Source of the DNA: Candidatus Harrisonbacteria bacterium
GTDB taxonomy: Bacteria; Patescibacteriota; Minisyncoccia; UBA6257; 02-FULL-45-10c
Direction: 5' to 3'
Length of the DNA stretch: 64,000 nucleotides
Assembly: GCA_016192685.1 (NCBI GenBank)
Contig: JACPTS010000003.1
Span: 15,119 to 79,118, forward strand
Shown here: in pieces, positions 1 through 64,000 of the stretch
Numbering within the stretch: the stretch's first letter is position 1
Layout: every line of letters starts with the position of its first letter
Notes under the pieces: generated by a model
Databases searched by the model: none
What the model saw: the letters and a program-made list of their open reading frames with translations, nothing else
Told to the model about the DNA's origin: nothing
Made by a program: the position numbers and the translations under genes

Positions 1-2
1 AT

Positions 3-152
3 GTCGGGACTGCTTCGGTATTGGTAAATGTAGTTGGCAAACCGGCGGGGATTTCCGCGGAACTTTGGGCGAATGTCGGCGCAGTATCCGCGGTCTTTAT
101 TTCTTTATTTATAAATTTTCTCGGGATGAAATTTATTGTTTTTAAAAGATGA
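3..152 (+). CDS. 3' end of a membrane-protein gene that starts upstream of the window (partial)
   Basis: Frame 3 is open from the window edge to TGA at 150-152. The tail is hydrophobic (VGTASVLVNVVGKPAGISAELWANVGAVSAVFISLFINFLGMKFIVFKR). There is no start codon in the window, so it is absent from the ORF track. Confidence 0.25.
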   Translation, partial: VGTASVLVNVVGKPAGISAELWANVGAVSAVFISLFINFLGMKFIVFKR

Positions 153-163
153 ATATGTTATAA

Positions 164-352
164 ATGGTACAACCGTTTGGAAATGAAGTTATGCGACTGG
201 AAGAAAAAATAGAGTTAGGAATGAAAATATTTGTCTGTGTTCTGATTTTGGTTCTTCTCTCCATACCGCTAATAGCCTTGCATAATCAAATAGTGGATTT
301 TCTTGCGGATCTCACCGTAAAAATCACTAAGTATTTATTTAGTGTAAAATAA
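164..352 (+). CDS. small hypothetical membrane protein (62 aa)
   Basis: ORF with a central hydrophobic segment, immediately followed by a GC hairpin and T-tract. Confidence 0.3.
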   Translation: MVQPFGNEVMRLEEKIELGMKIFVCVLILVLLSIPLIALHNQIVDFLADLTVKITKYLFSVK

Positions 353-371
353 GCGCCTCGGGGCGCTTTTT
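353..371 (+). terminator. intrinsic terminator (GCGCC-tcgg-GGCGC + TTTTT)
   Basis: Perfect 5-bp GC stem with a tetraloop and a T-run, seen directly in the sequence. Confidence 0.55.
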
Positions 372-387
372 ATGTTAATATAAAATA

Positions 388-1434
388 GTGGATTGGATTT
401 TAATACTTTTATTATTAGTAGTTATTGGCGGTTTTGCCGCTTTATTTTTAGTTTTAAAAAATCAAAAATCCGAACCTCAAAAAGATGATCGAGAAGCGTT
501 TTTAATGCTTCAGGATCAAATTCATAAAATTACTCAGACTTTGGATATAAAGTTGGGAGAGAGTTCTAAAGTTACCCAGCATCAATTTAGTGAAAGCAGT
601 CGATTAATTAAAGAAATTACACAAGAACTTACTCGGGTTAGTGAGGGTCAAAAGCAAGTTATGAGTATCACTGATCAGCTTCAAAATTTGCAGGATATTT
701 TAAAAAATCCGAAACAGCGCGGAGTGTTAGGAGAATACTATCTTGAAACTGCGTTGAAAAATTTTCTAGGACCAGGACTTTATCAAACTCAATATCCTTT
801 TCGTGAGGGTGTAATTGTTGACGCAGTTATTTTTTATCAAGAAAAAATAATTCCGATTGATTCTAAATTTAGTTTGGAAAATTATAATCGTATTTTAGAA
901 GTAAAAACTCCAGTAGAAAAAGAAAAATATGAGAAGGCTTTTGTGGCGGATATTAAAAATCGTATCGATGAAACCTCAAAATATGTTAAACCAGAAGAAG
1001 ATACGATGGATTTTGCTATTATGTATATTCCATCAGAAGCAATTTATTATGATTTAATGATTAATAAAGTTGGAGCAATAACCGAAGATACAAATAGTCT
1101 TTTAAATTATGCTCATAAAAAGAGGGTTATGGTTGTCGGACCTACTACTTTTGCAGCATTTCTTCAAACCCTTCTTCAGGGGCTTAAAAATCAGAAGATT
1201 TCTGAGCAAACGAGGGGAATAGTTAAACAAGTAGAAAATTTAAGTAAACATTTAATTTCTTACGATGATTTTATGCAAAGATTAGGAAAAAATTTAAATA
1301 CTGCAACGGGTATGTATAGTAGTGCATATAAAGAATTTAAAAAAATAGATAAAGACGTTTTTAAAATTACCGGAAAAGAAATGGGGATAGAGCCAATGTT
1401 TTTAGAAAAGGCTGACGTTTTAGATGAAGAATAG
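388..1434 (+). CDS. rmuC: DNA recombination protein RmuC-like
   Basis: N-terminal TM helix, long coiled-coil region, and a C-terminal segment (VMVVGPTTFAAFLQTLLQGLKN) typical of the RmuC/DUF195 family. Confidence 0.55.
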   Translation: MDWILILLLLVVIGGFAALFLVLKNQKSEPQKDDREAFLMLQDQIHKITQTLDIKLGESSKVTQHQFSESSRLIKEITQELTRVSEGQKQVMSITDQLQNLQDILKNPKQRGVLGEYYLETALKNFLGPGLYQTQYPFREGVIVDAVIFYQEKIIPIDSKFSLENYNRILEVKTPVEKEKYEKAFVADIKNRIDETSKYVKPEEDTMDFAIMYIPSEAIYYDLMINKVGAITEDTNSLLNYAHKKRVMVVGPTTFAAFLQTLLQGLKNQKISEQTRGIVKQVENLSKHLISYDDFMQRLGKNLNTATGMYSSAYKEFKKIDKDVFKITGKEMGIEPMFLEKADVLDEE

Positions 1435-1439
1435 GATTA

Positions 1440-2117
1440 ATGGATTTATACAATCAAAAATGGCAGAAGTTTTTAGGTCGGATTTGGCCGTTTAATTTTA
1501 TTCCGTTTGTAGAGCTTGTGCTGGCTGCCGGGTCGCTGGCGACCGGTAATATGAACGAAAATTCGGATTTTGATGTGATTATCGGGGTCAGGCAAGGAAG
1601 GATTTTTACGGCCAGATTTTTTTGTTGGCTGACTTTTGGAATGTTCGGTTGGCGCGCAAAACATCCAGCCTATAAGTCCAATGAGTCCTATAAGTCCTAT
1701 AGAAATAAAATCTGTTTTAATCATTTCGTAACTCCAAAAGCTTACCGTTTATCGCCGCCGCATAATGAATATTGGAAAAAACTTTATGAATCTTTGATTC
1801 CAGTTTACGGCAGTCCGGAAGCGATTCAAAAATTTTTTGATGCCAATAGCGATTGGATGGGCAGTCAGCGTATTTATCAGGATAATCCACGGCATAAATA
1901 TAAAAAAAGCGGTTGGATTAAGTGTTTTCGGGAATGGCTGCTTGGCGGAAGGTTCGGCGATTGGGCGGAAAGAAAGTTAAAGGCAATTCAAATAAAAAGA
2001 ATAGAGCGTAATCTTAAAACTCAAATCGGCCACAAGCCAAGAATAATTTTTAATGATAATGAACTAGAGTTCCACCCCGATACTAAAAGAATTGAAAATT
2101 TTTTAAAAGAAGAATAA
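1440..2117 (+). CDS. nucleotidyltransferase-domain protein (Pol-beta-like NTase fold)
   Basis: GS-x9-11-[DE]h[DE] motif (GSLATGNMNENSDFDVII). About 225 aa, similar in size to kanamycin/lincosamide nucleotidyltransferase-like or SMODS-like enzymes. Confidence 0.5.
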   Translation: MDLYNQKWQKFLGRIWPFNFIPFVELVLAAGSLATGNMNENSDFDVIIGVRQGRIFTARFFCWLTFGMFGWRAKHPAYKSNESYKSYRNKICFNHFVTPKAYRLSPPHNEYWKKLYESLIPVYGSPEAIQKFFDANSDWMGSQRIYQDNPRHKYKKSGWIKCFREWLLGGRFGDWAERKLKAIQIKRIERNLKTQIGHKPRIIFNDNELEFHPDTKRIENFLKEE

Positions 2118-2147
2118 GATATAAATATAGAACTTTGAAATTAGGAG

Positions 2148-2837
2148 TTGGCTTTGACTGAATGTCCGATTTGTATCCAATATACCGACCGACCAGCTGA
2201 AATTATTGCCCATCAAGTTTTAGCTTGGATTGCGGAGAAAGAAGAATTTTGGCGGCTGGTCCATGTAACACCAAATAGCACCAGAGATACTAAAGGAAAG
2301 GATTTTTTTATTGTTCCAGAAAAGGGAAGTAGGTTTTGTCTTCCTCTCCAAATTAAATCCATCCGTATTCTGGAAAGCAAAAAATTAAAAATTAAGTTGG
2401 AACGAATGCGTAAAGAACCGGATAAAAACAAACCGCAAAGAATAAAAAGAAATTGGGAAGAAAGGTTTAAAAACCCCGCTAAATTGAAAAAATATTTACG
2501 GCAAGTTATCGCGGATTACGCCAAATTAGATTTAATTGTTAATGACCAAGAGATTAAAAAAGGTTTTGAATCAGCGACACGCCGATTGAATTTGGAACAG
2601 ATTTTAAATGAAGAAGCCGGCGGTCAGGAGATTTATCAAGTGTATGGCGAAATTGAATATTTTATAGATGCCTTTGCCAAAGCTATTCGGCACGCTGAAT
2701 TACACCCAAGCGTTAAGGTGCTTCTATTTGTGGATACCAGCGAAGACTCTGATTTAGAAAAACAAATCCCTGGCTTAAAAGAAATTTGGCTACCGCTAAT
2801 TAAAAAGGCGGTAAATTTAGAAAAAGGTCCTAAATAG
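2148..2837 (+). CDS. hypothetical protein (229 aa), Lys-rich middle region
   Basis: Long ORF in the dense + strand context with no recognisable motif. The terminator hairpin overlaps its stop codon. Confidence 0.45.
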   Translation: MALTECPICIQYTDRPAEIIAHQVLAWIAEKEEFWRLVHVTPNSTRDTKGKDFFIVPEKGSRFCLPLQIKSIRILESKKLKIKLERMRKEPDKNKPQRIKRNWEERFKNPAKLKKYLRQVIADYAKLDLIVNDQEIKKGFESATRRLNLEQILNEEAGGQEIYQVYGEIEYFIDAFAKAIRHAELHPSVKVLLFVDTSEDSDLEKQIPGLKEIWLPLIKKAVNLEKGPK

Positions 2838-2846
2838 GACTTTTTT
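2821..2846 (+). terminator. intrinsic terminator hairpin containing a GTCCTA-AA-TAGGAC inverted repeat
   Basis: aaaaaggtccta-aa-taggactttttt is a near-perfect 11-bp stem with a T-run. The stem carries the GTCCTA/TAGGAC motif that recurs elsewhere in the window. Confidence 0.5.
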
Positions 2847-2849
2847 ATT

Positions 2850-2878
2850 TTGACATTTTTTATCCCCCCGACTATATT
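2850..2878 (+). promoter_or_regulatory. sigma70-type promoter (TTGACA, 17-bp spacer, TATATT) for the clan-CD peptidase gene
   Basis: Consensus -35 TTGACA at 2850-2855, exact 17-bp spacer, -10 TATATT at 2873-2878. Confidence 0.55.
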
Positions 2879-2893
2879 TTTAGAAAACGCACT

Positions 2894-3685
2894 TTGACAG
2901 CTAAAAACGTGAAAGCAATAATTCTTGTTTTTGACCAGCCGGAAAGAAAAATAGGTTCTATGTCAGAATTTTGCTATTGCATCAAGAATAGCTCTGTTTC
3001 AAAAGCTGAAAAACTGCTTGGGTATTTAAAAGACGTCCGTTTGCTGCCGGATGATAATGTTTCTCTTTTAAAGAGCTCTTTTTTTGATAATGCCCGCCAG
3101 CTTTTACAGGAATTGCGGATGCTTGTTCAGCGGCGCAAAGATGAAGATTTGCTGTTTTATTATAATGGCCATGGCCAAAGAGGCGGCTGGAATCTCGGAG
3201 AAAATAAATTGGGCTACGGAGATAAAGTAATTCATTATTCGGAATTGGAGGATATTTTCAAGGATTTTAACGAAAAATTGATTTTTTTCAATGAATGCTG
3301 TTACGGGCTTTCTTTGAATCCATATTTGAGCAAGGCGATTTTGGGCAGGTATCTTTTGCTCAGCGGTTCAAGAAATCGCTGCGTCAGTTTTTGTAATCAA
3401 AGCATTTTAGACGTAACTCTTTCATCGTGGGAACATAGAAAGATTGCCAGGCCGAAAGTTTATTTTACAATGATTAACGATAAAAAAGATTCTTTGCTGG
3501 ACAGTGTAACCCCTACCAGAAATCCTTTGGCGGAAAATGTAGTTTTGCGACCTTGCGTAGCGCGATGCGGCACGGGCTGTTTGGCGGAAGGAATAAATTG
3601 GTCGGTTCAGAAAATTTTTTCCAATCCCAGGCCGTCTTTGCGAAGAGGCAGTGATTTAGATTATCTTATGTATCCGCCAATTTAA
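2894..3685 (+). CDS. clan CD (caspase/legumain-like) cysteine peptidase-domain protein, paralog A
   Basis: Putative catalytic dyad: His in YYNGHGQRGGW, Cys in FFNECCYG, 42 residues apart (caspase/legumain-like spacing). Shares these motifs and the C-terminal RRGsDLDYLmYP motif with the ORF at 7121-7702. The start is ambiguous (TTG 2894, GTG 2912 or ATG 2960). Confidence 0.5.
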   Translation: MTAKNVKAIILVFDQPERKIGSMSEFCYCIKNSSVSKAEKLLGYLKDVRLLPDDNVSLLKSSFFDNARQLLQELRMLVQRRKDEDLLFYYNGHGQRGGWNLGENKLGYGDKVIHYSELEDIFKDFNEKLIFFNECCYGLSLNPYLSKAILGRYLLLSGSRNRCVSFCNQSILDVTLSSWEHRKIARPKVYFTMINDKKDSLLDSVTPTRNPLAENVVLRPCVARCGTGCLAEGINWSVQKIFSNPRPSLRRGSDLDYLMYPPI

Positions 3686-3712
3686 AGCCGCAAGGCTTTT
3701 TTTGTTTGTTAC
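3686..3712 (+). terminator. weak intrinsic terminator (AGCC-gcaa-GGCT + T7)
   Basis: Short stem-loop followed by a TTTTTTT run. Confidence 0.3.
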
Positions 3713-3747
3713 CAAAATTATTGAACAGCGGTTTTAATTTATTAGAT

Positions 3748-3774
3748 TTAGCACTCTTGACGAAAGAGTGACAA
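3748..3774 (+). promoter_or_regulatory. CIRCE-like HrcA operator upstream of groES
   Basis: TTAGCACTC-N9-GAGTGACAA against consensus TTAGCACTC-N9-GAGTGCTAA (2 mismatches, exact 9-bp spacer), about 25 bp before groES. An embedded TTGACG could serve as a -35. Confidence 0.65.
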
Positions 3775-3797
3775 GTCGGGTAAAATAATAGTTAAAT

Positions 3798-4094
3798 TTG
3801 TATATGAATCTTAAACCATTAAACGACCACATCTTCCTGGAACCGCTGGAGGAAGAAAAAATTACTAAATCCGGCATTGTTTTGCCGGAAACAGCGGAAA
3901 AAGAAAAGCCAATTAAAGGCCGGGTGGTCGCCGTTGGCCCCGGAAAATTGGATGAAAAAGGGAAACGGGTGCCGATGTCGGTAAAAGTCGGAGATAAGGT
4001 TTTATTTAAAAAATACGGTCCTGACGAGCTGGAAGTGGACGGCAAAAAATATTTAGTCGGGGAGGAAGGGGATATTTTGGCGATTATTAACTAA
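3798..4094 (+). CDS. groES: co-chaperonin GroES
   Basis: Size 98 aa. Start MNLKPLNDHIFLEPLEEE and a mobile-loop region typical of the family. Immediately upstream of groEL. Confidence 0.95.
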   Translation: MYMNLKPLNDHIFLEPLEEEKITKSGIVLPETAEKEKPIKGRVVAVGPGKLDEKGKRVPMSVKVGDKVLFKKYGPDELEVDGKKYLVGEEGDILAIIN

Positions 4095-4135
4095 TGACAC
4101 ATGACTGACTACAAAAAACAACAAACAACATTTTT

Positions 4136-5773
4136 ATGGCGAAATTAATTAATTTTGACGAAAAAGCGAGGGAATCGCTTAAAAAAGGCATTGATGTTTT
4201 GGCGGCCGCGGTGCGGATGACTTTGGGTCCGCGCGGCCGGGCGGTGGTGATTGAAAGGGGTTATGGCGCGCCGCAGGTCACTTTTGACGGCGTTACCGTG
4301 GCTAAAGAAATTGAATTGGAAAATAAATTTGAAAATTTGGGCGCCGAACTTATTAAACAGGCCGCAGATAAGACTAATGACGCTGTCGGCGACGGCACGA
4401 CTACCGCGGTTGTGCTGGCTCACGCGATGATTGATGAAGGCGAGAATGCCATTAAAGAAAAAGGTTTTAATGTTATTCGGCTTGCCGAAGAATTAAAAAA
4501 AGCCAGTGAGGCAGTGGTAAGAAATTTGGAAAAACAGCGCGAGCCGATTAATGATAATAAAAAAATAGAAGAAGTGGCCACTCTTTCGGCCAAGCATCCG
4601 GAAATAGGAAAATTAATCGCGGAAGTTATGGGGAAAGTCGGCAGGGACGGAGTGGTGACCATTGAGGATTCCAATACTATCGGAAATTCTCATGAATTAG
4701 TGGAAGGAATGCAATTTGATAGGGGTTATATTTCCCCGTATATGGTTACTAACAGCGAGCGGATGGAAGCAGTGCTGGAAAATCCGCAGATTTTGGTTAC
4801 CGACAAGAAAATTTCTTCAATTCAGGAATTATTGCCGCTATTGGAAAAAGTGGTTCAAGGCGGGAAAAAAGAATTGGTTATTATAGCGGATGAAGTGGAA
4901 GGCGAAGCGCTTGCCACTTTGGTGGTAAATAAGCTTAGAGGAATTTTTAGCGTTTTAGCAGTTAAAGCGCCTGGATTTGGCGACAGAAAAAAAGAAATGC
5001 TTCAGGATATTTGCGCGGTAACCGGCGCTCAATTCATTTCCGAAGAAATCGGAAGGAAATTTGATTCGATAACTTTGAATGACTTAGGCCAAGCCCATCG
5101 GGTTGTTTCCAACAAAGACAATACTACGATTGTGGGCGGCAAGGGTGATAAATCGGAAATTGAAAAAAGAGTTGCCCAGCTTAAAAATCAATTAAAGAAA
5201 ACCGATTCGGAATTTGATAAAGAAAAATTGCAGGAACGGCTTGGGAAACTTTCCGGCGGCGTTGCCGTGATTAAAGTTGGCGCGCCGACCGAATCCGCCC
5301 AAAAAGAATTAAAGCAAAGAGTGGAAGACGCGGTGGCTGCAACTCGCGCGGCTATGGAGGAAGGAATTGTTCCGGGCGGCGGCGTTGCGCTCTTTAATGT
5401 TCTGCAGGATTTAAAATCCGGCAAAGAAGAAAATTCTGAAGCTGGAGCGGCAATGGTTATTTTAAGGCGGGCTTTAGAAGCTCCATTAACCGCGATTGTG
5501 GAAAATAGCGGAGAAAATCCGGAAAAAGTTTTGTCGGGATTGCGAAATAAAAAGGAAGTTTGGGTCGGTTTTAACGCCCATTCCAATAAAACCGATGACC
5601 TTAAAAAAGCCGGCATTATTGACCCGCTTAAAGTTACCAAAACCGCGTTTTTGAATGCGGTTTCGGTGGCGGCAACTTATTTGACCATCGGCGCCGCGGT
5701 AACGGATAAACCGGAGCCAAAAACTCCGCCAGCCGGAATGCCGCCAGGAGGAATGGGGATGGGTGAATATTAA
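4136..5773 (+). CDS. groEL: chaperonin GroEL
   Basis: 545 aa with the GPRGR motif, [12 protein letters not shown], and a C-terminal GGM repeat ([11 protein letters not shown]). Confidence 0.97.
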
Positions 5774-5869
5774 GAAGTTAAAAGGTTTTATAAAAAATCC
5801 GCTTTACAACAGGCGAGTTTTGTTTTAATATTAATTTAGCTCAATAATTATTGAATAGGAGATTCATAA

Positions 5870-6304
5870 ATGGTCATTAGTTGGGAAACAGTGCATTGGG
5901 AACTATCTATTTTATTAATATATCTCTTATTCCCGATTGGTGCAGCAGGCGCAGTCTACTCCACAGAAAAATCAGCAGAAAAAAGGAAGAAGGATCTGAA
6001 GTTTTTTAAAAATATAGTAGCCTTATGTCTTGGCTTTATGCTGTTTATATTGAGCATGTTAATCTATCCCGCGATTGGCCCATGGGAAGTTAAAGATCGT
6101 GGAGTATTTGATAATGTTGAATATACGGATACAAGAGTGAAAAAAGTGCCTGTTGGTTGGCGAACACTTCATAAAACAATACTTCATTTTTCTGACGGGC
6201 GTACCGCAGTTCTTCCAGGCGAATATCCAATAGAATTTTCTAAAGGCACACCGATTAAAGTGATGACGAAAAATGATTTTTATAAAATTGTAAAAGATCA
6301 GTAA
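5870..6304 (+). CDS. hypothetical membrane protein (144 aa)
   Basis: Two N-terminal TM helices then a soluble domain, followed by a terminator. Confidence 0.45.
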   Translation: MVISWETVHWELSILLIYLLFPIGAAGAVYSTEKSAEKRKKDLKFFKNIVALCLGFMLFILSMLIYPAIGPWEVKDRGVFDNVEYTDTRVKKVPVGWRTLHKTILHFSDGRTAVLPGEYPIEFSKGTPIKVMTKNDFYKIVKDQ

Positions 6305-6317
6305 TCATTTATTTTCT

Positions 6318-6340
6318 CCGCTTGCCAGCGGGGATTTTTT
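6318..6340 (+). terminator. intrinsic terminator (CCGCT-tgcc-AGCGG + T6)
   Basis: GC stem-loop plus a T-run directly after the stop codon. Confidence 0.55.
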
Positions 6341-6346
6341 ATTTTC

Positions 6347-6382
6347 CTTATACCCCTTATTCGTACGAATAAGGGGTATAAG
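6347..6382. repeat. 36-bp perfect palindrome cttaTACCCCTTATTCGTACGAATAAGGGGTAtaag (copy 1 of 2; 32-bp core identical to 9237-9268)
   Basis: Perfect dyad symmetry centred on GTAC. It sits between a terminator and the dCMP deaminase start. The identical 32-bp core recurs upstream of htpX. Confidence 0.8.
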
Positions 6383-6450
6383 GAATAACTTGTATTCTTA
6401 AATTACAAAGTTTATGCTTTAGAAAGTTCAATAAAAATTAAAAACAGGAT

Positions 6451-7032
6451 ATGCTGGAAAATCCAATTAGAAGACTTTCAAAAATTGAATGTGGCATGTT
6501 TTTGGCTTATGGCCTTGCGTGTCGAGGCACATGTCCGCGAGCCAGAGTTGGATGTCTGCTTATGGATAAGAACGGTTATCATATTGCAACTGGTTATAAC
6601 GGTTCTGCTCCGGGCGCGCCGCACTGCGATGATGTGCAATGCGAGTTGAAAGATGGGCATTGTGTCCGCGTGAAAGCTCATGCGGAAAAAAATGCGCTTA
6701 AGCGGGCAAAGAAATTTGGAGCATACCGCCGGCTTAAGGATGGTTATGCGTTTACGACTATCAGGCCATGCAATAGCAGTCATTGCTTTGATGATTTAGC
6801 AATATCAGGCATCAAGAATATCATTTATTTTGAGGAATACAATGCTAATCTTGTATCCGCGCATCAAGAAAAAGTATGCCAAAAAAAAGGGATTATTTTA
6901 GAAAAATTTAATCTTGATATTGTTGAACTTATACAGAAAACGCTTGATTTTCACCAAGGTCCCGGCGGACTTTTAACTGGAAAAAATAAACTCCGCATCG
7001 TGGAAGATATTCCGGAAATGATGGACCATTAA
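6451..7032 (+). CDS. comEB: dCMP deaminase (cytidine/deoxycytidylate deaminase zinc-binding family)
   Basis: HAEKNAL and PCNSSHC zinc-binding motifs (H-x-E ... PC-x2-4-C). About 190 aa. Confidence 0.8.
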   Translation: MLENPIRRLSKIECGMFLAYGLACRGTCPRARVGCLLMDKNGYHIATGYNGSAPGAPHCDDVQCELKDGHCVRVKAHAEKNALKRAKKFGAYRRLKDGYAFTTIRPCNSSHCFDDLAISGIKNIIYFEEYNANLVSAHQEKVCQKKGIILEKFNLDIVELIQKTLDFHQGPGGLLTGKNKLRIVEDIPEMMDH

Positions 7033-7034
7033 TA

Positions 7035-7058
7035 CCCCAGTTTGACTGGGGATTTTTC
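7035..7058 (+). terminator. intrinsic terminator (CCCCAG-tttga-CTGGGG + T5)
   Basis: Perfect 6-bp GC stem plus a T-run. Confidence 0.6.
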
Positions 7059-7120
7059 TTGCCAGAATTATAAATTCCGGATAAACTGAAATTAGTAATT
7101 TAATATTTTATCATTAGCCA

Positions 7121-7702
7121 ATGCGGCTCCTGATAGTAACGCATTTCAGCGATGAATTTTCCGAAGACACCGCGAAATTTTATGAATATTTTTTAAAAAT
7201 TGTTAAGCTTCCGGAAAACCAAATTAGTTTTTACGCGCTGGAAACTTTTATTCGCGGTCAGAAGATAGAAGATGTTTTCGGGGAATTAGTGGCTAAAGAT
7301 TCTCCGCTGGTTATTTATTATGGCGGACACGGCGCCCGGGACGGCTGGAAATTATCCGGAAAATATACTGCGCTTTATAAAAATATCGTGCCGGTTTTGA
7401 AAGGACAAAAAAAGCCCCTGATTTTTTTAAATGATTGCTGTTTCGGAATGGCATTGCAGGATTATTTGCCGCAATTGAATTGCCGGCATCTGCTTTTGGG
7501 ACTTTGTCCGAAAACTCTGGAGGGTTACGACTCTTTGGTTCCGGCAACTCTCAAATGCTGGAAAGAATCAAAACCGGCTGACCCGAAACAATGGGTATAC
7601 CGCCGGAATAAATTGACTTCCTTTGCTTTGCAAAAATGCGCCGATCGGCTTCGGCGCGGAGAAAATTTAGATTATCTGTGTTATCCAAGACAAACCCGCT
7701 AA
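7121..7702 (+). CDS. clan CD (caspase/legumain-like) cysteine peptidase-domain protein, paralog B
   Basis: YYGGHGARDGW (His) and FLNDCCFG (Cys) with the same spacing as paralog A. Shared C-terminal RRGENLDYLCYP motif. Has its own promoter-like TTGCCA-17-TAAACT and its own terminator. Confidence 0.5.
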   Translation: MRLLIVTHFSDEFSEDTAKFYEYFLKIVKLPENQISFYALETFIRGQKIEDVFGELVAKDSPLVIYYGGHGARDGWKLSGKYTALYKNIVPVLKGQKKPLIFLNDCCFGMALQDYLPQLNCRHLLLGLCPKTLEGYDSLVPATLKCWKESKPADPKQWVYRRNKLTSFALQKCADRLRRGENLDYLCYPRQTR

Positions 7703-7728
7703 AGGCGGGTTTTTCATTGATTTTTATT
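7703..7728 (+). terminator. intrinsic terminator (CCCGCtaaaGGCGGG + T5)
   Basis: Stem-loop overlapping the stop codon, followed by a T-run. Confidence 0.5.
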
Positions 7729-7773
7729 TTTAAAACGTTTATTCTATAAGCAGTTTCTTAAAAGGAGGAAAAT

Positions 7774-8697
7774 ATGGATAATGAAAAATTGCCGGAACAG
7801 ATTCAAAATAAAGAAAAAAAGACGCTCCGCCCAGTAAATCCGGGAGCAGAAAAATGGCTGAATCGTCCGGTTAAGTGCTTAGATCATGGGTTTGTTTATT
7901 TAGTGGATTATTTAGGAGATGATTCGGCTATTGCTCAAGCTGCCCGGGTTTCTTACGGCCAGGGAACTAAGAAAGTTAGCGAGGACAGGGGATTAATCAG
8001 ATATTTGATGAGGCATCGGCACACCACTCCTTTTGAAATGTGTGAGCTGAAATTTCACTGCAAAATGCCGATTTTTGTGGCACGGCAATGGATTCGGCAC
8101 CGGACTGCCAATGTGAATGAATATTCCGGCCGCTATTCGGAAATGTCGGACGAGTTTTATCTTCCAAACTCCGCTGTATTAAGAAAGCAATCACAAGGCA
8201 ATAAGCAGGGTCGGAGCGAAGAAAAATTAACTTCCGAACAGCAAGCGAAAGTGCTCCAGCTATTTAAAGAGGATTATGAGCGCCAATATAAAAATTATCA
8301 GGAGTCTCTTAATTTGGGTTTAACAAGGGAATTGGCTCGCATTGGGCTTTCAGTCGCGAATTATACCCAATGGTATTGGAAAATTGATTTACATAACCTT
8401 TTCCATTTCTTGAATCTTCGGCTGGATAACCATGCGCAGTATGAAATCCGCGTTTACGGCGAGGCAATGGCAAGGATTGTAAAAGACGCCTTCCCGCTGG
8501 CCTATGAAGCTTTTGAAGATTACCGGTTAAATGCAGGGAATTTTTCCGGTCCGGAATTAAAGCTGTTGAGATTGTTGGCTAAACGTTGGCCAATCGATAA
8601 AAGCAGCGCCAGAGAAATAGCCAGCATTAATTTTCGGAATAAAAGAGAAACCGAAGAATTCTTGAAAAAAATTGATATGCTTGGATTATTTGTTTAA
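7774..8697 (+). CDS. thyX: flavin-dependent thymidylate synthase ThyX
   Basis: ThyX signature RHRTANVNEYSGRYS (RHRxxxxxS). 307 aa. RBS AAGGAGG upstream. Confidence 0.9.
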   Translation: MDNEKLPEQIQNKEKKTLRPVNPGAEKWLNRPVKCLDHGFVYLVDYLGDDSAIAQAARVSYGQGTKKVSEDRGLIRYLMRHRHTTPFEMCELKFHCKMPIFVARQWIRHRTANVNEYSGRYSEMSDEFYLPNSAVLRKQSQGNKQGRSEEKLTSEQQAKVLQLFKEDYERQYKNYQESLNLGLTRELARIGLSVANYTQWYWKIDLHNLFHFLNLRLDNHAQYEIRVYGEAMARIVKDAFPLAYEAFEDYRLNAGNFSGPELKLLRLLAKRWPIDKSSAREIASINFRNKRETEEFLKKIDMLGLFV

Positions 8698-8708
8698 GAA
8701 AAATCATA

Positions 8709-8731
8709 CCCGCGCTTGCGCGGGATTTTTT
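8709..8731 (+). terminator. intrinsic terminator (CCCGCGC-ttg-GCGCGGG + T6)
   Basis: Perfect 7-bp GC stem plus a T-run. Confidence 0.6.
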
Positions 8732-8767
8732 ATGGAGTATCATATAATCAGCGCTTTTAAAGAATAA

Positions 8768-9199
8768 TTGGCAATGAAATTAAGAATTGTTGTTTTGGCG
8801 TTAAGCTTATTTGTTCCTTTATCGCATTCTTTCGCTGATGAGCCGATTTCCGTATCCAGTATCCCATTTCAATCAGTTGATTATTGGGACGGATTAAATA
8901 GCCAAGTAGTTTTTGATTCGGTAAAATTACACGAAAAATCTTGGAAGCTTGTTGTGCCGATGGATAAAGTAGAGGTAGTTTTGCTGGAAGAAAAAAATAT
9001 TTATACGACGTTAAATTTAGTAAATGCAAGGGAAGATTACGGCAGTCCCGATTGGCTGAAAGCGGAAAAAGCAATTGTGGTAGTGCGCCAAAAAAGCGAT
9101 TTTATTTTATGGCAAAATTTCCTGGCGAGAATTAAAAAGAGACAAGAGTTGGAAAGAAAGAAATGGCTAGAACCAATCAGGGTTTTGCCTCCAGTGTAG
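8768..9199 (+). CDS. hypothetical secreted protein (143 aa)
   Basis: N-terminal signal peptide MAMKLRIVVLALSLFVPLSHSFA, with a terminator after the stop. Confidence 0.5.
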   Translation: MAMKLRIVVLALSLFVPLSHSFADEPISVSSIPFQSVDYWDGLNSQVVFDSVKLHEKSWKLVVPMDKVEVVLLEEKNIYTTLNLVNAREDYGSPDWLKAEKAIVVVRQKSDFILWQNFLARIKKRQELERKKWLEPIRVLPPV

Positions 9200-9200
9200 T

Positions 9201-9228
9201 CCCGCATTATTGCGGGATTTTTGTTTTT
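9201..9228 (+). terminator. intrinsic terminator (CCCGCA-ttat-TGCGGG + T-run)
   Basis: Perfect 6-bp stem plus a T-run. Confidence 0.6.
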
Positions 9229-9236
9229 TATTATAC

Positions 9237-9268
9237 TATACCCCTTATTCGTACGAATAAGGGGTATA
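9237..9268. repeat. 32-bp perfect palindrome TATACCCCTTATTCGTACGAATAAGGGGTATA (copy 2 of 2)
   Basis: Identical to the core at 6349-6380. Again lies just after a terminator and about 52 bp before a start codon (htpX). Both downstream leaders share CAGGATATG. Confidence 0.8.
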
Positions 9269-9320
9269 AGAAGAATTACCTTTTTATTTTTTAAAAAATC
9301 TATTATAATTTAAGCAGGAT

Positions 9321-10229
9321 ATGAATCAATTTCTTTATAAAAATAAAACTTTGAATCTTTTTAAGACCTGGCTGTTATTTGCCGGATTTTTGGGATTTGT
9401 AATAGCGTTTGGTTTTGCTTTTGCCCAGATTTACCAAAATTCCTCTATTCTTTATTTTGCGGTTATTTTGAGCGTTGGAACGGCGCTTTTCAGCTACTGG
9501 TTTTCCGATAAAATGGTACTCGCCATGGTTAAAGCCAAGCCAGTTTCCAAGGATTCCGCGCCGGAACTTTATGATTTGGTTTCGGATTTGGCGAAAGAAG
9601 CGAATTTACCCTTGCCAAAAATTTATATTGTTGAGGAAAATGCTCCAAATGCTTTTGCCACCGGCCGGAATCCGAAACATGCGGTAGTGGCGGTAACCAC
9701 CGGAATATTGCGGAAATTAAATAAAGATGAGCTTAGAGGGGTGCTGGCGCATGAACTTTCTCATGTTGCCAATCGCGATATGCTGGTAGGAACCGTAGCG
9801 GTGATTTTAGTCGGATTTATTTCTATTGCTTCTGATTTTTTTATGCGGTCAATGCTTTGGGGCGGAATGCGAAGAGATAGCCGAAATCAAGGAGGGACGA
9901 ATATTATTTTTCTGATAATTGGAGTGATTTTGGCAATGCTGGCGCCGTTGGCGGCGACTTTAATGCGTCTGGCAATTTCCAGAAAGCGGGAACTTTTAGC
10001 GGATTCTTCCGGAGCTCTTTTGACTCGGAAACCGGAAAATCTGGCGAGCGCTTTAATAAAAATTTCTTCTGATTCAACGCCAATGCTCCGTGCCAATAAT
10101 GCTAATTCCCATCTTTGGTTTGACGACCCGTTTGACAATAAGCCGCGTACTCCGTTTTTGCATAAATTATTCATGAGCCATCCGCCAACAGAGGAAAGAG
10201 TAAAGAACCTGCGCGGGTTAAAAATTTGA
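9321..10229 (+). CDS. htpX: zinc metalloprotease HtpX (M48)
   Basis: HELSHVANRD (HExxH), four TM segments, and C-terminal motifs of HtpX-type M48 proteases. Confidence 0.85.
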   Translation: MNQFLYKNKTLNLFKTWLLFAGFLGFVIAFGFAFAQIYQNSSILYFAVILSVGTALFSYWFSDKMVLAMVKAKPVSKDSAPELYDLVSDLAKEANLPLPKIYIVEENAPNAFATGRNPKHAVVAVTTGILRKLNKDELRGVLAHELSHVANRDMLVGTVAVILVGFISIASDFFMRSMLWGGMRRDSRNQGGTNIIFLIIGVILAMLAPLAATLMRLAISRKRELLADSSGALLTRKPENLASALIKISSDSTPMLRANNANSHLWFDDPFDNKPRTPFLHKLFMSHPPTEERVKNLRGLKI

Positions 10230-10259
10230 TTGACTTTTTGAATTCACTGCATTATTCTG

Positions 10260-10625
10260 ATGCCAGAACGTTGCAAGGAGGAAATTGTGAAACTTCACAT
10301 GCTTTATTTTCGCGGATTAAGGGGAGAAACAATCAATCTTTATCTGGAAACAGAAAAGGCTATGATTCTTGGCGCAACCGCGGATATGCTCTGGGCATAT
10401 CAATTCTCTTTGCTGAAAAATAAGAATTTAAGTTTATTGAAAAGATTTACAAGGCGTTACGAGTTTAAAGAAGTGCAGGATTCGGACTTAGAACAGGCGA
10501 TTAACAAGTGGCTTGAAGAAAAAAGTTCTTTTCGTTCGGAAAGTTTGAAAGCAGGGATGAAAGAAAAAATAATGAACTACGCGCGAGACATCTTTTCGGA
10601 TAAAAGAAGAATCCCCTTGAGATAA
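10260..10625 (+). CDS. hypothetical protein (121 aa)
   Basis: ORF in the dense + strand context with no recognisable motif. Confidence 0.35.
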   Translation: MPERCKEEIVKLHMLYFRGLRGETINLYLETEKAMILGATADMLWAYQFSLLKNKNLSLLKRFTRRYEFKEVQDSDLEQAINKWLEEKSSFRSESLKAGMKEKIMNYARDIFSDKRRIPLR

Positions 10626-10659
10626 GGGGATTTTTATTATAGATTTATTTATAGATTAT

Positions 10660-10748
10660 GGAGGGTTCGCATAGCGGTCTATTGCGCCTGCTTGGAGAGC
10701 AGGTTTCTCCGAAAGGGGATCGTGAGTTCAAATCTCACACCCTCCGCA
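10660..10748 (+). tRNA. tRNA-Ser (anticodon GGA), type II with long variable arm, CA 3' end
   Basis: Hand-folded cloverleaf. Acceptor stem GGAGGGT/ACCCTCC, 3-bp D stem, anticodon stem CCTGC/GCAGG with loop TTGGAGA, a 17-nt variable arm, and T arm GTGAG-TTCAAAT-CTCAC. Confidence 0.85.
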
Positions 10749-10777
10749 GTCAACATTTTTTATCGAGAGACCTATTT

Positions 10778-10936
10778 ATGTCTAATAAAATTGATAAAGA
10801 GAAATACTTTGCTAAATGCACTCGGTGCGGGATTGATACGGATAACCCCCGATTAATTAATCAACGTTGTCGTATGATGTATAAAAATAAAGGGCGATGT
10901 AAAGGATATTATCGCAGTAATTTATTTAAATCATGA
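10778..10936 (+). CDS. small Cys-rich (zinc-ribbon-like) protein, 52 aa
   Basis: CTRCG ... C-x4-C ... C arrangement (KCTRCGIDTDNPRLINQRCRMMYKNKGRC). It is the 3' part of the track ORF 10658-10936, whose 5' part overlaps the tRNA and is not coding. Confidence 0.3.
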   Translation: MSNKIDKEKYFAKCTRCGIDTDNPRLINQRCRMMYKNKGRCKGYYRSNLFKS

Positions 10937-11222
10937 ATATAAATATTAAAAAAAATAATTGAAGAATATGATTTATCTAAAACTGATGAAGGAATCATAA
11001 AAGAGTCAGCTACTGGAAATACAGCGGGCATAAATCAATCCCGCGTTATAACAGAATTAATTCTTGGAAAAAAGATAGAGAAAGCAGCAAATAAAATAAT
11101 AAAATCTAATCAATTTCATTTATGGGCAATGATTGCATTGACGGCCGGCCTCTTTTTTGTAGGTTTCGTTACAATGATAATTCAATTAATACAATCTGGG
11201 TGGAATCCTTTTAGATAAAAAC

Positions 11223-11672
11223 ATGAAAAGAGATTTTACATATTGGCTCCGTTGGCTTGTATTGCTACCCGGTACATTACTCGCAATAATATTTGCTAGT
11301 TTTCTACTTCATTGGGTGCTTTACTCTACGTTGACAGGGTTTATTGAGCCCTATCCCGAACTTCCAGAAAGGATTTTGTTACCGTTTGTAGCGGCCGTTA
11401 TTTTCATTTGGGCGGGAGCCTACATTGCACCGGAACACAAATTTAAAACAGCTATTATCCTTTTCGGAATTTTGATGTTTTCGCTTGGTGGATTTGTATT
11501 TATTGTATTCACTAACTCTGATTGGGTTGGAGGTCAATTATATTTTGAGGGCGGGGGCATTGGCCCGATAATGTCTGTTCTCGGTGCAATTTTTGGATTA
11601 TTCTATCCAATCTTAAGGAAAAAACGTAAGGTTGCTATTTCGCCCGCCGACCGAGATACGTTGCCGGGATAG
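11223..11672 (+). CDS. hypothetical membrane protein (4 TM)
   Basis: Four hydrophobic helices. Lies in the tRNA-Ser-adjacent accessory segment. Confidence 0.45.
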   Translation: MKRDFTYWLRWLVLLPGTLLAIIFASFLLHWVLYSTLTGFIEPYPELPERILLPFVAAVIFIWAGAYIAPEHKFKTAIILFGILMFSLGGFVFIVFTNSDWVGGQLYFEGGGIGPIMSVLGAIFGLFYPILRKKRKVAISPADRDTLPG

Positions 11673-11764
11673 CCCCAAAACTGCTAAAATTCTCTTTATG
11701 GGGTTGGTTCTAGATTGACTTACACCGCCTTACCGAAATATAGATGTAATAAAATTAAATCCTT

Positions 11765-12037
11765 ATGCCTTTCAGGAATAGAAGATTTGCAAAAAAAGTA
11801 AAAGAAAAACCATGTGAGTGGTGCGGTTGGCAAGCGGCAAGTCGTCACGCTGCACACATTGTAGATGAGGTTCGAGAGGCAAAAAAATGGAATGCGATAT
11901 CCTTTTGCCCCAATTGCGCTACTGTTTTTGACGACATCATAAGACCAAAACTTTATAAAGCCTTGAATGAATATGGCGCGAAAAATCTACCCACGTCTTG
12001 GAAACAATCAAATAAGTTATTTAAAAAAGTCGATTAA
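11765..12037 (+). CDS. HNH-like / zinc-finger small protein
   Basis: CEWCG ... HAAHIV ... N ... CPNC arrangement, compatible with an HNH nuclease core (CxxC-H-N-H-CxxC). Confidence 0.4.
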   Translation: MPFRNRRFAKKVKEKPCEWCGWQAASRHAAHIVDEVREAKKWNAISFCPNCATVFDDIIRPKLYKALNEYGAKNLPTSWKQSNKLFKKVD

Positions 12038-12062
12038 AAAGAAACAAATTGAGTAATTAATT

Positions 12063-12542
12063 ATGGTATCAATAGAAAAGTATACTGAACAAGGGAAAAA
12101 AGAAATTGAAGAGAAGTACGTAAAACTAGAGAAATCTAAAGCATGGTTTGACACAAAATATATTAAAGACGAGGAACAACTAACCCAGGAACAAATTGCC
12201 TATCTTCGTAAATATTCAATAACGATCATCGGATTGTGGCCACTAAACGCTTTGGTGCGAAAACAATGGGATCTGGTTATTATTTTAGTAATTATTTACT
12301 TTCTTCTACCGGCGGGAGTAGCACTTTTGGAGATTTACTCTAGTGTTTACTTGGCTATCGCCTTAACAGTGGTTCCTAGTATATGGTGGTTATATTTTAG
12401 TCTTAAGCACGGAAGAAGGTTGGCGTGGAATCGTAATGAATGGAAGAGCTTTGAATCTTTCGAAAAATCTGAAAGGGTGTGGGCTTTATTTGCGTGGATA
12501 ACAGTAGCGTTTTATGTGTTGCTGGTAGCAATCGGTTATTAA
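12063..12542 (+). CDS. hypothetical membrane protein
   Basis: Charged N-terminal domain followed by TM helices. Confidence 0.4.
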   Translation: MVSIEKYTEQGKKEIEEKYVKLEKSKAWFDTKYIKDEEQLTQEQIAYLRKYSITIIGLWPLNALVRKQWDLVIILVIIYFLLPAGVALLEIYSSVYLAIALTVVPSIWWLYFSLKHGRRLAWNRNEWKSFESFEKSERVWALFAWITVAFYVLLVAIGY

Positions 12543-12772
12543 AGAGAAGGTTAACCTACGACCCCGACTCACGTGCCTCATTTTGCAAGCCGCCCCAAAA
12601 CCCCGAATTTCCCTCTAAAATCTTGGCACTTAACCCACGTGTCCCGCCAGTTGTTTTGTTCATATTTTATGGGGTAATTTTGACCCTGATGATAGGTGGG
12701 ACGTTAGAATCTCTTGCAAAATACTTTTGACTTGGTTATACTACTTTTAGTAGTTCAACAATAATTTGGAGG

Positions 12773-12955
12773 ATGGAAATGGGACTTTCTACGGACCTTG
12801 CAAATGCGGCAAAGAAACTTCGTCGAAACATCGATGCCGGTGTTGAGGTAAAAAGGGCTGTTCGTGTGTTTGCGAAAGACGTGGAAAAAGCTGCCGAAAC
12901 GGTGAAAAAAGCCACTCGTGCATTATTGAACGTCCTACCCCCCAGCGATGATTAA
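12773..12955 (+). CDS. small hypothetical protein (60 aa)
   Basis: RBS GGAGG 8 bp upstream and a terminator at 12975-13003. Confidence 0.35.
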   Translation: MEMGLSTDLANAAKKLRRNIDAGVEVKRAVRVFAKDVEKAAETVKKATRALLNVLPPSDD

Positions 12956-12974
12956 TCATTTATCATCAATCAAC

Positions 12975-13003
12975 GCGGCGAGATAACATCAAGCCGCTTT
13001 TTA
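12975..13003 (+). terminator. intrinsic terminator (GCGGC...GCCGC + T5)
   Basis: 5-bp GC stem with a 13-nt loop and a T-run. Confidence 0.45.
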
Positions 13004-13035
13004 TTTTAAATGTTATTATTAAGATAGGGTTTAAT

Positions 13036-14004
13036 ATGATTTACGAAGCGATTAAAAATTTTCACGCCCAGTTTGATTTTAAGCCGGCAGTAGAAAACGC
13101 CGGCAAGCTTAAAAAATACGGGCAATTTATTGTTGCCGGTATGGGCGGTTCAAATTTAGCGCCGGAGCTTTTAAAAATCCGGAGGTCGGCTTTAAATATC
13201 ATTTCCCATCGTAATTACGGGTTGCCGGCTTTATCGCCCAAAATTTTAAAAAATACCCTGATTATCGCCAGTTCTTATTCCGGCAATACCGAAGAGACTC
13301 TGGACGCTTTTAAAATGGCGGTAAGCAAAAATTATCCGACAGCGGCAATTACCGTTGGCGGGAAATTATTGGATTTAGCTAAAAAATTTAAAAAGCCGTT
13401 TATTCAATTGCCTGATACCGGTATCCAGCCCCGGTCAGCGCTGGGATTTTTCACTAAATCGCTTTTAAAGATAACCGGCGACCAGGAAGCATCGCGAGAA
13501 ATATCCGAATTAGCTAAGGTTTTAAAACCTTACGAATTGGAGAGAGCGGGAAAAGCGCTGGCCAAAAAATTAAAGGGACATGTGCCGGTTATTTACGTCT
13601 CGGAGCGCAACCGGGCGATTGCTTACAATTGGAAGATTAAATTCAATGAGACCGGAAAAATTCCGGCTTTTATCAATGCTTTTCCGGAGCTTAACCATAA
13701 TGAAATGACCGGTTTTGATGTGAAAGATTCTACTCAGAACCTTTCAAAAAATTTTTACTTCCTTTTTTTAAAAGATCCGGCGGACCATCCAAAAATTGTA
13801 AAAAGAATGAATATTACGGAACGGCTTTATCGGGAACGGCAATTGCCGGTGGAAACAATGGTTTTAAGCGGCAAAAGCGTTTTTCATAAAATTTTTTCTT
13901 CTTTAGTGCTGGCTGATTGGGCGGCTTATTATACGGCAGAAGAATATAAAGTGGAAGCAACGGAAGTGCCGATGGTTGAAGAATTTAAACGGCTAATAAA
14001 ATAG
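13036..14004 (+). CDS. bifunctional phosphoglucose/phosphomannose isomerase (SIS-domain PGI/PMI family)
   Basis: 322 aa. SIS-domain motifs (VAGMGGSNLAPELLK, SYSGNTEET) resembling archaeal-type PGI/PMI. Confidence 0.65.
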   Translation: MIYEAIKNFHAQFDFKPAVENAGKLKKYGQFIVAGMGGSNLAPELLKIRRSALNIISHRNYGLPALSPKILKNTLIIASSYSGNTEETLDAFKMAVSKNYPTAAITVGGKLLDLAKKFKKPFIQLPDTGIQPRSALGFFTKSLLKITGDQEASREISELAKVLKPYELERAGKALAKKLKGHVPVIYVSERNRAIAYNWKIKFNETGKIPAFINAFPELNHNEMTGFDVKDSTQNLSKNFYFLFLKDPADHPKIVKRMNITERLYRERQLPVETMVLSGKSVFHKIFSSLVLADWAAYYTAEEYKVEATEVPMVEEFKRLIK

Positions 14005-14084
14005 AGAAAATTAATTGATTGACTTCTGATAATTTTAGACGCATTCTGTAATTAGAATCTTAAACTTGAATATATTGGGTAAAA

Positions 14085-14561
14085 ATGTCTGAACTAGACT
14101 GGACCTCAAGAAGGCCAGATTTTTCTGATCCTGACAAATACGAAAAAGAGGGGTGGGAAAAAACTGGAAAGTATGACTTACCGCATCGTAACGGTAAATT
14201 CGTGTCCTGGGCAACTTTTGGAACCGTAGACCCGATAGATAAAATAGGAACGCTTGTTGAATATCAAAACGAATCCTTAGGCTTAAAGGCCATTACTATA
14301 GATTTTTTCAATCAAGGCATAGTCTATACCGAGTGGCTGATGATGAATAATACCGCCATCGGGGCTCCGCGAGGCTTGGCGCTTTTCATAAATAATCACT
14401 GGATTATTAAAAAATTAAATGAGGTTTTTGTTTTAGATGTTGAAATAAATTTTGCCGGCGGCCAAAAGATTGCCAATAAAGTAAGGCTCTCTTTTGTGGA
14501 AAAACAGCGCTTACCGCAACAGATAACAACCGCTTCAATATTAATAGCCAGAGAAAACTAA
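14085..14561 (+). CDS. hypothetical protein (158 aa)
   Basis: No recognisable motif. Followed by a tandem-duplicated terminator-like hairpin (GTAAACTCTCCTTT x2). Confidence 0.4.
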   Translation: MSELDWTSRRPDFSDPDKYEKEGWEKTGKYDLPHRNGKFVSWATFGTVDPIDKIGTLVEYQNESLGLKAITIDFFNQGIVYTEWLMMNNTAIGAPRGLALFINNHWIIKKLNEVFVLDVEINFAGGQKIANKVRLSFVEKQRLPQQITTASILIAREN

Positions 14562-14625
14562 GTAAACTCTCCTTTGTAAACTCTCCTTTAAGGGGAGTTT
14601 TCATTTGCTGTGGTATAATTAAATT

Positions 14626-15555
14626 ATGAACGAAAACAATAAAAGTTCTCCAAAAGACGTATTTTTGCATCTTTTGGCGATTATCGCTCTTTATATAAGC
14701 GCCGGCAGTTTAATCCGCCTTTGGTTTGATTATATTAATTTATCGTTTCCGGATATTTTGAATTATTATTCTTATTCCGCGACCGCGGGAACAATCCGTT
14801 GGGGAATGGCGGCTTTAATTATCGTTTTTCCGGTATATCTTTCGGCTTCCTGGCTTTTAAATAAAGATTATAGAAATCAGCCGGAGAAGCGGGATTTAAA
14901 AATAAGAAAATGGCTGGTGTATTTTACGCTTTTTATCGCCGCGGTAATGATTATCGGCGATCTGGTGGCGCTGGTGTATAATTTTTTGGGAGGGGATTTA
15001 ACCGCCCGTTTTACTTTAAAAATAGCGGTAATTTTGACAGTGGCCGGAGCAATTTTCAGTTATTATCTTCTGGATCTTCGAAGAAAATATACTGTCGGGC
15101 AGCTTAAAATTTTAACCGTAACCGTATCAATAATAGTATTAGGAAGCATTATTACGGGATTTTTTACTGCCGGTTCTCCTTTTAAAGCCAGACTGCGGCG
15201 TTTTGATGAGCGGCGAATCAATGATTTGCAAATCTTGCAAAATGAAATTATCAATTATTGGGCCCAAAAAGATAAGTTGCCGGCAAGTCTGGATGATTTA
15301 AAAAATGACATCACCGGTTTCCGGCCGCCGGCAGACCCGGAATCTAACACCGCCTATAATTATAAAGTTTTGAAACCGCTTTCCTTTGAGCTTTGCTCCA
15401 ACTTTCATTTTCCTTCGGAAGAAAATTTGAGGGTTCCCAAAGCAGTTTCTTATTACGAAGGCCCTTATCAGCAAAACTGGAATCATGATAAAGGCGAAAC
15501 ATGTTTTTCGCGAACTATTGACCCGGAACTTTATCGGCCGAAAGAAAAACGCTAA
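14626..15555 (+). CDS. hypothetical integral membrane protein (309 aa)
   Basis: Multiple TM helices in the N-terminal half and a soluble C-terminal domain. Confidence 0.5.
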   Translation: MNENNKSSPKDVFLHLLAIIALYISAGSLIRLWFDYINLSFPDILNYYSYSATAGTIRWGMAALIIVFPVYLSASWLLNKDYRNQPEKRDLKIRKWLVYFTLFIAAVMIIGDLVALVYNFLGGDLTARFTLKIAVILTVAGAIFSYYLLDLRRKYTVGQLKILTVTVSIIVLGSIITGFFTAGSPFKARLRRFDERRINDLQILQNEIINYWAQKDKLPASLDDLKNDITGFRPPADPESNTAYNYKVLKPLSFELCSNFHFPSEENLRVPKAVSYYEGPYQQNWNHDKGETCFSRTIDPELYRPKEKR

Positions 15556-15558
15556 ATC

Positions 15559-16200
15559 ATGAATGACCTGCTGCTTTTAATTTTCCAATTCCTGGTTTTT
15601 ATTTTTTCCGTGATGGTACATGAAGTTTCCCACGGTTTAATGGCCCTAAAATTAGGCGATGACACCGCTAAAGATTTGGGCCGGTTAAATTTGAATCCAG
15701 CTAAACATTTGGATTTTTTTGGCTCTTTTGTCTTGCCGTTCATTTTAGTGATTACTAACAGCCCGGTGATTTTCGGCTGGGCCAAGCCGGTGCCTTATAA
15801 TCCGAATAATTTAAAAAATCCGAAAATTGGAGCGGCTTTAATCGGGGCGGCCGGACCGTTAAGTAATATTTTCATTGCGGTAATTTTTGGGATTCTATTG
15901 CGCCTTGCCGGCCCGGCTGTTGAACTGAATCCGAATCTGGCTCCGCTTATCCTGTTTTTTAATGTCATTATTTTTATTAATTTATTATTGGCGGTATTTA
16001 ATTTGGTTCCGATTCCGCCGCTGGATGGCTCTAAATTGCTTTTTGCCTTACTGCCATCTCAATCTTATCGCCTCCAGCGGCTTTTGGAACAATACGGACT
16101 CGTTATTTTACTTTTATTTTTATTTATCGGTTTCGGATTGCTCATTCCGATTATTCAAGGATTGCACGCTGTTTTAGTCGGCCGCTGGTTGACGCTATAA
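15559..16200 (+). CDS. site-2 protease family (M50) intramembrane metalloprotease
   Basis: HEVSHGLMA (HExxH) in TM1 and the LDG motif (PIPPLDGSKLL) in a later TM helix. Confidence 0.75.
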   Translation: MNDLLLLIFQFLVFIFSVMVHEVSHGLMALKLGDDTAKDLGRLNLNPAKHLDFFGSFVLPFILVITNSPVIFGWAKPVPYNPNNLKNPKIGAALIGAAGPLSNIFIAVIFGILLRLAGPAVELNPNLAPLILFFNVIIFINLLLAVFNLVPIPPLDGSKLLFALLPSQSYRLQRLLEQYGLVILLLFLFIGFGLLIPIIQGLHAVLVGRWLTL

Positions 16201-16236
16201 AAGAGCTATGATTTAATTTAGGTAAATTAGGGTTCT

Positions 16237-17439
16237 TTGATAATTAATTTAATGAAAAAGCGCTTGCGGTGCTTATTGATATTTTGTTTGCCAATTTTTT
16301 TAATTAAGGAACCAGTTTTTGCCGCTTCTCTTTCAAATGAACTTCAAGCTCTGGAAAAAGTAACAGACGTATTATTTACGATTGAAAAATTTTTCCATAA
16401 AGAAGTTGATCTCAAAAAATGCGTGGAAGCAACTCTCCAAAGGGGAATTTCAGAATGCCTGGACCCTTTTAGCCAATATTTAACCAAAGAAGAAGCCGCC
16501 AGCCGCGAAGAAGAAATAAGCGGCCACCTCAGCGGCGGCATTGGCATAAGGTTAATGGGACGAAGAACCAAAGAACATAATGAAATTATTATTGTTGCCG
16601 TATTAAAAAACACCCCGGCCGAAAAAACCGGCCTAAAACCCGGCGATGTAATAGTCGCGATCTCTTCAACTTCTAAAAAAGAAAATCAAATTTCTGCCCA
16701 CGGCTTGGCTATGAATGAGGTAGTTAAACTTATCAGAGGGGAAATTGGCACCGAGGTATTGCTGATAATCTCGCGCGAAAATGAGATTAAAGAATTTACT
16801 TTGGCGCGAGCCGATATAAAATTAGTTACAGTTGAATATAAGATGCTGGATTCTCAAGCCGGTTATCTCCAAATAATTGAATTCGGCTCGGAAACCGGAG
16901 ATGATTTTCAGGCGGCCGTCAGCAGTTTATCGGCAAGCGGCATGAAAGTAATGGTTCTTGACCTTAGGAATAATCCGGGCGGCTTGCTGAGGTCGGTTCT
17001 GAATATTAATTCCTTATTCGCGAAAGATGGCGCTTCGCTTTTATATACGGCCGGTCGTAATGACCTCCCGCATCAGTATGTGCCGAACGACGATAAAATC
17101 GGCCAATATAAAAATCTGAAAGTCGTGGTTTTGATTAATGAATACAGCGCTAGCGCCGCGGAAATCATGGCTGGCTGGCTGAAAAACGATTGCGGCGCGC
17201 CGCTAATCGGTAAAAAAACTTTCGGTAAAGGATCAGTTCAAATAAACATTGAGCTGAATGACGGCTCCGTACTTCACTTGACTGTGGCTGAATACTTTGT
17301 CGGTAAAGACAGAATTAAGGTTCATGAAATCGGAATCAGCCCCACTATTGAGTTAGAAAATCCGAAATCAGTTAAATCCGAAGCGGATGATTTACAGCTA
17401 AAAAGAGCGCTGGAAGAAGCAAATAAATTGATAAGGTGA
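16237..17439 (+). CDS. ctpA: carboxyl-terminal processing protease (S41, CtpA-like) with PDZ domain
   Basis: Signal peptide, PDZ segment ([11 protein letters not shown]) and S41 core motifs ([16 protein letters not shown]). Confidence 0.85.
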
Positions 17440-17451
17440 TAAATGTTAAAA

Positions 17452-17477
17452 GACGGGAACTTGACTCCCGTCTTTTT
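17452..17477 (+). terminator. intrinsic terminator (GACGGGA-acttgac-TCCCGTC + T5)
   Basis: Perfect 7-bp stem plus a T-run after ctpA. It overlaps a TTGACT -35-like hexamer for the str operon. Confidence 0.6.
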
Positions 17478-17490
17478 AATTTGCTATTAT
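17461..17490 (+). promoter_or_regulatory. putative promoter of str operon (TTGACT, 18-bp spacer, TATTAT)
   Basis: Hexamers read directly from the sequence. This would leave a very short leader before the rpsL ATG at 17502. Confidence 0.35.
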
Positions 17491-17501
17491 ATATTTTATC
17501 T

Positions 17502-17912
17502 ATGCCAACGATAAAACAGCTTTTAAAGGGTTCAAGAAAAAGCAAGGTTTCTAAATCCAAATCTCCGGCACTGGGGCGTTATTTTAATTACATTCAAAAC
17601 CGGCCGGTAAAATCCGTTTCGCCTTTTAAACGGGGCGTTTGCCTGAAAGTTTTTACCACGACGCCGAAAAAGCCGAATTCCGCGCTTCGCAAAGTTGCCA
17701 GAGTCCGCTTAACCAACGGCATGGAGGTTACCGCTTATATCGGTGGAGAGGGCCATAATTTGCAGGAACACTCGGTGGTAGTCATCCGCGGCGGCCGGGT
17801 AAAAGATTTGCCTGGAGTCCGCTATCATATTGTCCGGGGAGTTTTGGATACCAGCGGAGTAAGCGCCAGAAAACAGCAAAGGTCTAAGTATGGAGCCAAA
17901 CGCCCAAAGTAA
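17502..17912 (+). CDS. rpsL: 30S ribosomal protein S12
   Basis: [13 protein letters not shown] ... [11 protein letters not shown] ... conserved S12 sequence. The track ORF starts 22 codons earlier without support. Confidence 0.95.
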
Positions 17913-17918
17913 AACTAT

Positions 17919-18386
17919 ATGAGAAAAAAGCGCAATTATAAACGAGAGCGCCAGCCGGATTTAAATTATGGCAGCGTGACCGTCGGCCGGTTCATTAATT
18001 ATTTAATGGAAGACGGTAAAAAACGGGCGGCGGAAAAAATAATGTATGGAGCTTTGGAGAAAATAAAAAAAGATACCGGCCAAGAACCGCTGCCAATTTT
18101 TGAAAAAGCGATTGAAAATGTTTCTCCGATGGTTGAAGTAAAAACCCGAAGGGTCGGCGGAGCGAATTACCAGGTGCCGATAGAAGTAAGGCAGGAACGA
18201 AAATTTATGCTTACTGCGCGCTGGCTGATTGATGCCGCCAAGAAAAAAACCGGCAAACCAATGGCTCAAAAACTGGCGGAAGAATTACTGCTGGCCTCTA
18301 AAAATGAAGGCGCCGCCATTAAAAAGAAACAGGATACCCACCGGATGGCAGAGGCTAATAGGGCATTCGCGCATTTTGCGCGATAA
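17919..18386 (+). CDS. rpsG: 30S ribosomal protein S7
   Basis: 155 aa with conserved S7 motifs (GKKRAAEKIMYGAL, RRVGGANYQVP). Confidence 0.95.
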   Translation: MRKKRNYKRERQPDLNYGSVTVGRFINYLMEDGKKRAAEKIMYGALEKIKKDTGQEPLPIFEKAIENVSPMVEVKTRRVGGANYQVPIEVRQERKFMLTARWLIDAAKKKTGKPMAQKLAEELLLASKNEGAAIKKKQDTHRMAEANRAFAHFAR

Positions 18387-18396
18387 CTAAAAAGCA

Positions 18397-18861
18397 ATGA
18401 AAGAATCTATGTTATCACCGGAAGAAAAAAGACCCCCAACCGTTAAAGAATCAATTCTTAAATCTTTTCAACGCTTTAGAAATCGTCCGGATAAACCAAA
18501 ATATACTTATGAAGAACAGTTGGAATTAGGAGAACGAAGTAAGGAAGTATATAAAAAATTTTTAAAAGAAAAAACTCCTGAAACGGAAAAAGCTCATCAG
18601 GAATTAAGCGCGAAATTTCTGGAAAGTAAGGCGGATAAAAAACATATTTCCGCGATACAAGCGCCTCTTTCCGCGATAGAATTATTTTTAGAATCTAAAA
18701 ATTCTGAATATATTCCGGAAACTAAACGTGGAAAATTATTTGATAAAGTTAACGATTTATTTAAAAAATTGGAAACAGCCCGCCAGCAAGAAAATATATC
18801 CGATGAATTAGTGGCTGAAGTATTAAATTTTTTGGATGAAATGGAAATTTATTTGAAATAA
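18397..18861 (+). CDS. hypothetical helical, charged protein inserted between rpsG and fusA (154 aa)
   Basis: ORF tightly packed in the str operon (10-bp and 8-bp gaps). No recognisable motif, predicted helical, K/E-rich. Confidence 0.5.
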
Positions 18862-18869
18862 ATTTTATT

Positions 18870-20972
18870 ATGGCCAGACAATATCCCCTGGAAAAAACAC
18901 GCGATATTGGAATTATCGCGCATATAGACGCCGGTAAAACCACCGTTTCCGAACGGATTCTTTTTTATACGGGAGTTTCGCATAAAATCGGCGAGGTGCA
19001 TGAAGGGGACACGGTGATGGACTGGATGGAACAGGAACGGGAGCGGGGCATTACCATTACTTCCGCCGCTACTACCTGTTTTTGGGTTCCTACCTATCAG
19101 CATGGTGATAAAAAATTTGAACACCGGATTAATTTAATTGATACTCCCGGGCATATTGATTTCACGGTTGAAGTAAAACGGTCTTTGCGCGTTCTGGACG
19201 GCGCCGTGGTGGTGTTTGACGGAGTGAGCGGAGTAGAGCCGCAGTCAGAAACCAACTGGCGTTACGCGGATGAATATAAAGTGCCGCGGCTTTGTTTTAT
19301 CAACAAATTGGACCGCACCGGCGCCAGCTTTGAAGGCAGTTACCAATCTATTTTGGAGCGATTAACGCCCAATGCGGTGCCGATTCAAATTCCTATCGGT
19401 TTGGAAAATAATTTTGAAGGAGTGGTGGATCTTTTAAAAATGAAAGCTTATCAATTTGAGGGAGAAAAAGGGGAAAAAATCAAAGAAATAGAAATTCCAG
19501 CCAATCTTTTGGAAGAAGCCAAAAAGCACCGCCACGCCTTAATTGAAAAAGTAGTTGAGCAGGATGATGATTTAATGTCCCATTATCTTGAGGGCAGGGA
19601 GCCGGACTTGAATTCTTTAAAAAGAGTGCTTAGAAAAGCAACAATTGCCAATACTCTGGTGCCGGTTGTTTGCGGTTCTGCCCTTAAGAATAAAGGCATA
19701 CAGCTGGTTTTAGACGCGGTCATAGATTATTTGCCTTCGCCGCTTGATTTGCCGCCGGTAAAAGGGCTGGATTTAAAATCCGGCGCGGAAATTACCAGGG
19801 AAGCCAGCGATGAGGCGCCGCTGGCCGCGCTCGCTTTTAAAATTGCCGCTGACCCGTTTGTCGGCAGTTTAACTTATTTCCGGGTTTATTCCGGAGTAAT
19901 GAAGCGAAGCACTTATGTTTTAAATTCCACGAAAAATATCAAAGAGCGGATTGGCCGGATGGTGCGGATGCATGCCAATCAGCGGGAAGAAGTGGAAGAA
20001 ATCCATGCCGGAGATTTAGGCGCCATTGTGGGATTAAAAGATACCACTACCGGAGACACGCTTTGCGATGAAAATAACCCGATTATTCTGGAAAAAATTA
20101 TTTTTCCCGAGCCGGTTATTTCTTTGCGCATTGAGCCGAAAACCAAGGCCGACCAGGAAAAAATGGGCATGGCTTTACGGCGTCTTAGTGAAGAAGACCC
20201 GACCTTCCGGGTGACCGGCGATATTGAAACCGGTGAAACGATTATCTGGGGAATGGGCGAATTGCATTTGGAAATTATTGTTGACCGGATGAAGCGTGAA
20301 TTTACCGTGCTTGCCAATGTGGGCCGTCCGCAGGTTGCTTACCGCGAAACTATTAAAATGGAAGCGGAAGCGGAAGGGAAATACATCAAGCAATCCGGCG
20401 GCCGCGGCCAATATGGACACGTGGAATTAAAAGTTGAACCGATGGAACGCGGCAAAGGATTTGAATTTGTGGATGATATCAAAGGAGGAGTGATTCCAAA
20501 AGAATTTATCAAACCGGTTGAAAAAGGGGTTATTGAAGCTATGCAAAAAGGCGTGGTTGCCGGCTATCCGTTAAATGATATGAAAGTTACTTTATATGAC
20601 GGTTCCTACCATGAAGTTGATTCGTCTGAAGCAGCTTTTAAAATTGCCGGTTCCATTGCTTTGCAGGAAGCGGCTAAACGGGCTAAACCGGTTTTGCTTG
20701 AGCCGATTATGAAAGTCCAAACTTTAGTGCCTTCAGAATTTATGGGTGACATTACCGGTGATTTAAGCTCTAAACGGGGGAAAATTGAGGCCATGACCGA
20801 CCGCGCCAACATTAAAGTCATTGACGCGAAAGTCCCGCTTTCGGAAATGTTCGGTTACGCGACTAAGCTCCGTTCCATGTCGCAAGGCCGCGGCAATTTT
20901 AATATGGAATTTTCCCACTATGAAGAAGTGCCGAATAATATTGCCGAATTGATTAAGGAAGGGAAAAAATAA
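18870..20972 (+). CDS. fusA: elongation factor G
   Basis: G-domain motifs ([21 protein letters not shown]) and EF-G domains II-V. 700 aa. Confidence 0.97.
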
Positions 20973-20999
20973 AGTCTCGCTGAAAAGCGAGACTTTTTA
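20973..20999. terminator. bidirectional intrinsic terminator (AGTCTCGC-tgaaaa-GCGAGACT flanked by A/T runs)
   Basis: Perfect 8-bp stem between convergent fusA (+) and the CPBP-like gene (-). Confidence 0.6.
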
Positions 21000-21002
21000 T
21001 TT

Positions 21003-21680
21003 TTAAGGATGCCAAGTGTAAAATCCGGGACCGATTCTAAGATGATGATGCCAGGCTTCCGGCAAGCAATACATTGTTGATACGGCAAGAATCGCGTGAA
21101 AAACCGCCAGTAAATAAATATTTCTGGCGCGCTGGAAAAAATAGGCGCTTAGCCATCCGCCAATCAGCGTAACTGCTAAAAGCACCGGGTTAGGAATATG
21201 CACAAGCGAAAATAAAATTCCGGAAATTAAAACAGCGTTTTTTTGTGAAATTCCATTGATGCAAACAGCGGCTGCATCTTCAGCGGCGGCCGCATCTTCT
21301 AAACCGCAAAGCCGATTATAAAAATAGCCATTTAACAATAATTGCTGGAAAAAAGCCCAAGGCAAGTAGAGTAAAAAAAATTTCAGCATTTTAAGCGGAA
21401 GATAGGGAATAACGAAGAAAGACGGATTCCAAAATTCGCCGATTAATCCGATAGCGCGTTCAAAAAAAACAAAAGTGAAAATCATCAGCAGATATTGAAG
21501 TTCGTTTCCCGCGGGTTTAAAAAGCAATTTAAAAACTTTTGGATTTCGCCGCCAATATCTTAAAGCAAAAGCTAATGGCGCCAAGCCGATAAGCCAAGGC
21601 AACGCTTTTGAAATTTCGCCAGACCAGATGGCCAGCTGAATCAAAAGAAAAACCAGCCCGACTTCGCTGAGCAGTCCCAT
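21003..21680 (-). CDS. CPBP-family (CAAX-protease-like) intramembrane protein
   Basis: Multi-TM protein with FSLVH (FxxxH) and a downstream H-x3 motif. Contains an Ala-rich low-complexity insert (EDAAAAEDAAA) caused by a short DNA direct repeat. Confidence 0.4.
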   Translation of the reverse strand: MGLLSEVGLVFLLIQLAIWSGEISKALPWLIGLAPLAFALRYWRRNPKVFKLLFKPAGNELQYLLMIFTFVFFERAIGLIGEFWNPSFFVIPYLPLKMLKFFLLYLPWAFFQQLLLNGYFYNRLCGLEDAAAAEDAAAVCINGISQKNAVLISGILFSLVHIPNPVLLAVTLIGGWLSAYFFQRARNIYLLAVFHAILAVSTMYCLPEAWHHHLRIGPGFYTWHP

Positions 21681-21773
21681 ATTTTTTAATTTTTCAATAT
21701 TACTGATTTCAGATTAACAGTCGGCGTATTTTATTGCAATGCGAGAATTATTTTTATTAACATTTCAGAGGTA

Positions 21774-21801
21774 TTGACACTTTTAACTGTTTTCATATAT
21801 A
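21774..21801 (+). promoter_or_regulatory. putative tuf promoter (TTGACA, 16-bp spacer, TATATA)
   Basis: Consensus -35 with an A/T -10. A CAGCGGC...GCCGCTG hairpin at about 21851-21881 lies in the leader. Confidence 0.4.
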
Positions 21802-21893
21802 CTATTTTGTATTGTGCGTCGAGTGTAATTAATAATTAAAAATAAAATTTTATAGACAGCGGCATGGCTTAAAAGCCGCTGGAAATTAAGGTT

Positions 21894-23093
21894 ATGGCAG
21901 AAAAAGCCAAATTTGAACGGAAAAAGCCGCACGTAAACGTCGGCACCATCGGACACGTTGACCACGGCAAAACTACTTTGACCGCGGCTTTAACGCACGT
22001 CCTTTTTTTAAAAGGTTTCGCTTCCAAAGAAGAAAAAGTAGATGACATTGACAATGCTCCGGAAGAAAAAGCCCGCGGCATTACTATTGCTCTTCATCAT
22101 TCGGAATATGAATCCGAAAAGCGCCATTACGCGCACGTAGACGCTCCGGGCCACGCTGATTACATTAAAAATATGATTACCGGCGCCGCCCAGATGGATG
22201 GCGCAATTATTGTGGTTTCCGCCGCGGATGGCCCAATGCCTCAAACCAGAGAACATATTTTACTTGCCCGCCAAGTCGGCGTGCCGGCACTAGTTGTTTT
22301 CTTAAATAAAGTGGATATGGTGGATGATAAAGAACTTATAGATTTAGTGGAATCAGAAGTCCGGGAGCTCTTGAAAAAATATGATTTTCCGGGCGATACC
22401 ACTCCGGTTATCCGCGGTTCGGCGCTGAAAGCTTTAAATGTTAAATCTGCTGATGACGCTGACGCTAAACCGATTTTAGACTTAGTGAAAGCTCTAGACG
22501 AATTTATTCCCGAACCGGTTAGGGATATCAGCAAACCGTTTTTGATGCCGATTGAAGACATATTTTCTATTGAAGGCCGCGGCACTGTGGTTACCGGCCG
22601 TGTTGAAAGAGGGGTAGCCAAACTTAACGAAGAATTAGAGATAATCGGTCTTAAGCCAACCGCTAAAACTGTTGTTACCGGCATTGAAATGTTTAATAAG
22701 CTTTTAGACGAAGGCCGAGCTGGCGATAATGTCGGCGTACTTCTGAGGGGCCTTAAAAAAGAAGATGTGGAACGCGGACAAGTGCTGGCCAAGCCCGGAT
22801 CAGTCACTCCGCACACCGAATTTGAAACTGAAGTATATGTTTTAAGCAAAGAAGAAGGCGGCCGGCATACTCCTTTCTTTAAGGGATATAAGCCGCAATT
22901 CTATATCAGAACTACCGACGTCACCGGCGAAGTAATCTTGCCGGAAGGAATGGAAATGGTGATGCCGGGAGATACGGTAAAACTTTCGGTGAAACTCATT
23001 GCTCCAGTGGCCCTGGAAGAAAAACAGCGCTTTGCCATCCGTGAAGGAGGCAAAACAGTTGGAGCAGGAGTAGTTATTAAAATCCTGAAATAG
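21894..23093 (+). CDS. tuf: elongation factor Tu
   Basis: [22 protein letters not shown] motifs. 399 aa. Confidence 0.97.
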
Positions 23094-23123
23094 GATTTTG
23101 ATATAAGCCCTATTGGCCCAATT

Positions 23124-23141
23124 AGTCCTCTAGGTCCTATA
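23124..23141. repeat. TAGGTCCTA-type 9-bp motif cluster upstream of rpsJ (AGTCCTCTAGGTCCTATA)
   Basis: Member of the recurrent GTCCTA/TAGGAC motif family, about 5 bp before the rpsJ start. Confidence 0.45.
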
Positions 23142-23145
23142 TCTT

Positions 23146-23478
23146 ATGGCAATGGTAAAAAAAGACATTGAAAAAGAAAAATTAAGGTTAAGGATCAAGG
23201 CTTATGACCATAAGCTGATTGACAATTCTTGCCGCCAAATTATTGATACGGCAAAACGTCAAGACGCGGAAGTAATCGGCCCAACTCCTTTGCCAACCGA
23301 AATTCGAAAATACACGGTGAATCGCTCTACGTTTGTCCATAAAGATTCCCGCGAACAATTTGAGCTTCGGGTGCATAAAAGATTAATTGATATTTTGAAT
23401 CCGAATCAAAAAATCATTGAATCGCTTTCTGCCCTTAATTTACCTGCAGGTGTTGATATTGAAATTAAAATGGTGTAG
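23146..23478 (+). CDS. rpsJ: 30S ribosomal protein S10
   Basis: 110 aa with the conserved S10 core ([12 protein letters not shown] ... GPTPLPT). Confidence 0.95.
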
Positions 23479-23519
23479 AATCAATCAACATCATAAGGAA
23501 TTAGCCAAAATAAGATGAT

Positions 23520-23550
23520 AAAAAATCACAGGCTAAGCCTGTGATTTTTT
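23520..23550 (+). terminator. strong terminator/attenuator-like hairpin between rpsJ and rplC (AAAAAATCACAGGC-taa-GCCTGTGATTTTTT)
   Basis: Perfect 14-bp stem, 3-nt loop and a T6 run, inside what is normally one operon. Confidence 0.6.
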
Positions 23551-23559
23551 ATAAACAAT

Positions 23560-23982
23560 ATGGAAAAGGTTTTAGCAACAAAATTAAAAATGACTCAAAT
23601 TTGGAAAGGCGATGCCGTTGCGTCAGTCTCACCATTGAAATTGGCTGAAAGCGCCAAAATAGAAGAATTTAAAGAAGGGGACTTAGTGAAGGTGAGCGGC
23701 GTAACCAAAGGCCATGGTTTTCAGGGCGTTGTAAAAAGATATAGTTTTGCCGGCGGACCAAAAACTCACGGCCAGAAAAATCGCTACCGGGCTCCGGGTT
23801 CTATCGGCAATACTTCTCCGCAAAGAGTTGTTCCCGGCCGAAAAATGGCCGGCCGGATGGGAGGAAAGAAAAAAACCATTCGGAATTTAACAGTCATAGC
23901 GATTAATAAGGATCAAGGAACAATTTTAGTTAAAGGATCAGTTCCGGGAAATGCCGGCGGGAAATTAACTATTATTAAATAG
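23560..23982 (+). CDS. rplC: 50S ribosomal protein L3 (short form, 140 aa)
   Basis: Conserved L3 segments (GVTKGHGFQGVVKR, GQKNRYRAPGSIG). Shorter than the canonical protein. Confidence 0.85.
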   Translation: MEKVLATKLKMTQIWKGDAVASVSPLKLAESAKIEEFKEGDLVKVSGVTKGHGFQGVVKRYSFAGGPKTHGQKNRYRAPGSIGNTSPQRVVPGRKMAGRMGGKKKTIRNLTVIAINKDQGTILVKGSVPGNAGGKLTIIK

Positions 23983-23998
23983 GTCCTATAAGACTTAT
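23979..23998. repeat. ATAGGTCCTATAAGACTTAT motif immediately upstream of rplD
   Basis: Member of the recurrent GTCCTA/TAGGAC (TAAGTCCTA-type) motif family, ending 7 bp before the ATG. Confidence 0.5.
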
Positions 23999-24005
23999 AA
24001 AATTT

Positions 24006-24632
24006 ATGGAAAATATTAAAGTTTACAATCAGGATGGCAATGTAACCGGCGAAATGGAAGCGCCGCGATTTTTATCTTCCAAATGGAATGGCGCCTTAAT
24101 CCATCAGGTATTTAAAGCAATCGTCGCGAATAAACGGCATCCGATTGCCCATACTAAGGATCGCAGCGAAGTCAGCGGCGGCGGCATTAAGCCGTGGCGC
24201 CAAAAAGGGACTGGCCGGGCAAGGCAGGGTTCTATCCGTTCGCCGCTTTGGCGGCACGGAGGAATAACTTTTGGCCCGCGGAATACCACGGATTTTTCTC
24301 AAAAAATCAACCGGAAGATGCTGAAAAAGGCGCTTTGGGAAGTTTTAGCTAAAAAATATTCTTTAAATCAGCTGAAAGTAATTAAAGATTTAGAAGTTAA
24401 TCCAAAAACTAAAGAATTAAACCGGATAATAACTAATTTAGTCGGCCAAAAAACTGCCTTATTGGCCGTAAGCAGCGCCAATAAAAATGTTTTCCGGGCG
24501 GCTGGCAACCTTGCCAAAATCAAAGCTCTGCCGATCAAAAATCTAAGCGTTTACGATGTTTTAAATTACCAATATGTTTTGCTGGATCAGGCGGCGCTTA
24601 CGGAATTAACAAATAATTATGCCTCTAAATAA
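24006..24632 (+). CDS. rplD: 50S ribosomal protein L4
   Basis: 208 aa, L4 family, in operon order. Confidence 0.9.
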   Translation: MENIKVYNQDGNVTGEMEAPRFLSSKWNGALIHQVFKAIVANKRHPIAHTKDRSEVSGGGIKPWRQKGTGRARQGSIRSPLWRHGGITFGPRNTTDFSQKINRKMLKKALWEVLAKKYSLNQLKVIKDLEVNPKTKELNRIITNLVGQKTALLAVSSANKNVFRAAGNLAKIKALPIKNLSVYDVLNYQYVLLDQAALTELTNNYASK

Positions 24633-24903
24633 ATTTGCCGTTAAAAATCCAATCGTAACGGAAAAATCCACCGAATTAGGCAAAAACGGAAAGTATGTTT
24701 TTTTGATTGACAAAAATACTACCGCTTCCGAAGCAAAAAAAATAGTAGAGAATATTTATCAAGTAAAAGTTATCGGCACTAACGTTATTAATATTAAGAG
24801 CAAGAAACGCCGGCTGGGAAATTCAGTCGGCATTAAACCCGGTTATAAAAAGGTTATTATGACTTTCCAAAAGGGGCAAAAATTAGATATACTATCGCAG
24901 TAA
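24619..24903 (+). CDS. rplW: 50S ribosomal protein L23
   Basis: 94 aa, L23, overlapping the rplD end. Confidence 0.9.
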   Translation: MPLNKFAVKNPIVTEKSTELGKNGKYVFLIDKNTTASEAKKIVENIYQVKVIGTNVINIKSKKRRLGNSVGIKPGYKKVIMTFQKGQKLDILSQ

Positions 24904-24913
24904 TAAAATAAAT

Positions 24914-25738
24914 ATGAAGACTTATAAACCCACAACTCCATCGCGAAGACAATTGACTACCGTTGATTACGGTGTTTTAACCGCGGTAAAACCGATGAAA
25001 GCGCTGACGGCTAAATTAGCTTCGCGGGCCGGAAGAAATAATCAAGGCAGAATTACTATGAGGCATCAGGGAAGCGGCAATAAAAAAACTTACCGATTAG
25101 TTGATTTTAAGCAGGATAAAATCGGCATTCCCGGCAGAGTAAAAACAATTGAATATGACCCTTATCGGACTGCTTTTATCGCTCTGATAGTTTATAAAGA
25201 CGGGGAATGGCGGTATATTTTAGCTCCAAAAGATTTAACAATAGGCGCGGAAATTTTAACCGCCCAGCAGGCGCCGCTGGCTGTCGGCAATCGTTTGATT
25301 TTAAAGAATATTCCTATCGGTTATTTAGTTTATAATGTGGAATCTCATCCGAATAAAGGAGGCCAGCTGGCCCGTTCCGCCGGAGCTTATGCCGAAGTAT
25401 TGGGCCAGGAAGGAAATTATTCAATTTTAAAGCTTTCTTCCGGAGAAGTTCGCAAGGTTTTGTCCGACAGCTTTGCTTCTATCGGCCAAGTTTCTAATCC
25501 GGACTGGAATTTAGTGAATATCGGGAAAGCCGGGCGCTCCCGCTGGCTCGGCATTCGGCCAACAGTTCGCGGTAATGCCATGAATCCAGTGGATCATCCT
25601 CACGGCGGCGGAGAAGGCCGGCAGCCAAGAGGAACCAAGCGCCCTAAAGATATCTGGGGTAATATAACCGGAGGCCGCAAAACCAGAAATAAAAATAAAT
25701 GGTCAAATAAATTAATTATGCAGAGACGGCCAAAATAA
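24914..25738 (+). CDS. rplB: 50S ribosomal protein L2
   Basis: 274 aa with the conserved HPHGGGEG motif. Confidence 0.95.
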
Positions 25739-25739
25739 T

Positions 25740-26072
25740 ATGTCACGTTCAAGTAAAAAGGGTCCTTATGTTGACCCCAAATTATTGAAGAAAATTACTA
25801 AGGTGAAGCCGGACGGAAAAACGGTTATTAAAACCTGGTCCCGGGATTCCGAAATCGCGCCGGAAATGGTCGGCTATACTTTTGGCGTCCATAACGGGAA
25901 AAACTTTATAGAAGTATTAATCAAAGAAGAAATGGTCGGGCATCGCCTTGGAGAATTTTCTTTGACTAGAAAATTCCTTCGGCATGGCGGAAAAATGCAG
26001 AGAGAGCTGGAAACTACTGCCCAAACCAAAGCGGCTCCGCCCGGCGGAACAGCCACGCCACCCAAAAAATAA
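25740..26072 (+). CDS. rpsS: 30S ribosomal protein S19 (with C-terminal extension)
   Basis: S19 core ([12 protein letters not shown] ... VHNGK) plus a low-complexity 18-aa tail. Confidence 0.9.
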
Positions 26073-26090
26073 GTCCAACTAGTAAAATTT

Positions 26091-26588
26091 ATGACAAAAG
26101 TAACCGCAAAATTAAATTATTTGCACATAGCGCCGAGAAAAGTCCGGCTTATTGCCAATGCCCTGAAAGGACTATCCGTTAATGAGGCGGAGGCTCAGCT
26201 TTTATTCCGGCCGCAGCGTCCGGCAAAACCGCTTCTTGACCTTTTGCGTTCTGCCGCCGCCAGCGCTAAATATAACCATAAATTAAACCCGGATAAATTA
26301 ATAATTAGCAGCATTAAAGTAGATCAGGGGCCGATGATAAAAAGATCTCTGCCGCGGGCAATGGGCAGAGCAACGCCGCTCCAGAAAAAAATGAGCCATA
26401 TTTCCCTGATTTTAGAAGAAAAATCTCTGGTTAAATCGCCGCGTTTCAATATTGTAATTACAAAAAAAGAAAAAACGCCCAAAAAAGAAAGTAAAGCTGT
26501 TAAACCAAAAATAGGAGTGGCAAAGGTGGCGAAACCAAAAGAACAAGTTGGGTTTTTTAGAAAAATGTTTAACAGAAAAAGCGTATAA
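26091..26588 (+). CDS. rplV: 50S ribosomal protein L22 (with Lys-rich C-terminal extension)
   Basis: L22 core plus a K-rich extension. Confidence 0.9.
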   Translation: MTKVTAKLNYLHIAPRKVRLIANALKGLSVNEAEAQLLFRPQRPAKPLLDLLRSAAASAKYNHKLNPDKLIISSIKVDQGPMIKRSLPRAMGRATPLQKKMSHISLILEEKSLVKSPRFNIVITKKEKTPKKESKAVKPKIGVAKVAKPKEQVGFFRKMFNRKSV

Positions 26589-26591
26589 TTT

Positions 26592-27245
26592 ATGGGTCAT
26601 AAAATTCATCCAAATTCATACAGGACAGGCGTAACCAAAGATTGGAGCGCCCGGTGGTTCGCTAAGGATAATTTTGAAAACTTTTTAAAGGCAGATTTGG
26701 CAATCCGCAAAGTGATAAAAGAAAAAATCGGCGATGCCGGCATTGATAAAATAGATATTGAAAGAAGCGGGTCTCGTTGCCGTATTTCAATTAAGGCCGC
26801 TAAACCGGGTTTAATTATCGGCCGCGGCGGCAAGGGAATTGAAGAACTGACTAAAGCCATTGAAACTGCTCTTAAAAAATTATTCTCTAAAAGCAAAGTT
26901 TCTCTGCCGGGTATCAGTTTAAATGTGGAGGAATTAAAACGTTCTGATGTTTCCGCTTCGGTTACTGCCCAGCAACTTGCCTGGAATCTGGAAAAAAGGA
27001 TGCCTTTCCGTAGAACGATGAAAAAACAATTGGATTCCATAATGCAAAATAGAGGAGTGCAGGGGGCAAAGATTAAATTATCCGGCCGGCTGGACGGCAA
27101 TGAAATCGCAAGAAAAGAATGGCTGGCTAAAGGCCGGCTTCCGCTTACCACCCTGCGCGCCAACATTGATTATGGAGAGGCAACCGCTTTTAATAGTTAT
27201 GGAACCGTCGGAATAAAAGTGTGGATTTATAAAGGTGAGATTTAA
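26592..27245 (+). CDS. rpsC: 30S ribosomal protein S3
   Basis: KH domain and S3 C-terminal domain. 217 aa. Confidence 0.95.
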   Translation: MGHKIHPNSYRTGVTKDWSARWFAKDNFENFLKADLAIRKVIKEKIGDAGIDKIDIERSGSRCRISIKAAKPGLIIGRGGKGIEELTKAIETALKKLFSKSKVSLPGISLNVEELKRSDVSASVTAQQLAWNLEKRMPFRRTMKKQLDSIMQNRGVQGAKIKLSGRLDGNEIARKEWLAKGRLPLTTLRANIDYGEATAFNSYGTVGIKVWIYKGEI

Positions 27246-27263
27246 TAAGCCTTTATTAAAATT

Positions 27264-27423
27264 ATGTTAACTCCTAAAAAAATAAAACATCGCAAGTGGA
27301 CAAAAACTCTCGGAAACCCTCGGTTTTCCGACGTCGCTTCGCTCCTGCCTTCCGATACGGGAAAACCTACGTTTTCCCGCCCCCTTTCCTCCTTTTGCCA
27401 TTTTCAAGGTAAAACACTATAAT
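27264..27423 (+). other. diverged duplicate of the rplP 5' end (52-codon u[15 protein letters not shown]...) fused to GC-rich hairpins
   Basis: Starts 19 bp after the rpsC stop and encodes [12 protein letters not shown], identical to the L16 N-terminus but with different codons. It then diverges and contains a perfect 9-bp-stem hairpin CGGGAAAAC-ctac-GTTTTCCCG. Confidence 0.6.
27395..27423 (+). promoter_or_regulatory. internal promoter directly upstream of rplP (TTGCCA, 17-bp spacer, TATAAT)
   Basis: Near-consensus hexamers with exact spacing inside the ribosomal operon, 8 bp before the rplP ATG. Confidence 0.45.
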
Positions 27424-27431
27424 AAATCACT

Positions 27432-27845
27432 ATGCTTACCCCAAAAAAGATAAAACATAGAAAATGGCAAAAGGGCCGTTCAATAAACCGGAAAATTGAA
27501 ACGCGCGGCGCCACTCTTTCTTACGGCAGTTTTGGATTAAAAGCCCAATCCGGCGCCTGGATTAACAGCCGGCAGATTGAGGCTGCCCGCCGAGCCATCA
27601 GTAATTTTGTTAAAAGAGAAGGAAAGGTGTGGATCCGAATTTTCCCGGATAAGCCGATTACCCAAAAACCGCCGGAGGTTACTATGGGCGGCGGCAAGGG
27701 AGATGTTAAAGAATTTGTTTTTCCGGTCCGGCCGGGGAGGATTCTTTTTGAAATGGACGGCGTTGCTCCGGAGATTGCCAAAGAGGCTCTCCGTTTAGCG
27801 GGATTTAAACTGCCGATTAAAACCAAAATTATCATTAAAGAATAA
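27432..27845 (+). CDS. rplP: 50S ribosomal protein L16
   Basis: 137 aa with the conserved L16 N-terminus and core ([25 protein letters not shown]). Confidence 0.95.
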
Positions 27846-27846
27846 A

Positions 27847-28112
27847 GCGATGTCTAAACTAATATTATCACTAATTAACAAGAGCTATTTTATTTTAAAT
27901 CCAAGGCGCGACAACGAGCTTGTGGTTTTACCACAGCGAGGAGGAGCAACGAAGGAGTTAAATAAAATAGCCTTGCCCTTCGGGAGAATTGATTTTGACC
28001 AATTTCTGCGTTATTTCTCCTCGCAGTATGTTCATACAGCTTCGTCGAAAAGCCTTGAAATTGATACAAAATCAATTCTTTAATTTAGTAAGAATATTAG
28101 TTTAGACATCGC
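27847..28112. mobile_element. R3-family structured palindromic element (about 265 bp, MITE/ERIC-like) between rplP and rpmC
   Basis: 20-bp perfect terminal inverted repeats GCGATGTCTAAACTAATATT at 27847-27866 and 28093-28112. Internal arms are imperfectly complementary (GCGAGGAGGA/TCTCCTCGC, CAAGGCGCGACAACGAGCTTG/CAGCTTCGTCGAAAAGCCTTG). The central motif CCCTTCGGGA at 27976-27985 is shared with the copy at 38862-39128. A third, 16-bp copy of the terminal motif lies at 28299-28314. Confidence 0.65.
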
Positions 28113-28114
28113 AT

Positions 28115-28306
28115 ATGAAGAAAGATCTATTACAAAATTTGCGAGAGAAAAATAAAGATGAACTCTTGAAAGAGCTGCAGTCTTCAAAGGATAATTTGTG
28201 GCAATTACAGAGAGATTTAAAAAGAGGCAAGGTTAAAAATATCAAAGAAGCACGTAATCTGAAAAAGACCATCGCGGTCATTAATACTTTATTAAGTAAT
28301 GTCTAA
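28115..28306 (+). CDS. rpmC: 50S ribosomal protein L29
   Basis: 63 aa, helical, L29-like, in operon order. Confidence 0.85.
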   Translation: MKKDLLQNLREKNKDELLKELQSSKDNLWQLQRDLKRGKVKNIKEARNLKKTIAVINTLLSNV

Positions 28307-28314
28307 ACTAATAT
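28299..28314 (+). repeat. solo copy of the R3 terminal motif ATGTCTAAACTAATAT between rpmC and rpsQ
   Basis: 16/16 identity to the core of the element 1 inverted repeats. It overlaps the rpmC stop codon. Confidence 0.6.
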
Positions 28315-28317
28315 AAT

Positions 28318-28623
28318 ATGAGTATTTTAAATATCTTTACCAAAATATCTCCGGAGGAAAATTCCCAATCCCGAAATCAAAAAATATCCTCGCAGAACCG
28401 CAAGTTAAAAGGCGTGGTAGTTTCTAATAAAATGAAGAAGACCGTAGTGGTGGCAATTACCCGCTCAAAAAAACATTCCAAATATCAAAAATACTTCACG
28501 GTTACTAAAAGATTTAAGGCTCATGACGAAAAAAATGAATATCAAGTCGGGGATAAAGTAATCATTCAGGAAACCAGGCCAATAAGCAAGGAAAAGCGAT
28601 GGATAGTAATAAGTAAAATCTAA
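28318..28623 (+). CDS. rpsQ: 30S ribosomal protein S17 (N-terminally extended)
   Basis: S17 core ([16 protein letters not shown] ... KRWIVI). Confidence 0.9.
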
Positions 28624-28629
28624 ATTTGC

Positions 28630-28998
28630 ATGATTCAAGAACGTTCCATATTAAAAGTAGCTGATAATAGCGGCGCGAAAATCGTCCGATGTTTTAGAGT
28701 TTTGGGCGGAAGCCGGAAAAGATATGCCGAAATCGGCGACATTATTATCGCCTCTGTTCAAACAGCGGAACCAAGAAAGGCGGTAAAGAAAAAAGACGTT
28801 GTTAAGGCTTTAATAGTCAGGCAAAGAAAGGCTTTGCGCAGAAAAGACGGCTCCTATCTGCGTTTTGACGACAATGCCGTAGTTTTAATAGACGAAAAAG
28901 GAGAACCGAAAGCGACTAGAATTTTCGGGCCGCTGCCCCGGGAAATTAAAGACAAAAAATTTGAAACTATTTTCGGCATGGCCGAGGAAGTAGTATAA
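28630..28998 (+). CDS. rplN: 50S ribosomal protein L14
   Basis: 122 aa, start [17 protein letters not shown]. Confidence 0.95.
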
Positions 28999-29000
28999 AT

Positions 29001-29306
29001 ATGAAAATTCATAAAAACGACAATGTTCAAATAATGGCTGGTAAAGATAAGGGAAAACAGGGCAAAATTCTAAAAGTGGATATAAAATCCGGCAAAGTTC
29101 TGGTTCAGGGTTTAAATTTATATAAAAAACACCAGCGGCCGAAAAAACAGGGGGAAAAAGGCGAGATAATCTCCGTTGCCCGTCCGCTCAACTTTTCCAA
29201 TGTAATGCTTGTTTGTAATTCCTGCGCTAAACCGGTCAGAATCGGCTTTAAAATTGAAGGCGAAGATAAAATCCGCTATTGTAAAAAATGCAAATCCAAT
29301 CTATGA
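29001..29306 (+). CDS. rplX: 50S ribosomal protein L24 (with C-terminal CxxC...CxxC zinc ribbon)
   Basis: KOW motif near the N-terminus. The C-terminal CNSC ... CKKC is an unusual extension. Confidence 0.9.
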   Translation: MKIHKNDNVQIMAGKDKGKQGKILKVDIKSGKVLVQGLNLYKKHQRPKKQGEKGEIISVARPLNFSNVMLVCNSCAKPVRIGFKIEGEDKIRYCKKCKSNL

Positions 29307-29800
29307 CAAAAGATATGACAAAAGAAAAATACAAAAATTTAGAAAAAATAGTGGTAAATACCGGAGTTGGCCGGCTTTCCAGCCAGCCAAATTTTGAAGA
29401 GAAAATTCTTCCGGAAGTGATAAAAGAAATGAGTTTTCTTACTGGCCAAAAACCGGCCGTACGCCCGGCGAAAATTTCAATCGCGGGATTTAAACTAAGA
29501 AGCGGGACCGCTGTTGGATTAAAAACCACCTTGCGAAAACAAAGAATGGAGGAGTTTTTAAAAAAAGTTATCCGCGTAGTTTTGCCGCGGGTCAGAGATT
29601 TCCGCGGCTTAAAAAAAGAATCCGTGGATAAAAGCGGTAATTTGACTATTGGTTTAAAAGAATACTTGGTTTTCCCGGAAATAAATTCGGAGGTTGCTAA
29701 AACAAACTTCGGCCTGGAGATAACTATAGTGCCGAAATTAAAGAAAAAAGAAAAGGCGATGGAATTATATAAAGAATTAGGAATACCATTTAAAAAATAA
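29303..29800 (+). CDS. rplE: 50S ribosomal protein L5
   Basis: L5 family. The start was chosen at an ATGA overlap with the rplX stop (alternatives at 29288 and 29315). Confidence 0.88.
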   Translation: MTKDMTKEKYKNLEKIVVNTGVGRLSSQPNFEEKILPEVIKEMSFLTGQKPAVRPAKISIAGFKLRSGTAVGLKTTLRKQRMEEFLKKVIRVVLPRVRDFRGLKKESVDKSGNLTIGLKEYLVFPEINSEVAKTNFGLEITIVPKLKKKEKAMELYKELGIPFKK

Positions 29801-29812
29801 AAACTTAAGCGT

Positions 29813-29998
29813 ATGGCTAAAACATCCGTAGTGGCGCGAGCCCAAAAAAAACCAAAATTTTCTACCCGCATTGTCCGGCGCTGTTTTCGCTGCGGAAGAA
29901 AACGCGGCTACCTTAGGGATTTCGGCCTTTGCAGAATTTGTTTTCGGGAATTAGCTACTCACGGTGAAATTCCTGGGGTAAAAAAATCCAGTTGGTAA
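29813..29998 (+). CDS. rpsZ: 30S ribosomal protein S14 type Z (zinc-binding)
   Basis: 61 aa with CFRCGR ... CRIC. Confidence 0.9.
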
Positions 29999-30006
29999 CT
30001 TTTAAA

Positions 30007-30041
30007 TAAGTCCTGTAAGACCTATAGGACTAATAAGACTT
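30007..30041. repeat. tandem 9-bp motif array TAAGTCCTG-TAAGACCTA-TAGGACTAA-TAAGACTT abutting the rpsH ATG
   Basis: Member of the GTCCTA/TAGGAC motif family, ending at the start codon. Confidence 0.55.
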
Positions 30042-30422
30042 ATGTATTACGATCTATTAACCAAAATTAAAAACGCTCAAGCAGTTAAAAAAGAAAGTAT
30101 TAAAATTCCTTATACTAATATGGATTTTGCTATTGCCGAAATTCTTGCTAAACATAAATTCGTGGAAGAAGTTTTCAAAAAGGGGAGAATGCCCAAAAGA
30201 GTTTTGGATATAAAACTCAAATATCAAAACGGCCAAGGAAAAATCCTGGGAATTAAATTGCTTAGCAAACCGTCCAGAAAATTATTTGCCGGCTATAAAG
30301 ATATTAAACCGGTTCGGCAGGGGTATGGCTTGCTGGTTCTGTCTACTCCTAAAGGAATTATGGATGGCAAAAACGCCAAAAAAGAAAAAGTCGGCGGGCA
30401 ATTACTATTTGAAATCTGGTAA
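30042..30422 (+). CDS. rpsH: 30S ribosomal protein S8
   Basis: 126 aa, S8. Confidence 0.9.
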   Translation: MYYDLLTKIKNAQAVKKESIKIPYTNMDFAIAEILAKHKFVEEVFKKGRMPKRVLDIKLKYQNGQGKILGIKLLSKPSRKLFAGYKDIKPVRQGYGLLVLSTPKGIMDGKNAKKEKVGGQLLFEIW

Positions 30423-30423
30423 C

Positions 30424-30984
30424 ATGTCTAAAATAGGGAAAAAACCAATAGAAATCCCGGCAGGGGTAAATATAGAAATTAAAGATTCCCGCCTGGAAAT
30501 TAAGGGCAAGGAAGGAGCCTTATCTTTGTCAGTTTTACCATATACCAAAGTTGAATTAAAAAACAATCAAGTTTTGGTAATGGCGGAAGCTGACGAAAAA
30601 CAAGCCCGTTCTAATTGGGGAACAATGCGGGCGCTGGCCCAAAATGCCGTTCTCGGAGTCAGCGGCGGTTTTACTAAAGAATTAGAGATTCAAGGCATTG
30701 GCTATCGGGCGGCCGCCGAAGGCGCTAATTTAGTTTTGAATATCGGCTTTTCTCATCCGGTGAAATTTACGCCGCCAGCAGGAATAAAAATCAGCGTGGA
30801 AAAAAATCTTATTAAAGTTTCCGGGGTGGATAAAAATTTAGTCGGCGAAGTGGCGGCTAAAATCAGAGCTTTAAAAAAACCAGAGCCTTATAAAGGAAAG
30901 GGTATCAGGTATAAAGGCGAAGTAGTCAAAATTAAAGCCGGCAAAAAAGCAGTGAGCACAGCCGGCGCCGGAGCAGCGGCTTAA
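30424..30984 (+). CDS. rplF: 50S ribosomal protein L6
   Basis: Start MSKIGKKPIEIPAGV. The track ORF begins earlier inside rpsH. Confidence 0.9.
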   Translation: MSKIGKKPIEIPAGVNIEIKDSRLEIKGKEGALSLSVLPYTKVELKNNQVLVMAEADEKQARSNWGTMRALAQNAVLGVSGGFTKELEIQGIGYRAAAEGANLVLNIGFSHPVKFTPPAGIKISVEKNLIKVSGVDKNLVGEVAAKIRALKKPEPYKGKGIRYKGEVVKIKAGKKAVSTAGAGAAA

Positions 30985-30994
30985 AATTAAACTT

Positions 30995-31010
30995 GTAGGA
31001 CTTAAGACTT
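30995..31010. repeat. GTAGGACTTAAGACTT motif abutting the rplR ATG
   Basis: Partial member of the TAGGAC/TAAGACTT motif family. Confidence 0.4.
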
Positions 31011-31367
31011 ATGAAAAATATTAAATTAAAAAATCTACAAAAAAAGCGGAGGAAGAGCCGCAATCGGGCAAAAATTTTTGGGACGCCGGAGAAGCCCCGC
31101 CTTTCGGTTTTTAGAAGTAATCGCTATACCAGCATCCAATTAATTGATGATACAACCGGCAGAACTTTATTGGCGCTTTCCACTAAAAATCTGAAAAAAC
31201 AAGGAAAAAATAAATCAGAGCAGGCCAACCTTTTAGGGAAAGAGCTGGCGGAAAAATCCCTCCAACTCGGACTTAAAAAAGCAGTATTCAATAAAGGTCA
31301 ATATAAATATCTTGGTCGGATTAAAGCGATTGCCGAAGGGGCGCGCTCTAAAGGATTAATTTTATGA
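31011..31367 (+). CDS. rplR: 50S ribosomal protein L18
   Basis: 118 aa, L18. Confidence 0.9.
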   Translation: MKNIKLKNLQKKRRKSRNRAKIFGTPEKPRLSVFRSNRYTSIQLIDDTTGRTLLALSTKNLKKQGKNKSEQANLLGKELAEKSLQLGLKKAVFNKGQYKYLGRIKAIAEGARSKGLIL

Positions 31368-31882
31368 ACGAAAACAAACCATTTCAAACAAGAAATAGAA
31401 ACCCGCGTTCCAATCGGCCGAGAAGACAAGATTCGGAATTCCGAAAAGATCCCTACAAAGATAAAGTACTGGACTTGCGTAGAGTTACCCGGGTAGTTGC
31501 CGGAGGCAAAAGATTCCGTTTTCGGGTAACCGTGGTTATTGGCGATGAAAATGGCACGGTAGGCGTGGGAGTTGCCAAAGGACTGGATGTCCAAACATCG
31601 GTGGAAAAGGCCAAAAGAGCGGCTAAAAGCAATATTCTAAAAATTCCGCTGAAGGGCAGGACTATTCCCCATGAAGTAATGGCTAAATTCAGCGCTGCTA
31701 AAGTAATTATCCGCCCGGCAGTTCCGGGCCATGGATTAAAAGCCGGCGGCGCGGTGCGGATAGTTTTATCGCTGGCCGGAGTTAAAGATGCGACAGCAAA
31801 ATGCCTCGGCCGGACGCCGAATAAATTAACTAATGCCCTGGCAACAATGAAAGCTTTGGCTCAGTTAAAAGCTAAAAATTAA
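31364..31882 (+). CDS. rpsE: 30S ribosomal protein S5
   Basis: dsRBD-like and S5 C-terminal domains. ATGA overlap with rplR. Confidence 0.95.
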   Translation: MNENKPFQTRNRNPRSNRPRRQDSEFRKDPYKDKVLDLRRVTRVVAGGKRFRFRVTVVIGDENGTVGVGVAKGLDVQTSVEKAKRAAKSNILKIPLKGRTIPHEVMAKFSAAKVIIRPAVPGHGLKAGGAVRIVLSLAGVKDATAKCLGRTPNKLTNALATMKALAQLKAKN

Positions 31883-31889
31883 AAGTTTT

Positions 31890-32276
31890 ATGGAATTATT
31901 TCACGGCTTAAAAAATAAAAAAGCTAAAAGGATTGCCCGCGGAGGCAAAAGAGGAACTACTGCCGGAAGAGGCACTAAAGGACAGAAATCCCGAGCCGGA
32001 CACCGGATTCGCCCGGCGGAACGGGATCTTTTAATCCGCCTCCCGAAACTTCGCGGCTATAAAAATAAACCTATTTCAAAAAAAATGAGGGCTGTTAATA
32101 TAGGCGATTTAGAAAAAATGGCGGAAAAAGAATTCAGTAAAAATAATTTAGGGCTGGTAAAAATCCTCGGGAAAGGAAAGTTAGCCAAAGCGGTTACCAT
32201 ACAAGGATTGCCGGTTTCAAAAAACGCCAAACTAAAAATTGAGAAAGCCGGCGGCCAAGTAAATAATAAAAAATAA
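31890..32276 (+). CDS. rplO: 50S ribosomal protein L15 (no L30 gene between rpsE and rplO)
   Basis: G/R-rich N-terminus typical of L15. L30 (rpmD) is absent. Confidence 0.85.
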   Translation: MELFHGLKNKKAKRIARGGKRGTTAGRGTKGQKSRAGHRIRPAERDLLIRLPKLRGYKNKPISKKMRAVNIGDLEKMAEKEFSKNNLGLVKILGKGKLAKAVTIQGLPVSKNAKLKIEKAGGQVNNKK

Positions 32277-32280
32277 ATTA

Positions 32281-33543
32281 ATGGATAAATTCCTGCAATT
32301 ATTTCAAATTCCCGATTTAAAGAAAAAACTGCTGGTTATTCTGGGCTTATTGCTGGTTTTCCGGTTATTTTCCGCTATCCCCATACCAAGCGTGGATACG
32401 GAAAGGCTGGCGGCCTTTTTAAGCCAGAATCAATTGCTGGGATTTTTTAACATTTTTTCCGGCGGGGCTTTATCCAATCTTTCCATAGTAATGCTGGGAG
32501 TCGGGCCTTACATCACGGCTACCATTATTCTCCAGCTTTTAACCATGATTTTCCCGCAGCTGAAAGAAATTTATTACGAACAGGGAGAAATCGGCCGGGC
32601 AAAATTTAACCGCCTGTCTCATTATTTAACCGTTCCGCTGGCGGCTTTGCAATCATACGGATTTTTAAACCTGTTAGTCGCCCAGCAAGTTTTGGTGAAT
32701 TTATCCTTTTTTGATATTTTAAGGAATATCACCTTAGTTACCGCCGGCTCCTTATTTTTAGTCTGGTTAGCTGACTTAATTTCGGAACAAAAGCTGGGTA
32801 ATGGCGTATCGCTTTTAATTTTTGCCGGTATTGTCAGCGGATTGCCGCAAACTATCCAAGGCGTAATCGTAACTTATGAGCCAAGTTTGCTTCCAACTTA
32901 CGCCGCTTTCTTAATTTTGGCCATGATTGTGATTGCCGGAGTAGTATTCATTAACGAGGGCGAGAGAAAAATTCCGGTTTCTTACGCAAAACGAGTCCGC
33001 GGCAACCGAGTTTACGGAGGCGCTTCCAGTTATCTGCCGCTGAAAGTCAATCAAGCCGGAGTAATTCCGATTATTTTTGCCATCTCTCTTCTGCTTTTTC
33101 CGCAATTTTTAGCCCAAATTTCCGGATTTATCTCCGTAGATTTATCCATCCGTTTAACTGAATTAGTCAACAAACTTTTAAATAATCAGCTGATTTACAG
33201 CGCCTTTTATTTCTTTTTAGTAGTTTTATTCACTTATTTTTATACCGCTGTTACTTTTGACCCGCAGGAAATTTCTAAAAATTTGCAGCGGAGCGGCGCT
33301 TTTGTTCCGGGCATTCGGCCCGGCCAGCCGACCGGCGAATTTTTAAACAAAATTATAAATAGAACTACGATTTGGGGAGCTTTATTTTTGGGGACAATCG
33401 CGGTTCTGCCCAATCTTACCCAGATTTTAACCGGTATCCAGCTTTTAAGCCTTGGCGGCACCGCGCTTTTAATCGTGGTTTCCGTGGCAATAGAAATCAT
33501 GCGGCATATTGAATCGCAGTTGGTGCTTCGCGAATACGAGTAG
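32281..33543 (+). CDS. secY: preprotein translocase subunit SecY
   Basis: 420 aa, 10 TM helices, conserved SecY segments. Confidence 0.95.
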   Translation: MDKFLQLFQIPDLKKKLLVILGLLLVFRLFSAIPIPSVDTERLAAFLSQNQLLGFFNIFSGGALSNLSIVMLGVGPYITATIILQLLTMIFPQLKEIYYEQGEIGRAKFNRLSHYLTVPLAALQSYGFLNLLVAQQVLVNLSFFDILRNITLVTAGSLFLVWLADLISEQKLGNGVSLLIFAGIVSGLPQTIQGVIVTYEPSLLPTYAAFLILAMIVIAGVVFINEGERKIPVSYAKRVRGNRVYGGASSYLPLKVNQAGVIPIIFAISLLLFPQFLAQISGFISVDLSIRLTELVNKLLNNQLIYSAFYFFLVVLFTYFYTAVTFDPQEISKNLQRSGAFVPGIRPGQPTGEFLNKIINRTTIWGALFLGTIAVLPNLTQILTGIQLLSLGGTALLIVVSVAIEIMRHIESQLVLREYE

Positions 33544-33565
33544 CCGCTCAACTATTTTTCCAAAA

Positions 33566-33816
33566 CGGTTCGGTATACTTCTATGAGAACCGCGGTTCTC
33601 GCGCTCCAGCGGCGCGAGCCCGCTACGCCTCGCCGCGATTTTTGTTTTGCTTCGCCAAGTCTGACTTGGCTTCGCAAAACAAACCAAGCAAATCGCGGCT
33701 CCGTAGTTTCTCTACGAAGCATACCGAACCATTTTGTTTTGATAAAAATAGCTTCGCTTGGTTGGGAGAATATTTTAAAATTTGTAGTTACCGCACGACA
33801 AATAGGCATAGCTCAC
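33566..33816. repeat. R1-family GC-rich nested-palindrome element, copy 1 (between secY and adk)
   Basis: Outer inverted repeats GGTTCGGTATaCTTCtaTGAG / CTCtaCGAAGcATACCGAACC, inner pair CTACGCCTCGCCGCGATTT / AAATCGCGGCTCCGTAG, and a central hairpin TTTGTTTTGCTTCGCCAAGTC-tga-CTTGGCTTCGCAAAACAAA. The core and the tail CCGCACGACAAATAGGCATAGCTCAC recur at 35412-35558. Confidence 0.7.
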
Positions 33817-33874
33817 TTCACTGGATTTTTAAAATAGATATAGCTCGCTTTTGTTGTGATATAATTCTTTCTAT

Positions 33875-34558
33875 ATGAGAAAGGTAATAATAATCTACGG
33901 GCCGCCGGGAGCCGGCAAGGGGACGCAAGCGAATTTGTTGGCTGGCAAGCTGGGGTTAATCCATTTTGACACCGGAAAATACCTGGAACAGCTGCTGCAC
34001 GATTCCGAACTTCAAAAAAACCCGGAGATTAAAAAAGCAAGAAAAATTTTTGATTCCGGCGCTTTGGTAACGCCAAGTTTTGTTTTAAAAGTTACTTCTA
34101 AAAAAACCAGAGAAATTGCCAAAGCCGGCTGGGGCATAGTTTTTAGCGGTTCGCCTCGGACCCTTTTTGAAGCTTTCGGCGATTCAAAAAATGAGGGTTT
34201 AATTCCAGCTTTTGAAAAATTGTACGGCAAAAAAAATATAGTGCCGATTTTGCTGAAAATAGACCCTAAAATTTCAATTTTGCGGAACGCTCACCGCCTG
34301 GTTTGCTCAGTTTGCGGAACAGCCATTTTATACAGCGATACGGAACATCAGCATAAAACCTGCCCTCTTTGCGGCGGAAAATTATACAAGCGAGTGGTAG
34401 ATAATCCTAAGGTTTTTGGAACAAGAATTAAGGAATATCAGGAACGGACCGCGCCGATTTTAGCCGGACTTAAAAAACGCGGCTATAAAATTACGGAAGT
34501 AGACGGCCGGCCGCTTCCCTACAAAGTTTTTGACTCAATTCTGAAGAAATTAAAATAA
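33875..34558 (+). CDS. adk: adenylate kinase (zinc-binding lid)
   Basis: GPPGAGKGTQ P-loop and a lid CxxC ... CxxC (CSVCG ... CPLCG). Confidence 0.9.
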   Translation: MRKVIIIYGPPGAGKGTQANLLAGKLGLIHFDTGKYLEQLLHDSELQKNPEIKKARKIFDSGALVTPSFVLKVTSKKTREIAKAGWGIVFSGSPRTLFEAFGDSKNEGLIPAFEKLYGKKNIVPILLKIDPKISILRNAHRLVCSVCGTAILYSDTEHQHKTCPLCGGKLYKRVVDNPKVFGTRIKEYQERTAPILAGLKKRGYKITEVDGRPLPYKVFDSILKKLK

Positions 34559-34659
34559 TACGAATTTACAAATTTATGCGAATGCTGCGAAAAATACGAA
34601 TTCGTTGTATTTGTAGATTAGCATTTATTCGTAGATTTGTATTATATTAGCGTAAGCGC
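34556..34659. repeat. R2-family about 104-bp palindromic element, copy A (exactly fills the adk stop to map start gap)
   Basis: About 90% identical to 36547-36651. Contains subterminal inverted repeats AATCTACAAAT / ATTTGTAGATT and a central palindrome TACGAATTCGT. It begins at the upstream TAA and ends at the downstream ATG. Confidence 0.75.
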
Positions 34660-35412
34660 ATGATAAAGACCGAAGACCAAATCAAAATGATTCGGATTGC
34701 CGGCAAAATCCTGGCCAATGTGGCAATCAAAATCAAAGAAGCGGCCAAGGAGGGCGTTTCCTTAAAAGCATTAGACCAGCTGGCTAAACGATTAATTGAA
34801 GAAGCCGGCGCCGAGCCGGCCTTTTTGGGTTATCAGCCGTATGGCGCGGAAAAGCCGTTTCCCGCCTCTATTTGCGCTTCTTTAAATGAAGTGGTGGTGC
34901 ATGGCGTTCCGACTGATTATAAGCTCAAATCCGGCGATTTATTAAAGCTGGATTTTGGAGTCGCTTATCAGGGCTTTATTGCTGACGGCGCTTTCACGGC
35001 AGGCGTTGGTAAAATATCAGAAACCGCTAGCCGGTTAATTGGAGTTACTAAGCATGCCCTTCAAATAGGAATAAAAGAATGCAAACCAAATAAAACTTTA
35101 GGCGATATCGGCTGGGCAATTAATAATTATGTTACTAAACACAGCTTTAAAGTAGTTAAGGGACTTTCCGGCCATGGCGTTGGCCTGGAACTCCACGAAG
35201 ACCCGCCGGTTTTTAATGAAGGGCAAAAAAATACCGGATTAAAATTAAAGCCGGGAATGGTGCTTGCATTGGAACCGATGGTCAGCGCCGGCGACCCGTA
35301 TCTTTTACAGTTGCCAGACGACAGCTACGCCACCCGCGATAAAAGCTTAACTGCCCATTTTGAGCATACAGTGTTGATTACGAAAGGGGAGCCGGAAATA
35401 TTGACTCGGTAG
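34660..35412 (+). CDS. map: methionine aminopeptidase type I
   Basis: 250 aa, pita-bread fold with conserved metal-ligand context. Confidence 0.9.
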   Translation: MIKTEDQIKMIRIAGKILANVAIKIKEAAKEGVSLKALDQLAKRLIEEAGAEPAFLGYQPYGAEKPFPASICASLNEVVVHGVPTDYKLKSGDLLKLDFGVAYQGFIADGAFTAGVGKISETASRLIGVTKHALQIGIKECKPNKTLGDIGWAINNYVTKHSFKVVKGLSGHGVGLELHEDPPVFNEGQKNTGLKLKPGMVLALEPMVSAGDPYLLQLPDDSYATRDKSLTAHFEHTVLITKGEPEILTR

Positions 35413-35558
35413 CTCACTATGCTTATTTGTCTACCGGCACCGGCGTTCGCCGACTCCTGCGGTCGGCGCCGCCTACGCCTCGCCGCGATTTTTCGCTTCG
35501 CAAAACCAAGCAAATCGCGGCTCCGTAGTTGCCGTACGACAAACAAGTATAGTTCGCT
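35412..35558. repeat. R1-family GC-rich element, copy 2 (after map; lacks the central hairpin)
   Basis: Shares CTACGCCTCGCCGCGATTTTT, GCTTCGCAAAACCAAGCAAATCGCGGCTCCGTAGTT and the tail CCGTACGACAAACAAGTATAGTTCGC with copy 1. Its own outer inverted repeats are GCTCACTATGCTTATTTGTC / GACAAACAAGTATAGTTCGC. Confidence 0.7.
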
Positions 35559-35570
35559 TATTTTTGGAAT

Positions 35571-35599
35571 TGATTAGTTTTTGTTTTATTGCTATACTA
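35571..35599 (+). promoter_or_regulatory. promoter (TTGATT, 17-bp spacer, TATACT) for a small membrane protein gene
   Basis: Hexamers and spacing read directly from the sequence. Confidence 0.4.
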
Positions 35600-35629
35600 A
35601 TATCAGTACAAAAATACTCGGGGATAAAA

Positions 35630-35773
35630 ATGACAGCCTGGCTTGCCTGGAAAGGAATATTGGCAATATTCGCATTTGTAAATTTTTATTTTGCCTATAA
35701 ATTTAATGATAGTTGGAGAGTATTTCATATTGGTTCCGGACTATTGTGTGTCTATATTTTATTCTCTTGGTGA
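35630..35773 (+). CDS. small hydrophobic protein (47 aa)
   Basis: Internal ATG of the track ORF 35564-35773. Hydrophobic sequence MTAWLAWKGILAIFAFVNFYFAYKF... with its own promoter and a perfect 18-bp palindromic terminator. Confidence 0.35.
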   Translation: MTAWLAWKGILAIFAFVNFYFAYKFNDSWRVFHIGSGLLCVYILFSW

Positions 35774-35796
35774 GACGCTAATTAGCGTCTTTTTTG
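35773..35796 (+). terminator. intrinsic terminator (AGACGCTAAT|TAGCGTCT + T5)
   Basis: Perfect 18-bp palindrome plus a T-run. Confidence 0.6.
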
Positions 35797-35817
35797 TTAT
35801 ACTAAATAAGTAATATC

Positions 35818-36549
35818 ATGGCCAGACCATTTCTATCAGTAATTATTCCAGCCTATAACGAATCTAAGCGGTTGCCGCTGACGCTTATTGATATTGACAA
35901 GCATTTGGAACAGCAGGAATATTCTTACGAAATTTTAGTTGTGAATGACGGCTCTGCAGACCAAACGGCAGAAATTGTAAATCGTTTTATGCCGCTGATT
36001 GAAAATCTAAAAATTATTGATAATAAAGAAAATAAAGGCAAAGGCGCGGCGGTTCGGCAGGGAATGCTCCTTGCCAAAGGCACTTGGCGGCTTTTTATGG
36101 ACGCGGATAATTCCACTTCCATCGTAGAATTTAATAAAATGATTCCTTATTTTAAAGAAGGGTATGAAGTAGTAATCGGCTCTCGTGATGTAAGGGGCGC
36201 CCGGATGCTTCCGCCGCAGGCGTTTTATAAACGCTGGCTGGGTGATATTGGCAATTTATTCATTCAAGCCCTGTTATTGCCCGGAATCTGGGATACCCAG
36301 TGTGGCTTTAAATGTTTTTCCGATGAGGCGGCGGAACGGATATTTCATCTGACAAAAATTGACCGCTGGGGCTTTGACGCCGAAGCATTGGCATTAGCTA
36401 AAGCATTAAACTATCAAATAAAAGAAATGCCGGTATTTTGGGTAAACGATCCCAGAACTCATGTATCCTGGAAAACTTATTTGCAAGTTCTCTGGGAAAC
36501 TGTTAAAGTGCGATGGTGGCTTTGGCAAAATGCCTACGGTATTAAATAA
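35818..36549 (+). CDS. GT2-family glycosyltransferase (polyprenol-phosphate glycosyltransferase-like)
   Basis: LSVIIPAYNES ... VVNDGSAD ... DAD motifs of GT-A fold GT2 enzymes. 243 aa. Confidence 0.7.
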   Translation: MARPFLSVIIPAYNESKRLPLTLIDIDKHLEQQEYSYEILVVNDGSADQTAEIVNRFMPLIENLKIIDNKENKGKGAAVRQGMLLAKGTWRLFMDADNSTSIVEFNKMIPYFKEGYEVVIGSRDVRGARMLPPQAFYKRWLGDIGNLFIQALLLPGIWDTQCGFKCFSDEAAERIFHLTKIDRWGFDAEALALAKALNYQIKEMPVFWVNDPRTHVSWKTYLQVLWETVKVRWWLWQNAYGIK

Positions 36550-36651
36550 TACGAATCTACAAATTTATGCGAATGCTACGGAAAATACGAATTCGTTGTA
36601 TTTGTAGATTAGCATTTATTCGTTGATTAGTATTACACCGAGCGTAAGCGT
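36547..36651. repeat. R2-family about 104-bp palindromic element, copy B (fills the GT2 stop to greA start gap)
   Basis: See copy A. Again spans exactly from the TAA to the next ATG. Confidence 0.75.
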
Positions 36652-37110
36652 ATGGACAAACAATATCTCACTAAAGAACGTTTAGAAGAATTAAAAACAG
36701 AACTCGCGGATTTAAAAGTCCGGCGGCGAATTGAAGTTGGAGAAAGGTTAAAAAAAGCCAAAGAACTCGGCGACCTTTCGGAAAATTCCGAATATTTTGA
36801 GGCCAGGGAAGAACAGGCGCAGGTGGAAACCCGGATTGGCGAATTGGAAGATATGATTAAAAATTCGGAAATTATTGAAAAAACTCGGGCCGGAGCGACA
36901 GTCTCCATCGGCGCCACTATTCAAGCGGAAAAAGACGGCCAACGGAGAAAATTTACGATTGTCGGCTCTAATGAGGCTAAACCGGAAGAGGGCCTGATTT
37001 CCAATGAATCGCCGTTAGGAAGAGCTTTTTTGGGTAAAAAAGCCGGCGATAAAGTGCAGGTCAAAACTCCCGGCGGAATAGCGGAATATCTGGTGATTTC
37101 AATCGAATAA
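36652..37110 (+). CDS. greA: transcription elongation factor GreA
   Basis: 152 aa. N-terminal coiled coil with acidic tip (DLSENSEY) and C-terminal FKBP-like domain. Confidence 0.9.
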   Translation: MDKQYLTKERLEELKTELADLKVRRRIEVGERLKKAKELGDLSENSEYFEAREEQAQVETRIGELEDMIKNSEIIEKTRAGATVSIGATIQAEKDGQRRKFTIVGSNEAKPEEGLISNESPLGRAFLGKKAGDKVQVKTPGGIAEYLVISIE

Positions 37111-37114
37111 TCAA

Positions 37115-38503
37115 ATGCTTGAGGACATCATTCAAGAACGTAAAAAAAAGAAAGAAAATCTGATTAGGGCGGGATATAATGTTTATCCAAGCAGAGTAGA
37201 AAAGGATTATCAAATCAGTGACGTTCTTCGTCGCTTTTTCTTTTTATCTTTATTGAAAAGAAAAGTTTCTTTGGCCGGAAGAATCATCGGGATGCGAATT
37301 CAGGGCGGAGTAATCTTTTTAGACTTAAAAGATGCCGGCGGTAAAATTCAGGCGATTTTAAATAAAAAACAAGTAAAGGATTTTGAATTATTAAAAGAGA
37401 ATCTGGATTTAGGAGATTTTGTTTCCGTTATCGGAACCCTTTTTAAAACTAAAAAAGGGGAGCGGAGCGTCCGGGTAAAAAATTTAACGCTGGCCGCGAA
37501 AAGCCTCCGGCCGATTCCGTCAGAATGGTATGGCTTAAAAGACATTGAAGAGCGCTACCGGAAAAGATACCTGGATTTAATCTTAAATCAAGAAGTAAAA
37601 GAAAAATTAGTTTCCCGTTCCAAAATTGTCCGAACTTTAAGAAATATCCTGGAAAAAGACGGATTTTTAGAGGTAGAAACCCCGATGCTTCAGCCGCTAG
37701 CCGGCGGCGCTACTGCCCGTCCTTTTAAAACGCATCACAATGCCTTGGATACTGATTTCTATCTTAGAATCGCGCCGGAGCTTTATTTAAAACGCCTTTT
37801 AGTCGGCGGTTTTGAAAAGATATTTGAAATCGGCCGGAATTTCCGCAATGAAGGAATGGACCGCGACCATAATCCGGAATTTACCATGCTGGAGCTTTAT
37901 TGGGCTTATCAGAATTATCAAGGCCTGATGCGCGAACTTCAAAAATGGCTTACTTTGCTGATTAAAGAACTTAAAACCGAAACGATTAGCCATAACGGAG
38001 AAAAAATTTCTTTGCTGGCAAAATGGCAGACCATTACTTATGAAGAGGCGATTAAAAAATACAGCGGGAAAAATTGGAAGGATTTAAATGCGGAAGAAAT
38101 AGATGAAGTTTTTAAAAAAACCGTCCGCCCGAATTTAATCCAGCCGACTTTTGTCATTCGTTATCCAAAAGCCATTTCACCGCTCGCTAAATCCTGCCCG
38201 GATAATCCGGAACTAACCGAGCGATTCCAATTAATAGTCGCCGGCACGGAATTAGTTAATGGCTTTTCGGAATTAAACGACCCGGAAGATCAGCGCCAAC
38301 GAATGGAAGAGCAGGAGAAAATGCATCGCGCCGGCAATGAAGAAGCTTCGCGCTTAGACGAAGATTTTTTGGAAGCCCTAGAATACGGCATGCCTCCAGC
38401 CGCCGGTTTAGGAATCGGCATTGACCGCTTAGCCGCGCTTTTAACCGATACTCAATCGGTAAAAGACATCATTATTTTTCCGACCTTGCGCCCAAAGCAT
38501 TAA
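37115..38503 (+). CDS. lysS: lysyl-tRNA synthetase (class II)
   Basis: OB anticodon-binding domain plus class II motifs (FRNEGMDRDHNPEFT, GGLGIGIDR). Confidence 0.92.
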   Translation: MLEDIIQERKKKKENLIRAGYNVYPSRVEKDYQISDVLRRFFFLSLLKRKVSLAGRIIGMRIQGGVIFLDLKDAGGKIQAILNKKQVKDFELLKENLDLGDFVSVIGTLFKTKKGERSVRVKNLTLAAKSLRPIPSEWYGLKDIEERYRKRYLDLILNQEVKEKLVSRSKIVRTLRNILEKDGFLEVETPMLQPLAGGATARPFKTHHNALDTDFYLRIAPELYLKRLLVGGFEKIFEIGRNFRNEGMDRDHNPEFTMLELYWAYQNYQGLMRELQKWLTLLIKELKTETISHNGEKISLLAKWQTITYEEAIKKYSGKNWKDLNAEEIDEVFKKTVRPNLIQPTFVIRYPKAISPLAKSCPDNPELTERFQLIVAGTELVNGFSELNDPEDQRQRMEEQEKMHRAGNEEASRLDEDFLEALEYGMPPAAGLGIGIDRLAALLTDTQSVKDIIIFPTLRPKH

Positions 38504-38548
38504 TTTGGTATAATAAATTTAGTCCAGAAAAAATTTTAAGCTGGAAAA

Positions 38549-38860
38549 ATGGGAAAGGAAGGGAAGCCTTCGGAAAGGAATCTCCGCCTCAAAATGCTAT
38601 TAGAGATTAAAAGAGACGTAACGCTTTTAATCTTCACTGCCAATTATAACGATGACCCGACAAAGATTAAGCTGAAAAAAGGCACGAAAGTAACTCTTTT
38701 AGACGATAATCCGTCAATTTGCGCCACTACCGAACGGCTGGCAACCGGTCCCAGCGTTAAAATTGAAGAAACAAAAGGCGTTGAAGTAGAAGAAAGATTT
38801 ATCGGAAAAGAAGTTACGGTTCCCGCTCAATGCCTAAGAATTCACCCCCAAGAATTATAG
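38549..38860 (+). CDS. hypothetical protein (103 aa)
   Basis: ORF. An R3 element and then a terminator follow its stop. Confidence 0.4.
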   Translation: MGKEGKPSERNLRLKMLLEIKRDVTLLIFTANYNDDPTKIKLKKGTKVTLLDDNPSICATTERLATGPSVKIEETKGVEVEERFIGKEVTVPAQCLRIHPQEL

Positions 38861-38861
38861 G

Positions 38862-39128
38862 AGCGCGGAATACGAACAGAATCAATTTAGCGGAGCTAAT
38901 TTGAGCCAGATTCAAGGCGCGAGGAGGAAATCGTAGCTTAAGCTACCTTTCCGACGAGCAACGCAGAATATGGACAAAATCGCTCCGCCCTTCGGGAAGC
39001 TCAAAAATGGCTGATTTCTTTGTTGCTCCTCCTCAAGGTATCTAAAGATACACTTTCGTCGTCGCGCCTAGAAATCATCTCATTTTTGAGCTTCTAAATT
39101 CTGATTCATGTTCGTATCCCGCGCTCCT
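38862..39128. mobile_element. R3-family structured palindromic element (about 267 bp), copy 2, in the 3' region of the preceding ORF
   Basis: Terminal inverted repeats GGAGCGCGGAATACGAACAGAATCAATTTAG / CTAAATTCTGATTCATGTTCGTATCCCGCGCTCC. Inner inverted arms GGCGCGAGGAGGAAA / TTTCGTCGTCGCGCC. Central CCCTTCGGGA at 38998-39007. Shares ordered sub-motifs (CAAGGCGCGA, GAGCAACG, CCCTTCGGGA, CTCCTC) with the element at 27847-28112. Confidence 0.65.
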
Positions 39129-39153
39129 AACTCCGGCATTGCCGGAGTTTTTC
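39129..39153 (+). terminator. intrinsic terminator (AACTCCGGC-att-GCCGGAGTT + T3)
   Basis: Perfect 9-bp stem. Confidence 0.55.
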
Positions 39154-39180
39154 TATTGAGCTAATTAAGGTATAATCCTA

Positions 39181-40440
39181 ATGGTATATACTCTTACTAT
39201 GCTGGATGTTAACTTAATCCGTAAAAATCCAAACGAAGTCAGAACGGGCTTAAAAGCAAAAAACGCCGACCCGGAATTAGTGGACAAATTTTTAGAGCTG
39301 GATGAAAAGTGGCGGAATTTGAATAAAAAATTTGACGATTTACGGACAGAACAAAAAAAGCTGGGCAAAGAATCAAGAGAGAAAGCCGGGGAGATTAAAG
39401 CCGAATTAAAAAAGATAGAAGCGGATTTAAACGATTTAGACAAAATGCGGCAGGAAATTTTACATCAAATGCCCAACCTACCCCTGCCTTCAGTGCCGCT
39501 CGGCAAAGACGAAACTGAAAATAAAGTATTAAGGGAAGCCGGCGAAAAGCCAAAATTAAAAAAATTTAAAGATTATTTGACGCTAGCCGCGGAATTGGAT
39601 TTAATAGACGTGGAACGGGCCAGCAAAATTTCCGGCAGCCGGTTTGGCTATCTTAAAGGCCCGGCAGCGCTTTTAGAATTCGCTTTAGTGCGGTTAGCTA
39701 TGGATACGGCAATGAAAAATGGCTTTATTCCGGTTGTCCCGCCAGTTTTAATAAACGAAAAAGCAATGTGGGGCATGGGTTATCTGGAGCGCGGCCGCGA
39801 TGAAATTTATTATCTGCCGGCAGATAACCTTTATTTAGCCGGAACTTCAGAACAAGCGATCGGACCGATGCATATGGATGAAGTTTTTCAACCGGCGGAA
39901 TTACCCAAACGCTACGTTGCCTTTTCCAGTTGTTTTCGCCGGGAAGCCGGTTCTTACGGAAAAGACACCAAAGGCATCTTGCGGGTGCATCAATTTGATA
40001 AAGTGGAAATGTTCAGTTTTACCAAGCCGGAAAATTCAGGGCAAGAACATGAATTACTGCTTTCCATAGAAGAAGAATTAATGCAAAAGCTGGAATTGCC
40101 CTATCGGGTGGTCAATATTTGTTCCGGGGATTTAGGCGATCCGGCAGCGGCTAAATATGATATTGAAGTCTGGCTTCCCGGCCAAAATAACGGAAAAGGC
40201 GAATATCGGGAAACCCATTCTACGTCCAACACTACTGATTTTCAATCCCGCCGCTTGAACATTAAATACAAAAATTCCGATGGAAAATTAGAGTTCGTTC
40301 ACATGCTCAATGGCACGGCTTTTGCCATCGGCCGGATGATTATCGCGATTTTAGAAAATTATCAAACTGAAGAAGGAACAATTAAAATCCCAAAGGCGCT
40401 TCAAGAATACTTAAATTGCAAAGAAATTAAAATGCCCTAA
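39181..40440 (+). CDS. serS: seryl-tRNA synthetase
   Basis: N-terminal coiled coil and class II core (FSSCFRREAGSYG, RVHQFDKVE). TATAAT lies 7 bp upstream, so the mRNA may be leaderless. Confidence 0.95.
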   Translation: MVYTLTMLDVNLIRKNPNEVRTGLKAKNADPELVDKFLELDEKWRNLNKKFDDLRTEQKKLGKESREKAGEIKAELKKIEADLNDLDKMRQEILHQMPNLPLPSVPLGKDETENKVLREAGEKPKLKKFKDYLTLAAELDLIDVERASKISGSRFGYLKGPAALLEFALVRLAMDTAMKNGFIPVVPPVLINEKAMWGMGYLERGRDEIYYLPADNLYLAGTSEQAIGPMHMDEVFQPAELPKRYVAFSSCFRREAGSYGKDTKGILRVHQFDKVEMFSFTKPENSGQEHELLLSIEEELMQKLELPYRVVNICSGDLGDPAAAKYDIEVWLPGQNNGKGEYRETHSTSNTTDFQSRRLNIKYKNSDGKLEFVHMLNGTAFAIGRMIIAILENYQTEEGTIKIPKALQEYLNCKEIKMP

Positions 40441-40453
40441 ATACTAGGGCGTT

Positions 40454-41002
40454 TTATTTAATTAAAGTATTAATAACGAATCCGATAAAAACTGAAAAGT
40501 TTATAATCACATGAACCAAAAGCGCTGACAGCCAACCGCGAATTCCGCCAACTCTAAAAACCAATAATCCAAGAAAAACGCTGTCCACTAAAGCCGCATA
40601 AGGGACTACGTGGAATTCCGACCACATTAATCCCGGAAGAATAATAGAAAAATAAATTACCGGATTTTCCAAAACAATCAAAAATCTTAAAAATTCAAAA
40701 TTACGCAATAAAGTCAGGACCGCAATCGGGCCGCGGAACTTTAACTCCTCTTTCAATGGAGTTTTAATAACCCAATCGCATCCAACCCACTTTAAATTTT
40801 TATCTCTGGCTTCATCTTCTATATCTTGTTTAATTTCCCGATTGACGCCCTTATTACGCATAGTCGCAACCAAAGTGATTGGAACGCTAATTACCAACAT
40901 TAAAATTAAGGTGGTAACAACGGGGTTTAATTTTTCAAAGAAATTTTTAGCGGCGTGAGAGTGGTTAATAAAAGCTGCTAGCCGGTCCTTAAGCATCACC
41001 AA
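40454..41002 (-). CDS. CPBP-family intramembrane glutamic endopeptidase (CAAX-protease-like)
   Basis: EELKFR (EExxxR) and HVIIN (HxxxN) motifs in a multi-TM protein. Confidence 0.5.
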   Translation of the reverse strand: MVMLKDRLAAFINHSHAAKNFFEKLNPVVTTLILMLVISVPITLVATMRNKGVNREIKQDIEDEARDKNLKWVGCDWVIKTPLKEELKFRGPIAVLTLLRNFEFLRFLIVLENPVIYFSIILPGLMWSEFHVVPYAALVDSVFLGLLVFRVGGIRGWLSALLVHVIINFSVFIGFVINTLIK

Positions 41003-41050
41003 GATTCATTGTCAAAGTACTTAAAACTATATTAAATTAAAGATAAGGCT

Positions 41051-42157
41051 ATGTCAAAATTAAAAACCTGGGTAGAAATCAATAGAAAGGCGGCAGAGCA
41101 TAACGCGGATACAATAAAATCTTTGCTGGAGCCGAAAACCAAACTTTGGGCTGTGGTTAAGTCAAATGCCTATGGCCATGGCCTAAAAACTTTTTCCGAA
41201 ATAATCAATTCCAAAGTTGATGGTTTTTGCGTAGATAGCGTCACGGAAGGAAGCAAACTTAGAAAAAATAAGATAAAAAAACCAATTTTAGTGCTGGGCC
41301 CTACTTTTGCTTCGTCTTTAAAATTGGCGGCAGAGGATAATCTGATAATTACTATTTCTAACTGGGACATTTTAAAAGCGCTGGCAAAAAACAAACATCA
41401 GCCGGCTATCCATTTAAAAATTGACAGCGGCATGCATAGGCAGGGATTTTATAATAGCGAACTGGCGGCAGTATCCCGATTCATTAAGTCAAAAAAGTTG
41501 GATTTACAAGGCGCCTATACCCATTTTGCCTCAGCCAAGGATTTGAATTATCCGACTTATACCGAAAATCAGTTTGCCGCTTTTCAAAAAGGATTGGAAA
41601 TTTTAAAAAGGTCTGGTTTTAAAAATTTAAAGCGGCACGCCTCCGCAACCGGCGCCACTTTAATTAATCCTAAATATCATTTGGATTTTGTAAGAGTGGG
41701 AATCGGTTTATACGGCCTCTGGCCATCCAAGGAGCTGACGATTCAACGTCCGGACATAAAACTCAAGCCGGTTCTTTCTTGGCATACTATTGTCAGTGAA
41801 GTAAAGAACCTTAAATCCGGGGATTTTGTTGGTTACGATTTGGCGGAAAGAGTCCGTAAGCCGACCAAAATGGCTATTTTGCCGATCGGCTACTGGCATG
41901 GATTTCCCCGGACGCTTTCTGGAATCGGTGAAGTGCTGATAAACGGTAAAATGGCGAAGGTAATCGGCCGCGTGTCTATGGATCTAATAGCGATAAATGC
42001 GGATAACATTCGTTGTAAAGCGGGGGATAGGGCTACTTTGATTGGCAAGCAAAAAAAAGAGCAGCTTTTTGCCTTTGATGTCGCCCAAAAAATTGGCACA
42101 ATCCATTACGAATTACTAACCCGGATTAATCCTTTAATTGAACGGGTGGCAATTTAA
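41051..42157 (+). CDS. alr: alanine racemase
   Basis: PLP-binding motif AVVKSNAYGHG. 368 aa. Confidence 0.85.
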   Translation: MSKLKTWVEINRKAAEHNADTIKSLLEPKTKLWAVVKSNAYGHGLKTFSEIINSKVDGFCVDSVTEGSKLRKNKIKKPILVLGPTFASSLKLAAEDNLIITISNWDILKALAKNKHQPAIHLKIDSGMHRQGFYNSELAAVSRFIKSKKLDLQGAYTHFASAKDLNYPTYTENQFAAFQKGLEILKRSGFKNLKRHASATGATLINPKYHLDFVRVGIGLYGLWPSKELTIQRPDIKLKPVLSWHTIVSEVKNLKSGDFVGYDLAERVRKPTKMAILPIGYWHGFPRTLSGIGEVLINGKMAKVIGRVSMDLIAINADNIRCKAGDRATLIGKQKKEQLFAFDVAQKIGTIHYELLTRINPLIERVAI

Positions 42158-42159
42158 AT

Positions 42160-42939
42160 ATGCAAGCCTATCTTGACCAAAACCAAACAATGAAACAGCG
42201 CCGGAATTTTCGGATAAAGCTTTATTTTAGTATTTTTTTTATACTTTTACTTTTAATTGCCTTGCTTTATATATTAAGATATTCTCCGGTTTTTCAGGCG
42301 CGTGATTTTCATATTTTGGGCAGCCAACAGCTTTCTCAAGAAGTTATTTTAGCTACCTTAAAGCCATTAGTATTAAATAATCGCTGGGAAGAATTTTTAG
42401 GTTGGCAAAATCTCATTGTTTGGAATCAAAACCGCCTTGATTTGGGCGGGACAGCGCTGCTAGAGGCCAAAATTGACCGCGATTGGCTTCGCCAATCAGT
42501 TAATATCTCAATCAAAGAACGGGAGCGTTTGGCGATTTGGTGCGGCATTAACAACTATTGTTATTGGATTGACCAATCCGGAATTGCTTTTGAAGAAGCG
42601 CCGTTGACCGAAGGCTCATTAATTTTAACTATCCATAATAATTCGGAATCCGCGGTTTTAGGCGCTAAAATAGCGGAAGATCGGTTTATAAAAAATCTAA
42701 TTTCGGTTTTAGAGGGTATTTCAGAGCTTCGCTTACCGGTAAAAAAAATCGTTTTTGATAAACGGCTTCAAGAAATACAAGTTGCTGTTTATTCCGGACC
42801 TGATTTATTTTTTAGCATCCGTTTTGATCCAAGCCTGAATTTATCATCCCTGCGTTCTCTGCGAGAAAAAGGCGAACTGCAAAAAGCAAAATATATTGAC
42901 TTAAGGGTTGAAAACCGGATTTATTACAAAAACCTATAA
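42160..42939 (+). CDS. ftsQ: cell division protein FtsQ/DivIB-like (POTRA)
   Basis: Short cytoplasmic N-terminus, single TM helix and a periplasmic POTRA-like domain. Confidence 0.55.
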   Translation: MQAYLDQNQTMKQRRNFRIKLYFSIFFILLLLIALLYILRYSPVFQARDFHILGSQQLSQEVILATLKPLVLNNRWEEFLGWQNLIVWNQNRLDLGGTALLEAKIDRDWLRQSVNISIKERERLAIWCGINNYCYWIDQSGIAFEEAPLTEGSLILTIHNNSESAVLGAKIAEDRFIKNLISVLEGISELRLPVKKIVFDKRLQEIQVAVYSGPDLFFSIRFDPSLNLSSLRSLREKGELQKAKYIDLRVENRIYYKNL

Positions 42940-44766
42940 TTTGTAGATAAAAATGGAGGTTCCGGCGCGGTCAACGAAACCGTAAGGATTTTCCAGCCAG
43001 CGATATTCGTCCGTTGGATTTCTGTAAAAATCAGCGGCTGGTTTTGCCAATGCCCCTTGCAAAGTATTCACTGAAATTGCCAGCCACCCGATTCCTTCAT
43101 CTTTCGGACTGCCTTTCGCAGACCACCAGGGAACAAATTGCTCGCCCAGGTAATAATTCGGGTCGCCGCCGCCAAAGTAGTCAACTGCTAATTTTTCCTC
43201 GCGAGGAAGATTTTCTTCCGCCCACTTTTTTAATCTTTTTAAATCTTGCCCCCAATCAAAGTTGGAATCAGTGGCATAGTAAAACCCGTCAGTCCGCCAG
43301 CCAAAAAATTGATTATAATAAGACAAAAAATGGGGCGCCGCCAGCATTGTTTCTAAAACCAGCCAAATAATCGCCGCGCTGATAACCAGGGTTTTAAGCC
43401 AAAAACTAAAAATAGCGTGCATAAAATTATCAACGCCATCCAAAAAAGTAATGGGGGTATCGGCTGGCTTTGCTGAAAACCATTTTTTTATCGCGCCCGC
43501 AACCAAAATATAAATAAACGGCACTGTCGGGAGAATATGCCGCACTCCGATATTCAGCGGACTGGTAATGCTGGAAATCCAATAAAGGATAATAAAAACC
43601 AGCGAACTGAATTCCCAGAAATGAAGCGTTAAATATTCCTTAAATTTGCCGCCAATTTCTTTCCCGTGCCGCAGAGCGCGAATCATCCTTAAAATTCCAA
43701 GAACCGAACCTAGAAAAATTAAAAGCAAGATTGGCAGCGGTTCTTTCATCAAATAAATCAGCGGAAAATAATACCGCCAGCCATGAGAGGAAAGTTCGCC
43801 AAGAAAATAGGCATTGTTGCCGCCGGCTGACCGTTGAAACACCATTAAAACACCCAGCAAATATTGCGCCAGCGGGCGCCAGGCCGGAATTTTAGCCATT
43901 TGAATATCCAGAAAGGCCAGCGGCGGAAAACCAAAATTTTGTAAAATAGTTTCCGTATCCACAACCTGTTTTTCCAAGGGATAATTCCAGGTAGTTAATA
44001 AATACAGCGGATAAACAATAAAAAGATAACCAATGGCAATGACTGATAACCAAGATTTTAAATTTCTGTAAGAATACCGCCAAAAATTCTCAAAATTAGC
44101 AATGGCGTAAAAAATACTTATTAAAAAGAGGGCGGGAATTAAAAGCACGGAAGAAAATTTGACTGCCTGAGCAAAACCAAAAGCCAATCCAGCCAGCCAA
44201 AGATTTTTATTACCGGGCTGTTCTAAAAGTTTTAAAAATGAGTAAAGCGTCAGCAAAGCACCAAGAGTCGCCGCTACATCAGTAGTAACATAATGGCCGT
44301 GGGCTAAAACAATCGGCGAAAATCCAAATAAAAAAGCCGGCAGCAGCGCCCACCAGCGGCCGAGCAGTTCTTTCGCGAAAATATAAATAAAAATTATAGT
44401 AAGAAGAGCCAATAATATCGGCCCGGTTCGCGCCCAAAAAATTATTTTATCGGCGTCATTGCCGGATTTATATAAAAATTCATTACCTGCCCACCATTGC
44501 TCATTTGAGCCGTTCCAATATCCTTTGGAAGTGTCAAAATTAATATTTTGGAAAAGAAGCGGCAAACCAGCCAGCATTTTGACGAGCGGCGGATGTTCCG
44601 GATTAAAGCGGTAATCTAAATGTCTTACATAAGTATAGCCGGCGACAATATGGGCAGTTTCGTCAAAAATCGCCGAATCCCCGGCAGCGGCGTTAAATAA
44701 AAAAAGCGCCGCCGCGATAATTAATAAAAATAAGATAAAATTAGGCAAGGCGAGTAATTTTCGCAT
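42934..44766 (-). CDS. GT-C fold glycosyltransferase, ArnT/PMT (GT39/GT83)-like
   Basis: Loop-1 DE motif (IFDETAHIVAGYTY) and multiple TM helices. 610 aa. Confidence 0.65.
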   Translation of the reverse strand: MRKLLALPNFILFLLIIAAALFLFNAAAGDSAIFDETAHIVAGYTYVRHLDYRFNPEHPPLVKMLAGLPLLFQNINFDTSKGYWNGSNEQWWAGNEFLYKSGNDADKIIFWARTGPILLALLTIIFIYIFAKELLGRWWALLPAFLFGFSPIVLAHGHYVTTDVAATLGALLTLYSFLKLLEQPGNKNLWLAGLAFGFAQAVKFSSVLLIPALFLISIFYAIANFENFWRYSYRNLKSWLSVIAIGYLFIVYPLYLLTTWNYPLEKQVVDTETILQNFGFPPLAFLDIQMAKIPAWRPLAQYLLGVLMVFQRSAGGNNAYFLGELSSHGWRYYFPLIYLMKEPLPILLLIFLGSVLGILRMIRALRHGKEIGGKFKEYLTLHFWEFSSLVFIILYWISSITSPLNIGVRHILPTVPFIYILVAGAIKKWFSAKPADTPITFLDGVDNFMHAIFSFWLKTLVISAAIIWLVLETMLAAPHFLSYYNQFFGWRTDGFYYATDSNFDWGQDLKRLKKWAEENLPREEKLAVDYFGGGDPNYYLGEQFVPWWSAKGSPKDEGIGWLAISVNTLQGALAKPAADFYRNPTDEYRWLENPYGFVDRAGTSIFIYKL

Positions 44767-44788
44767 ATAATTTAATTATATAACATTT

Positions 44789-45151
44789 ATGCTTTTTAAA
44801 TTTCCCAAAGATGATAAAAATTTCTCCTGGACCCAGCATGTTAAAAATAAAATGCTGTATTATCGTCTTTCCGAACAAAAAATTAAGACGGTTTTAAAAA
44901 ATCCGGCGCGCAAAGAAGAGGGGATTGCGCCAAAAACTACGGCGGTTATGAAAAGAAATGATACACCAAAAAGAAAAGAAGAGTTGTGGGTGATGTACCA
45001 AAAATTAACAAAGAACGACAAACAACCGACAACCAACAACAAAATTAGGGTAATTTCCGCCTGGCGGTATCCGGGAGTAAGCCCGAAAGGCAAACAAATT
45101 CCGATTCCGGAAGATATTTTAAATGAATTAGAAGACGTGATTAATGAATAG
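44789..45151 (+). CDS. hypothetical protein (120 aa)
   Basis: ORF overlapping the mpg start by 8 nt. No recognisable motif. Confidence 0.4.
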   Translation: MLFKFPKDDKNFSWTQHVKNKMLYYRLSEQKIKTVLKNPARKEEGIAPKTTAVMKRNDTPKRKEELWVMYQKLTKNDKQPTTNNKIRVISAWRYPGVSPKGKQIPIPEDILNELEDVINE

Positions 45152-45728
45152 AGTTTTGCCGAAGAAATTCTTCCATAACAAAAATACGACCTTAATTGCG
45201 AAAAATCTATTGGGGAAATTTTTAGTCCGGCGTTATCGCAAGAAAATCAAAGCTTACCTAATCACTGAAATAGAAGCGTATGATGGCCCCAAAGATAAAG
45301 CTTCCCATGCTCATCGCGGCAAAACTGAAAGAAATAAAATTATGTTCGGCCCGGCAGGTTGTTGGTACGTCTATTTCACTTACGGAATGCATTGGATGCT
45401 GAATATCGTAACCGGACCCAAAAATTATCCGGCAGCAGTTTTAATTCGTTCAGTAATTCCATCGGTAACGCCAATGGTAACGCCAAAGCAGTTTATCCAG
45501 TTATCAAGCTCGAGCTTGATAACTGGATATAATGGTCCGGGAAGATTAACTAAAGCTTTAAATATTGATAAAAAAATGAATGGAAAAATAGCTGATAAAA
45601 AAAGCGGTTTATGGATAGAAGATATGGGAGTAAAAATTAGGCCGTCACAAATAAAAAAAGGACTGCGTATCGGAGTAGCTTATGCCGGCCCGACTTGGAG
45701 CAAGAAAAAATGGCGTTTTTATATATAA
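45144..45728 (+). CDS. mpg: DNA-3-methyladenine glycosylase (Mpg/AAG family)
   Basis: ITEIEAYDGPKDKASHAHRGKTERNKIMFGPAGCWYVYFTYGMH matches the AAG family core. Confidence 0.8.
   Translation: MNRVLPKKFFHNKNTTLIAKNLLGKFLVRRYRKKIKAYLITEIEAYDGPKDKASHAHRGKTERNKIMFGPAGCWYVYFTYGMHWMLNIVTGPKNYPAAVLIRSVIPSVTPMVTPKQFIQLSSSSLITGYNGPGRLTKALNIDKKMNGKIADKKSGLWIEDMGVKIRPSQIKKGLRIGVAYAGPTWSKKKWRFYI
45495..45528. repeat. 34-bp perfect palindrome ATCCAGTTATCAAGCTCGAGCTTGATAACTGGAT inside the mpg coding sequence
   Basis: Perfect dyad centred on CTCGAG, read in frame as IQLSSSSLITGY. It is preceded by a direct repeat GTAACGCC-aatg-GTAACGCC at 45465-45484. Confidence 0.75.
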
Positions 45729-45800
45729 AATTTTAGTTGACTGCCAATTGATTTTATAGTATTTTATTAGTAGTAAATTTTACAACTAAAAGGAGGAAAA

Positions 45801-46958
45801 ATGGATTTCCGTTTCACTGAAATAGAAGAAGAAATTCGCAAATTGGCGGCGGAGGTATCCCAAAAATATCTTTTGAAAATCAGGGGAAAATTAGACGAAG
45901 CTGAAGAATATCCGGAAGAGTTTATCCGAGAAACAGGCCGAACAGGATTATTGTCGGTTTATCTGCCGGAAGAATACGAAGGAATGGGATTGGGCGTCAC
46001 CGCGCTTTGCATAGTCATGGAAGAAATTTCCAAAGTCTGCACCGGCGCATCAACGGTTTACGGCGCAAATGCTTTAGGCGCAATGCCAATAATGTTGTCC
46101 GGAACCGATGAACAAAAAAAGAAATATCTCCCAAAAATCGCCCGCGGCGAATGCTTGGTAGCTTTCGGATTCACTGAAGCGAACGCCGGTTCTGACGCTT
46201 TAGCAATGCAGATGAAAGCGGTTAAAGATGGCGATGCCTATGTTTTTAACGGCAGCAAGGTGTTTATTACTAATGCCGGACACGCCAATCTTTACACGGT
46301 TTTTGCCGTAACCAATCCAAATAGAGGCGCGCGCGGCATATCCGCTTTTCTGATAGAAAAAGGAACGCCGGGATTTGATTTCGGAAAAAAAGAAGATAAA
46401 CTTGGAATTCGTTGTTCGGAAACGCGCAGTTTGGAATTCAACAATTGCCGTATTCCTGCGGAAAATCTTCTTGGCGGCAAAGAAGGACTGGGAGCGATTA
46501 CCGCGCTTAATACTTTGCATCGCGCCAGAATGGGAGTCGGAGCGCAAGGCGTTGGTTTAGCCCAAGGAGCATTTAATGAAGCGTTGAAATACGCCAAACA
46601 GAGAAAACAATTCGGGCAAAGCATTGTTGCTTTCCAGGTTATTCAGCATAAATTTGCTGATATGGCTATGAAAATAGAAACTGCCCGCTTGCTAGTTTAT
46701 CGGGCTGCTTGGGAAGCAGACCAGAATCCGAAAGGCGCGGTTGCCAAGCTCGGTTCCATGGCAAAATGTTACGGTTCCGATATAGCGATAGAAGTCGCGA
46801 TTGAAGCGATTCAAATTTGCGGCGGAATCGGGTATATGCGCGATTTTCCGGTGGAAAAATACATGCGTGACGCCAAAATCCTCCAAATTTACGAAGGCAC
46901 GAATGAAATGCAGAGAAACGAAATAGCCAGCGTTCTTTTAAAAGAAAGCAATAAATAA
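45801..46958 (+). CDS. acyl-CoA dehydrogenase
   Basis: ACAD family motifs (GFTEANAGSD, YEGTNEMQR). RBS AAAGGAGG. Confidence 0.85.
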   Translation: MDFRFTEIEEEIRKLAAEVSQKYLLKIRGKLDEAEEYPEEFIRETGRTGLLSVYLPEEYEGMGLGVTALCIVMEEISKVCTGASTVYGANALGAMPIMLSGTDEQKKKYLPKIARGECLVAFGFTEANAGSDALAMQMKAVKDGDAYVFNGSKVFITNAGHANLYTVFAVTNPNRGARGISAFLIEKGTPGFDFGKKEDKLGIRCSETRSLEFNNCRIPAENLLGGKEGLGAITALNTLHRARMGVGAQGVGLAQGAFNEALKYAKQRKQFGQSIVAFQVIQHKFADMAMKIETARLLVYRAAWEADQNPKGAVAKLGSMAKCYGSDIAIEVAIEAIQICGGIGYMRDFPVEKYMRDAKILQIYEGTNEMQRNEIASVLLKESNK

Positions 46959-47031
46959 AAAATACTCCGGCAAAACCGGGGTATTTTTCTTGAATTTACA
47001 AGCTAAAAGCTATAAGATAGAAACTAACTTT

Positions 47032-48045
47032 ATGAAGTTATCTATCGGCATCGTAGGCCTCCCAAACGTAGGAAAATCCACGCTTTTTAAAGCCTTGACT
47101 AAAAACGATATTCTTATCGCAAATTATCCGTTTGCGACGATTGACCCGAATATCGGGATAGTTCCGGTTCCGGATGAGCGGCTGGATAAATTGGCGGAAA
47201 TGTCCAAATCTAAAAAGAAAATTCCCGCGATTGTGGAATTTTATGATATTGCCGGCTTGGTTAGAGGCGCGAGTATTGGGGAGGGGTTAGGCAATCAATT
47301 TTTAAATCATATTAAAGAAACTCAAGCTATTGTTGAAGTTTTGCGCTGTTTTCCTTCCAGTGAAATTATCCATGTGGAAAATTCCGTGGATCCGCTTCGC
47401 GATTTAGAAATTATCAACACAGAACTCGCATTGAAAGATTTAGAAATACTGGAAAAAAATTTTAAAAAAATAGAAGGCGAAGCGCGGACTGGGAATAAGG
47501 AAGCGCAAAAAGATTTGGAAGCGTTTCAGGCGGCAAAATCAACGCTGGAAAAAGGCGAACTTTTAACTAATCCACAACACCCTTACATACTTGAGAATGT
47601 AAGGATGAAAGAATTAAATTTATTGACGGCCAAGCCGCAGATTTATTTGTTAAATGGAAAGCCGGAAGATGTGCCGCAACAACTAATTGATAAAATAAAA
47701 TCGCTTGGCGCGGATTACATCATCGCAGACATCGCGGAAGAAAACTCAGACTTAAGCGGACTAATTAAAAAATCTTACCAAATTTTGAATTTAATCAGTT
47801 TTTTTACTACTGGTGAAGACGAAACTAGGGCTTGGACAATTCGACAGGGCGCTAAAGCTCCGGAAGCCGCCGGAGTAATCCATACTGATTTTGAAAAAAA
47901 ATTCATCCGCGCGGAAGTAATCAATTGGCAAAAACTTTTGGAAGCGGGGAGTTGGTCTAAAGCCAAGCAAAAAGGTGCAATGCGTTTAGAAGGGAAAGAT
48001 TACGTGGTCAATGATGGTGACGTTATCGAGGTACGGCATGGTTAA
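47032..48045 (+). CDS. ychF: ribosome-binding ATPase YchF (Obg family)
   Basis: GIVGLPNVGKST P-loop, a TGS-like C-terminus, and a start at the second ATG of the track ORF. Confidence 0.9.
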   Translation: MKLSIGIVGLPNVGKSTLFKALTKNDILIANYPFATIDPNIGIVPVPDERLDKLAEMSKSKKKIPAIVEFYDIAGLVRGASIGEGLGNQFLNHIKETQAIVEVLRCFPSSEIIHVENSVDPLRDLEIINTELALKDLEILEKNFKKIEGEARTGNKEAQKDLEAFQAAKSTLEKGELLTNPQHPYILENVRMKELNLLTAKPQIYLLNGKPEDVPQQLIDKIKSLGADYIIADIAEENSDLSGLIKKSYQILNLISFFTTGEDETRAWTIRQGAKAPEAAGVIHTDFEKKFIRAEVINWQKLLEAGSWSKAKQKGAMRLEGKDYVVNDGDVIEVRHG

Positions 48046-48049
48046 TTAA

Positions 48050-48078
48050 TTTGACAAAATCATAATCTTCTGATATTA
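48050..48078 (+). promoter_or_regulatory. consensus promoter (TTGACA, 17-bp spacer, TATTAT) for the small hydrophobic protein gene
   Basis: Exact -35 consensus, exact spacer and a good -10. Confidence 0.5.
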
Positions 48079-48120
48079 TTTAATTAGTAGAAAAATCGTA
48101 AATATAGTATGTAAGGAGGA

Positions 48121-48282
48121 ATGATTATGCTTGGCTTTGCAAAGCTAATCAAAGAGGTGCTATGGCGTACGTTGATGTTCGGTGGATTCACCCTTCTGAT
48201 ACTGCTGACAATCAGTCTTTTCCTTTATTGGCTGATAGGGGAGATCTTTAAGAAAATCTTCCCCCTTCCAGTGGAAGATTAG
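48121..48282 (+). CDS. small hydrophobic protein (53 aa), strongly signalled
   Basis: Strong SD TAAGGAGGAATGATTATG, a consensus promoter and a bidirectional terminator. Sequence MIMLGFAKLIKEVLWRTLMFGGFTLLILLTISLFLYWLIGEIFKKIFPLPVED. Confidence 0.45.
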   Translation: MIMLGFAKLIKEVLWRTLMFGGFTLLILLTISLFLYWLIGEIFKKIFPLPVED

Positions 48283-48322
48283 CGGTTCATAAAAAGCGGT
48301 CCGTTTTAATGAACCGCTTTTT
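48282..48322. terminator. bidirectional terminator (GCGGTTCAT ... ATGAACCGC + T5)
   Basis: 9-bp outer stem with an inner hairpin, lying between convergent genes. Confidence 0.5.
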
Positions 48323-48323
48323 G

Positions 48324-49814
48324 TTATAAATAAATTATTTTAGCGCCCCCAGGAACTTCCTCAAGTTTCTCAGAAGAAATATAATAGATATTTTTTTCCT
48401 TTCGTTTTTTATCGGTAAAAGTATCGGTGAGAAAAAGGATTGTTTGGAGCGAAATCGGATTGTCGCGTTCAATTTTATCTTTTACATCGCTAACCACTAT
48501 ATATTTCGGCGTTTCTTTCGGCAAAGAATTTAAATATTGGGCAATTATTGAATCATTATAGGCAAAGGCGGGTTTTACATTAGAATTCTGGCCCCAAGTG
48601 ATGAAATAAGTTACGTAAGATTCAAACAGCAACAAACTACAAAATACATAGACAACAACTGACAACAAGCAACTACTTAATTTTGGTTTTAGAAATTCGT
48701 AAATTTTTAGACCTCCAATTGCGGCTAAAATAAAAACTGGCGGCACCGCAAGCAGAGAACGAAGCGCATGCGGCAGGCCTTCGTTAGAAACTACCACCGG
48801 AATTAAAGCGATGAAAAGCCAGATGAATAAAATTACAAATGGTAATTTTGGGAAGTCCGACCTCCTAGAATTATTATTTTCAATATTTGGGAGGTCAGAC
48901 TTCCTTAATATTGATTTAGCGCCTGAAATAATTCCGACTAAAAAGAAAATTCCGACCGGCCAGAAAAGCAGGGGGCGGCCGGCAACATTATGACGCCAGT
49001 TAAAATCGCCGAATACATTGAACATCCCTGTGGTTTTTAAAATATTAAGACCAAGATCACGAACCGGAGTTTCGGAATTAAAAATAGAAATGCTGGAAGT
49101 ACGTCCAAGAAAATCTTGAGGGTGGTTATAAAAATAAATTCCAAACGGCGCAATAGTAACAATAGCAGCAATCGCAAAAAACAAAAAAACTATTCTAATA
49201 TTCTTAAGAACATTAGAATAGTTTTTAAAATAGAAATAAACAATAAAAATTATAAGCAGGGGGGTGACGCGATAGGCGATATAAGAATGAAATCCGAGAC
49301 CATAGGTTAATCCTGCCAGAATTGACAAAAAATAAGACCAATAGGACTTATAAGATTTATATGAGAGTAATAGAAAATATAACGCCCAAATCAGGAAAAA
49401 CGGCGCCATGATGGCCCGAAAACCGATGCGGGAAAAATTAATGTGCCAAAAACTCGTAGCAAGCAAAAATGACGCTAAAAGCGCCATTTTTTTATCCGCA
49501 AAGAGTTCTTTAGTAAAAAGATATAACCCCCAAACCGTTAAAATGCCGAAAATGGCGCTCGGGAGCCTTAAAACCCAAGGTTCGTTGCCAAAAGCCGCTA
49601 TAAACAAACTTTGAATATTGATAAATAAGCCTTCCCTACCATGGTTTTCCGGATAAAAAACTTTCCAATCCCGATTTTCCCATGCCTCAACCGCGTTATT
49701 GCCGTTCATCGCTTCATCCGGATAAAGCCCCGGCGGTAATTCAGTGAAATTGTGAAGCCGCAGAAAGGAAGCTATAATTAGGATAATAACTAATAACCAA
49801 AGTTTTTTAAACAT
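48324..49814 (-). CDS. GT-C fold glycosyltransferase, ArnT/PMT-like (second paralog)
   Basis: LYPDEAMNGNNA loop-1 DE motif. 496 aa, multi-TM. Confidence 0.6.
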   Translation of the reverse strand: MFKKLWLLVIILIIASFLRLHNFTELPPGLYPDEAMNGNNAVEAWENRDWKVFYPENHGREGLFINIQSLFIAAFGNEPWVLRLPSAIFGILTVWGLYLFTKELFADKKMALLASFLLATSFWHINFSRIGFRAIMAPFFLIWALYFLLLSYKSYKSYWSYFLSILAGLTYGLGFHSYIAYRVTPLLIIFIVYFYFKNYSNVLKNIRIVFLFFAIAAIVTIAPFGIYFYNHPQDFLGRTSSISIFNSETPVRDLGLNILKTTGMFNVFGDFNWRHNVAGRPLLFWPVGIFFLVGIISGAKSILRKSDLPNIENNNSRRSDFPKLPFVILFIWLFIALIPVVVSNEGLPHALRSLLAVPPVFILAAIGGLKIYEFLKPKLSSCLLSVVVYVFCSLLLFESYVTYFITWGQNSNVKPAFAYNDSIIAQYLNSLPKETPKYIVVSDVKDKIERDNPISLQTILFLTDTFTDKKRKEKNIYYISSEKLEEVPGGAKIIYL

Positions 49815-49836
49815 TTACTTAAATAATAACATTTCT

Positions 49837-50229
49837 ATGGAACCAAATATGAATCCAAAATTTGAGCACTCTGCTCTGGAAAAGGATATCCAAAGACTCA
49901 CGATAGAAATCCGGGAGCATAAAGAAAAATCCGGACAGCCGAAAATAGCAGATAAAGAAATAGTACGGTCAGTAATCGGCGCCCAAATCCAAGCCCAACC
50001 GGCTTCTCCGCCGCCTGCCCAACCTTCACTGATTTTACCGGCCTATCTCCAAAAAGAATCGCCGGAAATTCAATTAAAGGTGGAAGAATTAGTAGACCTG
50101 GCTTTTCATAAGGGCATTGCCGCTTCCGTTGCCGAGGCTAAAAAATACGGCCCTTTTATTTTAGATGCCCTGCATGATTCTTTAACCGCCAAAGTTTATG
50201 AGGAATTAAAAGCTAGAAAACTCTTTTAA
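49837..50229 (+). CDS. hypothetical protein (130 aa)
   Basis: ORF. Helical, with a P/A/Q-rich linker. Confidence 0.4.
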   Translation: MEPNMNPKFEHSALEKDIQRLTIEIREHKEKSGQPKIADKEIVRSVIGAQIQAQPASPPPAQPSLILPAYLQKESPEIQLKVEELVDLAFHKGIAASVAEAKKYGPFILDALHDSLTAKVYEELKARKLF

Positions 50230-50238
50230 TAAAATGAA

Positions 50239-52569
50239 ATGAATATTTTATTACTAAGCTATATTGTAATCGGAATCGCTTTAGCCGGCACGGCGTTTTT
50301 TTGGGTCATTAAAATAATCCAAAGGAAATATTTTTTGGAAACTTTAAAACTGCGGGTGCTTTTAGTAAAATTGCCGCAAAAACTAGAAAAAGAGACTAAA
50401 GAAAACGAACCGCTGAAAGAAATCAATCTGACTGGCCAGCTATTAAACGAGCTCAGCAATTTAAAAATTCCTTTTGCTTTGGAAGCGGCGGTCCACAATA
50501 TCGGGGAAGAAATTCATTTTTATCTTTCCGTTCCGAAAGATTCCATCCAATTCGCCATGCGGCAAATTCAGGGGCTTTGGAATGATGCCAGTGTCCAAGA
50601 AGTAGAGGACTATAATATTTTCAACCACCAAGGCGTCAGCCAAGGAGTATATCTAAAACAAAAAGAAACTTATGTCCTGCCAATTCGTACCTATGAAGAA
50701 GCGAACCTTGATACTTTTCTGCCGATTTTAAGCACCCTGTCTAAAATTCAAGAGATCGGCGAGGGTGTCTCTATTCAGGTTTTAGTAAAGCCGGCGCCGC
50801 AATCTTTTAAAAAAGCCGCTGTCAATTTTGTCTATCAGCTCAAAAAAGGAGCCAAGCTTGAAGAAGTATTGCGGGCCAGTAAAATGATTACTTTAAAAGA
50901 TATTCAAAAGGCCCTAAAAGGTAAAAAACCGGAAGAAGAAACTGCCGCTAAACCAATTTTAGATGAAGAAACTATTAAAGCCATAGAAAAGAAATTGGCC
51001 AAACAAATTTTTTCGGTTAATGTCCGGCTGGTTGTTTCCGCTCCCAGCCAACCAAAAGCCGATGAATTACTCAATGCCCTGGCTGGTTCCTTTGAACAAT
51101 TTGAAGCGCCGCTTAGAAACGGCATCCGGATTATTAAACCAAAAAACCAAAAAGAATTTTTGGCGAAATATATTTTCAGAAAATTTGACGATAAAGAAAG
51201 AGTGGTGCTCGGAACCGACGAATTAGCAAGCTTAATTCATCTGCCGACTTCCGCTACCGAAACTCCAAAAATTAAATGGCTCAAAGCGCGCGAAGCCGCT
51301 CCGCCGACCATTCTTCCGAAAGAAGGCACATTAATAGGGGAAAGCGCTTTTCGCGGAGAGCGGAGGCCGGTTTTCATTACCGATGAAGACCGGCGCCGGC
51401 ATATTTATCTTGTTGGCCAGACCGGAACCGGAAAATCCAATTTAATGATTAATATGGCGCTTAATGATATCCAGCAAGGAAAGGGCGTTACCGTCATTGA
51501 CCCGCATGGCGATTTGATTGAAGCTATTTTAGGTCTGATTCCGGAAAATCGCGCGGAAGATGTCATTGTTTTTGACCCTGGAGATTTAGTCCGGCCGTTA
51601 GGATTGAATATGCTGGAGTATGATTTTTCCAGGCCGGAAGAAAAAACTTTTATCGTCAACGAAATGCAGGGCATTTTTAATAAACTTTTCGCCCAAGAAA
51701 CCATGGGCCCGATATTTGAGCAATATATGCGGAATGCCCTGCTGCTTTTAATGGAAGATGCCCCCAATGAACCGGCGACCTTAATGGATGTGCCGAGGAT
51801 TTTCACTGATGCGGAATATCGGGAGAAAAAATTGGCTCGCTGCCAAAATCCGGTAATCAAAAATTTTTGGGAAAAAGAAGCGATGCTGGTTGGCGGGGAA
51901 GCTTCGCTTCAAAATATGACCCCCTATATCACTTCCAAATTCAATAATTTTATTGCCAATGATTATCTGCGGCCAATCATCGGCCAGCCAAAATCCGCTT
52001 TTCGTTTCCGGGAGGTGATGGATAACGGAAAAATCTTATTAGTGAATTTATCCAAGGGGCGGATAGGGGATATTAATGCCGGACTTTTAGGAATGATTAT
52101 TGTCGGAAAACTTTTAATGGCGGCGCTTTCCCGGGTAGATCTGCCGCAAGAGGAACGCCGGGATTTTAATCTTTACATTGATGAATTTCAAAACTTTACC
52201 ACGGATTCCATTTCCATTATTTTATCGGAGGCAAGAAAATACCGCCTAAATCTGGTAATGGCCCACCAATTTATCGCCCAGCTTCAGGACAAAACCCGGG
52301 ATGCGGTTTTTGGCAATGTCGGCTCACTGATAGTTTTTCGGGTTGGCGCCAAAGACGCGGAAGAATTAATAAAACAATTTGAGCCGATATTTACAAAAAA
52401 TGATTTGATTAATATTGATAACTTCAATGCTTATGTAAAACTGCTGATTAATGGCGAAACTGCCAAACCGTTTAATATCCAGACCCTGCCATCGCCAAGA
52501 GGAGACACTAATTTAAAAAATGAAATTAAAGAGTTGTCTCGCAATACTTATGGAATGCAAAGAGGTTAA
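50239..52569 (+). CDS. membrane-anchored P-loop ATPase of the VirD4/TraG/TraD (type IV coupling protein, FtsK/HerA superfamily)-like type
   Basis: N-terminal TM helix, Walker A LVGQTGTGKSN, Walker B NLYIDEFQNF, and a C-terminal TraG-D_C-like region. 776 aa. Confidence 0.5.
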   Translation: MNILLLSYIVIGIALAGTAFFWVIKIIQRKYFLETLKLRVLLVKLPQKLEKETKENEPLKEINLTGQLLNELSNLKIPFALEAAVHNIGEEIHFYLSVPKDSIQFAMRQIQGLWNDASVQEVEDYNIFNHQGVSQGVYLKQKETYVLPIRTYEEANLDTFLPILSTLSKIQEIGEGVSIQVLVKPAPQSFKKAAVNFVYQLKKGAKLEEVLRASKMITLKDIQKALKGKKPEEETAAKPILDEETIKAIEKKLAKQIFSVNVRLVVSAPSQPKADELLNALAGSFEQFEAPLRNGIRIIKPKNQKEFLAKYIFRKFDDKERVVLGTDELASLIHLPTSATETPKIKWLKAREAAPPTILPKEGTLIGESAFRGERRPVFITDEDRRRHIYLVGQTGTGKSNLMINMALNDIQQGKGVTVIDPHGDLIEAILGLIPENRAEDVIVFDPGDLVRPLGLNMLEYDFSRPEEKTFIVNEMQGIFNKLFAQETMGPIFEQYMRNALLLLMEDAPNEPATLMDVPRIFTDAEYREKKLARCQNPVIKNFWEKEAMLVGGEASLQNMTPYITSKFNNFIANDYLRPIIGQPKSAFRFREVMDNGKILLVNLSKGRIGDINAGLLGMIIVGKLLMAALSRVDLPQEERRDFNLYIDEFQNFTTDSISIILSEARKYRLNLVMAHQFIAQLQDKTRDAVFGNVGSLIVFRVGAKDAEELIKQFEPIFTKNDLINIDNFNAYVKLLINGETAKPFNIQTLPSPRGDTNLKNEIKELSRNTYGMQRG

Positions 52570-52578
52570 TATTAATTC

Positions 52579-54063
52579 ATGATTCTCATTAAAAACGCCC
52601 AAATTATTGACGGTACCGGCAAACCGCCTTTTAAAGGCGATATTTTAATAAAAGACGACAAAATTTCCGCGATCGGAACTTTTCCGAACCAGCGGGCGGA
52701 AACAGTAATTGACGGCTTGGGATTGACAGCAACGCCGGGCTTTATAGACCCTTATGCCACCTCTGACCATTATTTAACGCTTTTTACCAACCCCTTACAG
52801 CCGGATTTCCTGCTACAGGGGGTAACCACGATTATCGGCGGCCACTGCGGTTCTTCGCTGGCGCCGCTCTTATACGGCTCTTTAAAATCCATCCGCAAAT
52901 GGGGAAATCCTAATCAAATCAACATTGATTGGCTGTCTCTGAAAGAACTGAAAAATACCTTACGGCGCCTGAAAATCGGCGTTAATTTCGGAACCTTAGC
53001 GGGGCATTCCACCATTCGCCGAGATTTAATCGGTGAAGAAATCCGGGATCTGACCCAATCGGAATTGGAATTGTTCCAAGCCGCTCTTAAACAGGCGCTT
53101 CAAGAAGGGGCGCTTGGCTTTTCCACCGGGTTAAGTTATTCCCATTCGCGCCATGTTTCTTATTCAGAAATCAAAAATTTACTCGCCGCCATAAACGGAA
53201 AGGGAATTTACGGCACGCACCTTAGAAATGAAAAAGAGGATTTAATTGAATCAGTTCAAGAAACAATTAAAATTGCCGCCGAAACCGGCACAACAACGAT
53301 TATCAGCCATTTCCGGCCGATTATTGGTTTTGAAAATCAATTTCAGGAGGCGCTTCAGCTGATTCAAAAAAATTTAGGGGCCAGTAATATTTATTTTCAG
53401 GTTAATCCATTTGCCGCCAGTATTCTTCCGATTTATACGCTTTTGCCGGGCTGGGCCCAAAATGGCAATCTGGAACTGATGCTGGAAAATATTTCCGAGC
53501 CAAACCAGCGCCGCCAAATTATTCAGGACTTAAACCAAGCCAATATTAATTTTGAAAGCATGGTTATCGGCGAAGCCCAAGATAATAATTACCTTATCGG
53601 TAAAACCCTGAAAGAATTTTCCGAAACCAGGGAATTAAGCCCTGCCGATGGCCTTTTAGTATTGATGGAAATTACGCGGATGAAGGCCTTGATTTTCTAT
53701 CCCAACATCAATTCGGCAATGGCAACCGAGGCAGTTTTAAACCCCAGGTCGTTAATCGGGTCCAACAGCGCCAGTTTGCCGGCCGCCGGTTTTGCCTTAA
53801 AACCGGAAAAATCCACTCAAACCTTCCCGAAATTTTTGGAAATCGCCGCTTCTAAAAATGTGCCGCTGGAAGAAGCGATTAAAAAAATTACTCTGGTACC
53901 GGCAAAAATTTTTGGCCTGCAAAAAAGAGGCGCTTTGGCAGAAGGCTGGTTTGCTGATTTAGTCATGCTGAAAGAAAATCAGATTGTTAATGTAATAGTC
54001 AATGGCCGGTTGACAATTCAAGACGGCAAACTGACCGGAGAATCGGCTGGAGTGCCTATTTAA
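52579..54063 (+). CDS. amidohydrolase-family protein (N-acyl-D-amino-acid deacylase-like)
   Basis: N-terminal β-sandwich (IIDGTGKPPFKGDILIKDDKISAIG) and TIM-barrel amidohydrolase topology (PGFIDPY...). Confidence 0.6.
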   Translation: MILIKNAQIIDGTGKPPFKGDILIKDDKISAIGTFPNQRAETVIDGLGLTATPGFIDPYATSDHYLTLFTNPLQPDFLLQGVTTIIGGHCGSSLAPLLYGSLKSIRKWGNPNQINIDWLSLKELKNTLRRLKIGVNFGTLAGHSTIRRDLIGEEIRDLTQSELELFQAALKQALQEGALGFSTGLSYSHSRHVSYSEIKNLLAAINGKGIYGTHLRNEKEDLIESVQETIKIAAETGTTTIISHFRPIIGFENQFQEALQLIQKNLGASNIYFQVNPFAASILPIYTLLPGWAQNGNLELMLENISEPNQRRQIIQDLNQANINFESMVIGEAQDNNYLIGKTLKEFSETRELSPADGLLVLMEITRMKALIFYPNINSAMATEAVLNPRSLIGSNSASLPAAGFALKPEKSTQTFPKFLEIAASKNVPLEEAIKKITLVPAKIFGLQKRGALAEGWFADLVMLKENQIVNVIVNGRLTIQDGKLTGESAGVPI

Positions 54064-54071
54064 ATATTTCC

Positions 54072-55181
54072 ATGCGACTTTTTTCTCATAGGATAAACGG
54101 CCATGCCCCTGACTATCTGATTGTTTTTGGAACTTTTTTTTTGGTCATTTTCGGGCTCATCATGCTGACCAGCGCTTCTTCAGATTTAGGCCAGCTTAAA
54201 TTCAACGACAGTTATTTTTATCTTAAACACCAGCTCCTTTACGGTTTTCTGGTCGGCCTGATTGGGTTTTGGCTTACATCTAAATTTTATTATCGCCATT
54301 ATCAAAATCTTGCCATTCTTCTCTTAATGGCCGCTTTGGTAATGCTGATTCTGGTTTTTACTCCTATGGGGGTAACTTCCGGCAATGCCAGCCGTTGGAT
54401 TAAAATCGGGCCAATAACCTTTCAGCCTTCTGAGGCGCTGAAAATACCTTTTATTATCTATTTAGCTTCTTGGCTCGGAAATAAATCTTACCGGCAGAAA
54501 AATTTTTTTAGCGGCTTTGTGCCATTTCTAATCATTACCGGCTTTATCGGCTTCTTATTAATCTTACAGCCATCCACCAGCACGACAGCAATTTTATCAG
54601 CTACCGCTTTAATTATTTATTTTAAAAGCGGGGCAAAGATATCCTATATAATTTATGCCATTTTATTGGGGCTGGCGCTTTTCTTACTCATATCTTATTT
54701 AACGCCTTACCGCTGGACTAGAATTAAAACCTTCTTTAATCCAACCGAAAACTTGAGAACAACATCTTATCAGCTGAATCAGGCTTTAATCGCCATTGGT
54801 TCCGGCGGGCTTACCGGCGTTGGCTATGGGAAATCAACAACCAAAATCCATTATTTGCCCCAGCCGATAGATGATTCTATTTTTGCCGTCATTGCCGAAG
54901 AGCTGGGATTTATCGGCTCGGTAATTTTAATTCTGGTTTTGGCAACGGTAGTCATCAGAAGCTTTCTGCTTTCCAGAAAAATCTCAGATGAATTCGGCCA
55001 ATTGTTGCTGATTGGGTTCGGTTCTTTAATCGCCATCCAGGCTTTTATGCATATTGGCGCCATTTCCGGCCTGATTCCCTTAACCGGCGTACCTTTGCCG
55101 TTTATCAGTTACGGCGGCACAGCCTTGGCAATTTTTATGACTATTTCGGGTATAATGGTAAATATCTCCAAATATACTTAA
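54072..55181 (+). CDS. ftsW: SEDS-family peptidoglycan glycosyltransferase FtsW/RodA
   Basis: 10 TM helices and conserved SEDS segments (PSE, GSGG). Confidence 0.85.
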   Translation: MRLFSHRINGHAPDYLIVFGTFFLVIFGLIMLTSASSDLGQLKFNDSYFYLKHQLLYGFLVGLIGFWLTSKFYYRHYQNLAILLLMAALVMLILVFTPMGVTSGNASRWIKIGPITFQPSEALKIPFIIYLASWLGNKSYRQKNFFSGFVPFLIITGFIGFLLILQPSTSTTAILSATALIIYFKSGAKISYIIYAILLGLALFLLISYLTPYRWTRIKTFFNPTENLRTTSYQLNQALIAIGSGGLTGVGYGKSTTKIHYLPQPIDDSIFAVIAEELGFIGSVILILVLATVVIRSFLLSRKISDEFGQLLLIGFGSLIAIQAFMHIGAISGLIPLTGVPLPFISYGGTALAIFMTISGIMVNISKYT

Positions 55182-55187
55182 AAAATT

Positions 55188-56342
55188 ATGAAAAAATTGC
55201 GAATCTTACTAACTGGCGGGGGGACGGGGGGTCATATTTTCCCCCTGATTGCCGTTGCCAATGAGCTGCGGAAGCAAGCTGACAATTTCGAGGTTTCTCC
55301 AGACCTCCGTTATTTTGGCTCGGCGAGAAAATATGCCCGGGAAATCGTGGAAAATGACATAGAATTTGTGCCGATTCTAAGCGGAAAATGGCGCCGTTAC
55401 TGGTCTTTGCTGAATTTGTTGGATATGGTTAAATTTCTTTTAAGCTTTCCGCGATTGCTTTGGAAAATCTTTTGGTTTATGCCGGAAGTAACTTTTTCCA
55501 AGGGAGGGCCGGGAGCATTGGCCGCAATTTTAGTCAGCCGGTTTTACCGCATTCCGGTGATTATCCACGAATCAGACAGCTTGCCGGGCCTTACCAATAA
55601 AATCTCGGCCAGCTTTTCAAAAAAAATATTCGTTGCTTTTGCTTCCGCCATTCCTTATTTCAAAAATAAAAATATTGAAGTGGTCGGCAATCCGGTGCGA
55701 GAATCGCTTTTCGCTAATTTAGCTTCTTTAAAGCTAGACGGAGAGAATGAACAAGCGCAGGCCCGCAAAGGATTCGGATTAAATCCCAATGAGCCGGTAA
55801 TTTTAGTTTTGGGCGGTTCGCAAGGCGCGGAAAAACTAAATAATTTTATTTTAGAAAATTTAGAAATACTAACCCAGAATTTTCAGATATTGCACCAGGC
55901 GGGAGAAGGGAATTATGACAGCTATAAAAAAGAATTTGAATTTACAACTAAAGATTGGAGTGAAGTAGAAAAAAATCGCTATATTTTCCGCCCATTTTTT
56001 GATAAAGATCTCGGCGATGCGCTAATTTCGGCAGATCTAGTTGTTTCTCGGGCAGGCGCTGGTTCTATTTTTGAATTAGCCGCTTTTGGCCGGCCGGCAA
56101 TGCTGGTGCCTCTTCCGGAATCCGCCAACGGCCACCAAAAAGAAAATGCCCGGCTATACGCGGAAACTGGAGCAGCCATTGTCATTCAAGAAGAAAACTT
56201 GTTAGGTAATTTAGTGGCGGAAGAATTGCAAAAGCTGATTGCCAACCCGGAATTGCTTAAAAAAATGAGTGACGCGGCAAAAAGTTTTTATCGTCCTGAT
56301 GCCGCCTCTGTTATAGCAAAATATCTCCTTACTTATGTTTAG
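55188..56342 (+). CDS. murG: undecaprenyl-PP-MurNAc-pentapeptide GlcNAc transferase MurG
   Basis: GGGTGGHIFP motif, GT28. Confidence 0.9.
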   Translation: MKKLRILLTGGGTGGHIFPLIAVANELRKQADNFEVSPDLRYFGSARKYAREIVENDIEFVPILSGKWRRYWSLLNLLDMVKFLLSFPRLLWKIFWFMPEVTFSKGGPGALAAILVSRFYRIPVIIHESDSLPGLTNKISASFSKKIFVAFASAIPYFKNKNIEVVGNPVRESLFANLASLKLDGENEQAQARKGFGLNPNEPVILVLGGSQGAEKLNNFILENLEILTQNFQILHQAGEGNYDSYKKEFEFTTKDWSEVEKNRYIFRPFFDKDLGDALISADLVVSRAGAGSIFELAAFGRPAMLVPLPESANGHQKENARLYAETGAAIVIQEENLLGNLVAEELQKLIANPELLKKMSDAAKSFYRPDAASVIAKYLLTYV

Positions 56343-57765
56343 TAAATTAATCAAATTAATAAGTCCTATAAGTCCTATAGGACCTATTCGGGTCAGAATC
56401 GCGCCATCGCCGACCGGCTATTTGCATATTGGGACGGCCCGAACCGCTCTTTTTAACTGGCTTTTTGCCAAAAAACACGGCGGCAAATTTATTTTAAGAA
56501 TAGAAGACACTGACCTGGAAAGATCCGATAAAAAATACGAAAAAGACATTATAGATGGCTTGAGGTGGCTGGGATTGGATTGGGATGAAGGACCCCATCG
56601 GCAATCGGAACGATTAGCCATTTATGAAAAATATCTTCAAAACCTCCTAAGCGAAAACCAGGCTTACTATTGCGCCTGCACCAAGGAAACTTTGGAAAAA
56701 GAGCGGCAGCTTCAAATAAAGAAAGGGGAGGCGCCAAAATACAGCGGCAGATGCCGAAATTTTAAAATTGCTCCGGAACAGGGAGAAATTATCCGTTTTA
56801 AAATTCCGCCGGCGGAGAAAATCCAATTTCTGGATTTGATTCGCGGCCCGATTATTTTTGACAGCAGCTTAATCGGGGATTTGGCTATCGCCAAAAACTT
56901 ACAAACCCCTCTTTATAACTTCGCGGTTGTTATTGACGATTACGAAATGAAAATCAGCCACGTAATCCGCGGCGAAGACCACATTGCCAATACGCCCAAA
57001 CAGATTTTGCTCCAGCGAGCCCTAAACTTTCCGGAGCCAAAATACGCCCATCTGCCGCTGATTTTAGACCCGGACCGGAGCAAAATGTCCAAACGCTATT
57101 CGGCTACTTCCATCCAAGAATATAAAGAGCGAGGTTATTTGCCGGAAACTTTAGTAAATTTTATTGCTTTGCTTGGCTGGCATCCGGCCGATGACCAGGA
57201 AAAAATGGCGGCGTCGGAAATTATCCGAAAATTCAGCCTGGAAAGAATCCAAAAGGCCGGGGCGGTTTTTGACATCCAAAAACTCAACTGGCTGAACAGC
57301 CAATATTTAAAGGAAAAATCCGAATCCGAACTGTGGCAAAAAATAAAAGAGCTTTACGATAAAAAAATCAGTATTCAAAACGAGGCGGCTCTAAAATTAT
57401 TAAAAATAGGAAAATTGAGAATGTCAAAACTGGAAGATTTTCTTTCTTTGCAGGAATCTTTAACCTTACCGGATTATGACAGCAATTTATTATCTTGGAA
57501 AAATACTCATAAAGAAACAACTAAAGAAGCCTTGCGGCTGGCGCAAGAAGTAACCAGAACCATTCTCGTCCACGAATTTAATCAAAAAAATCTGGAAAAC
57601 CAACTTATGCCCCTAGCGGACAACCAAGGAAGGGGAGAGTTCCTGTGGCCTCTGCGAGTAGCCTTATCCGGAAAAGATAAATCACCCGGGCCATTTGAGC
57701 TGATGGAAGTATTGGGAAAAGAAGAATCGTTAAGAAGAATAAATATTGCTATTGAAAAATTATAA
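56335..57765 (+). CDS. gltX: glutamyl-tRNA synthetase
   Basis: RIAPSPTGYLHIG (HIGH) and KMSKR. The first about 17 codons are encoded by the tandem TAAGTCCTA repeat array, so the start is uncertain. Confidence 0.88.
   Translation: MFSKLIKLISPISPIGPIRVRIAPSPTGYLHIGTARTALFNWLFAKKHGGKFILRIEDTDLERSDKKYEKDIIDGLRWLGLDWDEGPHRQSERLAIYEKYLQNLLSENQAYYCACTKETLEKERQLQIKKGEAPKYSGRCRNFKIAPEQGEIIRFKIPPAEKIQFLDLIRGPIIFDSSLIGDLAIAKNLQTPLYNFAVVIDDYEMKISHVIRGEDHIANTPKQILLQRALNFPEPKYAHLPLILDPDRSKMSKRYSATSIQEYKERGYLPETLVNFIALLGWHPADDQEKMAASEIIRKFSLERIQKAGAVFDIQKLNWLNSQYLKEKSESELWQKIKELYDKKISIQNEAALKLLKIGKLRMSKLEDFLSLQESLTLPDYDSNLLSWKNTHKETTKEALRLAQEVTRTILVHEFNQKNLENQLMPLADNQGRGEFLWPLRVALSGKDKSPGPFELMEVLGKEESLRRINIAIEKL
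56360..56387. repeat. tandem 9-bp array TAAGTCCTA-TAAGTCCTA-TAGGACCTA containing the palindrome GTCCTATAGGAC (56372-56383)
   Basis: Perfect 12-bp palindrome within a 3-unit tandem repeat at the gltX 5' end. Confidence 0.7.
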
Positions 57766-57773
57766 ACTAAATT

Positions 57774-59051
57774 ATGAATAATAAGTCCTATAGGACCTAT
57801 AGAGCTTATAAGTCTTATGGGGCCTATCTAATAGCGTTTTTTCTTCTTCCGCTTTTTTCACTGGCGGCGGAAATTCCTCAAAATCTTAAAAACACTATTC
57901 AAGAAAAAACCCAGGCCCTGCAGGAAATAAACCAAAAAATCCTTCAAACCGAAAAAGAGCTGGAAGAAACCGAAGGCAAAAGCCTGACTTTGCAAAAAGA
58001 AATTAAGCAAAAAGAGCGGCAGCTAAGCCAATTAAACCTCAACATCAAAGCCGGTGAAATTACTATTGAGAGATTAAACCTGGAAATTGAATCTCTAAAA
58101 TACGATGTTACGGAAACCCGAACTAAAATCAGCGCCCAAAAAAACGGCATTGCTCAAATTTTAAAATCCATCCAACGGAGAGACAGCGAAAATACTCTGA
58201 CGGTTTTACTTAAAAATAGCAGTCTGGCGGAAAGCCTGGCCGAATTAGAAAATCTTTTAAATTTAAATGTCGGCCTTAGTGCCGGCGTCAATAAACTTAG
58301 TTTTCTTGATAAAAATTTATCCGACCAGCTTGGTTTAACTGCCAAAAAACAAACTGGGGTTATTTCAGAAAATAAAAATTTAAAAAACCGGCAATTAATC
58401 GCCGGTTCGGAAAAAAATGAACGCCAAAATCTGCTTACTCGGACTAAAAACCAAGAAAAATTGTATGCCGACCAACTAAAAGAGCTGAAAAAACTTCAGG
58501 CGGAAGTATCGGCGGAAGTGGAAAAAATAGAAGCCGAGCTGCGTTTAAAAATAGACCCGGCTCTTTTGCCAATTCCAAGGCCCGGCGTGCTTTCTTGGCC
58601 GATAACTATGAAAAATCAGGGCGGAACCGGCCGTTTAACCCAAAAATGGGGAATTCCTTCGCCGCTTTATGGAGGAAGAGCGCACAATGGCATAGACATC
58701 GGAGCTCCCATTGGAACGCCAATTTTTGCCGCGGGAAAAGGCAGGGTGGCGGAAGTCTGGAATCAAGACCGGTATTGCTATAAAGGCGCTTACGGCAAAT
58801 TTATCATTATTGAACATGAAAATAATCTCACTACTTTATATGCCCATTTATCTCTTCAGTCGGTAAAAAAAGGCGATTATGTGAACCAAGGAGACTTAAT
58901 CGGCTATGTCGGCCAAACCGGCTATGCTACCGGCCCGCATCTCCATTTCACCGTCTACGCAAGCCAAACTTTTATTCTCAAATCCAGCAAAGTCAATTGC
59001 GGCCCGATTATGCCATTTGGCGGCGATTTAGATCCGCTCCAGTACTTATAG
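57774..59051 (+). CDS. M23-family peptidase with N-terminal coiled coil (EnvC/LytM-like)
   Basis: HNGIDIGAPIGTPIFAAGKGRV and HLHF M23 motifs. Signal peptide after a repeat-encoded N-terminus. Confidence 0.8.
   Translation: MNNKSYRTYRAYKSYGAYLIAFFLLPLFSLAAEIPQNLKNTIQEKTQALQEINQKILQTEKELEETEGKSLTLQKEIKQKERQLSQLNLNIKAGEITIERLNLEIESLKYDVTETRTKISAQKNGIAQILKSIQRRDSENTLTVLLKNSSLAESLAELENLLNLNVGLSAGVNKLSFLDKNLSDQLGLTAKKQTGVISENKNLKNRQLIAGSEKNERQNLLTRTKNQEKLYADQLKELKKLQAEVSAEVEKIEAELRLKIDPALLPIPRPGVLSWPITMKNQGGTGRLTQKWGIPSPLYGGRAHNGIDIGAPIGTPIFAAGKGRVAEVWNQDRYCYKGAYGKFIIIEHENNLTTLYAHLSLQSVKKGDYVNQGDLIGYVGQTGYATGPHLHFTVYASQTFILKSSKVNCGPIMPFGGDLDPLQYL
57782..57828. repeat. TAAGTCCTA-type array containing GTCCTATAGGAC (57785-57796) at the 5' end of the M23 peptidase gene
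   Basis: ATAAGTCCTATAGGACCTATAGAGCTTATAAGTCTTATGGGGCCTAT, with the same units as at gltX, rpsH and rplD. Confidence 0.7.
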
Positions 59052-59072
59052 TATAATTAGTATAATAAAATT

Positions 59073-59330
59073 ATGCTGGACCTTATTTTAAAGCTATTTG
59101 ACCTATTTAACGAAACAGCCTCAAAAATGGCTGCTTATTTGCCGCAATCCGGCGCCGATGTAATCCGGATGTTTCAATCGCTTACTTTAATAGCTAATAA
59201 CCTTAATATCTGGATAAGCAATAATATCGGGGCTAATTTACAAACGGCCTTAGCCCCTTTGGGCCGTTTGCTTATTTTGTGGCTTAATTTTCTTTTAGAA
59301 GCGGTGAAGATTATTGTCGGGAAGCTTTAA
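59073..59330 (+). CDS. hypothetical protein (85 aa)
   Basis: ORF followed by a bidirectional terminator. Confidence 0.3.
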   Translation: MLDLILKLFDLFNETASKMAAYLPQSGADVIRMFQSLTLIANNLNIWISNNIGANLQTALAPLGRLLILWLNFLLEAVKIIVGKL

Positions 59331-59374
59331 GAAAGTGTCGCAAAAGAATGATTGTGCGACATATAGTTAATGCT

Positions 59375-59398
59375 AAAAAAGCGGGCTTTTGCCCGCTT
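59375..59398. terminator. bidirectional terminator (AAAAAAGCGGGC-tttt-GCCCGCTT)
   Basis: Perfect 8-bp GC stem flanked by A and T runs, between convergent genes. Confidence 0.55.
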
Positions 59399-59420
59399 CC
59401 CTGCTAAAGTCATGTTAAAG

Positions 59421-59951
59421 TCATTTTGGCTGGTTAGGCCCCATCAGTTGTTTAATAAGCTGTGTTACCGAAGAATCATCTCTCATATTCTCCCAGAAAT
59501 TAATCTGGCTTTTAGGAATATACATCGTATCCTCCGGGCCATGAATTTCATTTCCCAACTTAACCAGATTAATCTGCTGTTGCTGCTGTTGAGAAGGCTG
59601 AAGCTGCTGGTTAACTCTCAGGTAATAGGTATCCTTAAGTAAAACATATTCGCGATTTACTTCTCTAAGGCGGCCGAAATAAACTTGGCCGTTGGCCAAA
59701 AACACCGCTTGCCATTTATTTCTATCAACAGCCGGAAAAGTAAGCGACGGAAGCCATCCCAAAGAAATGGCCAATTTCCAAGCTAAGAATAAAATTGCCA
59801 GCAAAACCAGCCACCCTTTCCAGCCACTCGGAAAGCGTTCCAATAAAAAATTTTTCAGTTGGATAAAAATAGATTCTTTTTTGGGCATTGGTGGCTGGGA
59901 TTCCCGCCATCCGCCGGAATTACTGATATCCGCTAATCTTCTTGGAAGCAT
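59421..59951 (-). CDS. hypothetical membrane-anchored protein with poly-Q stretch (176 aa)
   Basis: One TM helix (WLVLLAILFLAWKLAISLGWL) and a QPSQQQQQQ stretch. The terminator lies downstream on the - strand. Confidence 0.45.
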   Translation of the reverse strand: MLPRRLADISNSGGWRESQPPMPKKESIFIQLKNFLLERFPSGWKGWLVLLAILFLAWKLAISLGWLPSLTFPAVDRNKWQAVFLANGQVYFGRLREVNREYVLLKDTYYLRVNQQLQPSQQQQQQINLVKLGNEIHGPEDTMYIPKSQINFWENMRDDSSVTQLIKQLMGPNQPK

Positions 59952-59958
59952 AAATTAA

Positions 59959-60240
59959 TTATAGCAAAATTACGCGGCTAAGAATATCACTTCTGGGGAT
60001 AAATCCGAAATGCCGGCTATCAGCGCTGTAAGCCTTATTATCTCCCTCTACAAAATAATTATCCCCTATTTTGGCGGTAATCCTCTTTACAATTTTCTTA
60101 CCGCCGGCTAATTTAATAATCGCCACATCTCCGATCCGAAAATTGAAAAATAATTGGCTGAATTTCTCGGCAATAACATATTGGCTGTCTTTTAAAGCCG
60201 GTAGCATACTATCTCCTGCTATCTTAAATCGCCTGATCAT
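59959..60240 (-). CDS. sodX: Ni-SOD maturation protease SodX (S26 signal-peptidase-like)
   Basis: GDSMLP (Ser nucleophile) and SADSRHFG boxes, 93 aa, immediately downstream of sodN. Confidence 0.7.
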   Translation of the reverse strand: MIRRFKIAGDSMLPALKDSQYVIAEKFSQLFFNFRIGDVAIIKLAGGKKIVKRITAKIGDNYFVEGDNKAYSADSRHFGFIPRSDILSRVILL

Positions 60241-60689
60241 TACTTTTTAGTGGCTTTAAATATCCGGTCAATCTCTTGAGTTGCCGCTTTTAATTCTCCC
60301 ACTGCCGTCATATCAATATTTTGCTTATTTTTGGATACTAATTTTGCCGCTTTCCAGAAAATTTCATGGAGATTCGGGAAAATTTCCAAATGCTCCGGCT
60401 TGAAATAATCTGTCCAAAGAATTAATAATTCTTTTTTACAGATTTCCCCCTGCTCTTCTTTTTCTATAATCATTCTCGTAAGTGAATTCTTATAAGCCAA
60501 CCACTCCCCTTTTGGGACGCTAGCAGCTGGTTTTTCCAACACTTCTAATTTCTGAACCATTTTTTCAATCGTGGCGACTGCAGTCAGCATCGTATCAGTT
60601 TCATAAATCCCGCACGGCACATCGCAATGGGCGTAAACAATCTCCGCCGGCCAAATTTTATCTAAAAGTTTTAATAATTTTTGTAACAT
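60240..60689 (-). CDS. sodN: nickel superoxide dismutase precursor SodN
   Basis: Leader peptide followed by the Ni-hook HCDVPCGIY (HCDLPCGVY-type). 149 aa. Confidence 0.8.
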   Translation of the reverse strand: MLQKLLKLLDKIWPAEIVYAHCDVPCGIYETDTMLTAVATIEKMVQKLEVLEKPAASVPKGEWLAYKNSLTRMIIEKEEQGEICKKELLILWTDYFKPEHLEIFPNLHEIFWKAAKLVSKNKQNIDMTAVGELKAATQEIDRIFKATKK

Positions 60690-60734
60690 GTTTAGATTGA
60701 ATTATACCATAATTTAAGCTAAAATATATAATAT

Positions 60735-60808
60735 TGCCGGGTCATCTAATGGTAGGATACATGACTCTGAATCATGTCATTTTGGTTCGAATCCAAACCC
60801 GGCAGCCA
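60735..60808 (+). tRNA. tRNA-Gln (anticodon CTG) with encoded CCA
   Basis: Hand-folded cloverleaf. Acceptor TGCCGGG/CCCGGCA, anticodon stem CATGA/TCATG with loop CTCTGAA, and T arm TTTGG-TTCGAAT-CCAAA. TATAAT lies 5 bp upstream. Confidence 0.8.
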
Positions 60809-60873
60809 CTAGCTCTAGTTCGAGAGACTCCGACGGGTCGGTTCTAGATCGGGATATTTTATAGAAAAACAAA

Positions 60874-60911
60874 ACGGGGGCTGCATGAGCTAACCCCCGT
60901 TACTTATTTTT
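60874..60911 (-). terminator. intrinsic terminator for the minus-strand gene (ACGGGGG...CCCCCGT then TTTTGTTTTT on - strand)
   Basis: Perfect 7-bp GC stem plus a T-run when read on the - strand. Confidence 0.55.
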
Positions 60912-61457
60912 GTGTTCAGGATGACCATATTTTTTCATGCGTTCAAGACCAAGAATTCTTATACCCCAGTAGCAAACGAGGTTTAAGATCTTGTGTATGA
61001 ATTGATTTCGCATGAATCTGTATGGGATATCCCTTTCAAATCCGCCAACAATTTTCTCCACCAGAATTACTGCCTCTGGAAACAACTTAGAGAAAATATA
61101 CTGCGCCCTTGTCACGCAATCTTCTTGCGCTATAAGAATAATGATGCCAGCAGTTAATTTGGCAACAATGACCACGTCCCTAATCGCCTCTCCCTCGGTG
61201 ATTACGTTTTTCAAAGGAATAGACGAAATGAGAATGTGTTCTCTTTGTACGCCTAGCCTCAGAAGATATCCAATCTTCTTGGGCATTTCTTTTGGACATC
61301 CTACCGTGTAGCTCATCACAATCCTCCGCTCTCTAGATGAATATTCCAAGTAATGCCTTGCTGCTGATTCAAGCGTTCTTTCTTCCACTACTGGAAGAGC
61401 GTCACGGGAATGGATATACCCGTAACTGAGCGGTATGATCAACAAGGTCTTTTCCAT
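60900..61457 (-). CDS. hypothetical protein (185 aa)
   Basis: ORF with a terminator. No confident motif. Confidence 0.4.
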   Translation of the reverse strand: MEKTLLIIPLSYGYIHSRDALPVVEERTLESAARHYLEYSSRERRIVMSYTVGCPKEMPKKIGYLLRLGVQREHILISSIPLKNVITEGEAIRDVVIVAKLTAGIIILIAQEDCVTRAQYIFSKLFPEAVILVEKIVGGFERDIPYRFMRNQFIHKILNLVCYWGIRILGLERMKKYGHPEHKNK

Positions 61458-61774
61458 GACACCCTCCTTGTTTAGATTTTCAAGTTACCTTATTAAGCTT
61501 TTCAGCTTAAAATTAATATATCATATTCCTAATGCTCTGTCAAGCATTTTAGGTACACTACATTTATCTTATTTTGATTTCAAAATAGCCCCGACCGAGA
61601 CCCGTCGTGAGACAGCCACTAAAGACGCCAAAATTCCCTCTAAAACCCCGGGTTCAGACCGGAGAACACAGCACCAGTCAGCGAGTATCGAAGGACCACC
61701 TTGCGTCAGTTCTATTTCGTGGATTTTATTTCCAGATGTTTAATAATTTTCTAAGGTACTCAACAATAACATCG

Positions 61775-62839
61775 TTATCCAAAAGTAAAAGTGAATATCC
61801 TAAAGCCGGGATGCGGAATGCGGATTTCAAGCGTATGCCAATTAGCGTCTCCGACTGTGTCTATAAGATTATAAAGCCGCGGAGAAGAGACAAGCACTGT
61901 CTCTGGAATCAGTTTTCCATCGAGAAAAATTTTAATGGGTATTTCTGAATTTTCTCTTGCCTCGGCAACAATATTTACTTTATTGGCTTTATACCGCAAT
62001 ATGATTTTCCCGTTCTCCCCTGTTAATTCTGATGACTCCGGACCAATAGTCCAGCTGCCTATGAAATAGAAACGATTTTGTTCAATCTCCGCAGGTTCGG
62101 TAAATATATGAGGCTCACCAGGGCGCACATTCGCATCTTTGTTCCCAATATTATTAATCCGTAAATATCCTAAATAAATTTCCGGCGTCCCGATGCTACG
62201 AAAATCAGTATCAGGCGGCGGTTCTTTTATTTCCGTTATCTTATCAAGCGTCAAAAGCCTTGCTTCGCGCAAAAGATTCTGGATTGCCGCCTCAGTTTCA
62301 GCATAATGTCCCTCGCCAAAGTTCCGATAGCGAATATTGCCATTAACATCAATCAGATAATGCGCCGGCCAATACTGATTTCCAAAAGCATTCCAAGTTT
62401 CATGTTCGCTGTCCAGCGCGACTGGATAAACAATGCTGTATTTTTTTATCGCCGCCTCCACATTTTCTATCTTTTTCTCAAAATCAAATTCCGGCGAATG
62501 TACCCCAAGAAGAATAAAACCGTTATCTTTGTACTTTTTATACCAGCTCTGAAGATGCGGAATAGTGCGGATGCAATTTATGCAGCTATACGTCCAAAAA
62601 TCAACAAGCACTACTTTCCCGCGCAAATCAACATCACTTAATGGACCCGAATTAATCCAGCTGGAAATGCCGCGCAATGAAGGCGCCCGCTCTTCAATAG
62701 GCAGCTTAACAGTTTGAATCAATAGGTTTTGTGGTTTGGGCGATGAAGTTTCTTTTGTCACTAAAATTCCTTTTTTATTAAGAGTTGCAAACACGCCCAC
62801 GACAAACGCTATGATAAAAAAGAGTGCGGCAAATTTCAT
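61775..62839 (-). CDS. TlpA/ResA-like thiol:disulfide oxidoreductase (thioredoxin fold) with extra C-terminal domain
   Basis: N-terminal TM anchor, WTYSCINCIRT CxxC redox motif in a redoxin context, 354 aa. Confidence 0.7.
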   Translation of the reverse strand: MKFAALFFIIAFVVGVFATLNKKGILVTKETSSPKPQNLLIQTVKLPIEERAPSLRGISSWINSGPLSDVDLRGKVVLVDFWTYSCINCIRTIPHLQSWYKKYKDNGFILLGVHSPEFDFEKKIENVEAAIKKYSIVYPVALDSEHETWNAFGNQYWPAHYLIDVNGNIRYRNFGEGHYAETEAAIQNLLREARLLTLDKITEIKEPPPDTDFRSIGTPEIYLGYLRINNIGNKDANVRPGEPHIFTEPAEIEQNRFYFIGSWTIGPESSELTGENGKIILRYKANKVNIVAEARENSEIPIKIFLDGKLIPETVLVSSPRLYNLIDTVGDANWHTLEIRIPHPGFRIFTFTFG

Positions 62840-62856
62840 ATGATTTCAATTTTAAT

Positions 62857-63615
62857 TTATAAATAATCCAACAGCTTATCATAATTGATAAAATTGAAAA
62901 TGCGATATAAGTAAGCAATCCAGATCCCGAGTTTATTAGTAAGAAGCAGAACACCAAGGAAGATTAGGAATAGGCCACCAATGATTGAGATGATATTAAG
63001 ATACTTGGAAATATTTTTAATATAACGGGAAGCAGATCCAATTCCAACGGCAATCAACAAAAAAGGCACTGCCAGTCCCGCGGAAAAAATTGTAAGCAAT
63101 AAAGCTCCTTGCAACGCCGAGGAAGCAGTGGACGCTAAAAGCAGAATTGAACCAAGGATCGGCCCGACGCAGGGCGTCCATCCAAACGCAAAAGCAGAGC
63201 CAAGGATGAAAGAATTTATAGGCTTTCCTTGTTTAAAGAGTCCTACCGCTTTAAATTGCTTTTCGCCCATAAGAAACGGGATTTTTACTATATTCAGCAT
63301 AAAAAACCCGAAGATAATCACAAAAATTCCCCCGATTCTTACGAGCCATAATCTATATGGAGCGAGAAAAGTCGCGCCAATAAATCCTACCAGTGTTCCC
63401 AGAATAATAAAAACCGCGCTAAAGCCAGCCATAAAGAAAAATCCATTTAGGAAAATTTTCCAGCGAGCCCTCTTTGCTTTCTCCGGGTTCTTAAGATCTT
63501 CCAAAGATGCTCCGCTGATAAATCCTAAATATCCAGGCACTAAAGGAAGTGTGCAGGGCGCGAGAAAAGTGAGGACGCCGGCGATAAAGGCAGGAATGAT
63601 AAGTGAAATATCCAT
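62857..63615 (-). CDS. ccdA: cytochrome c-type biogenesis/thiol-disulfide transporter CcdA (DsbD β-core)
   Basis: Six TM helices with the two conserved Cys in APCTLPLVPGY and WTPCVGPILG. Confidence 0.8.
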   Translation of the reverse strand: MDISLIIPAFIAGVLTFLAPCTLPLVPGYLGFISGASLEDLKNPEKAKRARWKIFLNGFFFMAGFSAVFIILGTLVGFIGATFLAPYRLWLVRIGGIFVIIFGFFMLNIVKIPFLMGEKQFKAVGLFKQGKPINSFILGSAFAFGWTPCVGPILGSILLLASTASSALQGALLLTIFSAGLAVPFLLIAVGIGSASRYIKNISKYLNIISIIGGLFLIFLGVLLLTNKLGIWIAYLYRIFNFINYDKLLDYL

Positions 63616-63617
63616 AG

Positions 63618-64000
63618 TTATGAATGATTACGATTAAAATCACGCAGGGCAGCGAGTTGCACATCTTGAAGATGTATTGAGAGGCGTTTGGATTTTATAA
63701 ATGCCTCGGCTTCTTCGGGGCTTTTCCCCTTGCGGATGAGATACGCCGCAACCAGCGTGGGAGCCCGACCATGGCCATTTTTGCAATGTACATATATCTT
63801 TTTTTTCATTGCCACCAACTTTTCAAGAGCTGACACGCCAAACTCTAACTGATCGGGGGTGGGCGAAGTCTGATCTTTTACCGGCAGCCACAAATAAAAT
63901 TTAACTCCAAAAGGAGCGTCAACCCTTTCTTCTTCCAAAGAAATATCCGCGGTGATTCCTTCTTTAACGAGCTTTTCTTCAAAATGAGTTTGGCAACACT
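63618..64000 (-). CDS. dual-specificity/Tyr phosphatase-like protein (CX5R), N-terminus beyond window edge
   Basis: VHCKNGHGRAPTLVAAYLI matches HCxxGxxR(S/A)xxxxxAYL. The frame stays open to the window end; the track start at 63938 is a TTG. Confidence 0.5.
   Translation of the reverse strand, partial: CCQTHFEEKLVKEGITADISLEEERVDAPFGVKFYLWLPVKDQTSPTPDQLEFGVSALEKLVAMKKKIYVHCKNGHGRAPTLVAAYLIRKGKSPEEAEAFIKSKRLSIHLQDVQLAALRDFNRNHS

Follow-up and report, generated by a model that had tools for sequence, protein, structure and literature searches.

Two gene junctions in a 64-kb stretch of Candidatus Harrisonbacteria DNA (the window, meaning here the whole of the sequence analysed) are each filled by a copy of the same short palindromic element, R2, and the question that this locus raises is whether such an element serves the expression of its neighbours, marks an old rearrangement or is mobile DNA. 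The flanking genes were identified by Pfam (ADK, Peptidase_M24, Glycos_transf_2 and GreA_GreB), and the features of the two junctions are as follows.

33875..34558, + strand: adk (adenylate kinase), the TAA stop of which is the first triplet of R2 copy 1
34556..34644, + strand: R2 copy 1 core, a TAATAC...GTATTA palindrome, first triplet the adk stop
34556-34573 and 34574-34591, + strand: 18-nt units of the copy 1 left arm
34595-34605, + strand: copy 1 centre, TACGAATTCGT
34609-34626 and 34627-34644, + strand: 18-nt units of the copy 1 right arm
34645..34659, + strand: copy 1 tail, TATTAGCGTAAGCGC, ending at the map ATG (34660-34662)
34660..35412, + strand: map (type I methionine aminopeptidase), immediately 3′ of R2 copy 1
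35818..36549, + strand: family-2 glycosyltransferase (GT2), the TAA stop of which is the first triplet of R2 copy 2
36547..36635, + strand: R2 copy 2 core, 89 nt, first triplet the GT2 stop
36547-36564, 36565-36582, 36600-36617 and 36618-36635, + strand: 18-nt units of copy 2
36586-36596, + strand: copy 2 centre, TACGAATTCGT
36636..36651, + strand: copy 2 tail, CACCGAGCGTAAGCGT, ending at the greA ATG (36652-36654)
36652..37110, + strand: greA, immediately 3′ of R2 copy 2
34563-34573 (copy 1) and 36554-36564 (copy 2): motif AAT(T/C)TACAAAT
34609-34619 (copy 1) and 36600-36610 (copy 2): motif ATTTGTAGATT
34649-34658 (copy 1) and 36641-36650 (copy 2): motif AGCGTAAGCG

R2 is 104-105 bp long (34556-34659 and 36547-36651) and is composed of an 89-nt imperfect palindrome, the core, with two 18-nt units per arm, and a 15-16-nt tail that reaches the downstream ATG. 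The short direct module of the arms is TAC(G/A)AAT, organised as the two 18-nt units, and the core is 74-80% self-complementary. From TAA to ATG the copies are identical at 98/108 positions (90.7%), rising to 95% across 92 nt (blastn E ∼3e-35 in the 64-kb window), with 94% identity between the cores; nhmmer and blastn searches of the window detected no R2 copies beyond these two. A first-pass annotation of this DNA had described two ∼90% identical copies running from stop codon to start codon (TAA 34556-34558 to ATG 34660, and TAA 36547-36549 to ATG 36652), and both copies were located where it had placed them, with the inverted-repeat, central and tail motifs that it listed. The first triplet of R2 is thus the stop codon of the upstream gene, and its tail terminates at the downstream ATG. 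An in-frame TAG in the copy 1 tail (34648-34650) excludes a start of map upstream of 34660, and this stop together with the short length of the element leaves R2 without any ORF. The 11-mer is essentially confined to R2 in the window, and a role as a DNA-uptake sequence was rejected. TIGR-Tas RNA-guided systems, reportedly found in phages and parasitic bacteria with CPR mentioned, are said to comprise a tandem array of ∼36-nt units beside a Tas (Nop-domain) gene; a TIGR array was likewise rejected for R2, where the one periodicity that Tandem Repeats Finder detected was an 18-nt period present twice in a single arm (36599-36634, copy 2) and where adk, map, GT2 and greA are the adjoining genes.

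Filled and empty sites were compared across relatives, those without R2 at adk–map having a map 79-87% identical to that of the window. The adk–map junction is empty in L007, L130, L132 and L133, where the two genes overlap by 4 nt (ATGA or GTGA), and in L135, where a 1-nt gap separates them. The GT2–greA junction is empty in L130, L132 and L135, with a spacer of 3-19 nt. The window and L003-L006 have filled sites, as does L133 at GT2–greA; in L003 the element gives the upstream gene six additional codons and a TGA stop. R2 is therefore an insertion with presence/absence polymorphism. The gene row secY-adk-map-GT2-greA-lysS is kept in every relative examined, with or without R2, including the five lineages that are R2-free at adk–map. 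This synteny comparison, which the first-pass annotation had proposed, overturns its suggestion that the repeats mark rearrangement junctions: since gene order is the same where the sites are empty, the repeats are insertions and not rearrangement scars. A local segmental duplication, or a rearrangement that placed GT2-greA after map, might be imagined from the spacing of the copies, just 1991 nt apart, and from the stretch that they flank, which is non-canonical when set beside model bacteria, but the flanking genes are not duplicated, other contigs and species have copies at junctions unrelated to these, and the empty-site alleles already refute it, leaving this origin extremely improbable. 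As for an infA-rpoA cluster upstream within the window, this was rejected, the ORFs at 9.3-14.6 kb being neither ribosomal nor rpoA by Pfam (Peptidase_M48, a PGI-type SIS protein and some ORFs without a match). In this conserved, operon-like row of genes R2 would have inserted at two junctions with almost no spacer, the ancestral adk–map junction presumably being a 4-nt overlap and the ancestral GT2–greA junction a spacer of a few nt. No unambiguous target-site duplication or exact breakpoints are visible in the alignment of filled and empty alleles, and the adk–map alleles fit an insertion within the ATGA overlap with a repeat of at most 1 nt.

Copies of R2 were found at three additional junctions in related genomes, giving five independent junctions in the lineage.

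L002 99-187: R2 copy with an intrinsic terminator on one side and an extended -10 box on the other
L002 3672-3756: R2 copy between a 97-aa ORF and a 105-aa ORF
L081: R2 copy upstream of an ORF with an SSB-like N-terminus

The possibility raised in the first-pass annotation that these were the only two copies, produced by a local segmental duplication, consequently fails, and its proposal of a dispersed insertion-type repeat is upheld by the empty sites in relatives and the copies between unrelated flanking genes. Identity between loci is 94-98%, versus the 74-80% self-complementarity of the core, and this high identity together with the common centre indicates that R2 has spread, without an ORF, to unrelated junctions. 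That the 64 kb contain just two copies counts against a mobile element. An exact 22-mer from the R2 centre had no matches in the contigs of species representatives, from which the R2 subfamily appears to be absent. We consider R2 to be probably a non-coding MITE-like palindromic insertion of Candidatus Harrisonbacteria, tolerated selfish DNA rather than a dedicated regulator. The core occurs in either orientation; the conserved tail adjoins the downstream ATG at all five independent junctions and is invariably on the side of the downstream start. This fixed side is not predicted by a simple cut-and-paste MITE and hints at selection or a function tied to the gene start.

Palindromes of this build form a large, Patescibacteria-wide class that includes R2; one arm is a row of short direct modules and the other its inverse. 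A scan of GTDB representatives with the anchor AATCTACAAAT-N20-45-ATTTGTAGATT, which rests on one 11-mer, detected such palindromes at more than 119 loci, where we estimate 1-50 by chance. At least 71 of the 119 listed loci are labelled as Patescibacteria lineages, and ∼18 listed matches bear the label ‘uncultured Gammaproteobacteria’, which is a label only. Among the matches listed, 98 sites could be scored from crude ORF calls (at least 80 aa, longest ORF), with 73 in co-directional, 18 in divergent and 7 in convergent gaps against a background of 445, 100 and 114, respectively, so that the palindromes listed are rarer in convergent gaps than the background (binomial p = 0.003). At 12 of the 73 co-directional sites listed the residual spacer is ≤10 nt, versus the 0.5% that insertion in proportion to spacer length would predict (p = 4e-15). 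The class thus occupies junctions between genes, and its association is with their starts and not with their ends. The first-pass annotation had also entertained targeting of stop codons; R2 does supply the upstream stop, but for the class as a whole this description is too narrow.

Each R2 copy folds as a single long hairpin with a stem of 32-34 pairs (+ strand MFE -32.1 kcal/mol, z -4.4, for copy 1; -24.4 kcal/mol, z -1.8, for copy 2). Such a structure, a stem of ∼40 bp between stop and start, might act as a functional intercistronic RNA hairpin, either an RNase III-type processing site, as in 23S rRNA intervening sequences and rRNA processing stalks, or a stop-start bridge for termination-reinitiation; in both cases the downstream gene would be translated from an mRNA with a short leader, in an organism largely without Shine-Dalgarno sequences. 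The stem begins at the stop codon and finishes 15-16 nt before the ATG, with the tail facing the start; a Shine-Dalgarno sequence is missing before most genes in the window, and many window genes have a -10-like box 2-14 nt from the ATG. Class members also lie between ribosomal-protein genes, which need to be expressed, in L031 and L003, and the same arm architecture carries the PF05635 ‘23S rRNA IVS protein’ ORFs described below, rRNA IVSs being cleaved by RNase III (PMC11270868). Against a role as RNA, folding energies of sense and antisense strands showed no bias across 74 co-directional elements among the matches listed (Wilcoxon p = 0.47), the strand preference of the R2 copies themselves going either way; RNAalifold on eight R2 copies, which vary too little to be informative, detected no compensatory pairs; Rfam 15 covariance models gave no match at R2 (E ≤ 1, 30000-40000); and the L002 99-187 copy, which follows a terminator and is itself followed by a promoter-like box, is probably not transcribed into an mRNA. 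On balance, an RNA function of this kind appears rather unlikely. For the portable leader or RBS module that the first-pass annotation also considered, the R2 tail offers no Shine-Dalgarno sequence, as is the case for most window genes.

If R2 were instead a transcription terminator or attenuator after adk and GT2, a stable hairpin immediately following each stop codon is what would be expected, but no T-run follows the stem, the 3′ sequence being TATTAGCG or CACCGAGCG, and a terminator scan detected no terminator-like site at either copy. Class members are moreover found inside ribosomal-protein operons and are scarcer between convergent genes, where terminators are expected, and this explanation is very unlikely. 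A portable outward promoter, in which the last ∼35 nt would drive the downstream gene with a leader of a few nt, is suggested by a + strand consensus match in copy 1 (34618-34645, TTAGCA-16 nt-TATTAT, 9/12 positions), and would suit both the association of the class with gene starts and the -10-like boxes close to the ATG of other window genes. In copy 2, however, the -10 hexamer is replaced by TATTAC and there is no + strand match, equal matches on the - strand point outward into the upstream genes (34582-34555 and 36573-36546), and the total of 13 promoter-like sites is not above that in shuffles (7.5 ± 3.1). The equivalent hexamer in L102 runs into the called ATG, and the L002 99-187 element is followed by an extended -10 box of its own, all of which leaves a promoter with a small probability. 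Under the preferred reading of R2 as a tolerated MITE-like insertion, the hairpin, the stop codon and the abutment on the start may instead keep both neighbouring genes expressed, and R2 would persist at junctions because the stop is supplied, the start abutted and a single hairpin formed.

Inverted module arms also enclose small ORFs encoding GxxExxY proteins of the PD-(D/E)XK type, 23S-rRNA-IVS four-helix-bundle proteins (PF05635; L095, L066, L041, L113, L112 and L076) and GIY-YIG proteins. The GxxExxY genes, assigned by Pfam PF13366 and NCBIfam TIGR04256, were detected with inverted module arms at the following sites.

secY–adk junction: L003
def–fmt junction: L136, L137 and L142
corA–cysS junction: L145
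further sites: L093, L102 and L148

Seven GxxExxY genes were tested against 908 control genes, and six of them have a flank inverted-repeat score that ranks within the top 0.2-3%; the aligned GxxExxY proteins share a conserved D...ExK motif. L093 also contains an ORF-less element (609-720), which scores highest against the R2 profile once the window's close relatives are set aside (nhmmer E = 2e-11), with arms that are by eye ∼90-93% identical to GxxExxY-flanking arms 1.1 kb away. R2 aligns to ‘virtual’ cassettes from which the ORF has been deleted with z = 3-10. R2 may accordingly be viewed as a candidate internally deleted derivative of an ORF cassette, or a hitch-hiker on one, and the repeated modules as putative protein-recognition sites, most likely for a nuclease that the cassette encodes and that acts in trans. 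None of the ORF-bearing elements found has the 18-nt units of R2 itself, the 64-kb window is free of GxxExxY, IVP and GIY-YIG ORFs, and no GxxExxY relatives were confirmed in the viral contigs scanned. To our knowledge, no nuclease or transposase activity has been demonstrated for GxxExxY proteins. The R2 class is widespread in CPR, would have its full-length versions in the cassettes with a small nuclease-like gene and is undescribed as far as we could find: literature on such elements in CPR, on GxxExxY and on PDDEXK_3 yielded no description, the nearest publication concerning insertions in CPR rRNA genes (PMC11270868).

Those rRNA genes carry IVS-type insertions with an optional PF05635 or GIY-YIG ORF (PMC11270868), and R2, itself without an ORF, resembles the ORF-less form, an extended stem-loop insertion of ∼100 bp with a patchy distribution that leaves the host gene product functional. 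The class shares the optional small PF05635 or GIY-YIG ORF in the loop. Unlike the IVSs, R2 and its relatives lie between protein-coding genes and not within 16S/23S rRNA helices (the window has no rRNA gene, and Rfam at the gathering score detected two tRNAs only), and module-built arms have not, as far as we found, been described for IVSs. It is conceivable, though of fairly low probability, that R2 is the ORF-less form of Patescibacteria-wide, junction-seeking hairpin cassettes that are the protein-operon counterpart of rRNA intervening sequences. The inverted module arrays would then be recognised by a protein that the cargo encodes, the abundant GxxExxY, PF05635 four-helix-bundle and small GIY-YIG proteins constituting that cargo, and excision or bridging of the RNA stem would leave an insertion between tightly coupled genes phenotypically silent.

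As a MITE-like insertion, R2 may be compared with the palindromic repeats found in transcribed spacers of other bacteria. ERIC/IRU of enterobacteria, Correia/NEMIS of Neisseria and RUP of pneumococcus are MITE-like elements of ∼100 bp that are non-coding, palindromic, intergenic, inserted in either orientation and variable between strains, and that can alter the 3′ end of the upstream ORF. R2 is similarly short and non-coding with inverted-repeat ends (104-105 bp), forms an imperfect palindrome over its full length, is dispersed (five junctions) in either orientation, varies in presence (five empty relatives) and alters the upstream ORF 3′ end. It differs in lacking a recognisable target-site duplication, in arms that are rows of direct modules (2 x 18 nt) rather than a single terminal inverted repeat, in the asymmetric tail facing the downstream ATG and in its CPR host. 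Its candidate partners are small PD-(D/E)XK, GIY-YIG or four-helix-bundle ORFs, as opposed to IS transposases; the sister family in L093 pairs an ORF-bearing (GxxExxY) with an ORF-less version, and no such partner with R2's own arms was found.

REP/REPIN elements are mobilised by RAYT proteins, which are IS200/IS605-like Y1 transposases. R2 resembles a REPIN in being an intergenic, hairpin-forming doublet of ∼90-100 nt with GTAG/CTAC, presumably mobilised in trans by a single-copy protein, but its arms are direct 18-nt units rather than paired self-palindromic REPs, and the two inverted REP palindromes with a GTAG head are not present. The ORFs enclosed by the related cassettes are from other protein families than RAYT, and no Y1 transposase was seen near any R2 copy in a non-exhaustive search, the window neighbours being housekeeping genes. 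Free-standing homing endonuclease genes also lie between conserved genes, as do seg and mob of phage T4. The ORF cassettes resemble these in that a small ORF of nuclease type separates conserved housekeeping genes that run in one direction, with filled and empty alleles among closely related genomes; R2, in contrast, has no ORF of its own, and classical free-standing homing genes have no flanking inverted module arrays.

CPR/Patescibacteria genomes are small and tightly packed, yet hairpin-type insertions differ between close strains, and strains with 90%-identical map proteins differ through them at no fewer than five junctions of the ribosomal-protein/secY/adk/map row. If the link to the ORFs is true, GxxExxY, 23S-IVS and GIY-YIG proteins would be cargo or engines of a mobile hairpin cassette, and the elements would offer a handle on how operon expression survives insertions where Shine-Dalgarno sequences are mostly missing, as well as strain-level markers for uncultured lineages. 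Should the cassettes be counterparts of rRNA intervening sequences, the GxxExxY, PF05635 and GIY-YIG families would gain a biological context, and the tolerance of streamlined CPR genomes for frequent core-operon insertions would be explained. The elements also add stop codons, lengthen ORFs and provide start codons (adk in L003; fmt in L136, L137 and L142), and gene callers will therefore mis-annotate the neighbouring genes.

Two copies of the 104-105-bp palindromic repeat R2 occupy exactly the positions given in the first-pass annotation. They lie in a row of genes matching, in order, the Pfam families SecY, ADK, Peptidase_M24, Glycos_transf_2 (GT2, a family-2 glycosyltransferase), GreA and a class II (Lys/Asp/Asn-type) aminoacyl-tRNA synthetase:

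34556-34659, R2 copy 1, adk|map junction: adk stop TAA (34556-34558) to the last base before the map ATG (34660)
36547-36651, R2 copy 2, GT2|greA junction: GT2 stop TAA (36547-36549) to the last base before the greA ATG (36652)

From TAA to ATG the two copies are identical at 98 of 108 positions (90.7%; 95% over 92 nt; blastn E ~3e-35), and no third copy was found in the 64-kb window by profile search and sensitive blastn. The core of R2 is an 89-nt imperfect palindrome (TAATAC...GTATTA) centred on TACGAATTCGT and predicted to fold into one hairpin of 32-34 pairs. After it come 15-16 unpaired nt, the tail (TATTAGCGTAAGCGC in copy 1, CACCGAGCGTAAGCGT in copy 2), which is G+C-rich and thereby unusual in this genome. 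Each arm holds two tandem 18-nt units, with a period of 18 detected at 36599-36634 by Tandem Repeats Finder, and the building blocks of these units are TAC(G/A)AAT-type 7-mers. The core is polar: identity between copies is 94-98% versus only 74-80% to their own reverse complement. R2 is best interpreted as a MITE-like member, lacking an ORF, of a class of junction-inserting hairpin cassettes.

The map protein of the window is 100% identical to one from a MAG annotated as 'Candidatus Harrisonbacteria bacterium'. Both filled and empty alleles were found among relatives, that is, contigs encoding map homologues of 79-90% identity. Both elements are present in one strain with a 90% identical map (contigs L003-L006 and L001), where a 1-nt difference extends adk (L003) by six codons of the element, ending at a TGA. 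In five more distant lineages adk and map overlap or are adjacent (ATGA in L007; GTGA in L130, L132 and L133; a 1-nt gap in L135), and in three of the five (L130, L132, L135) the GT2-greA spacer is 3-19 nt. As these empty alleles are tight and the order secY-adk-map-GT2-greA-lysS is kept in all of these relatives, the R2 copies are insertions into pre-existing junctions. The earlier suggestion that the repeats mark rearrangement junctions is thereby contradicted, because the gene order is the same in relatives lacking R2 and thus predates the elements and is independent of them. No target-site duplication could be defined for the R2 copies by comparison of filled and empty alleles.

Scanning metagenome contigs for an exact 22-mer recovered one syntenic contig plus another, L002, that carries two further R2 copies, and a fifth junction was found in another Harrisonbacteria species (L081):

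L002 99-187: R2 copy with an intrinsic terminator on one side and, on the other, an extended -10-like box 7 nt ahead of the next ATG
L002 3672-3756: R2 copy flanked by a 97-aa ORF and a 105-aa ORF
L081: R2 element upstream of an ORF with an SSB-like N-terminus, starting at TAA and ending TATTAAGCGTAGGCGT-ATG, as in the window copies

The cores fall into two subtypes, A and B, with B matching inverted A at 84-89%. The adk|map core is type A in the window and type B in L003, and the one at GT2|greA is type A in the window and L003 and type B in the more distant L133. In L002 99-187 a type A core points the other way with respect to the downstream gene but is still 97-98% identical to the window copies. 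The tail lies on the downstream-start side in every R2 case and, within L002, tracks local gene direction on both strands.

This steady position of the tail beside the downstream start leaves space for lower-ranked rival explanations, in which R2 would contribute to downstream-gene expression through processing, coupling or weak promoter activity. Searches at R2 detected no Rfam family and no terminator-like site. Promoter-like matches reached only 9/12, were symmetric on both strands and were no more numerous than in shuffled sequences, and none was found on the + strand of copy 2. Folding energy showed no sense-strand preference across co-directional elements of the wider class (n = 74, p = 0.47), and the R2 alignment contained no compensatory changes. 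On these results the palindrome is symmetric as DNA, and they speak neither for nor against an RNA role. Among window genes generally, a Shine-Dalgarno sequence is missing from most, with GGAGG-like sites at few (7774, 45801, 5870), and a TATAAT-like box lies 2-14 nt ahead of the ATG in many (among them starts 14626, 27432, 33875, 39181 and 59073), so that short-leader or leaderless mRNAs are likely on sequence grounds.

Palindromes of this kind extend well beyond R2. GTDB species representatives were scanned with a self-complementary anchor, AATCTACAAAT-N20-45-ATTTGTAGATT, this single motif being the only anchor, and at least 119 loci were recovered, against 1-50 that we estimate would arise by chance, a figure that varies with G+C content. 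Of the 119 loci listed, at least 71 carry a Patescibacteria label (Falkow-, Moran-, Uhr-, Sacchari-, Lipton-, Kaiser-, Buchanan-, Kuenen- and Harrisonbacteria, and the Parcubacteria group). Every locus listed is a palindrome composed of 7-11-nt modules in rows, and its ends are specific to the lineage. Eighteen anchor matches (L019, L026, L028, L036, L037, L040, L046 and 11 more) belong to TPA MAGs that bear the label 'uncultured Gammaproteobacteria' but resemble elements of Falkow- and Moranbacteria; either these labels are unreliable or the class extends beyond CPR.

Among the matches listed, 98 sites were scored using simple, crude ORF calls, giving 73 co-directional, 18 divergent and 7 convergent junctions (background gaps 445, 100 and 114, respectively). 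Class elements are depleted from convergent gaps in this set (p = 0.003), a second point consistent with a role in downstream expression. In 12 of the 73 co-directional sites among the matches listed, the spacer minus the element is ≤10 nt, versus 0.5% expected if insertion is proportional to spacer length (p = 4e-15), and filling of the stop-to-start gap is therefore a general property of the class rather than a peculiarity of the window. Class elements also occur within ribosomal-protein gene rows (L031), and in L003 72-nt palindromes lie on either side of rplN, at S17|L14 (3356-3427) and L14|L24 (3797-3868). These are built of CGTAG/CTACG modules, a family other than that of R2, and the window spacers at the two junctions are 6 nt and 2 nt.

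Some cassettes enclose an ORF. L093, from a Falkowbacteria MAG, carries a 136-aa ORF flanked by two arms ~90-93% identical to those of an ORF-less element 1.1 kb upstream, itself the top R2-profile match once the window's close relatives are set aside (E = 2e-11). The ORF belongs to PDDEXK_3/GxxExxY, a small PD-(D/E)XK-type family (Pfam E = 2e-23; also NCBIfam TIGR04256). A GxxExxY (PF13366/TIGR04256) cassette likewise fills secY|adk in L003 (8754-9218), starting 3 nt past the secY stop and ending 3 nt ahead of the adk ATG, with four TACGAAA modules on one side, four inverted TTTCGTA modules on the other, and the ATG of its own ORF inside the third module. GxxExxY homologues with the same arms were found at corA|cysS (L145), at a large ORF|response-regulator junction (L148), in L102, and at def|fmt in three lineages, where the right arm (…TTTCGTATGATTTCG…) holds the called fmt start:

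L136 1079-1130: def|fmt, fmt start in right arm
L137 5412-5470: def|fmt, fmt start in right arm
L142 5403-5460: def|fmt, fmt start in right arm

Starting fmt at this ATG lengthens the protein by ~9 residues encoded in the arm, and the earliest conserved codons of fmt (AAATTTCGTATT) look like a module themselves. The D...ExK motif is kept across the GxxExxY alignment, and for six of seven tested GxxExxY genes the flank inverted-repeat score ranks within the top 0.2-3% when set against 908 control genes. The high-scoring controls were six PF05635 '23S rRNA intervening sequence protein' ORFs and one GIY-YIG ORF, at the following positions:

L095 7574-7945
L066 5113-5484
L041 4677-5066
L113 6567-6953
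L112 4976-5341
L076 3227-3628
L108 5651-5911

All seven lie outside rRNA genes, each with its own inverted arrays of 7-10-nt modules (e.g., CAAGACCAG, CTTTATTG, AATGACGA, GTTCACAG). R2 aligns to 'ORF-deleted' cassettes with z = 3-10 against shuffles. None of the ORF-bearing elements found has the arms of R2 itself, and the 64-kb window holds no GxxExxY, PF05635 or GIY-YIG ORF.

Under the insertion interpretation, the module arrays of R2 are most simply read as putative protein-recognition sites, for which the leading candidate would be the cassette-encoded, GxxExxY-type predicted nuclease. R2 copies would survive at junctions because the element gives a stop codon, abuts a start codon and folds back on itself. 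In behavior R2 is like ERIC/Correia-type MITEs and REPINs, although it lacks a recognizable target-site duplication or IS-type partner and is not a REP doublet. Its architecture recalls rRNA intervening sequences, in which PF05635 and GIY-YIG ORFs are known from CPR (PMC11270868), but R2 is not inside rRNA. PDDEXK_3 is listed as 'function unknown' in a survey of PD-(D/E)XK proteins (PMC3424549), and in full-text literature searches neither module-built palindromes at CPR gene junctions nor the genomic context of GxxExxY proteins turned up as described.

Other repeats occur near R2 and elsewhere in the window. A second, G+C-rich hairpin element (window repeats D3 and D7) is present at the two neighboring junctions, and a ~300-bp relative in the opposite orientation lies at map|GT2 in L007 (10757-11060). 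The whole ~400-bp map-GT2 stretch is missing in the 90%-identical strain (L001/L003), L003 having only 20 nt at map|GT2 and the GxxExxY cassette at secY|adk. Short arrays of partly self-complementary 9-nt modules (TATAAGTCC / TATAGGACC), a further module family similar in general style to the R2 arms, lie at or beside window gene junctions, and a 34-nt perfect palindrome (TATACCCCTTATTCGTACGAATAAGGGGTATA), whose center is the TACGAAT module that R2 also uses, occurs twice, each copy just 3′ of an intrinsic-terminator-like hairpin:

33544-33874: G+C-rich hairpin element, secY|adk (331 nt, MFE -109 kcal/mol)
35413-35563: G+C-rich hairpin element, map|GT2 (151 nt, MFE -64 kcal/mol)
35564-35817: between map and GT2, 69-aa ORF without Pfam match, then a terminator-like hairpin (35772-35791)
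1670-1709, 23110-23140, 23977-24007, 30004-30034, 49330-49360, 56348-56387, 57770-57827: 9-nt module arrays
6336-6382, 9224-9270: 34-nt palindrome copies

Follow-up and report, generated by a model that had tools for sequence, protein, structure and literature searches.

The window analysed here, a 64-kb stretch of DNA from a metagenome-assembled genome of Candidatus Harrisonbacteria (CPR), carries greA, lysS, an open reading frame (ORF) of 103 aa, a 268 bp element, a terminator-like hairpin with a T-run and serS, in that order (Table 1). The 103-aa ORF has no match to a Pfam family, and its homologues are confined to close relatives, the 100% match among them being named Candidatus Harrisonbacteria. 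An earlier note on this DNA had placed an element at 38862-39128, between the ORF and its terminator, and had ascribed to it terminal inverted repeats of its own, about 30 bp long; both the placement and the repeats were borne out, with the ends shifting slightly, to 38860-39127. The outer 31-34 nt of this interval form a near-perfect inverted repeat, and the outer 21 nt, when the flanking TA is included, are 95% complementary. The 268 bp have no coding capacity, and the ORFs found across members of the wider family are spurious read-throughs only.

The same note had the element transcribed as a 3' untranslated region (UTR). Its position upstream of the terminator holds, and transcription is plausible from a consensus scan, which detected nothing resembling a terminator from the end of the 103-aa ORF up to the terminator at 39129-39149. 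The element is probably part of the 3' UTR of the greA-lysS-ORF103 transcript, lying in front of the original terminator, and the 3' end of that transcript may incidentally be shielded or marked by it.

Table 1. Positions, within the window, of the element, its parts and associated features
Feature	Positions	Strand	Description
103-aa ORF	38549-38860	+	Stop codon is the insertion target
Left copy of duplicated target TA	38858-38859		Empty site (sister strain) compared with filled site
Element, ~270-bp branched-palindrome MITE-like family	38860-39127 (268 bp)	+	Foreign-only profile E = 7.6e-30; fold z = -10.3; missing in sister strain
P1, 5' strand (left terminal inverted repeat)	38860-38890	+	GGAGCGCGGAATACGAACAGAATCAATTTAG; pairs with 39094-39127
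P2, left arm	38891-38987	+	Covarying outer stem, conserved purine-rich internal loop, apical hairpin
P2 internal loop	38913-38923 and 38956-38963		CAAGGCGCGAG opposite GAGCAACG
P2 apical hairpin	38933-38946		GTAGC-TTAA-GCTAC
P3, central mini-hairpin	38988-38996	+	CCC-TTCG-GGG, at the four-way junction
P4, right arm	38998-39093	+	Covarying outer stem, pyrimidine-rich loops, apical hairpin; family helices 6-9
P4 pyrimidine-rich loops	39022-39034 and 39055-39071		GTTGCTCCTCCTC and TTCGTCGTCGCGCCTAG; reverse complement of left-arm motifs
P4 apical hairpin	39038-39051		GTATC-TAAA-GATAC
P1, 3' strand (right terminal inverted repeat)	39094-39127	+	Pairs with 38860-38890
Right copy of duplicated target TA	39128-39129		Empty site compared with filled site
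Intrinsic-terminator-like hairpin and T-run	39129-39156	+	Directly after TAA in sister strain
Sister copy, rplP-rpmC spacer of the S10 operon	27847-28112 (266 bp)	+	Profile E = 1.9e-15; fold z = -9.8
Solo terminal-repeat copy, 3' end of rpmC	28299-28314	+	16 nt, as at the outer end of the terminal repeat in the rplP-rpmC copy

The predicted fold is a four-way junction, comprised of a terminal stem of ~30 bp (P1), two long arms (P2 and P4) and a mini-hairpin (P3). In both long arms an outer stem leads to a large internal loop, in which the conserved sequence lies, and this in turn to a small apical hairpin. Purines predominate on both strands of the left-arm loop (AAGGCGCGA opposite GAGCAACG), and the loops of the right arm are its reverse complement, giving the whole element an approximate dyad symmetry; the family profile matches both strands of the element. 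The core is under constraint, as seen in the contrast between the GC content of its motifs, 65%, and the 41% of both the rest of the element and the genome.

A second copy lies between rplP and rpmC, where a spurious 77-aa ORF has been called through it. The two copies have motifs in common, as the earlier note had said, in one order and at nearly the same spacing: CAAGGCGCGA (38913-38922 and 27902-27911) is followed after 31-33 nt by GAGCAACG and, 23 nt further on, by GCCCTTCGGGA (38987-38997 and 27975-27985), with CTCCTC and TTCGTCG next in both; the last of them is one base off in the present element, reading GCCTAG where the rplP-rpmC copy has GCCTTG. Exact matches to the 10-mer CAAGGCGCGA and the 11-mer GCCCTTCGGGA occur at these two places only in the window. 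The similarity withstands comparison with shuffled sequences, as the note had proposed to check by pairwise alignment: the global alignment of the two copies scores 24, against -53 +/- 7.6 for 1000 dinucleotide shuffles, the best of which reached -29 (z = 10.2), and only a harshly scored local alignment is no better than shuffles (30, with a shuffle maximum of 30). Both copies were also recovered by a profile hidden Markov model (HMM) built from 39 foreign elements and no window sequence, which had no further match in the 64-kb window, and both fold far better than shuffles (Table 1). Their termini are unlike each other (GGAGCGCGGAATAC... in the present element and GCGATGTCTAAAC... in the rplP-rpmC copy). 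The solo 16-mer at the 3' end of rpmC is an exact copy of part of a terminal repeat (five matches against 0.96 expected), and is missing in a sister strain.

Empty and filled sites

This sister strain, also a Candidatus Harrisonbacteria, has flanking genes 90-91% identical to those of the window at the DNA level and an RplP 99% identical at the protein level. Its site downstream of the 103-aa ORF is empty, reading GAATTG-TA-ACTCCGGCATTGCCGGAG, with ACTCCGG after the TA and the terminator right after the TAA stop, and the filled site of the window reads GAATTA-TA-(268 bp)-TA-ACTCCGG, the TA being duplicated relative to the empty site. The point of insertion is the TAA stop codon of the 103-aa ORF, and as the first base of the element is a G, the stop is regenerated as TAG and the length of the ORF is kept. 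At this place a more distant relative has nothing but a 62-bp spacer in which a terminator lies.

The rplP-rpmC site is likewise unoccupied in the sister strain, where it reads TAAaaaagATG; a spacer of 4-8 nt with no element is found in this strain and in three further relatives. The copy in this spacer has no clean TA duplication, a feature that it has in common with several AT-rich relatives. The two copies in the window are therefore independent, strain-specific insertions. The 266-bp copy appears to replace a 5-nt coupling spacer in the S10 operon, and its terminal stem would place the rplP stop next to the rpmC start again, possibly the reason for its being tolerated.

The sister strain has a different family member 85 bp downstream, between a -10 box and the start of serS, at a position that is empty in the window. 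It is 73.6% identical to the element in the window, compared with 90-91% for the flanking genes. Between these two elements 15 base pairs have changed on both sides with pairing kept, at a flank divergence of ~9%. Assemblies made from short reads of the strain that the window comes from are interrupted 82 nt into the element, as would be expected of a palindromic repeat.

A dispersed family with a constrained core

The dispersed element family that the earlier note had argued for from two diverged copies extends well beyond the window. A scan of one genome per species for the exact pattern AAGGCGCG, gap, AGCAAC, gap, CCCTTCGGG returned at least 120 loci from many phyla. Among the matches listed are Pseudomonadota (Pseudomonas and other Gammaproteobacteria, Betaproteobacteria and Alphaproteobacteria), Acidobacteriota, Verrucomicrobiota, Gemmatimonadota, Planctomycetota, Omnitrophota, Elusimicrobia, Ignavibacteria and Saccharibacteria, often with several copies per genome; Pseudomonas fluorescens-group genomes host many. 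[quoted passage not shown] BLAST against Escherichia coli genomes and phages gave no match.

The ends were clear in 86 elements, which were extracted with a length of 240-300 bp by construction; unfiltered lengths cluster at ~269 bp. All 86 members with defined ends have terminal inverted repeats. Copies that had not been chosen by the search pattern have the same core, and in these the central loop alone varies (TTCG, GGAG, GCAG, ATTCG or GAAG). An alignment of 41 diverse members supports the same four-way junction, with compensatory changes at 54 of 61 pairs, including all 16 of helix 1 (P1) and all 21 of helix 2 (in P2). Paired cells amount to 86% in this alignment, compared with 57% in shuffles and ~40% with slid partners, and the covariation score of 0.67, against 0.19, was reached by none of 500 shuffles. 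One long hairpin formed by arm-to-arm pairing was considered as the selected fold and rejected, as the outer stems pair and covary within each arm, and as the window's subfamily has an altered right-arm core (TCGTTCCTT) with no corresponding alteration in the left arm.

The terminal stems vary between members yet always pair, and the core and geometry are constant across phyla. Even among close CPR relatives the tips differ (GGGGTCAGGG, GGGTTCAGGA and GAGTCGTGGAA, for example), with junction and core fixed, and the terminal tips of the family conform to a loose consensus only, GGGnCTGTT with ends G...C. There is a slight polarity, in that the canonical open-loop arm lies 5' of CCCTTCGGG in nearly all copies, the opposite arrangement being represented by two copies in one viral contig. 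A search across the loci for a recurrent neighbouring protein family found none, apart from ubiquitous ABC ATPases. At the gathering threshold, Rfam matched neither the window nor any of eight loci of other taxa, and the element itself had no match even at E <= 10; in the full-text literature, no description of the family was found under its core or terminal-repeat sequences, or under IS427 combined with MITE.

The level at which the element is constrained was approached through the mismatches in its stems, with folds that allowed Watson-Crick pairs only and isolated mismatches scored. On the reference strand, G·U and A·C mismatches are equally frequent (101 and 100), and the same is true of the transcribed strand in 42 co-directional gene contexts (46 and 47). 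In these contexts the element is in the same orientation as the genes in 21 cases and in the opposite orientation in 21, and there are 16 convergent and 16 divergent contexts besides. A structured RNA would tolerate G·U pairs and be oriented; the equality of G·U and A·C and the lack of orientation bias mean that the constraint acts on DNA, or bears alike on the transcripts of both strands. With their almost purely Watson-Crick pairing the stems behave like DNA complementarity, which points to DNA- or element-level constraint rather than to sense-strand RNA function.

Target site and mobilisation

Symmetric TA..TA flanks are present in 42 of 84 family members. In these clean copies a pyrimidine precedes the duplication in 93% and a purine follows it in 88%, defining a Y-TA-R target, and 37 of the 42 elements end G...C. 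Family members very often lie right on a stop codon: where the 3' end of a gene faces an element, the stop codon lies within 6 nt of the boundary in 29 of 79 instances, a placement that fits a TA(G/A) target in genomes in which TA seldom occurs other than in stop codons.

The terminal repeat of the gammaproteobacterial subfamily, TAGGGTCTGTTGACGTTTGG, matches that of an annotated IS5-family insertion sequence (IS) at 20 of 21 aligned bases (95%). This IS, on a Paracoccus plasmid, is 830 bp long, has two frameshifted ORFs and is flanked by TA on both sides. The match concerns this one subfamily; the terminal repeats of the two window copies resemble those of such an IS only loosely. IS1301 is, following ISfinder, presumably a member of the IS427 group. 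Elements of this group are ~830-865 bp long, with two frameshifted ORFs and 2-bp duplications (PMC3281130), and IS1301 duplicates the TA of an AYTAG target (PMC2193550). The Y-TA-R target and TA duplication of the family agree with such YTAG-type insertion.

Beyond the terminal repeat, the family profile has no significant match to the left end of the IS. Pfam detected no transposase in 20 of the 49 window ORFs (>= 170 aa), the 103-aa ORF and three surrounding genes having been scanned separately. Seven IS427-type transposases used as tblastn queries found none in the window or in ~160 loci (~1 Mb), and there were no extra terminal-repeat copies flanking ORFs in these loci. 'Long' elements of 2.2-2.6 kb were entertained as an autonomous partner, and proved to rest on chance terminal-repeat matches in the one locus checked (L066). 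An origin of the core from the 5' UTR of an IS was suggested by the Paracoccus element, which has CAAGGTCGC...GAGAGCAAC before its start codon; this remains a weak lead and was set aside, as the profile does not match IS left ends and the motif is missing from other IS427-group ends.

We put at roughly 75% the probability that the element belongs, as a non-autonomous DNA transposon of the MITE kind, to a widespread and apparently undescribed ~270-bp family that is mobilised in trans by an IS5/IS427-type transposase. It has the features of a MITE, being small and non-coding, with terminal inverted repeats, a target duplication, dispersed copies and presence/absence polymorphism, and the IS427-like target together with the IS-matching terminal repeat of one subfamily makes trans-mobilisation by an IS427-type DDE transposase the best supported route. 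The kind of element is already known from bacteria, the family is new, and the structured core conserved across phyla is its unusual feature; the element is not a dedicated RNA gene.

Under this interpretation, a DDE transposase of the IS427 group within the IS5 family would move the element in trans. Insertion has duplicated the TA of the TAA stop codon, and the leading G of the element restores a TAG, leaving the ORF untouched. Three local palindromes and the terminal stem would form the four-way junction, with its invariant GC-rich core. This interior may be kept because copies need it for mobilisation, through selection at the DNA level on a hairpin, a cruciform or the binding of a protein, and a host RNA function would not be what selection preserves. 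In the window, the element would merely be carried as a very stable 3' UTR structure, any effect on mRNA stability being a by-product.

Classical MITEs have conserved ends and an interior that decays. The present family departs from this pattern, with an interior core that is conserved across phyla and terminal stems that differ between members. Both window copies, moreover, date from after the divergence of the sister strain although their termini are unlike, an observation that is not easily explained by a single sequence-specific transposase acting on the tips.

Other explanations can be weighed against that of an IS427-mobilised MITE. The most far-reaching, which is doubtful as it stands, is an ancient pan-bacterial element defined by a folded DNA four-way junction and recognised by its structure, with termini that drift and with Correia elements as a reduced, single-arm offshoot. 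Structure recognition in itself, by an enzyme that would bind the four-way-junction core in folded single-stranded or cruciform DNA rather than the terminal sequences, we regard as unlikely. The base of the terminal stem would here determine where the element ends, and the enzyme could perhaps be of a non-IS427 type, whether unidentified or a structure-specific one encoded by the host. A core sequence and geometry that are constant from CPR bacteria to Pseudomonas, with terminal repeats that vary and always pair, would suit such a mechanism, as would the recent insertion of two copies with unlike termini in one lineage, the Watson-Crick-only stems with G·U equal to A·C, the tight clustering of lengths around 269 bp and the 15 pair changes, all fully compensated, that separate the element from the copy in the sister strain at 9% flank divergence. 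However, IS5/IS427-type DDE transposases have exactly this Y-TA-R target and 2-bp duplication, one subfamily has a terminal repeat nearly the same as that of an actual IS, and the terminal tips do have a loose consensus (GGGnCTGTT, ends G...C). The failure of tblastn, with seven IS427-type queries, to find a transposase near any copy in ~160 loci can also be counted in favour of structure recognition, but MITEs normally lie far from their transposase, so the lack of a nearby one means little.

It is very improbable that the element is instead a functional structured RNA acting in cis, as a 3' UTR stabiliser, a processing site or a means of coupling the translation of rplP and rpmC, with mobility secondary. 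The extreme stability of the fold (z of about -10) would be in keeping with such a role, and the UUCG strand is in the mRNA sense in all three Harrisonbacteria copies, cUUCGg being a classic stable RNA tetraloop; the element also lies within transcription units, and a spacer of 5 nt tolerates the rplP-rpmC copy. Yet the family as a whole lacks an orientation bias (21 against 21 in co-directional contexts, with 16 convergent and 16 divergent), G·U is not in excess of A·C on the transcribed strand (46 and 47), the sites are polymorphic for presence and absence between close strains, the central loop varies and Rfam has no match. A chance palindrome or local duplication without any family, to which the shuffle-level score of the harsh local alignment of the window copies would correspond, is refuted almost beyond doubt by the global alignment (z = 10.2), the independent-profile E-values of 1e-15 to 1e-30, the homologues at 120 or more loci elsewhere and covariation far above controls.

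Several consequences follow from the reading as a MITE. In annotation, mobile repeat is the proper label for the 268-bp blocks and for the spurious 77-aa ORF that runs through the other copy, in place of gene or regulatory RNA. Two insertions and one relocated copy separate two ~91% identical Harrisonbacteria strains, one of the insertions being inside the tightly packed S10 ribosomal-protein operon, such that very small genomes still host active non-autonomous transposons. The family has a low-harm habit, inserting at the TA of stop codons and regenerating the stop, with little damage. The structured core, conserved across phyla, deserves follow-up: if its conservation does reflect a need in transposition, the family would be a natural system for structure-dependent recognition by IS5-type transposases, and could offer a lead on the origin of Correia elements.

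Comparison with known repeat families

The closest parallels are with the bacterial MITEs derived from the IS427 group of the IS5 family (IS427, IS1248, IS1301, IS869 and their relatives), which are also non-coding, multicopy and intergenic, and which resemble the family in their 2-bp TA duplication, YTAG/YTAR target and terminal repeats of the GGGnCTGTT type. An integration host factor (IHF)-like site is reported in IS427-group left ends (PMC3281130), and by our reading of the sequences, the terminal repeat of the family includes an AT-rich stretch that resembles such a site. Unlike IS427-derived MITEs, the family has as its interior a covarying four-way junction rather than a deleted IS remnant, and no cognate IS for the window copies was found in the 64-kb window or ~1 Mb of loci.

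REPIN/REP and ERIC sequences, and the R0, R2, R200 and R26 repeats of P. fluorescens (PMC2718517), are, like the family, multicopy intergenic palindromes that fold into stem-loops. R200 (320 bp) and R26 (352 bp), which PMC2718517 lists without sequences, may belong to the same family; many copies of it occur in the P. fluorescens group. REP and REPIN differ in being shorter, in lacking a TA duplication and in being moved by RAYT (HUH) enzymes; the family has a TA duplication, another architecture and no recurrent neighbouring gene, and falls outside this class.

The PIF/Harbinger superfamily of transposases is related to IS5. Tourist and other PIF-Harbinger MITEs of plants, with a terminal repeat consensus of GGGCCTGTT... 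and a TA-containing target, bear a likeness to the family, but they are eukaryotic, generate a 3-bp TAA/TTA duplication and have no conserved branched core.

Correia elements (CREE or NEMIS) of Neisseria are, as the family is, small transposon-like repeats with terminal inverted repeats. They duplicate TA on insertion and are co-transcribed with neighbouring genes as long hairpins; to our knowledge, their transposase has never been found. Their terminal repeats occur in variants of 26-28 nt (PMC5039591). They differ from the family in being 105-157 bp long, in forming one hairpin rather than four arms, in being limited to Neisseria and in their fixed 26-bp terminal repeats (TATAGTGGATTAA...). 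The family profile scores E = 0.015 against CREE, and CREE at best E = 0.055 against the family, both of them marginal; the short CREE had 13 weak matches among family members and its reversed control had none. With other terminal repeats and a size other than the 100-160 bp expected of Correia elements, the family is not one of them, and scores at this level constitute a lead rather than membership. Nevertheless, Correia copies have short strings in common with the family (CAAGGCG..ACGA..AGC..CGCAGA, AAGGCGAGGCAACGCCG and GGCTTCGTCGCCTTG), and a Correia element resembles a single, condensed arm of the family.

Changes around rplP and rpmC

The genes rpsC and rplP are separated by a block of approximately 190-220 bp (window 27246-27467). 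Comparison of the loci found no such block in the sister strain, a Candidatus Harrisonbacteria relative lacking the ~270 bp MITE-like element at both of its sites in the window; there, the ATG of rplP directly adjoins the rpsC stop codon. The original rplP start and first 12 codons are retained at 27265-27300, now the head of a 52 aa pseudo-ORF, and a second copy of the same 12 codons, distinguished by synonymous differences, lies at the end of the insert (27432-27467), where it is preceded by a TATAAT-like box and now heads rplP. The block looks like an insertion carrying a new 5' end that replaces that of the gene it targeted.

At 28299-28314, there is an exact solo copy of the outer 16 nt (ATGTCTAAACTAATAT) of the terminal repeat of the element between rplP and rpmC, with 22 of 25 nt matching over a longer span. 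This copy furnishes the last codons and stop of rpmC, and the sequence at the same position in the sister strain is unrelated. It may represent a footprint, or the remnant of a third copy of the element. Gene callers have predicted a 77 aa ORF running through the rplP-rpmC element (27850-28083) in public assemblies, which is an artefact of the element's insertion.

Interrupted and variant copies of the element

Two short-read Logan contigs from the window's own strain (L123 and L124) both terminate 82 nt into the element at 38860-39127, at the apical palindrome of its left arm; these ends are an assembly break at the repeat. Half-size variants, consisting of the terminal stem, left arm and central hairpin without the right arm, are found at three loci (listed in the table), one of which, L006, also harbours a family copy (4330-4690) with a right arm interrupted by a further insertion.

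Half-size variants of the element and Correia elements of Neisseria gonorrhoeae
Feature	Locus	Coordinates	Length
Half-size variant	L006	1190-1369	~180 bp
Half-size variant	L009	6312-6489	~180 bp
Half-size variant	L090	7320-7503	~180 bp
Correia element	L167	2622-2728	
Correia element	L167	18240-18394	
Correia element	L167	20001-20157	

Other repeats and ORFs in the window

A 176 bp nested palindrome (33561-33736) has outer arms of 29 nt, 83% complementary, and inner arms of 21 nt around a 1 nt centre. It probably constitutes a separate repeat family, as a search of the window with the profile of the element family did not match it. The motif GAAAA(A)TACGAATTCGTTGTATTTGTAG, approximately 28 nt long and containing a palindrome, is present twice (34585-34616 and 36576-36607), each copy 3' of a different gene. 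Adjoining an RmuC-family gene, a row of three ORFs (1440-3685) encodes products of 225, 229 and 263 aa, none of which was assigned to a family by a Pfam scan.

Comparison with Correia elements

Two 2.17 Mb N. gonorrhoeae records labelled as plasmids in the plasmid collection (NZ_CP119140.1 and NZ_CP119142.1) are evidently whole chromosomes.

Between Correia elements and the element family, nhmmer returned E values of 0.015 and 0.055, which constitute marginal support, and the short Correia element gave 13 weak matches, against none for the reversed control. A TA duplication is reported for Correia elements, as in the element family, and the strings CAAGGCG..ACGA..AGC..CGCAGA, AAGGCGAGGCAACGCCG and GGCTTCGTCGCCTTG are common to the family and the Correia elements of N. 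gonorrhoeae listed in the table.
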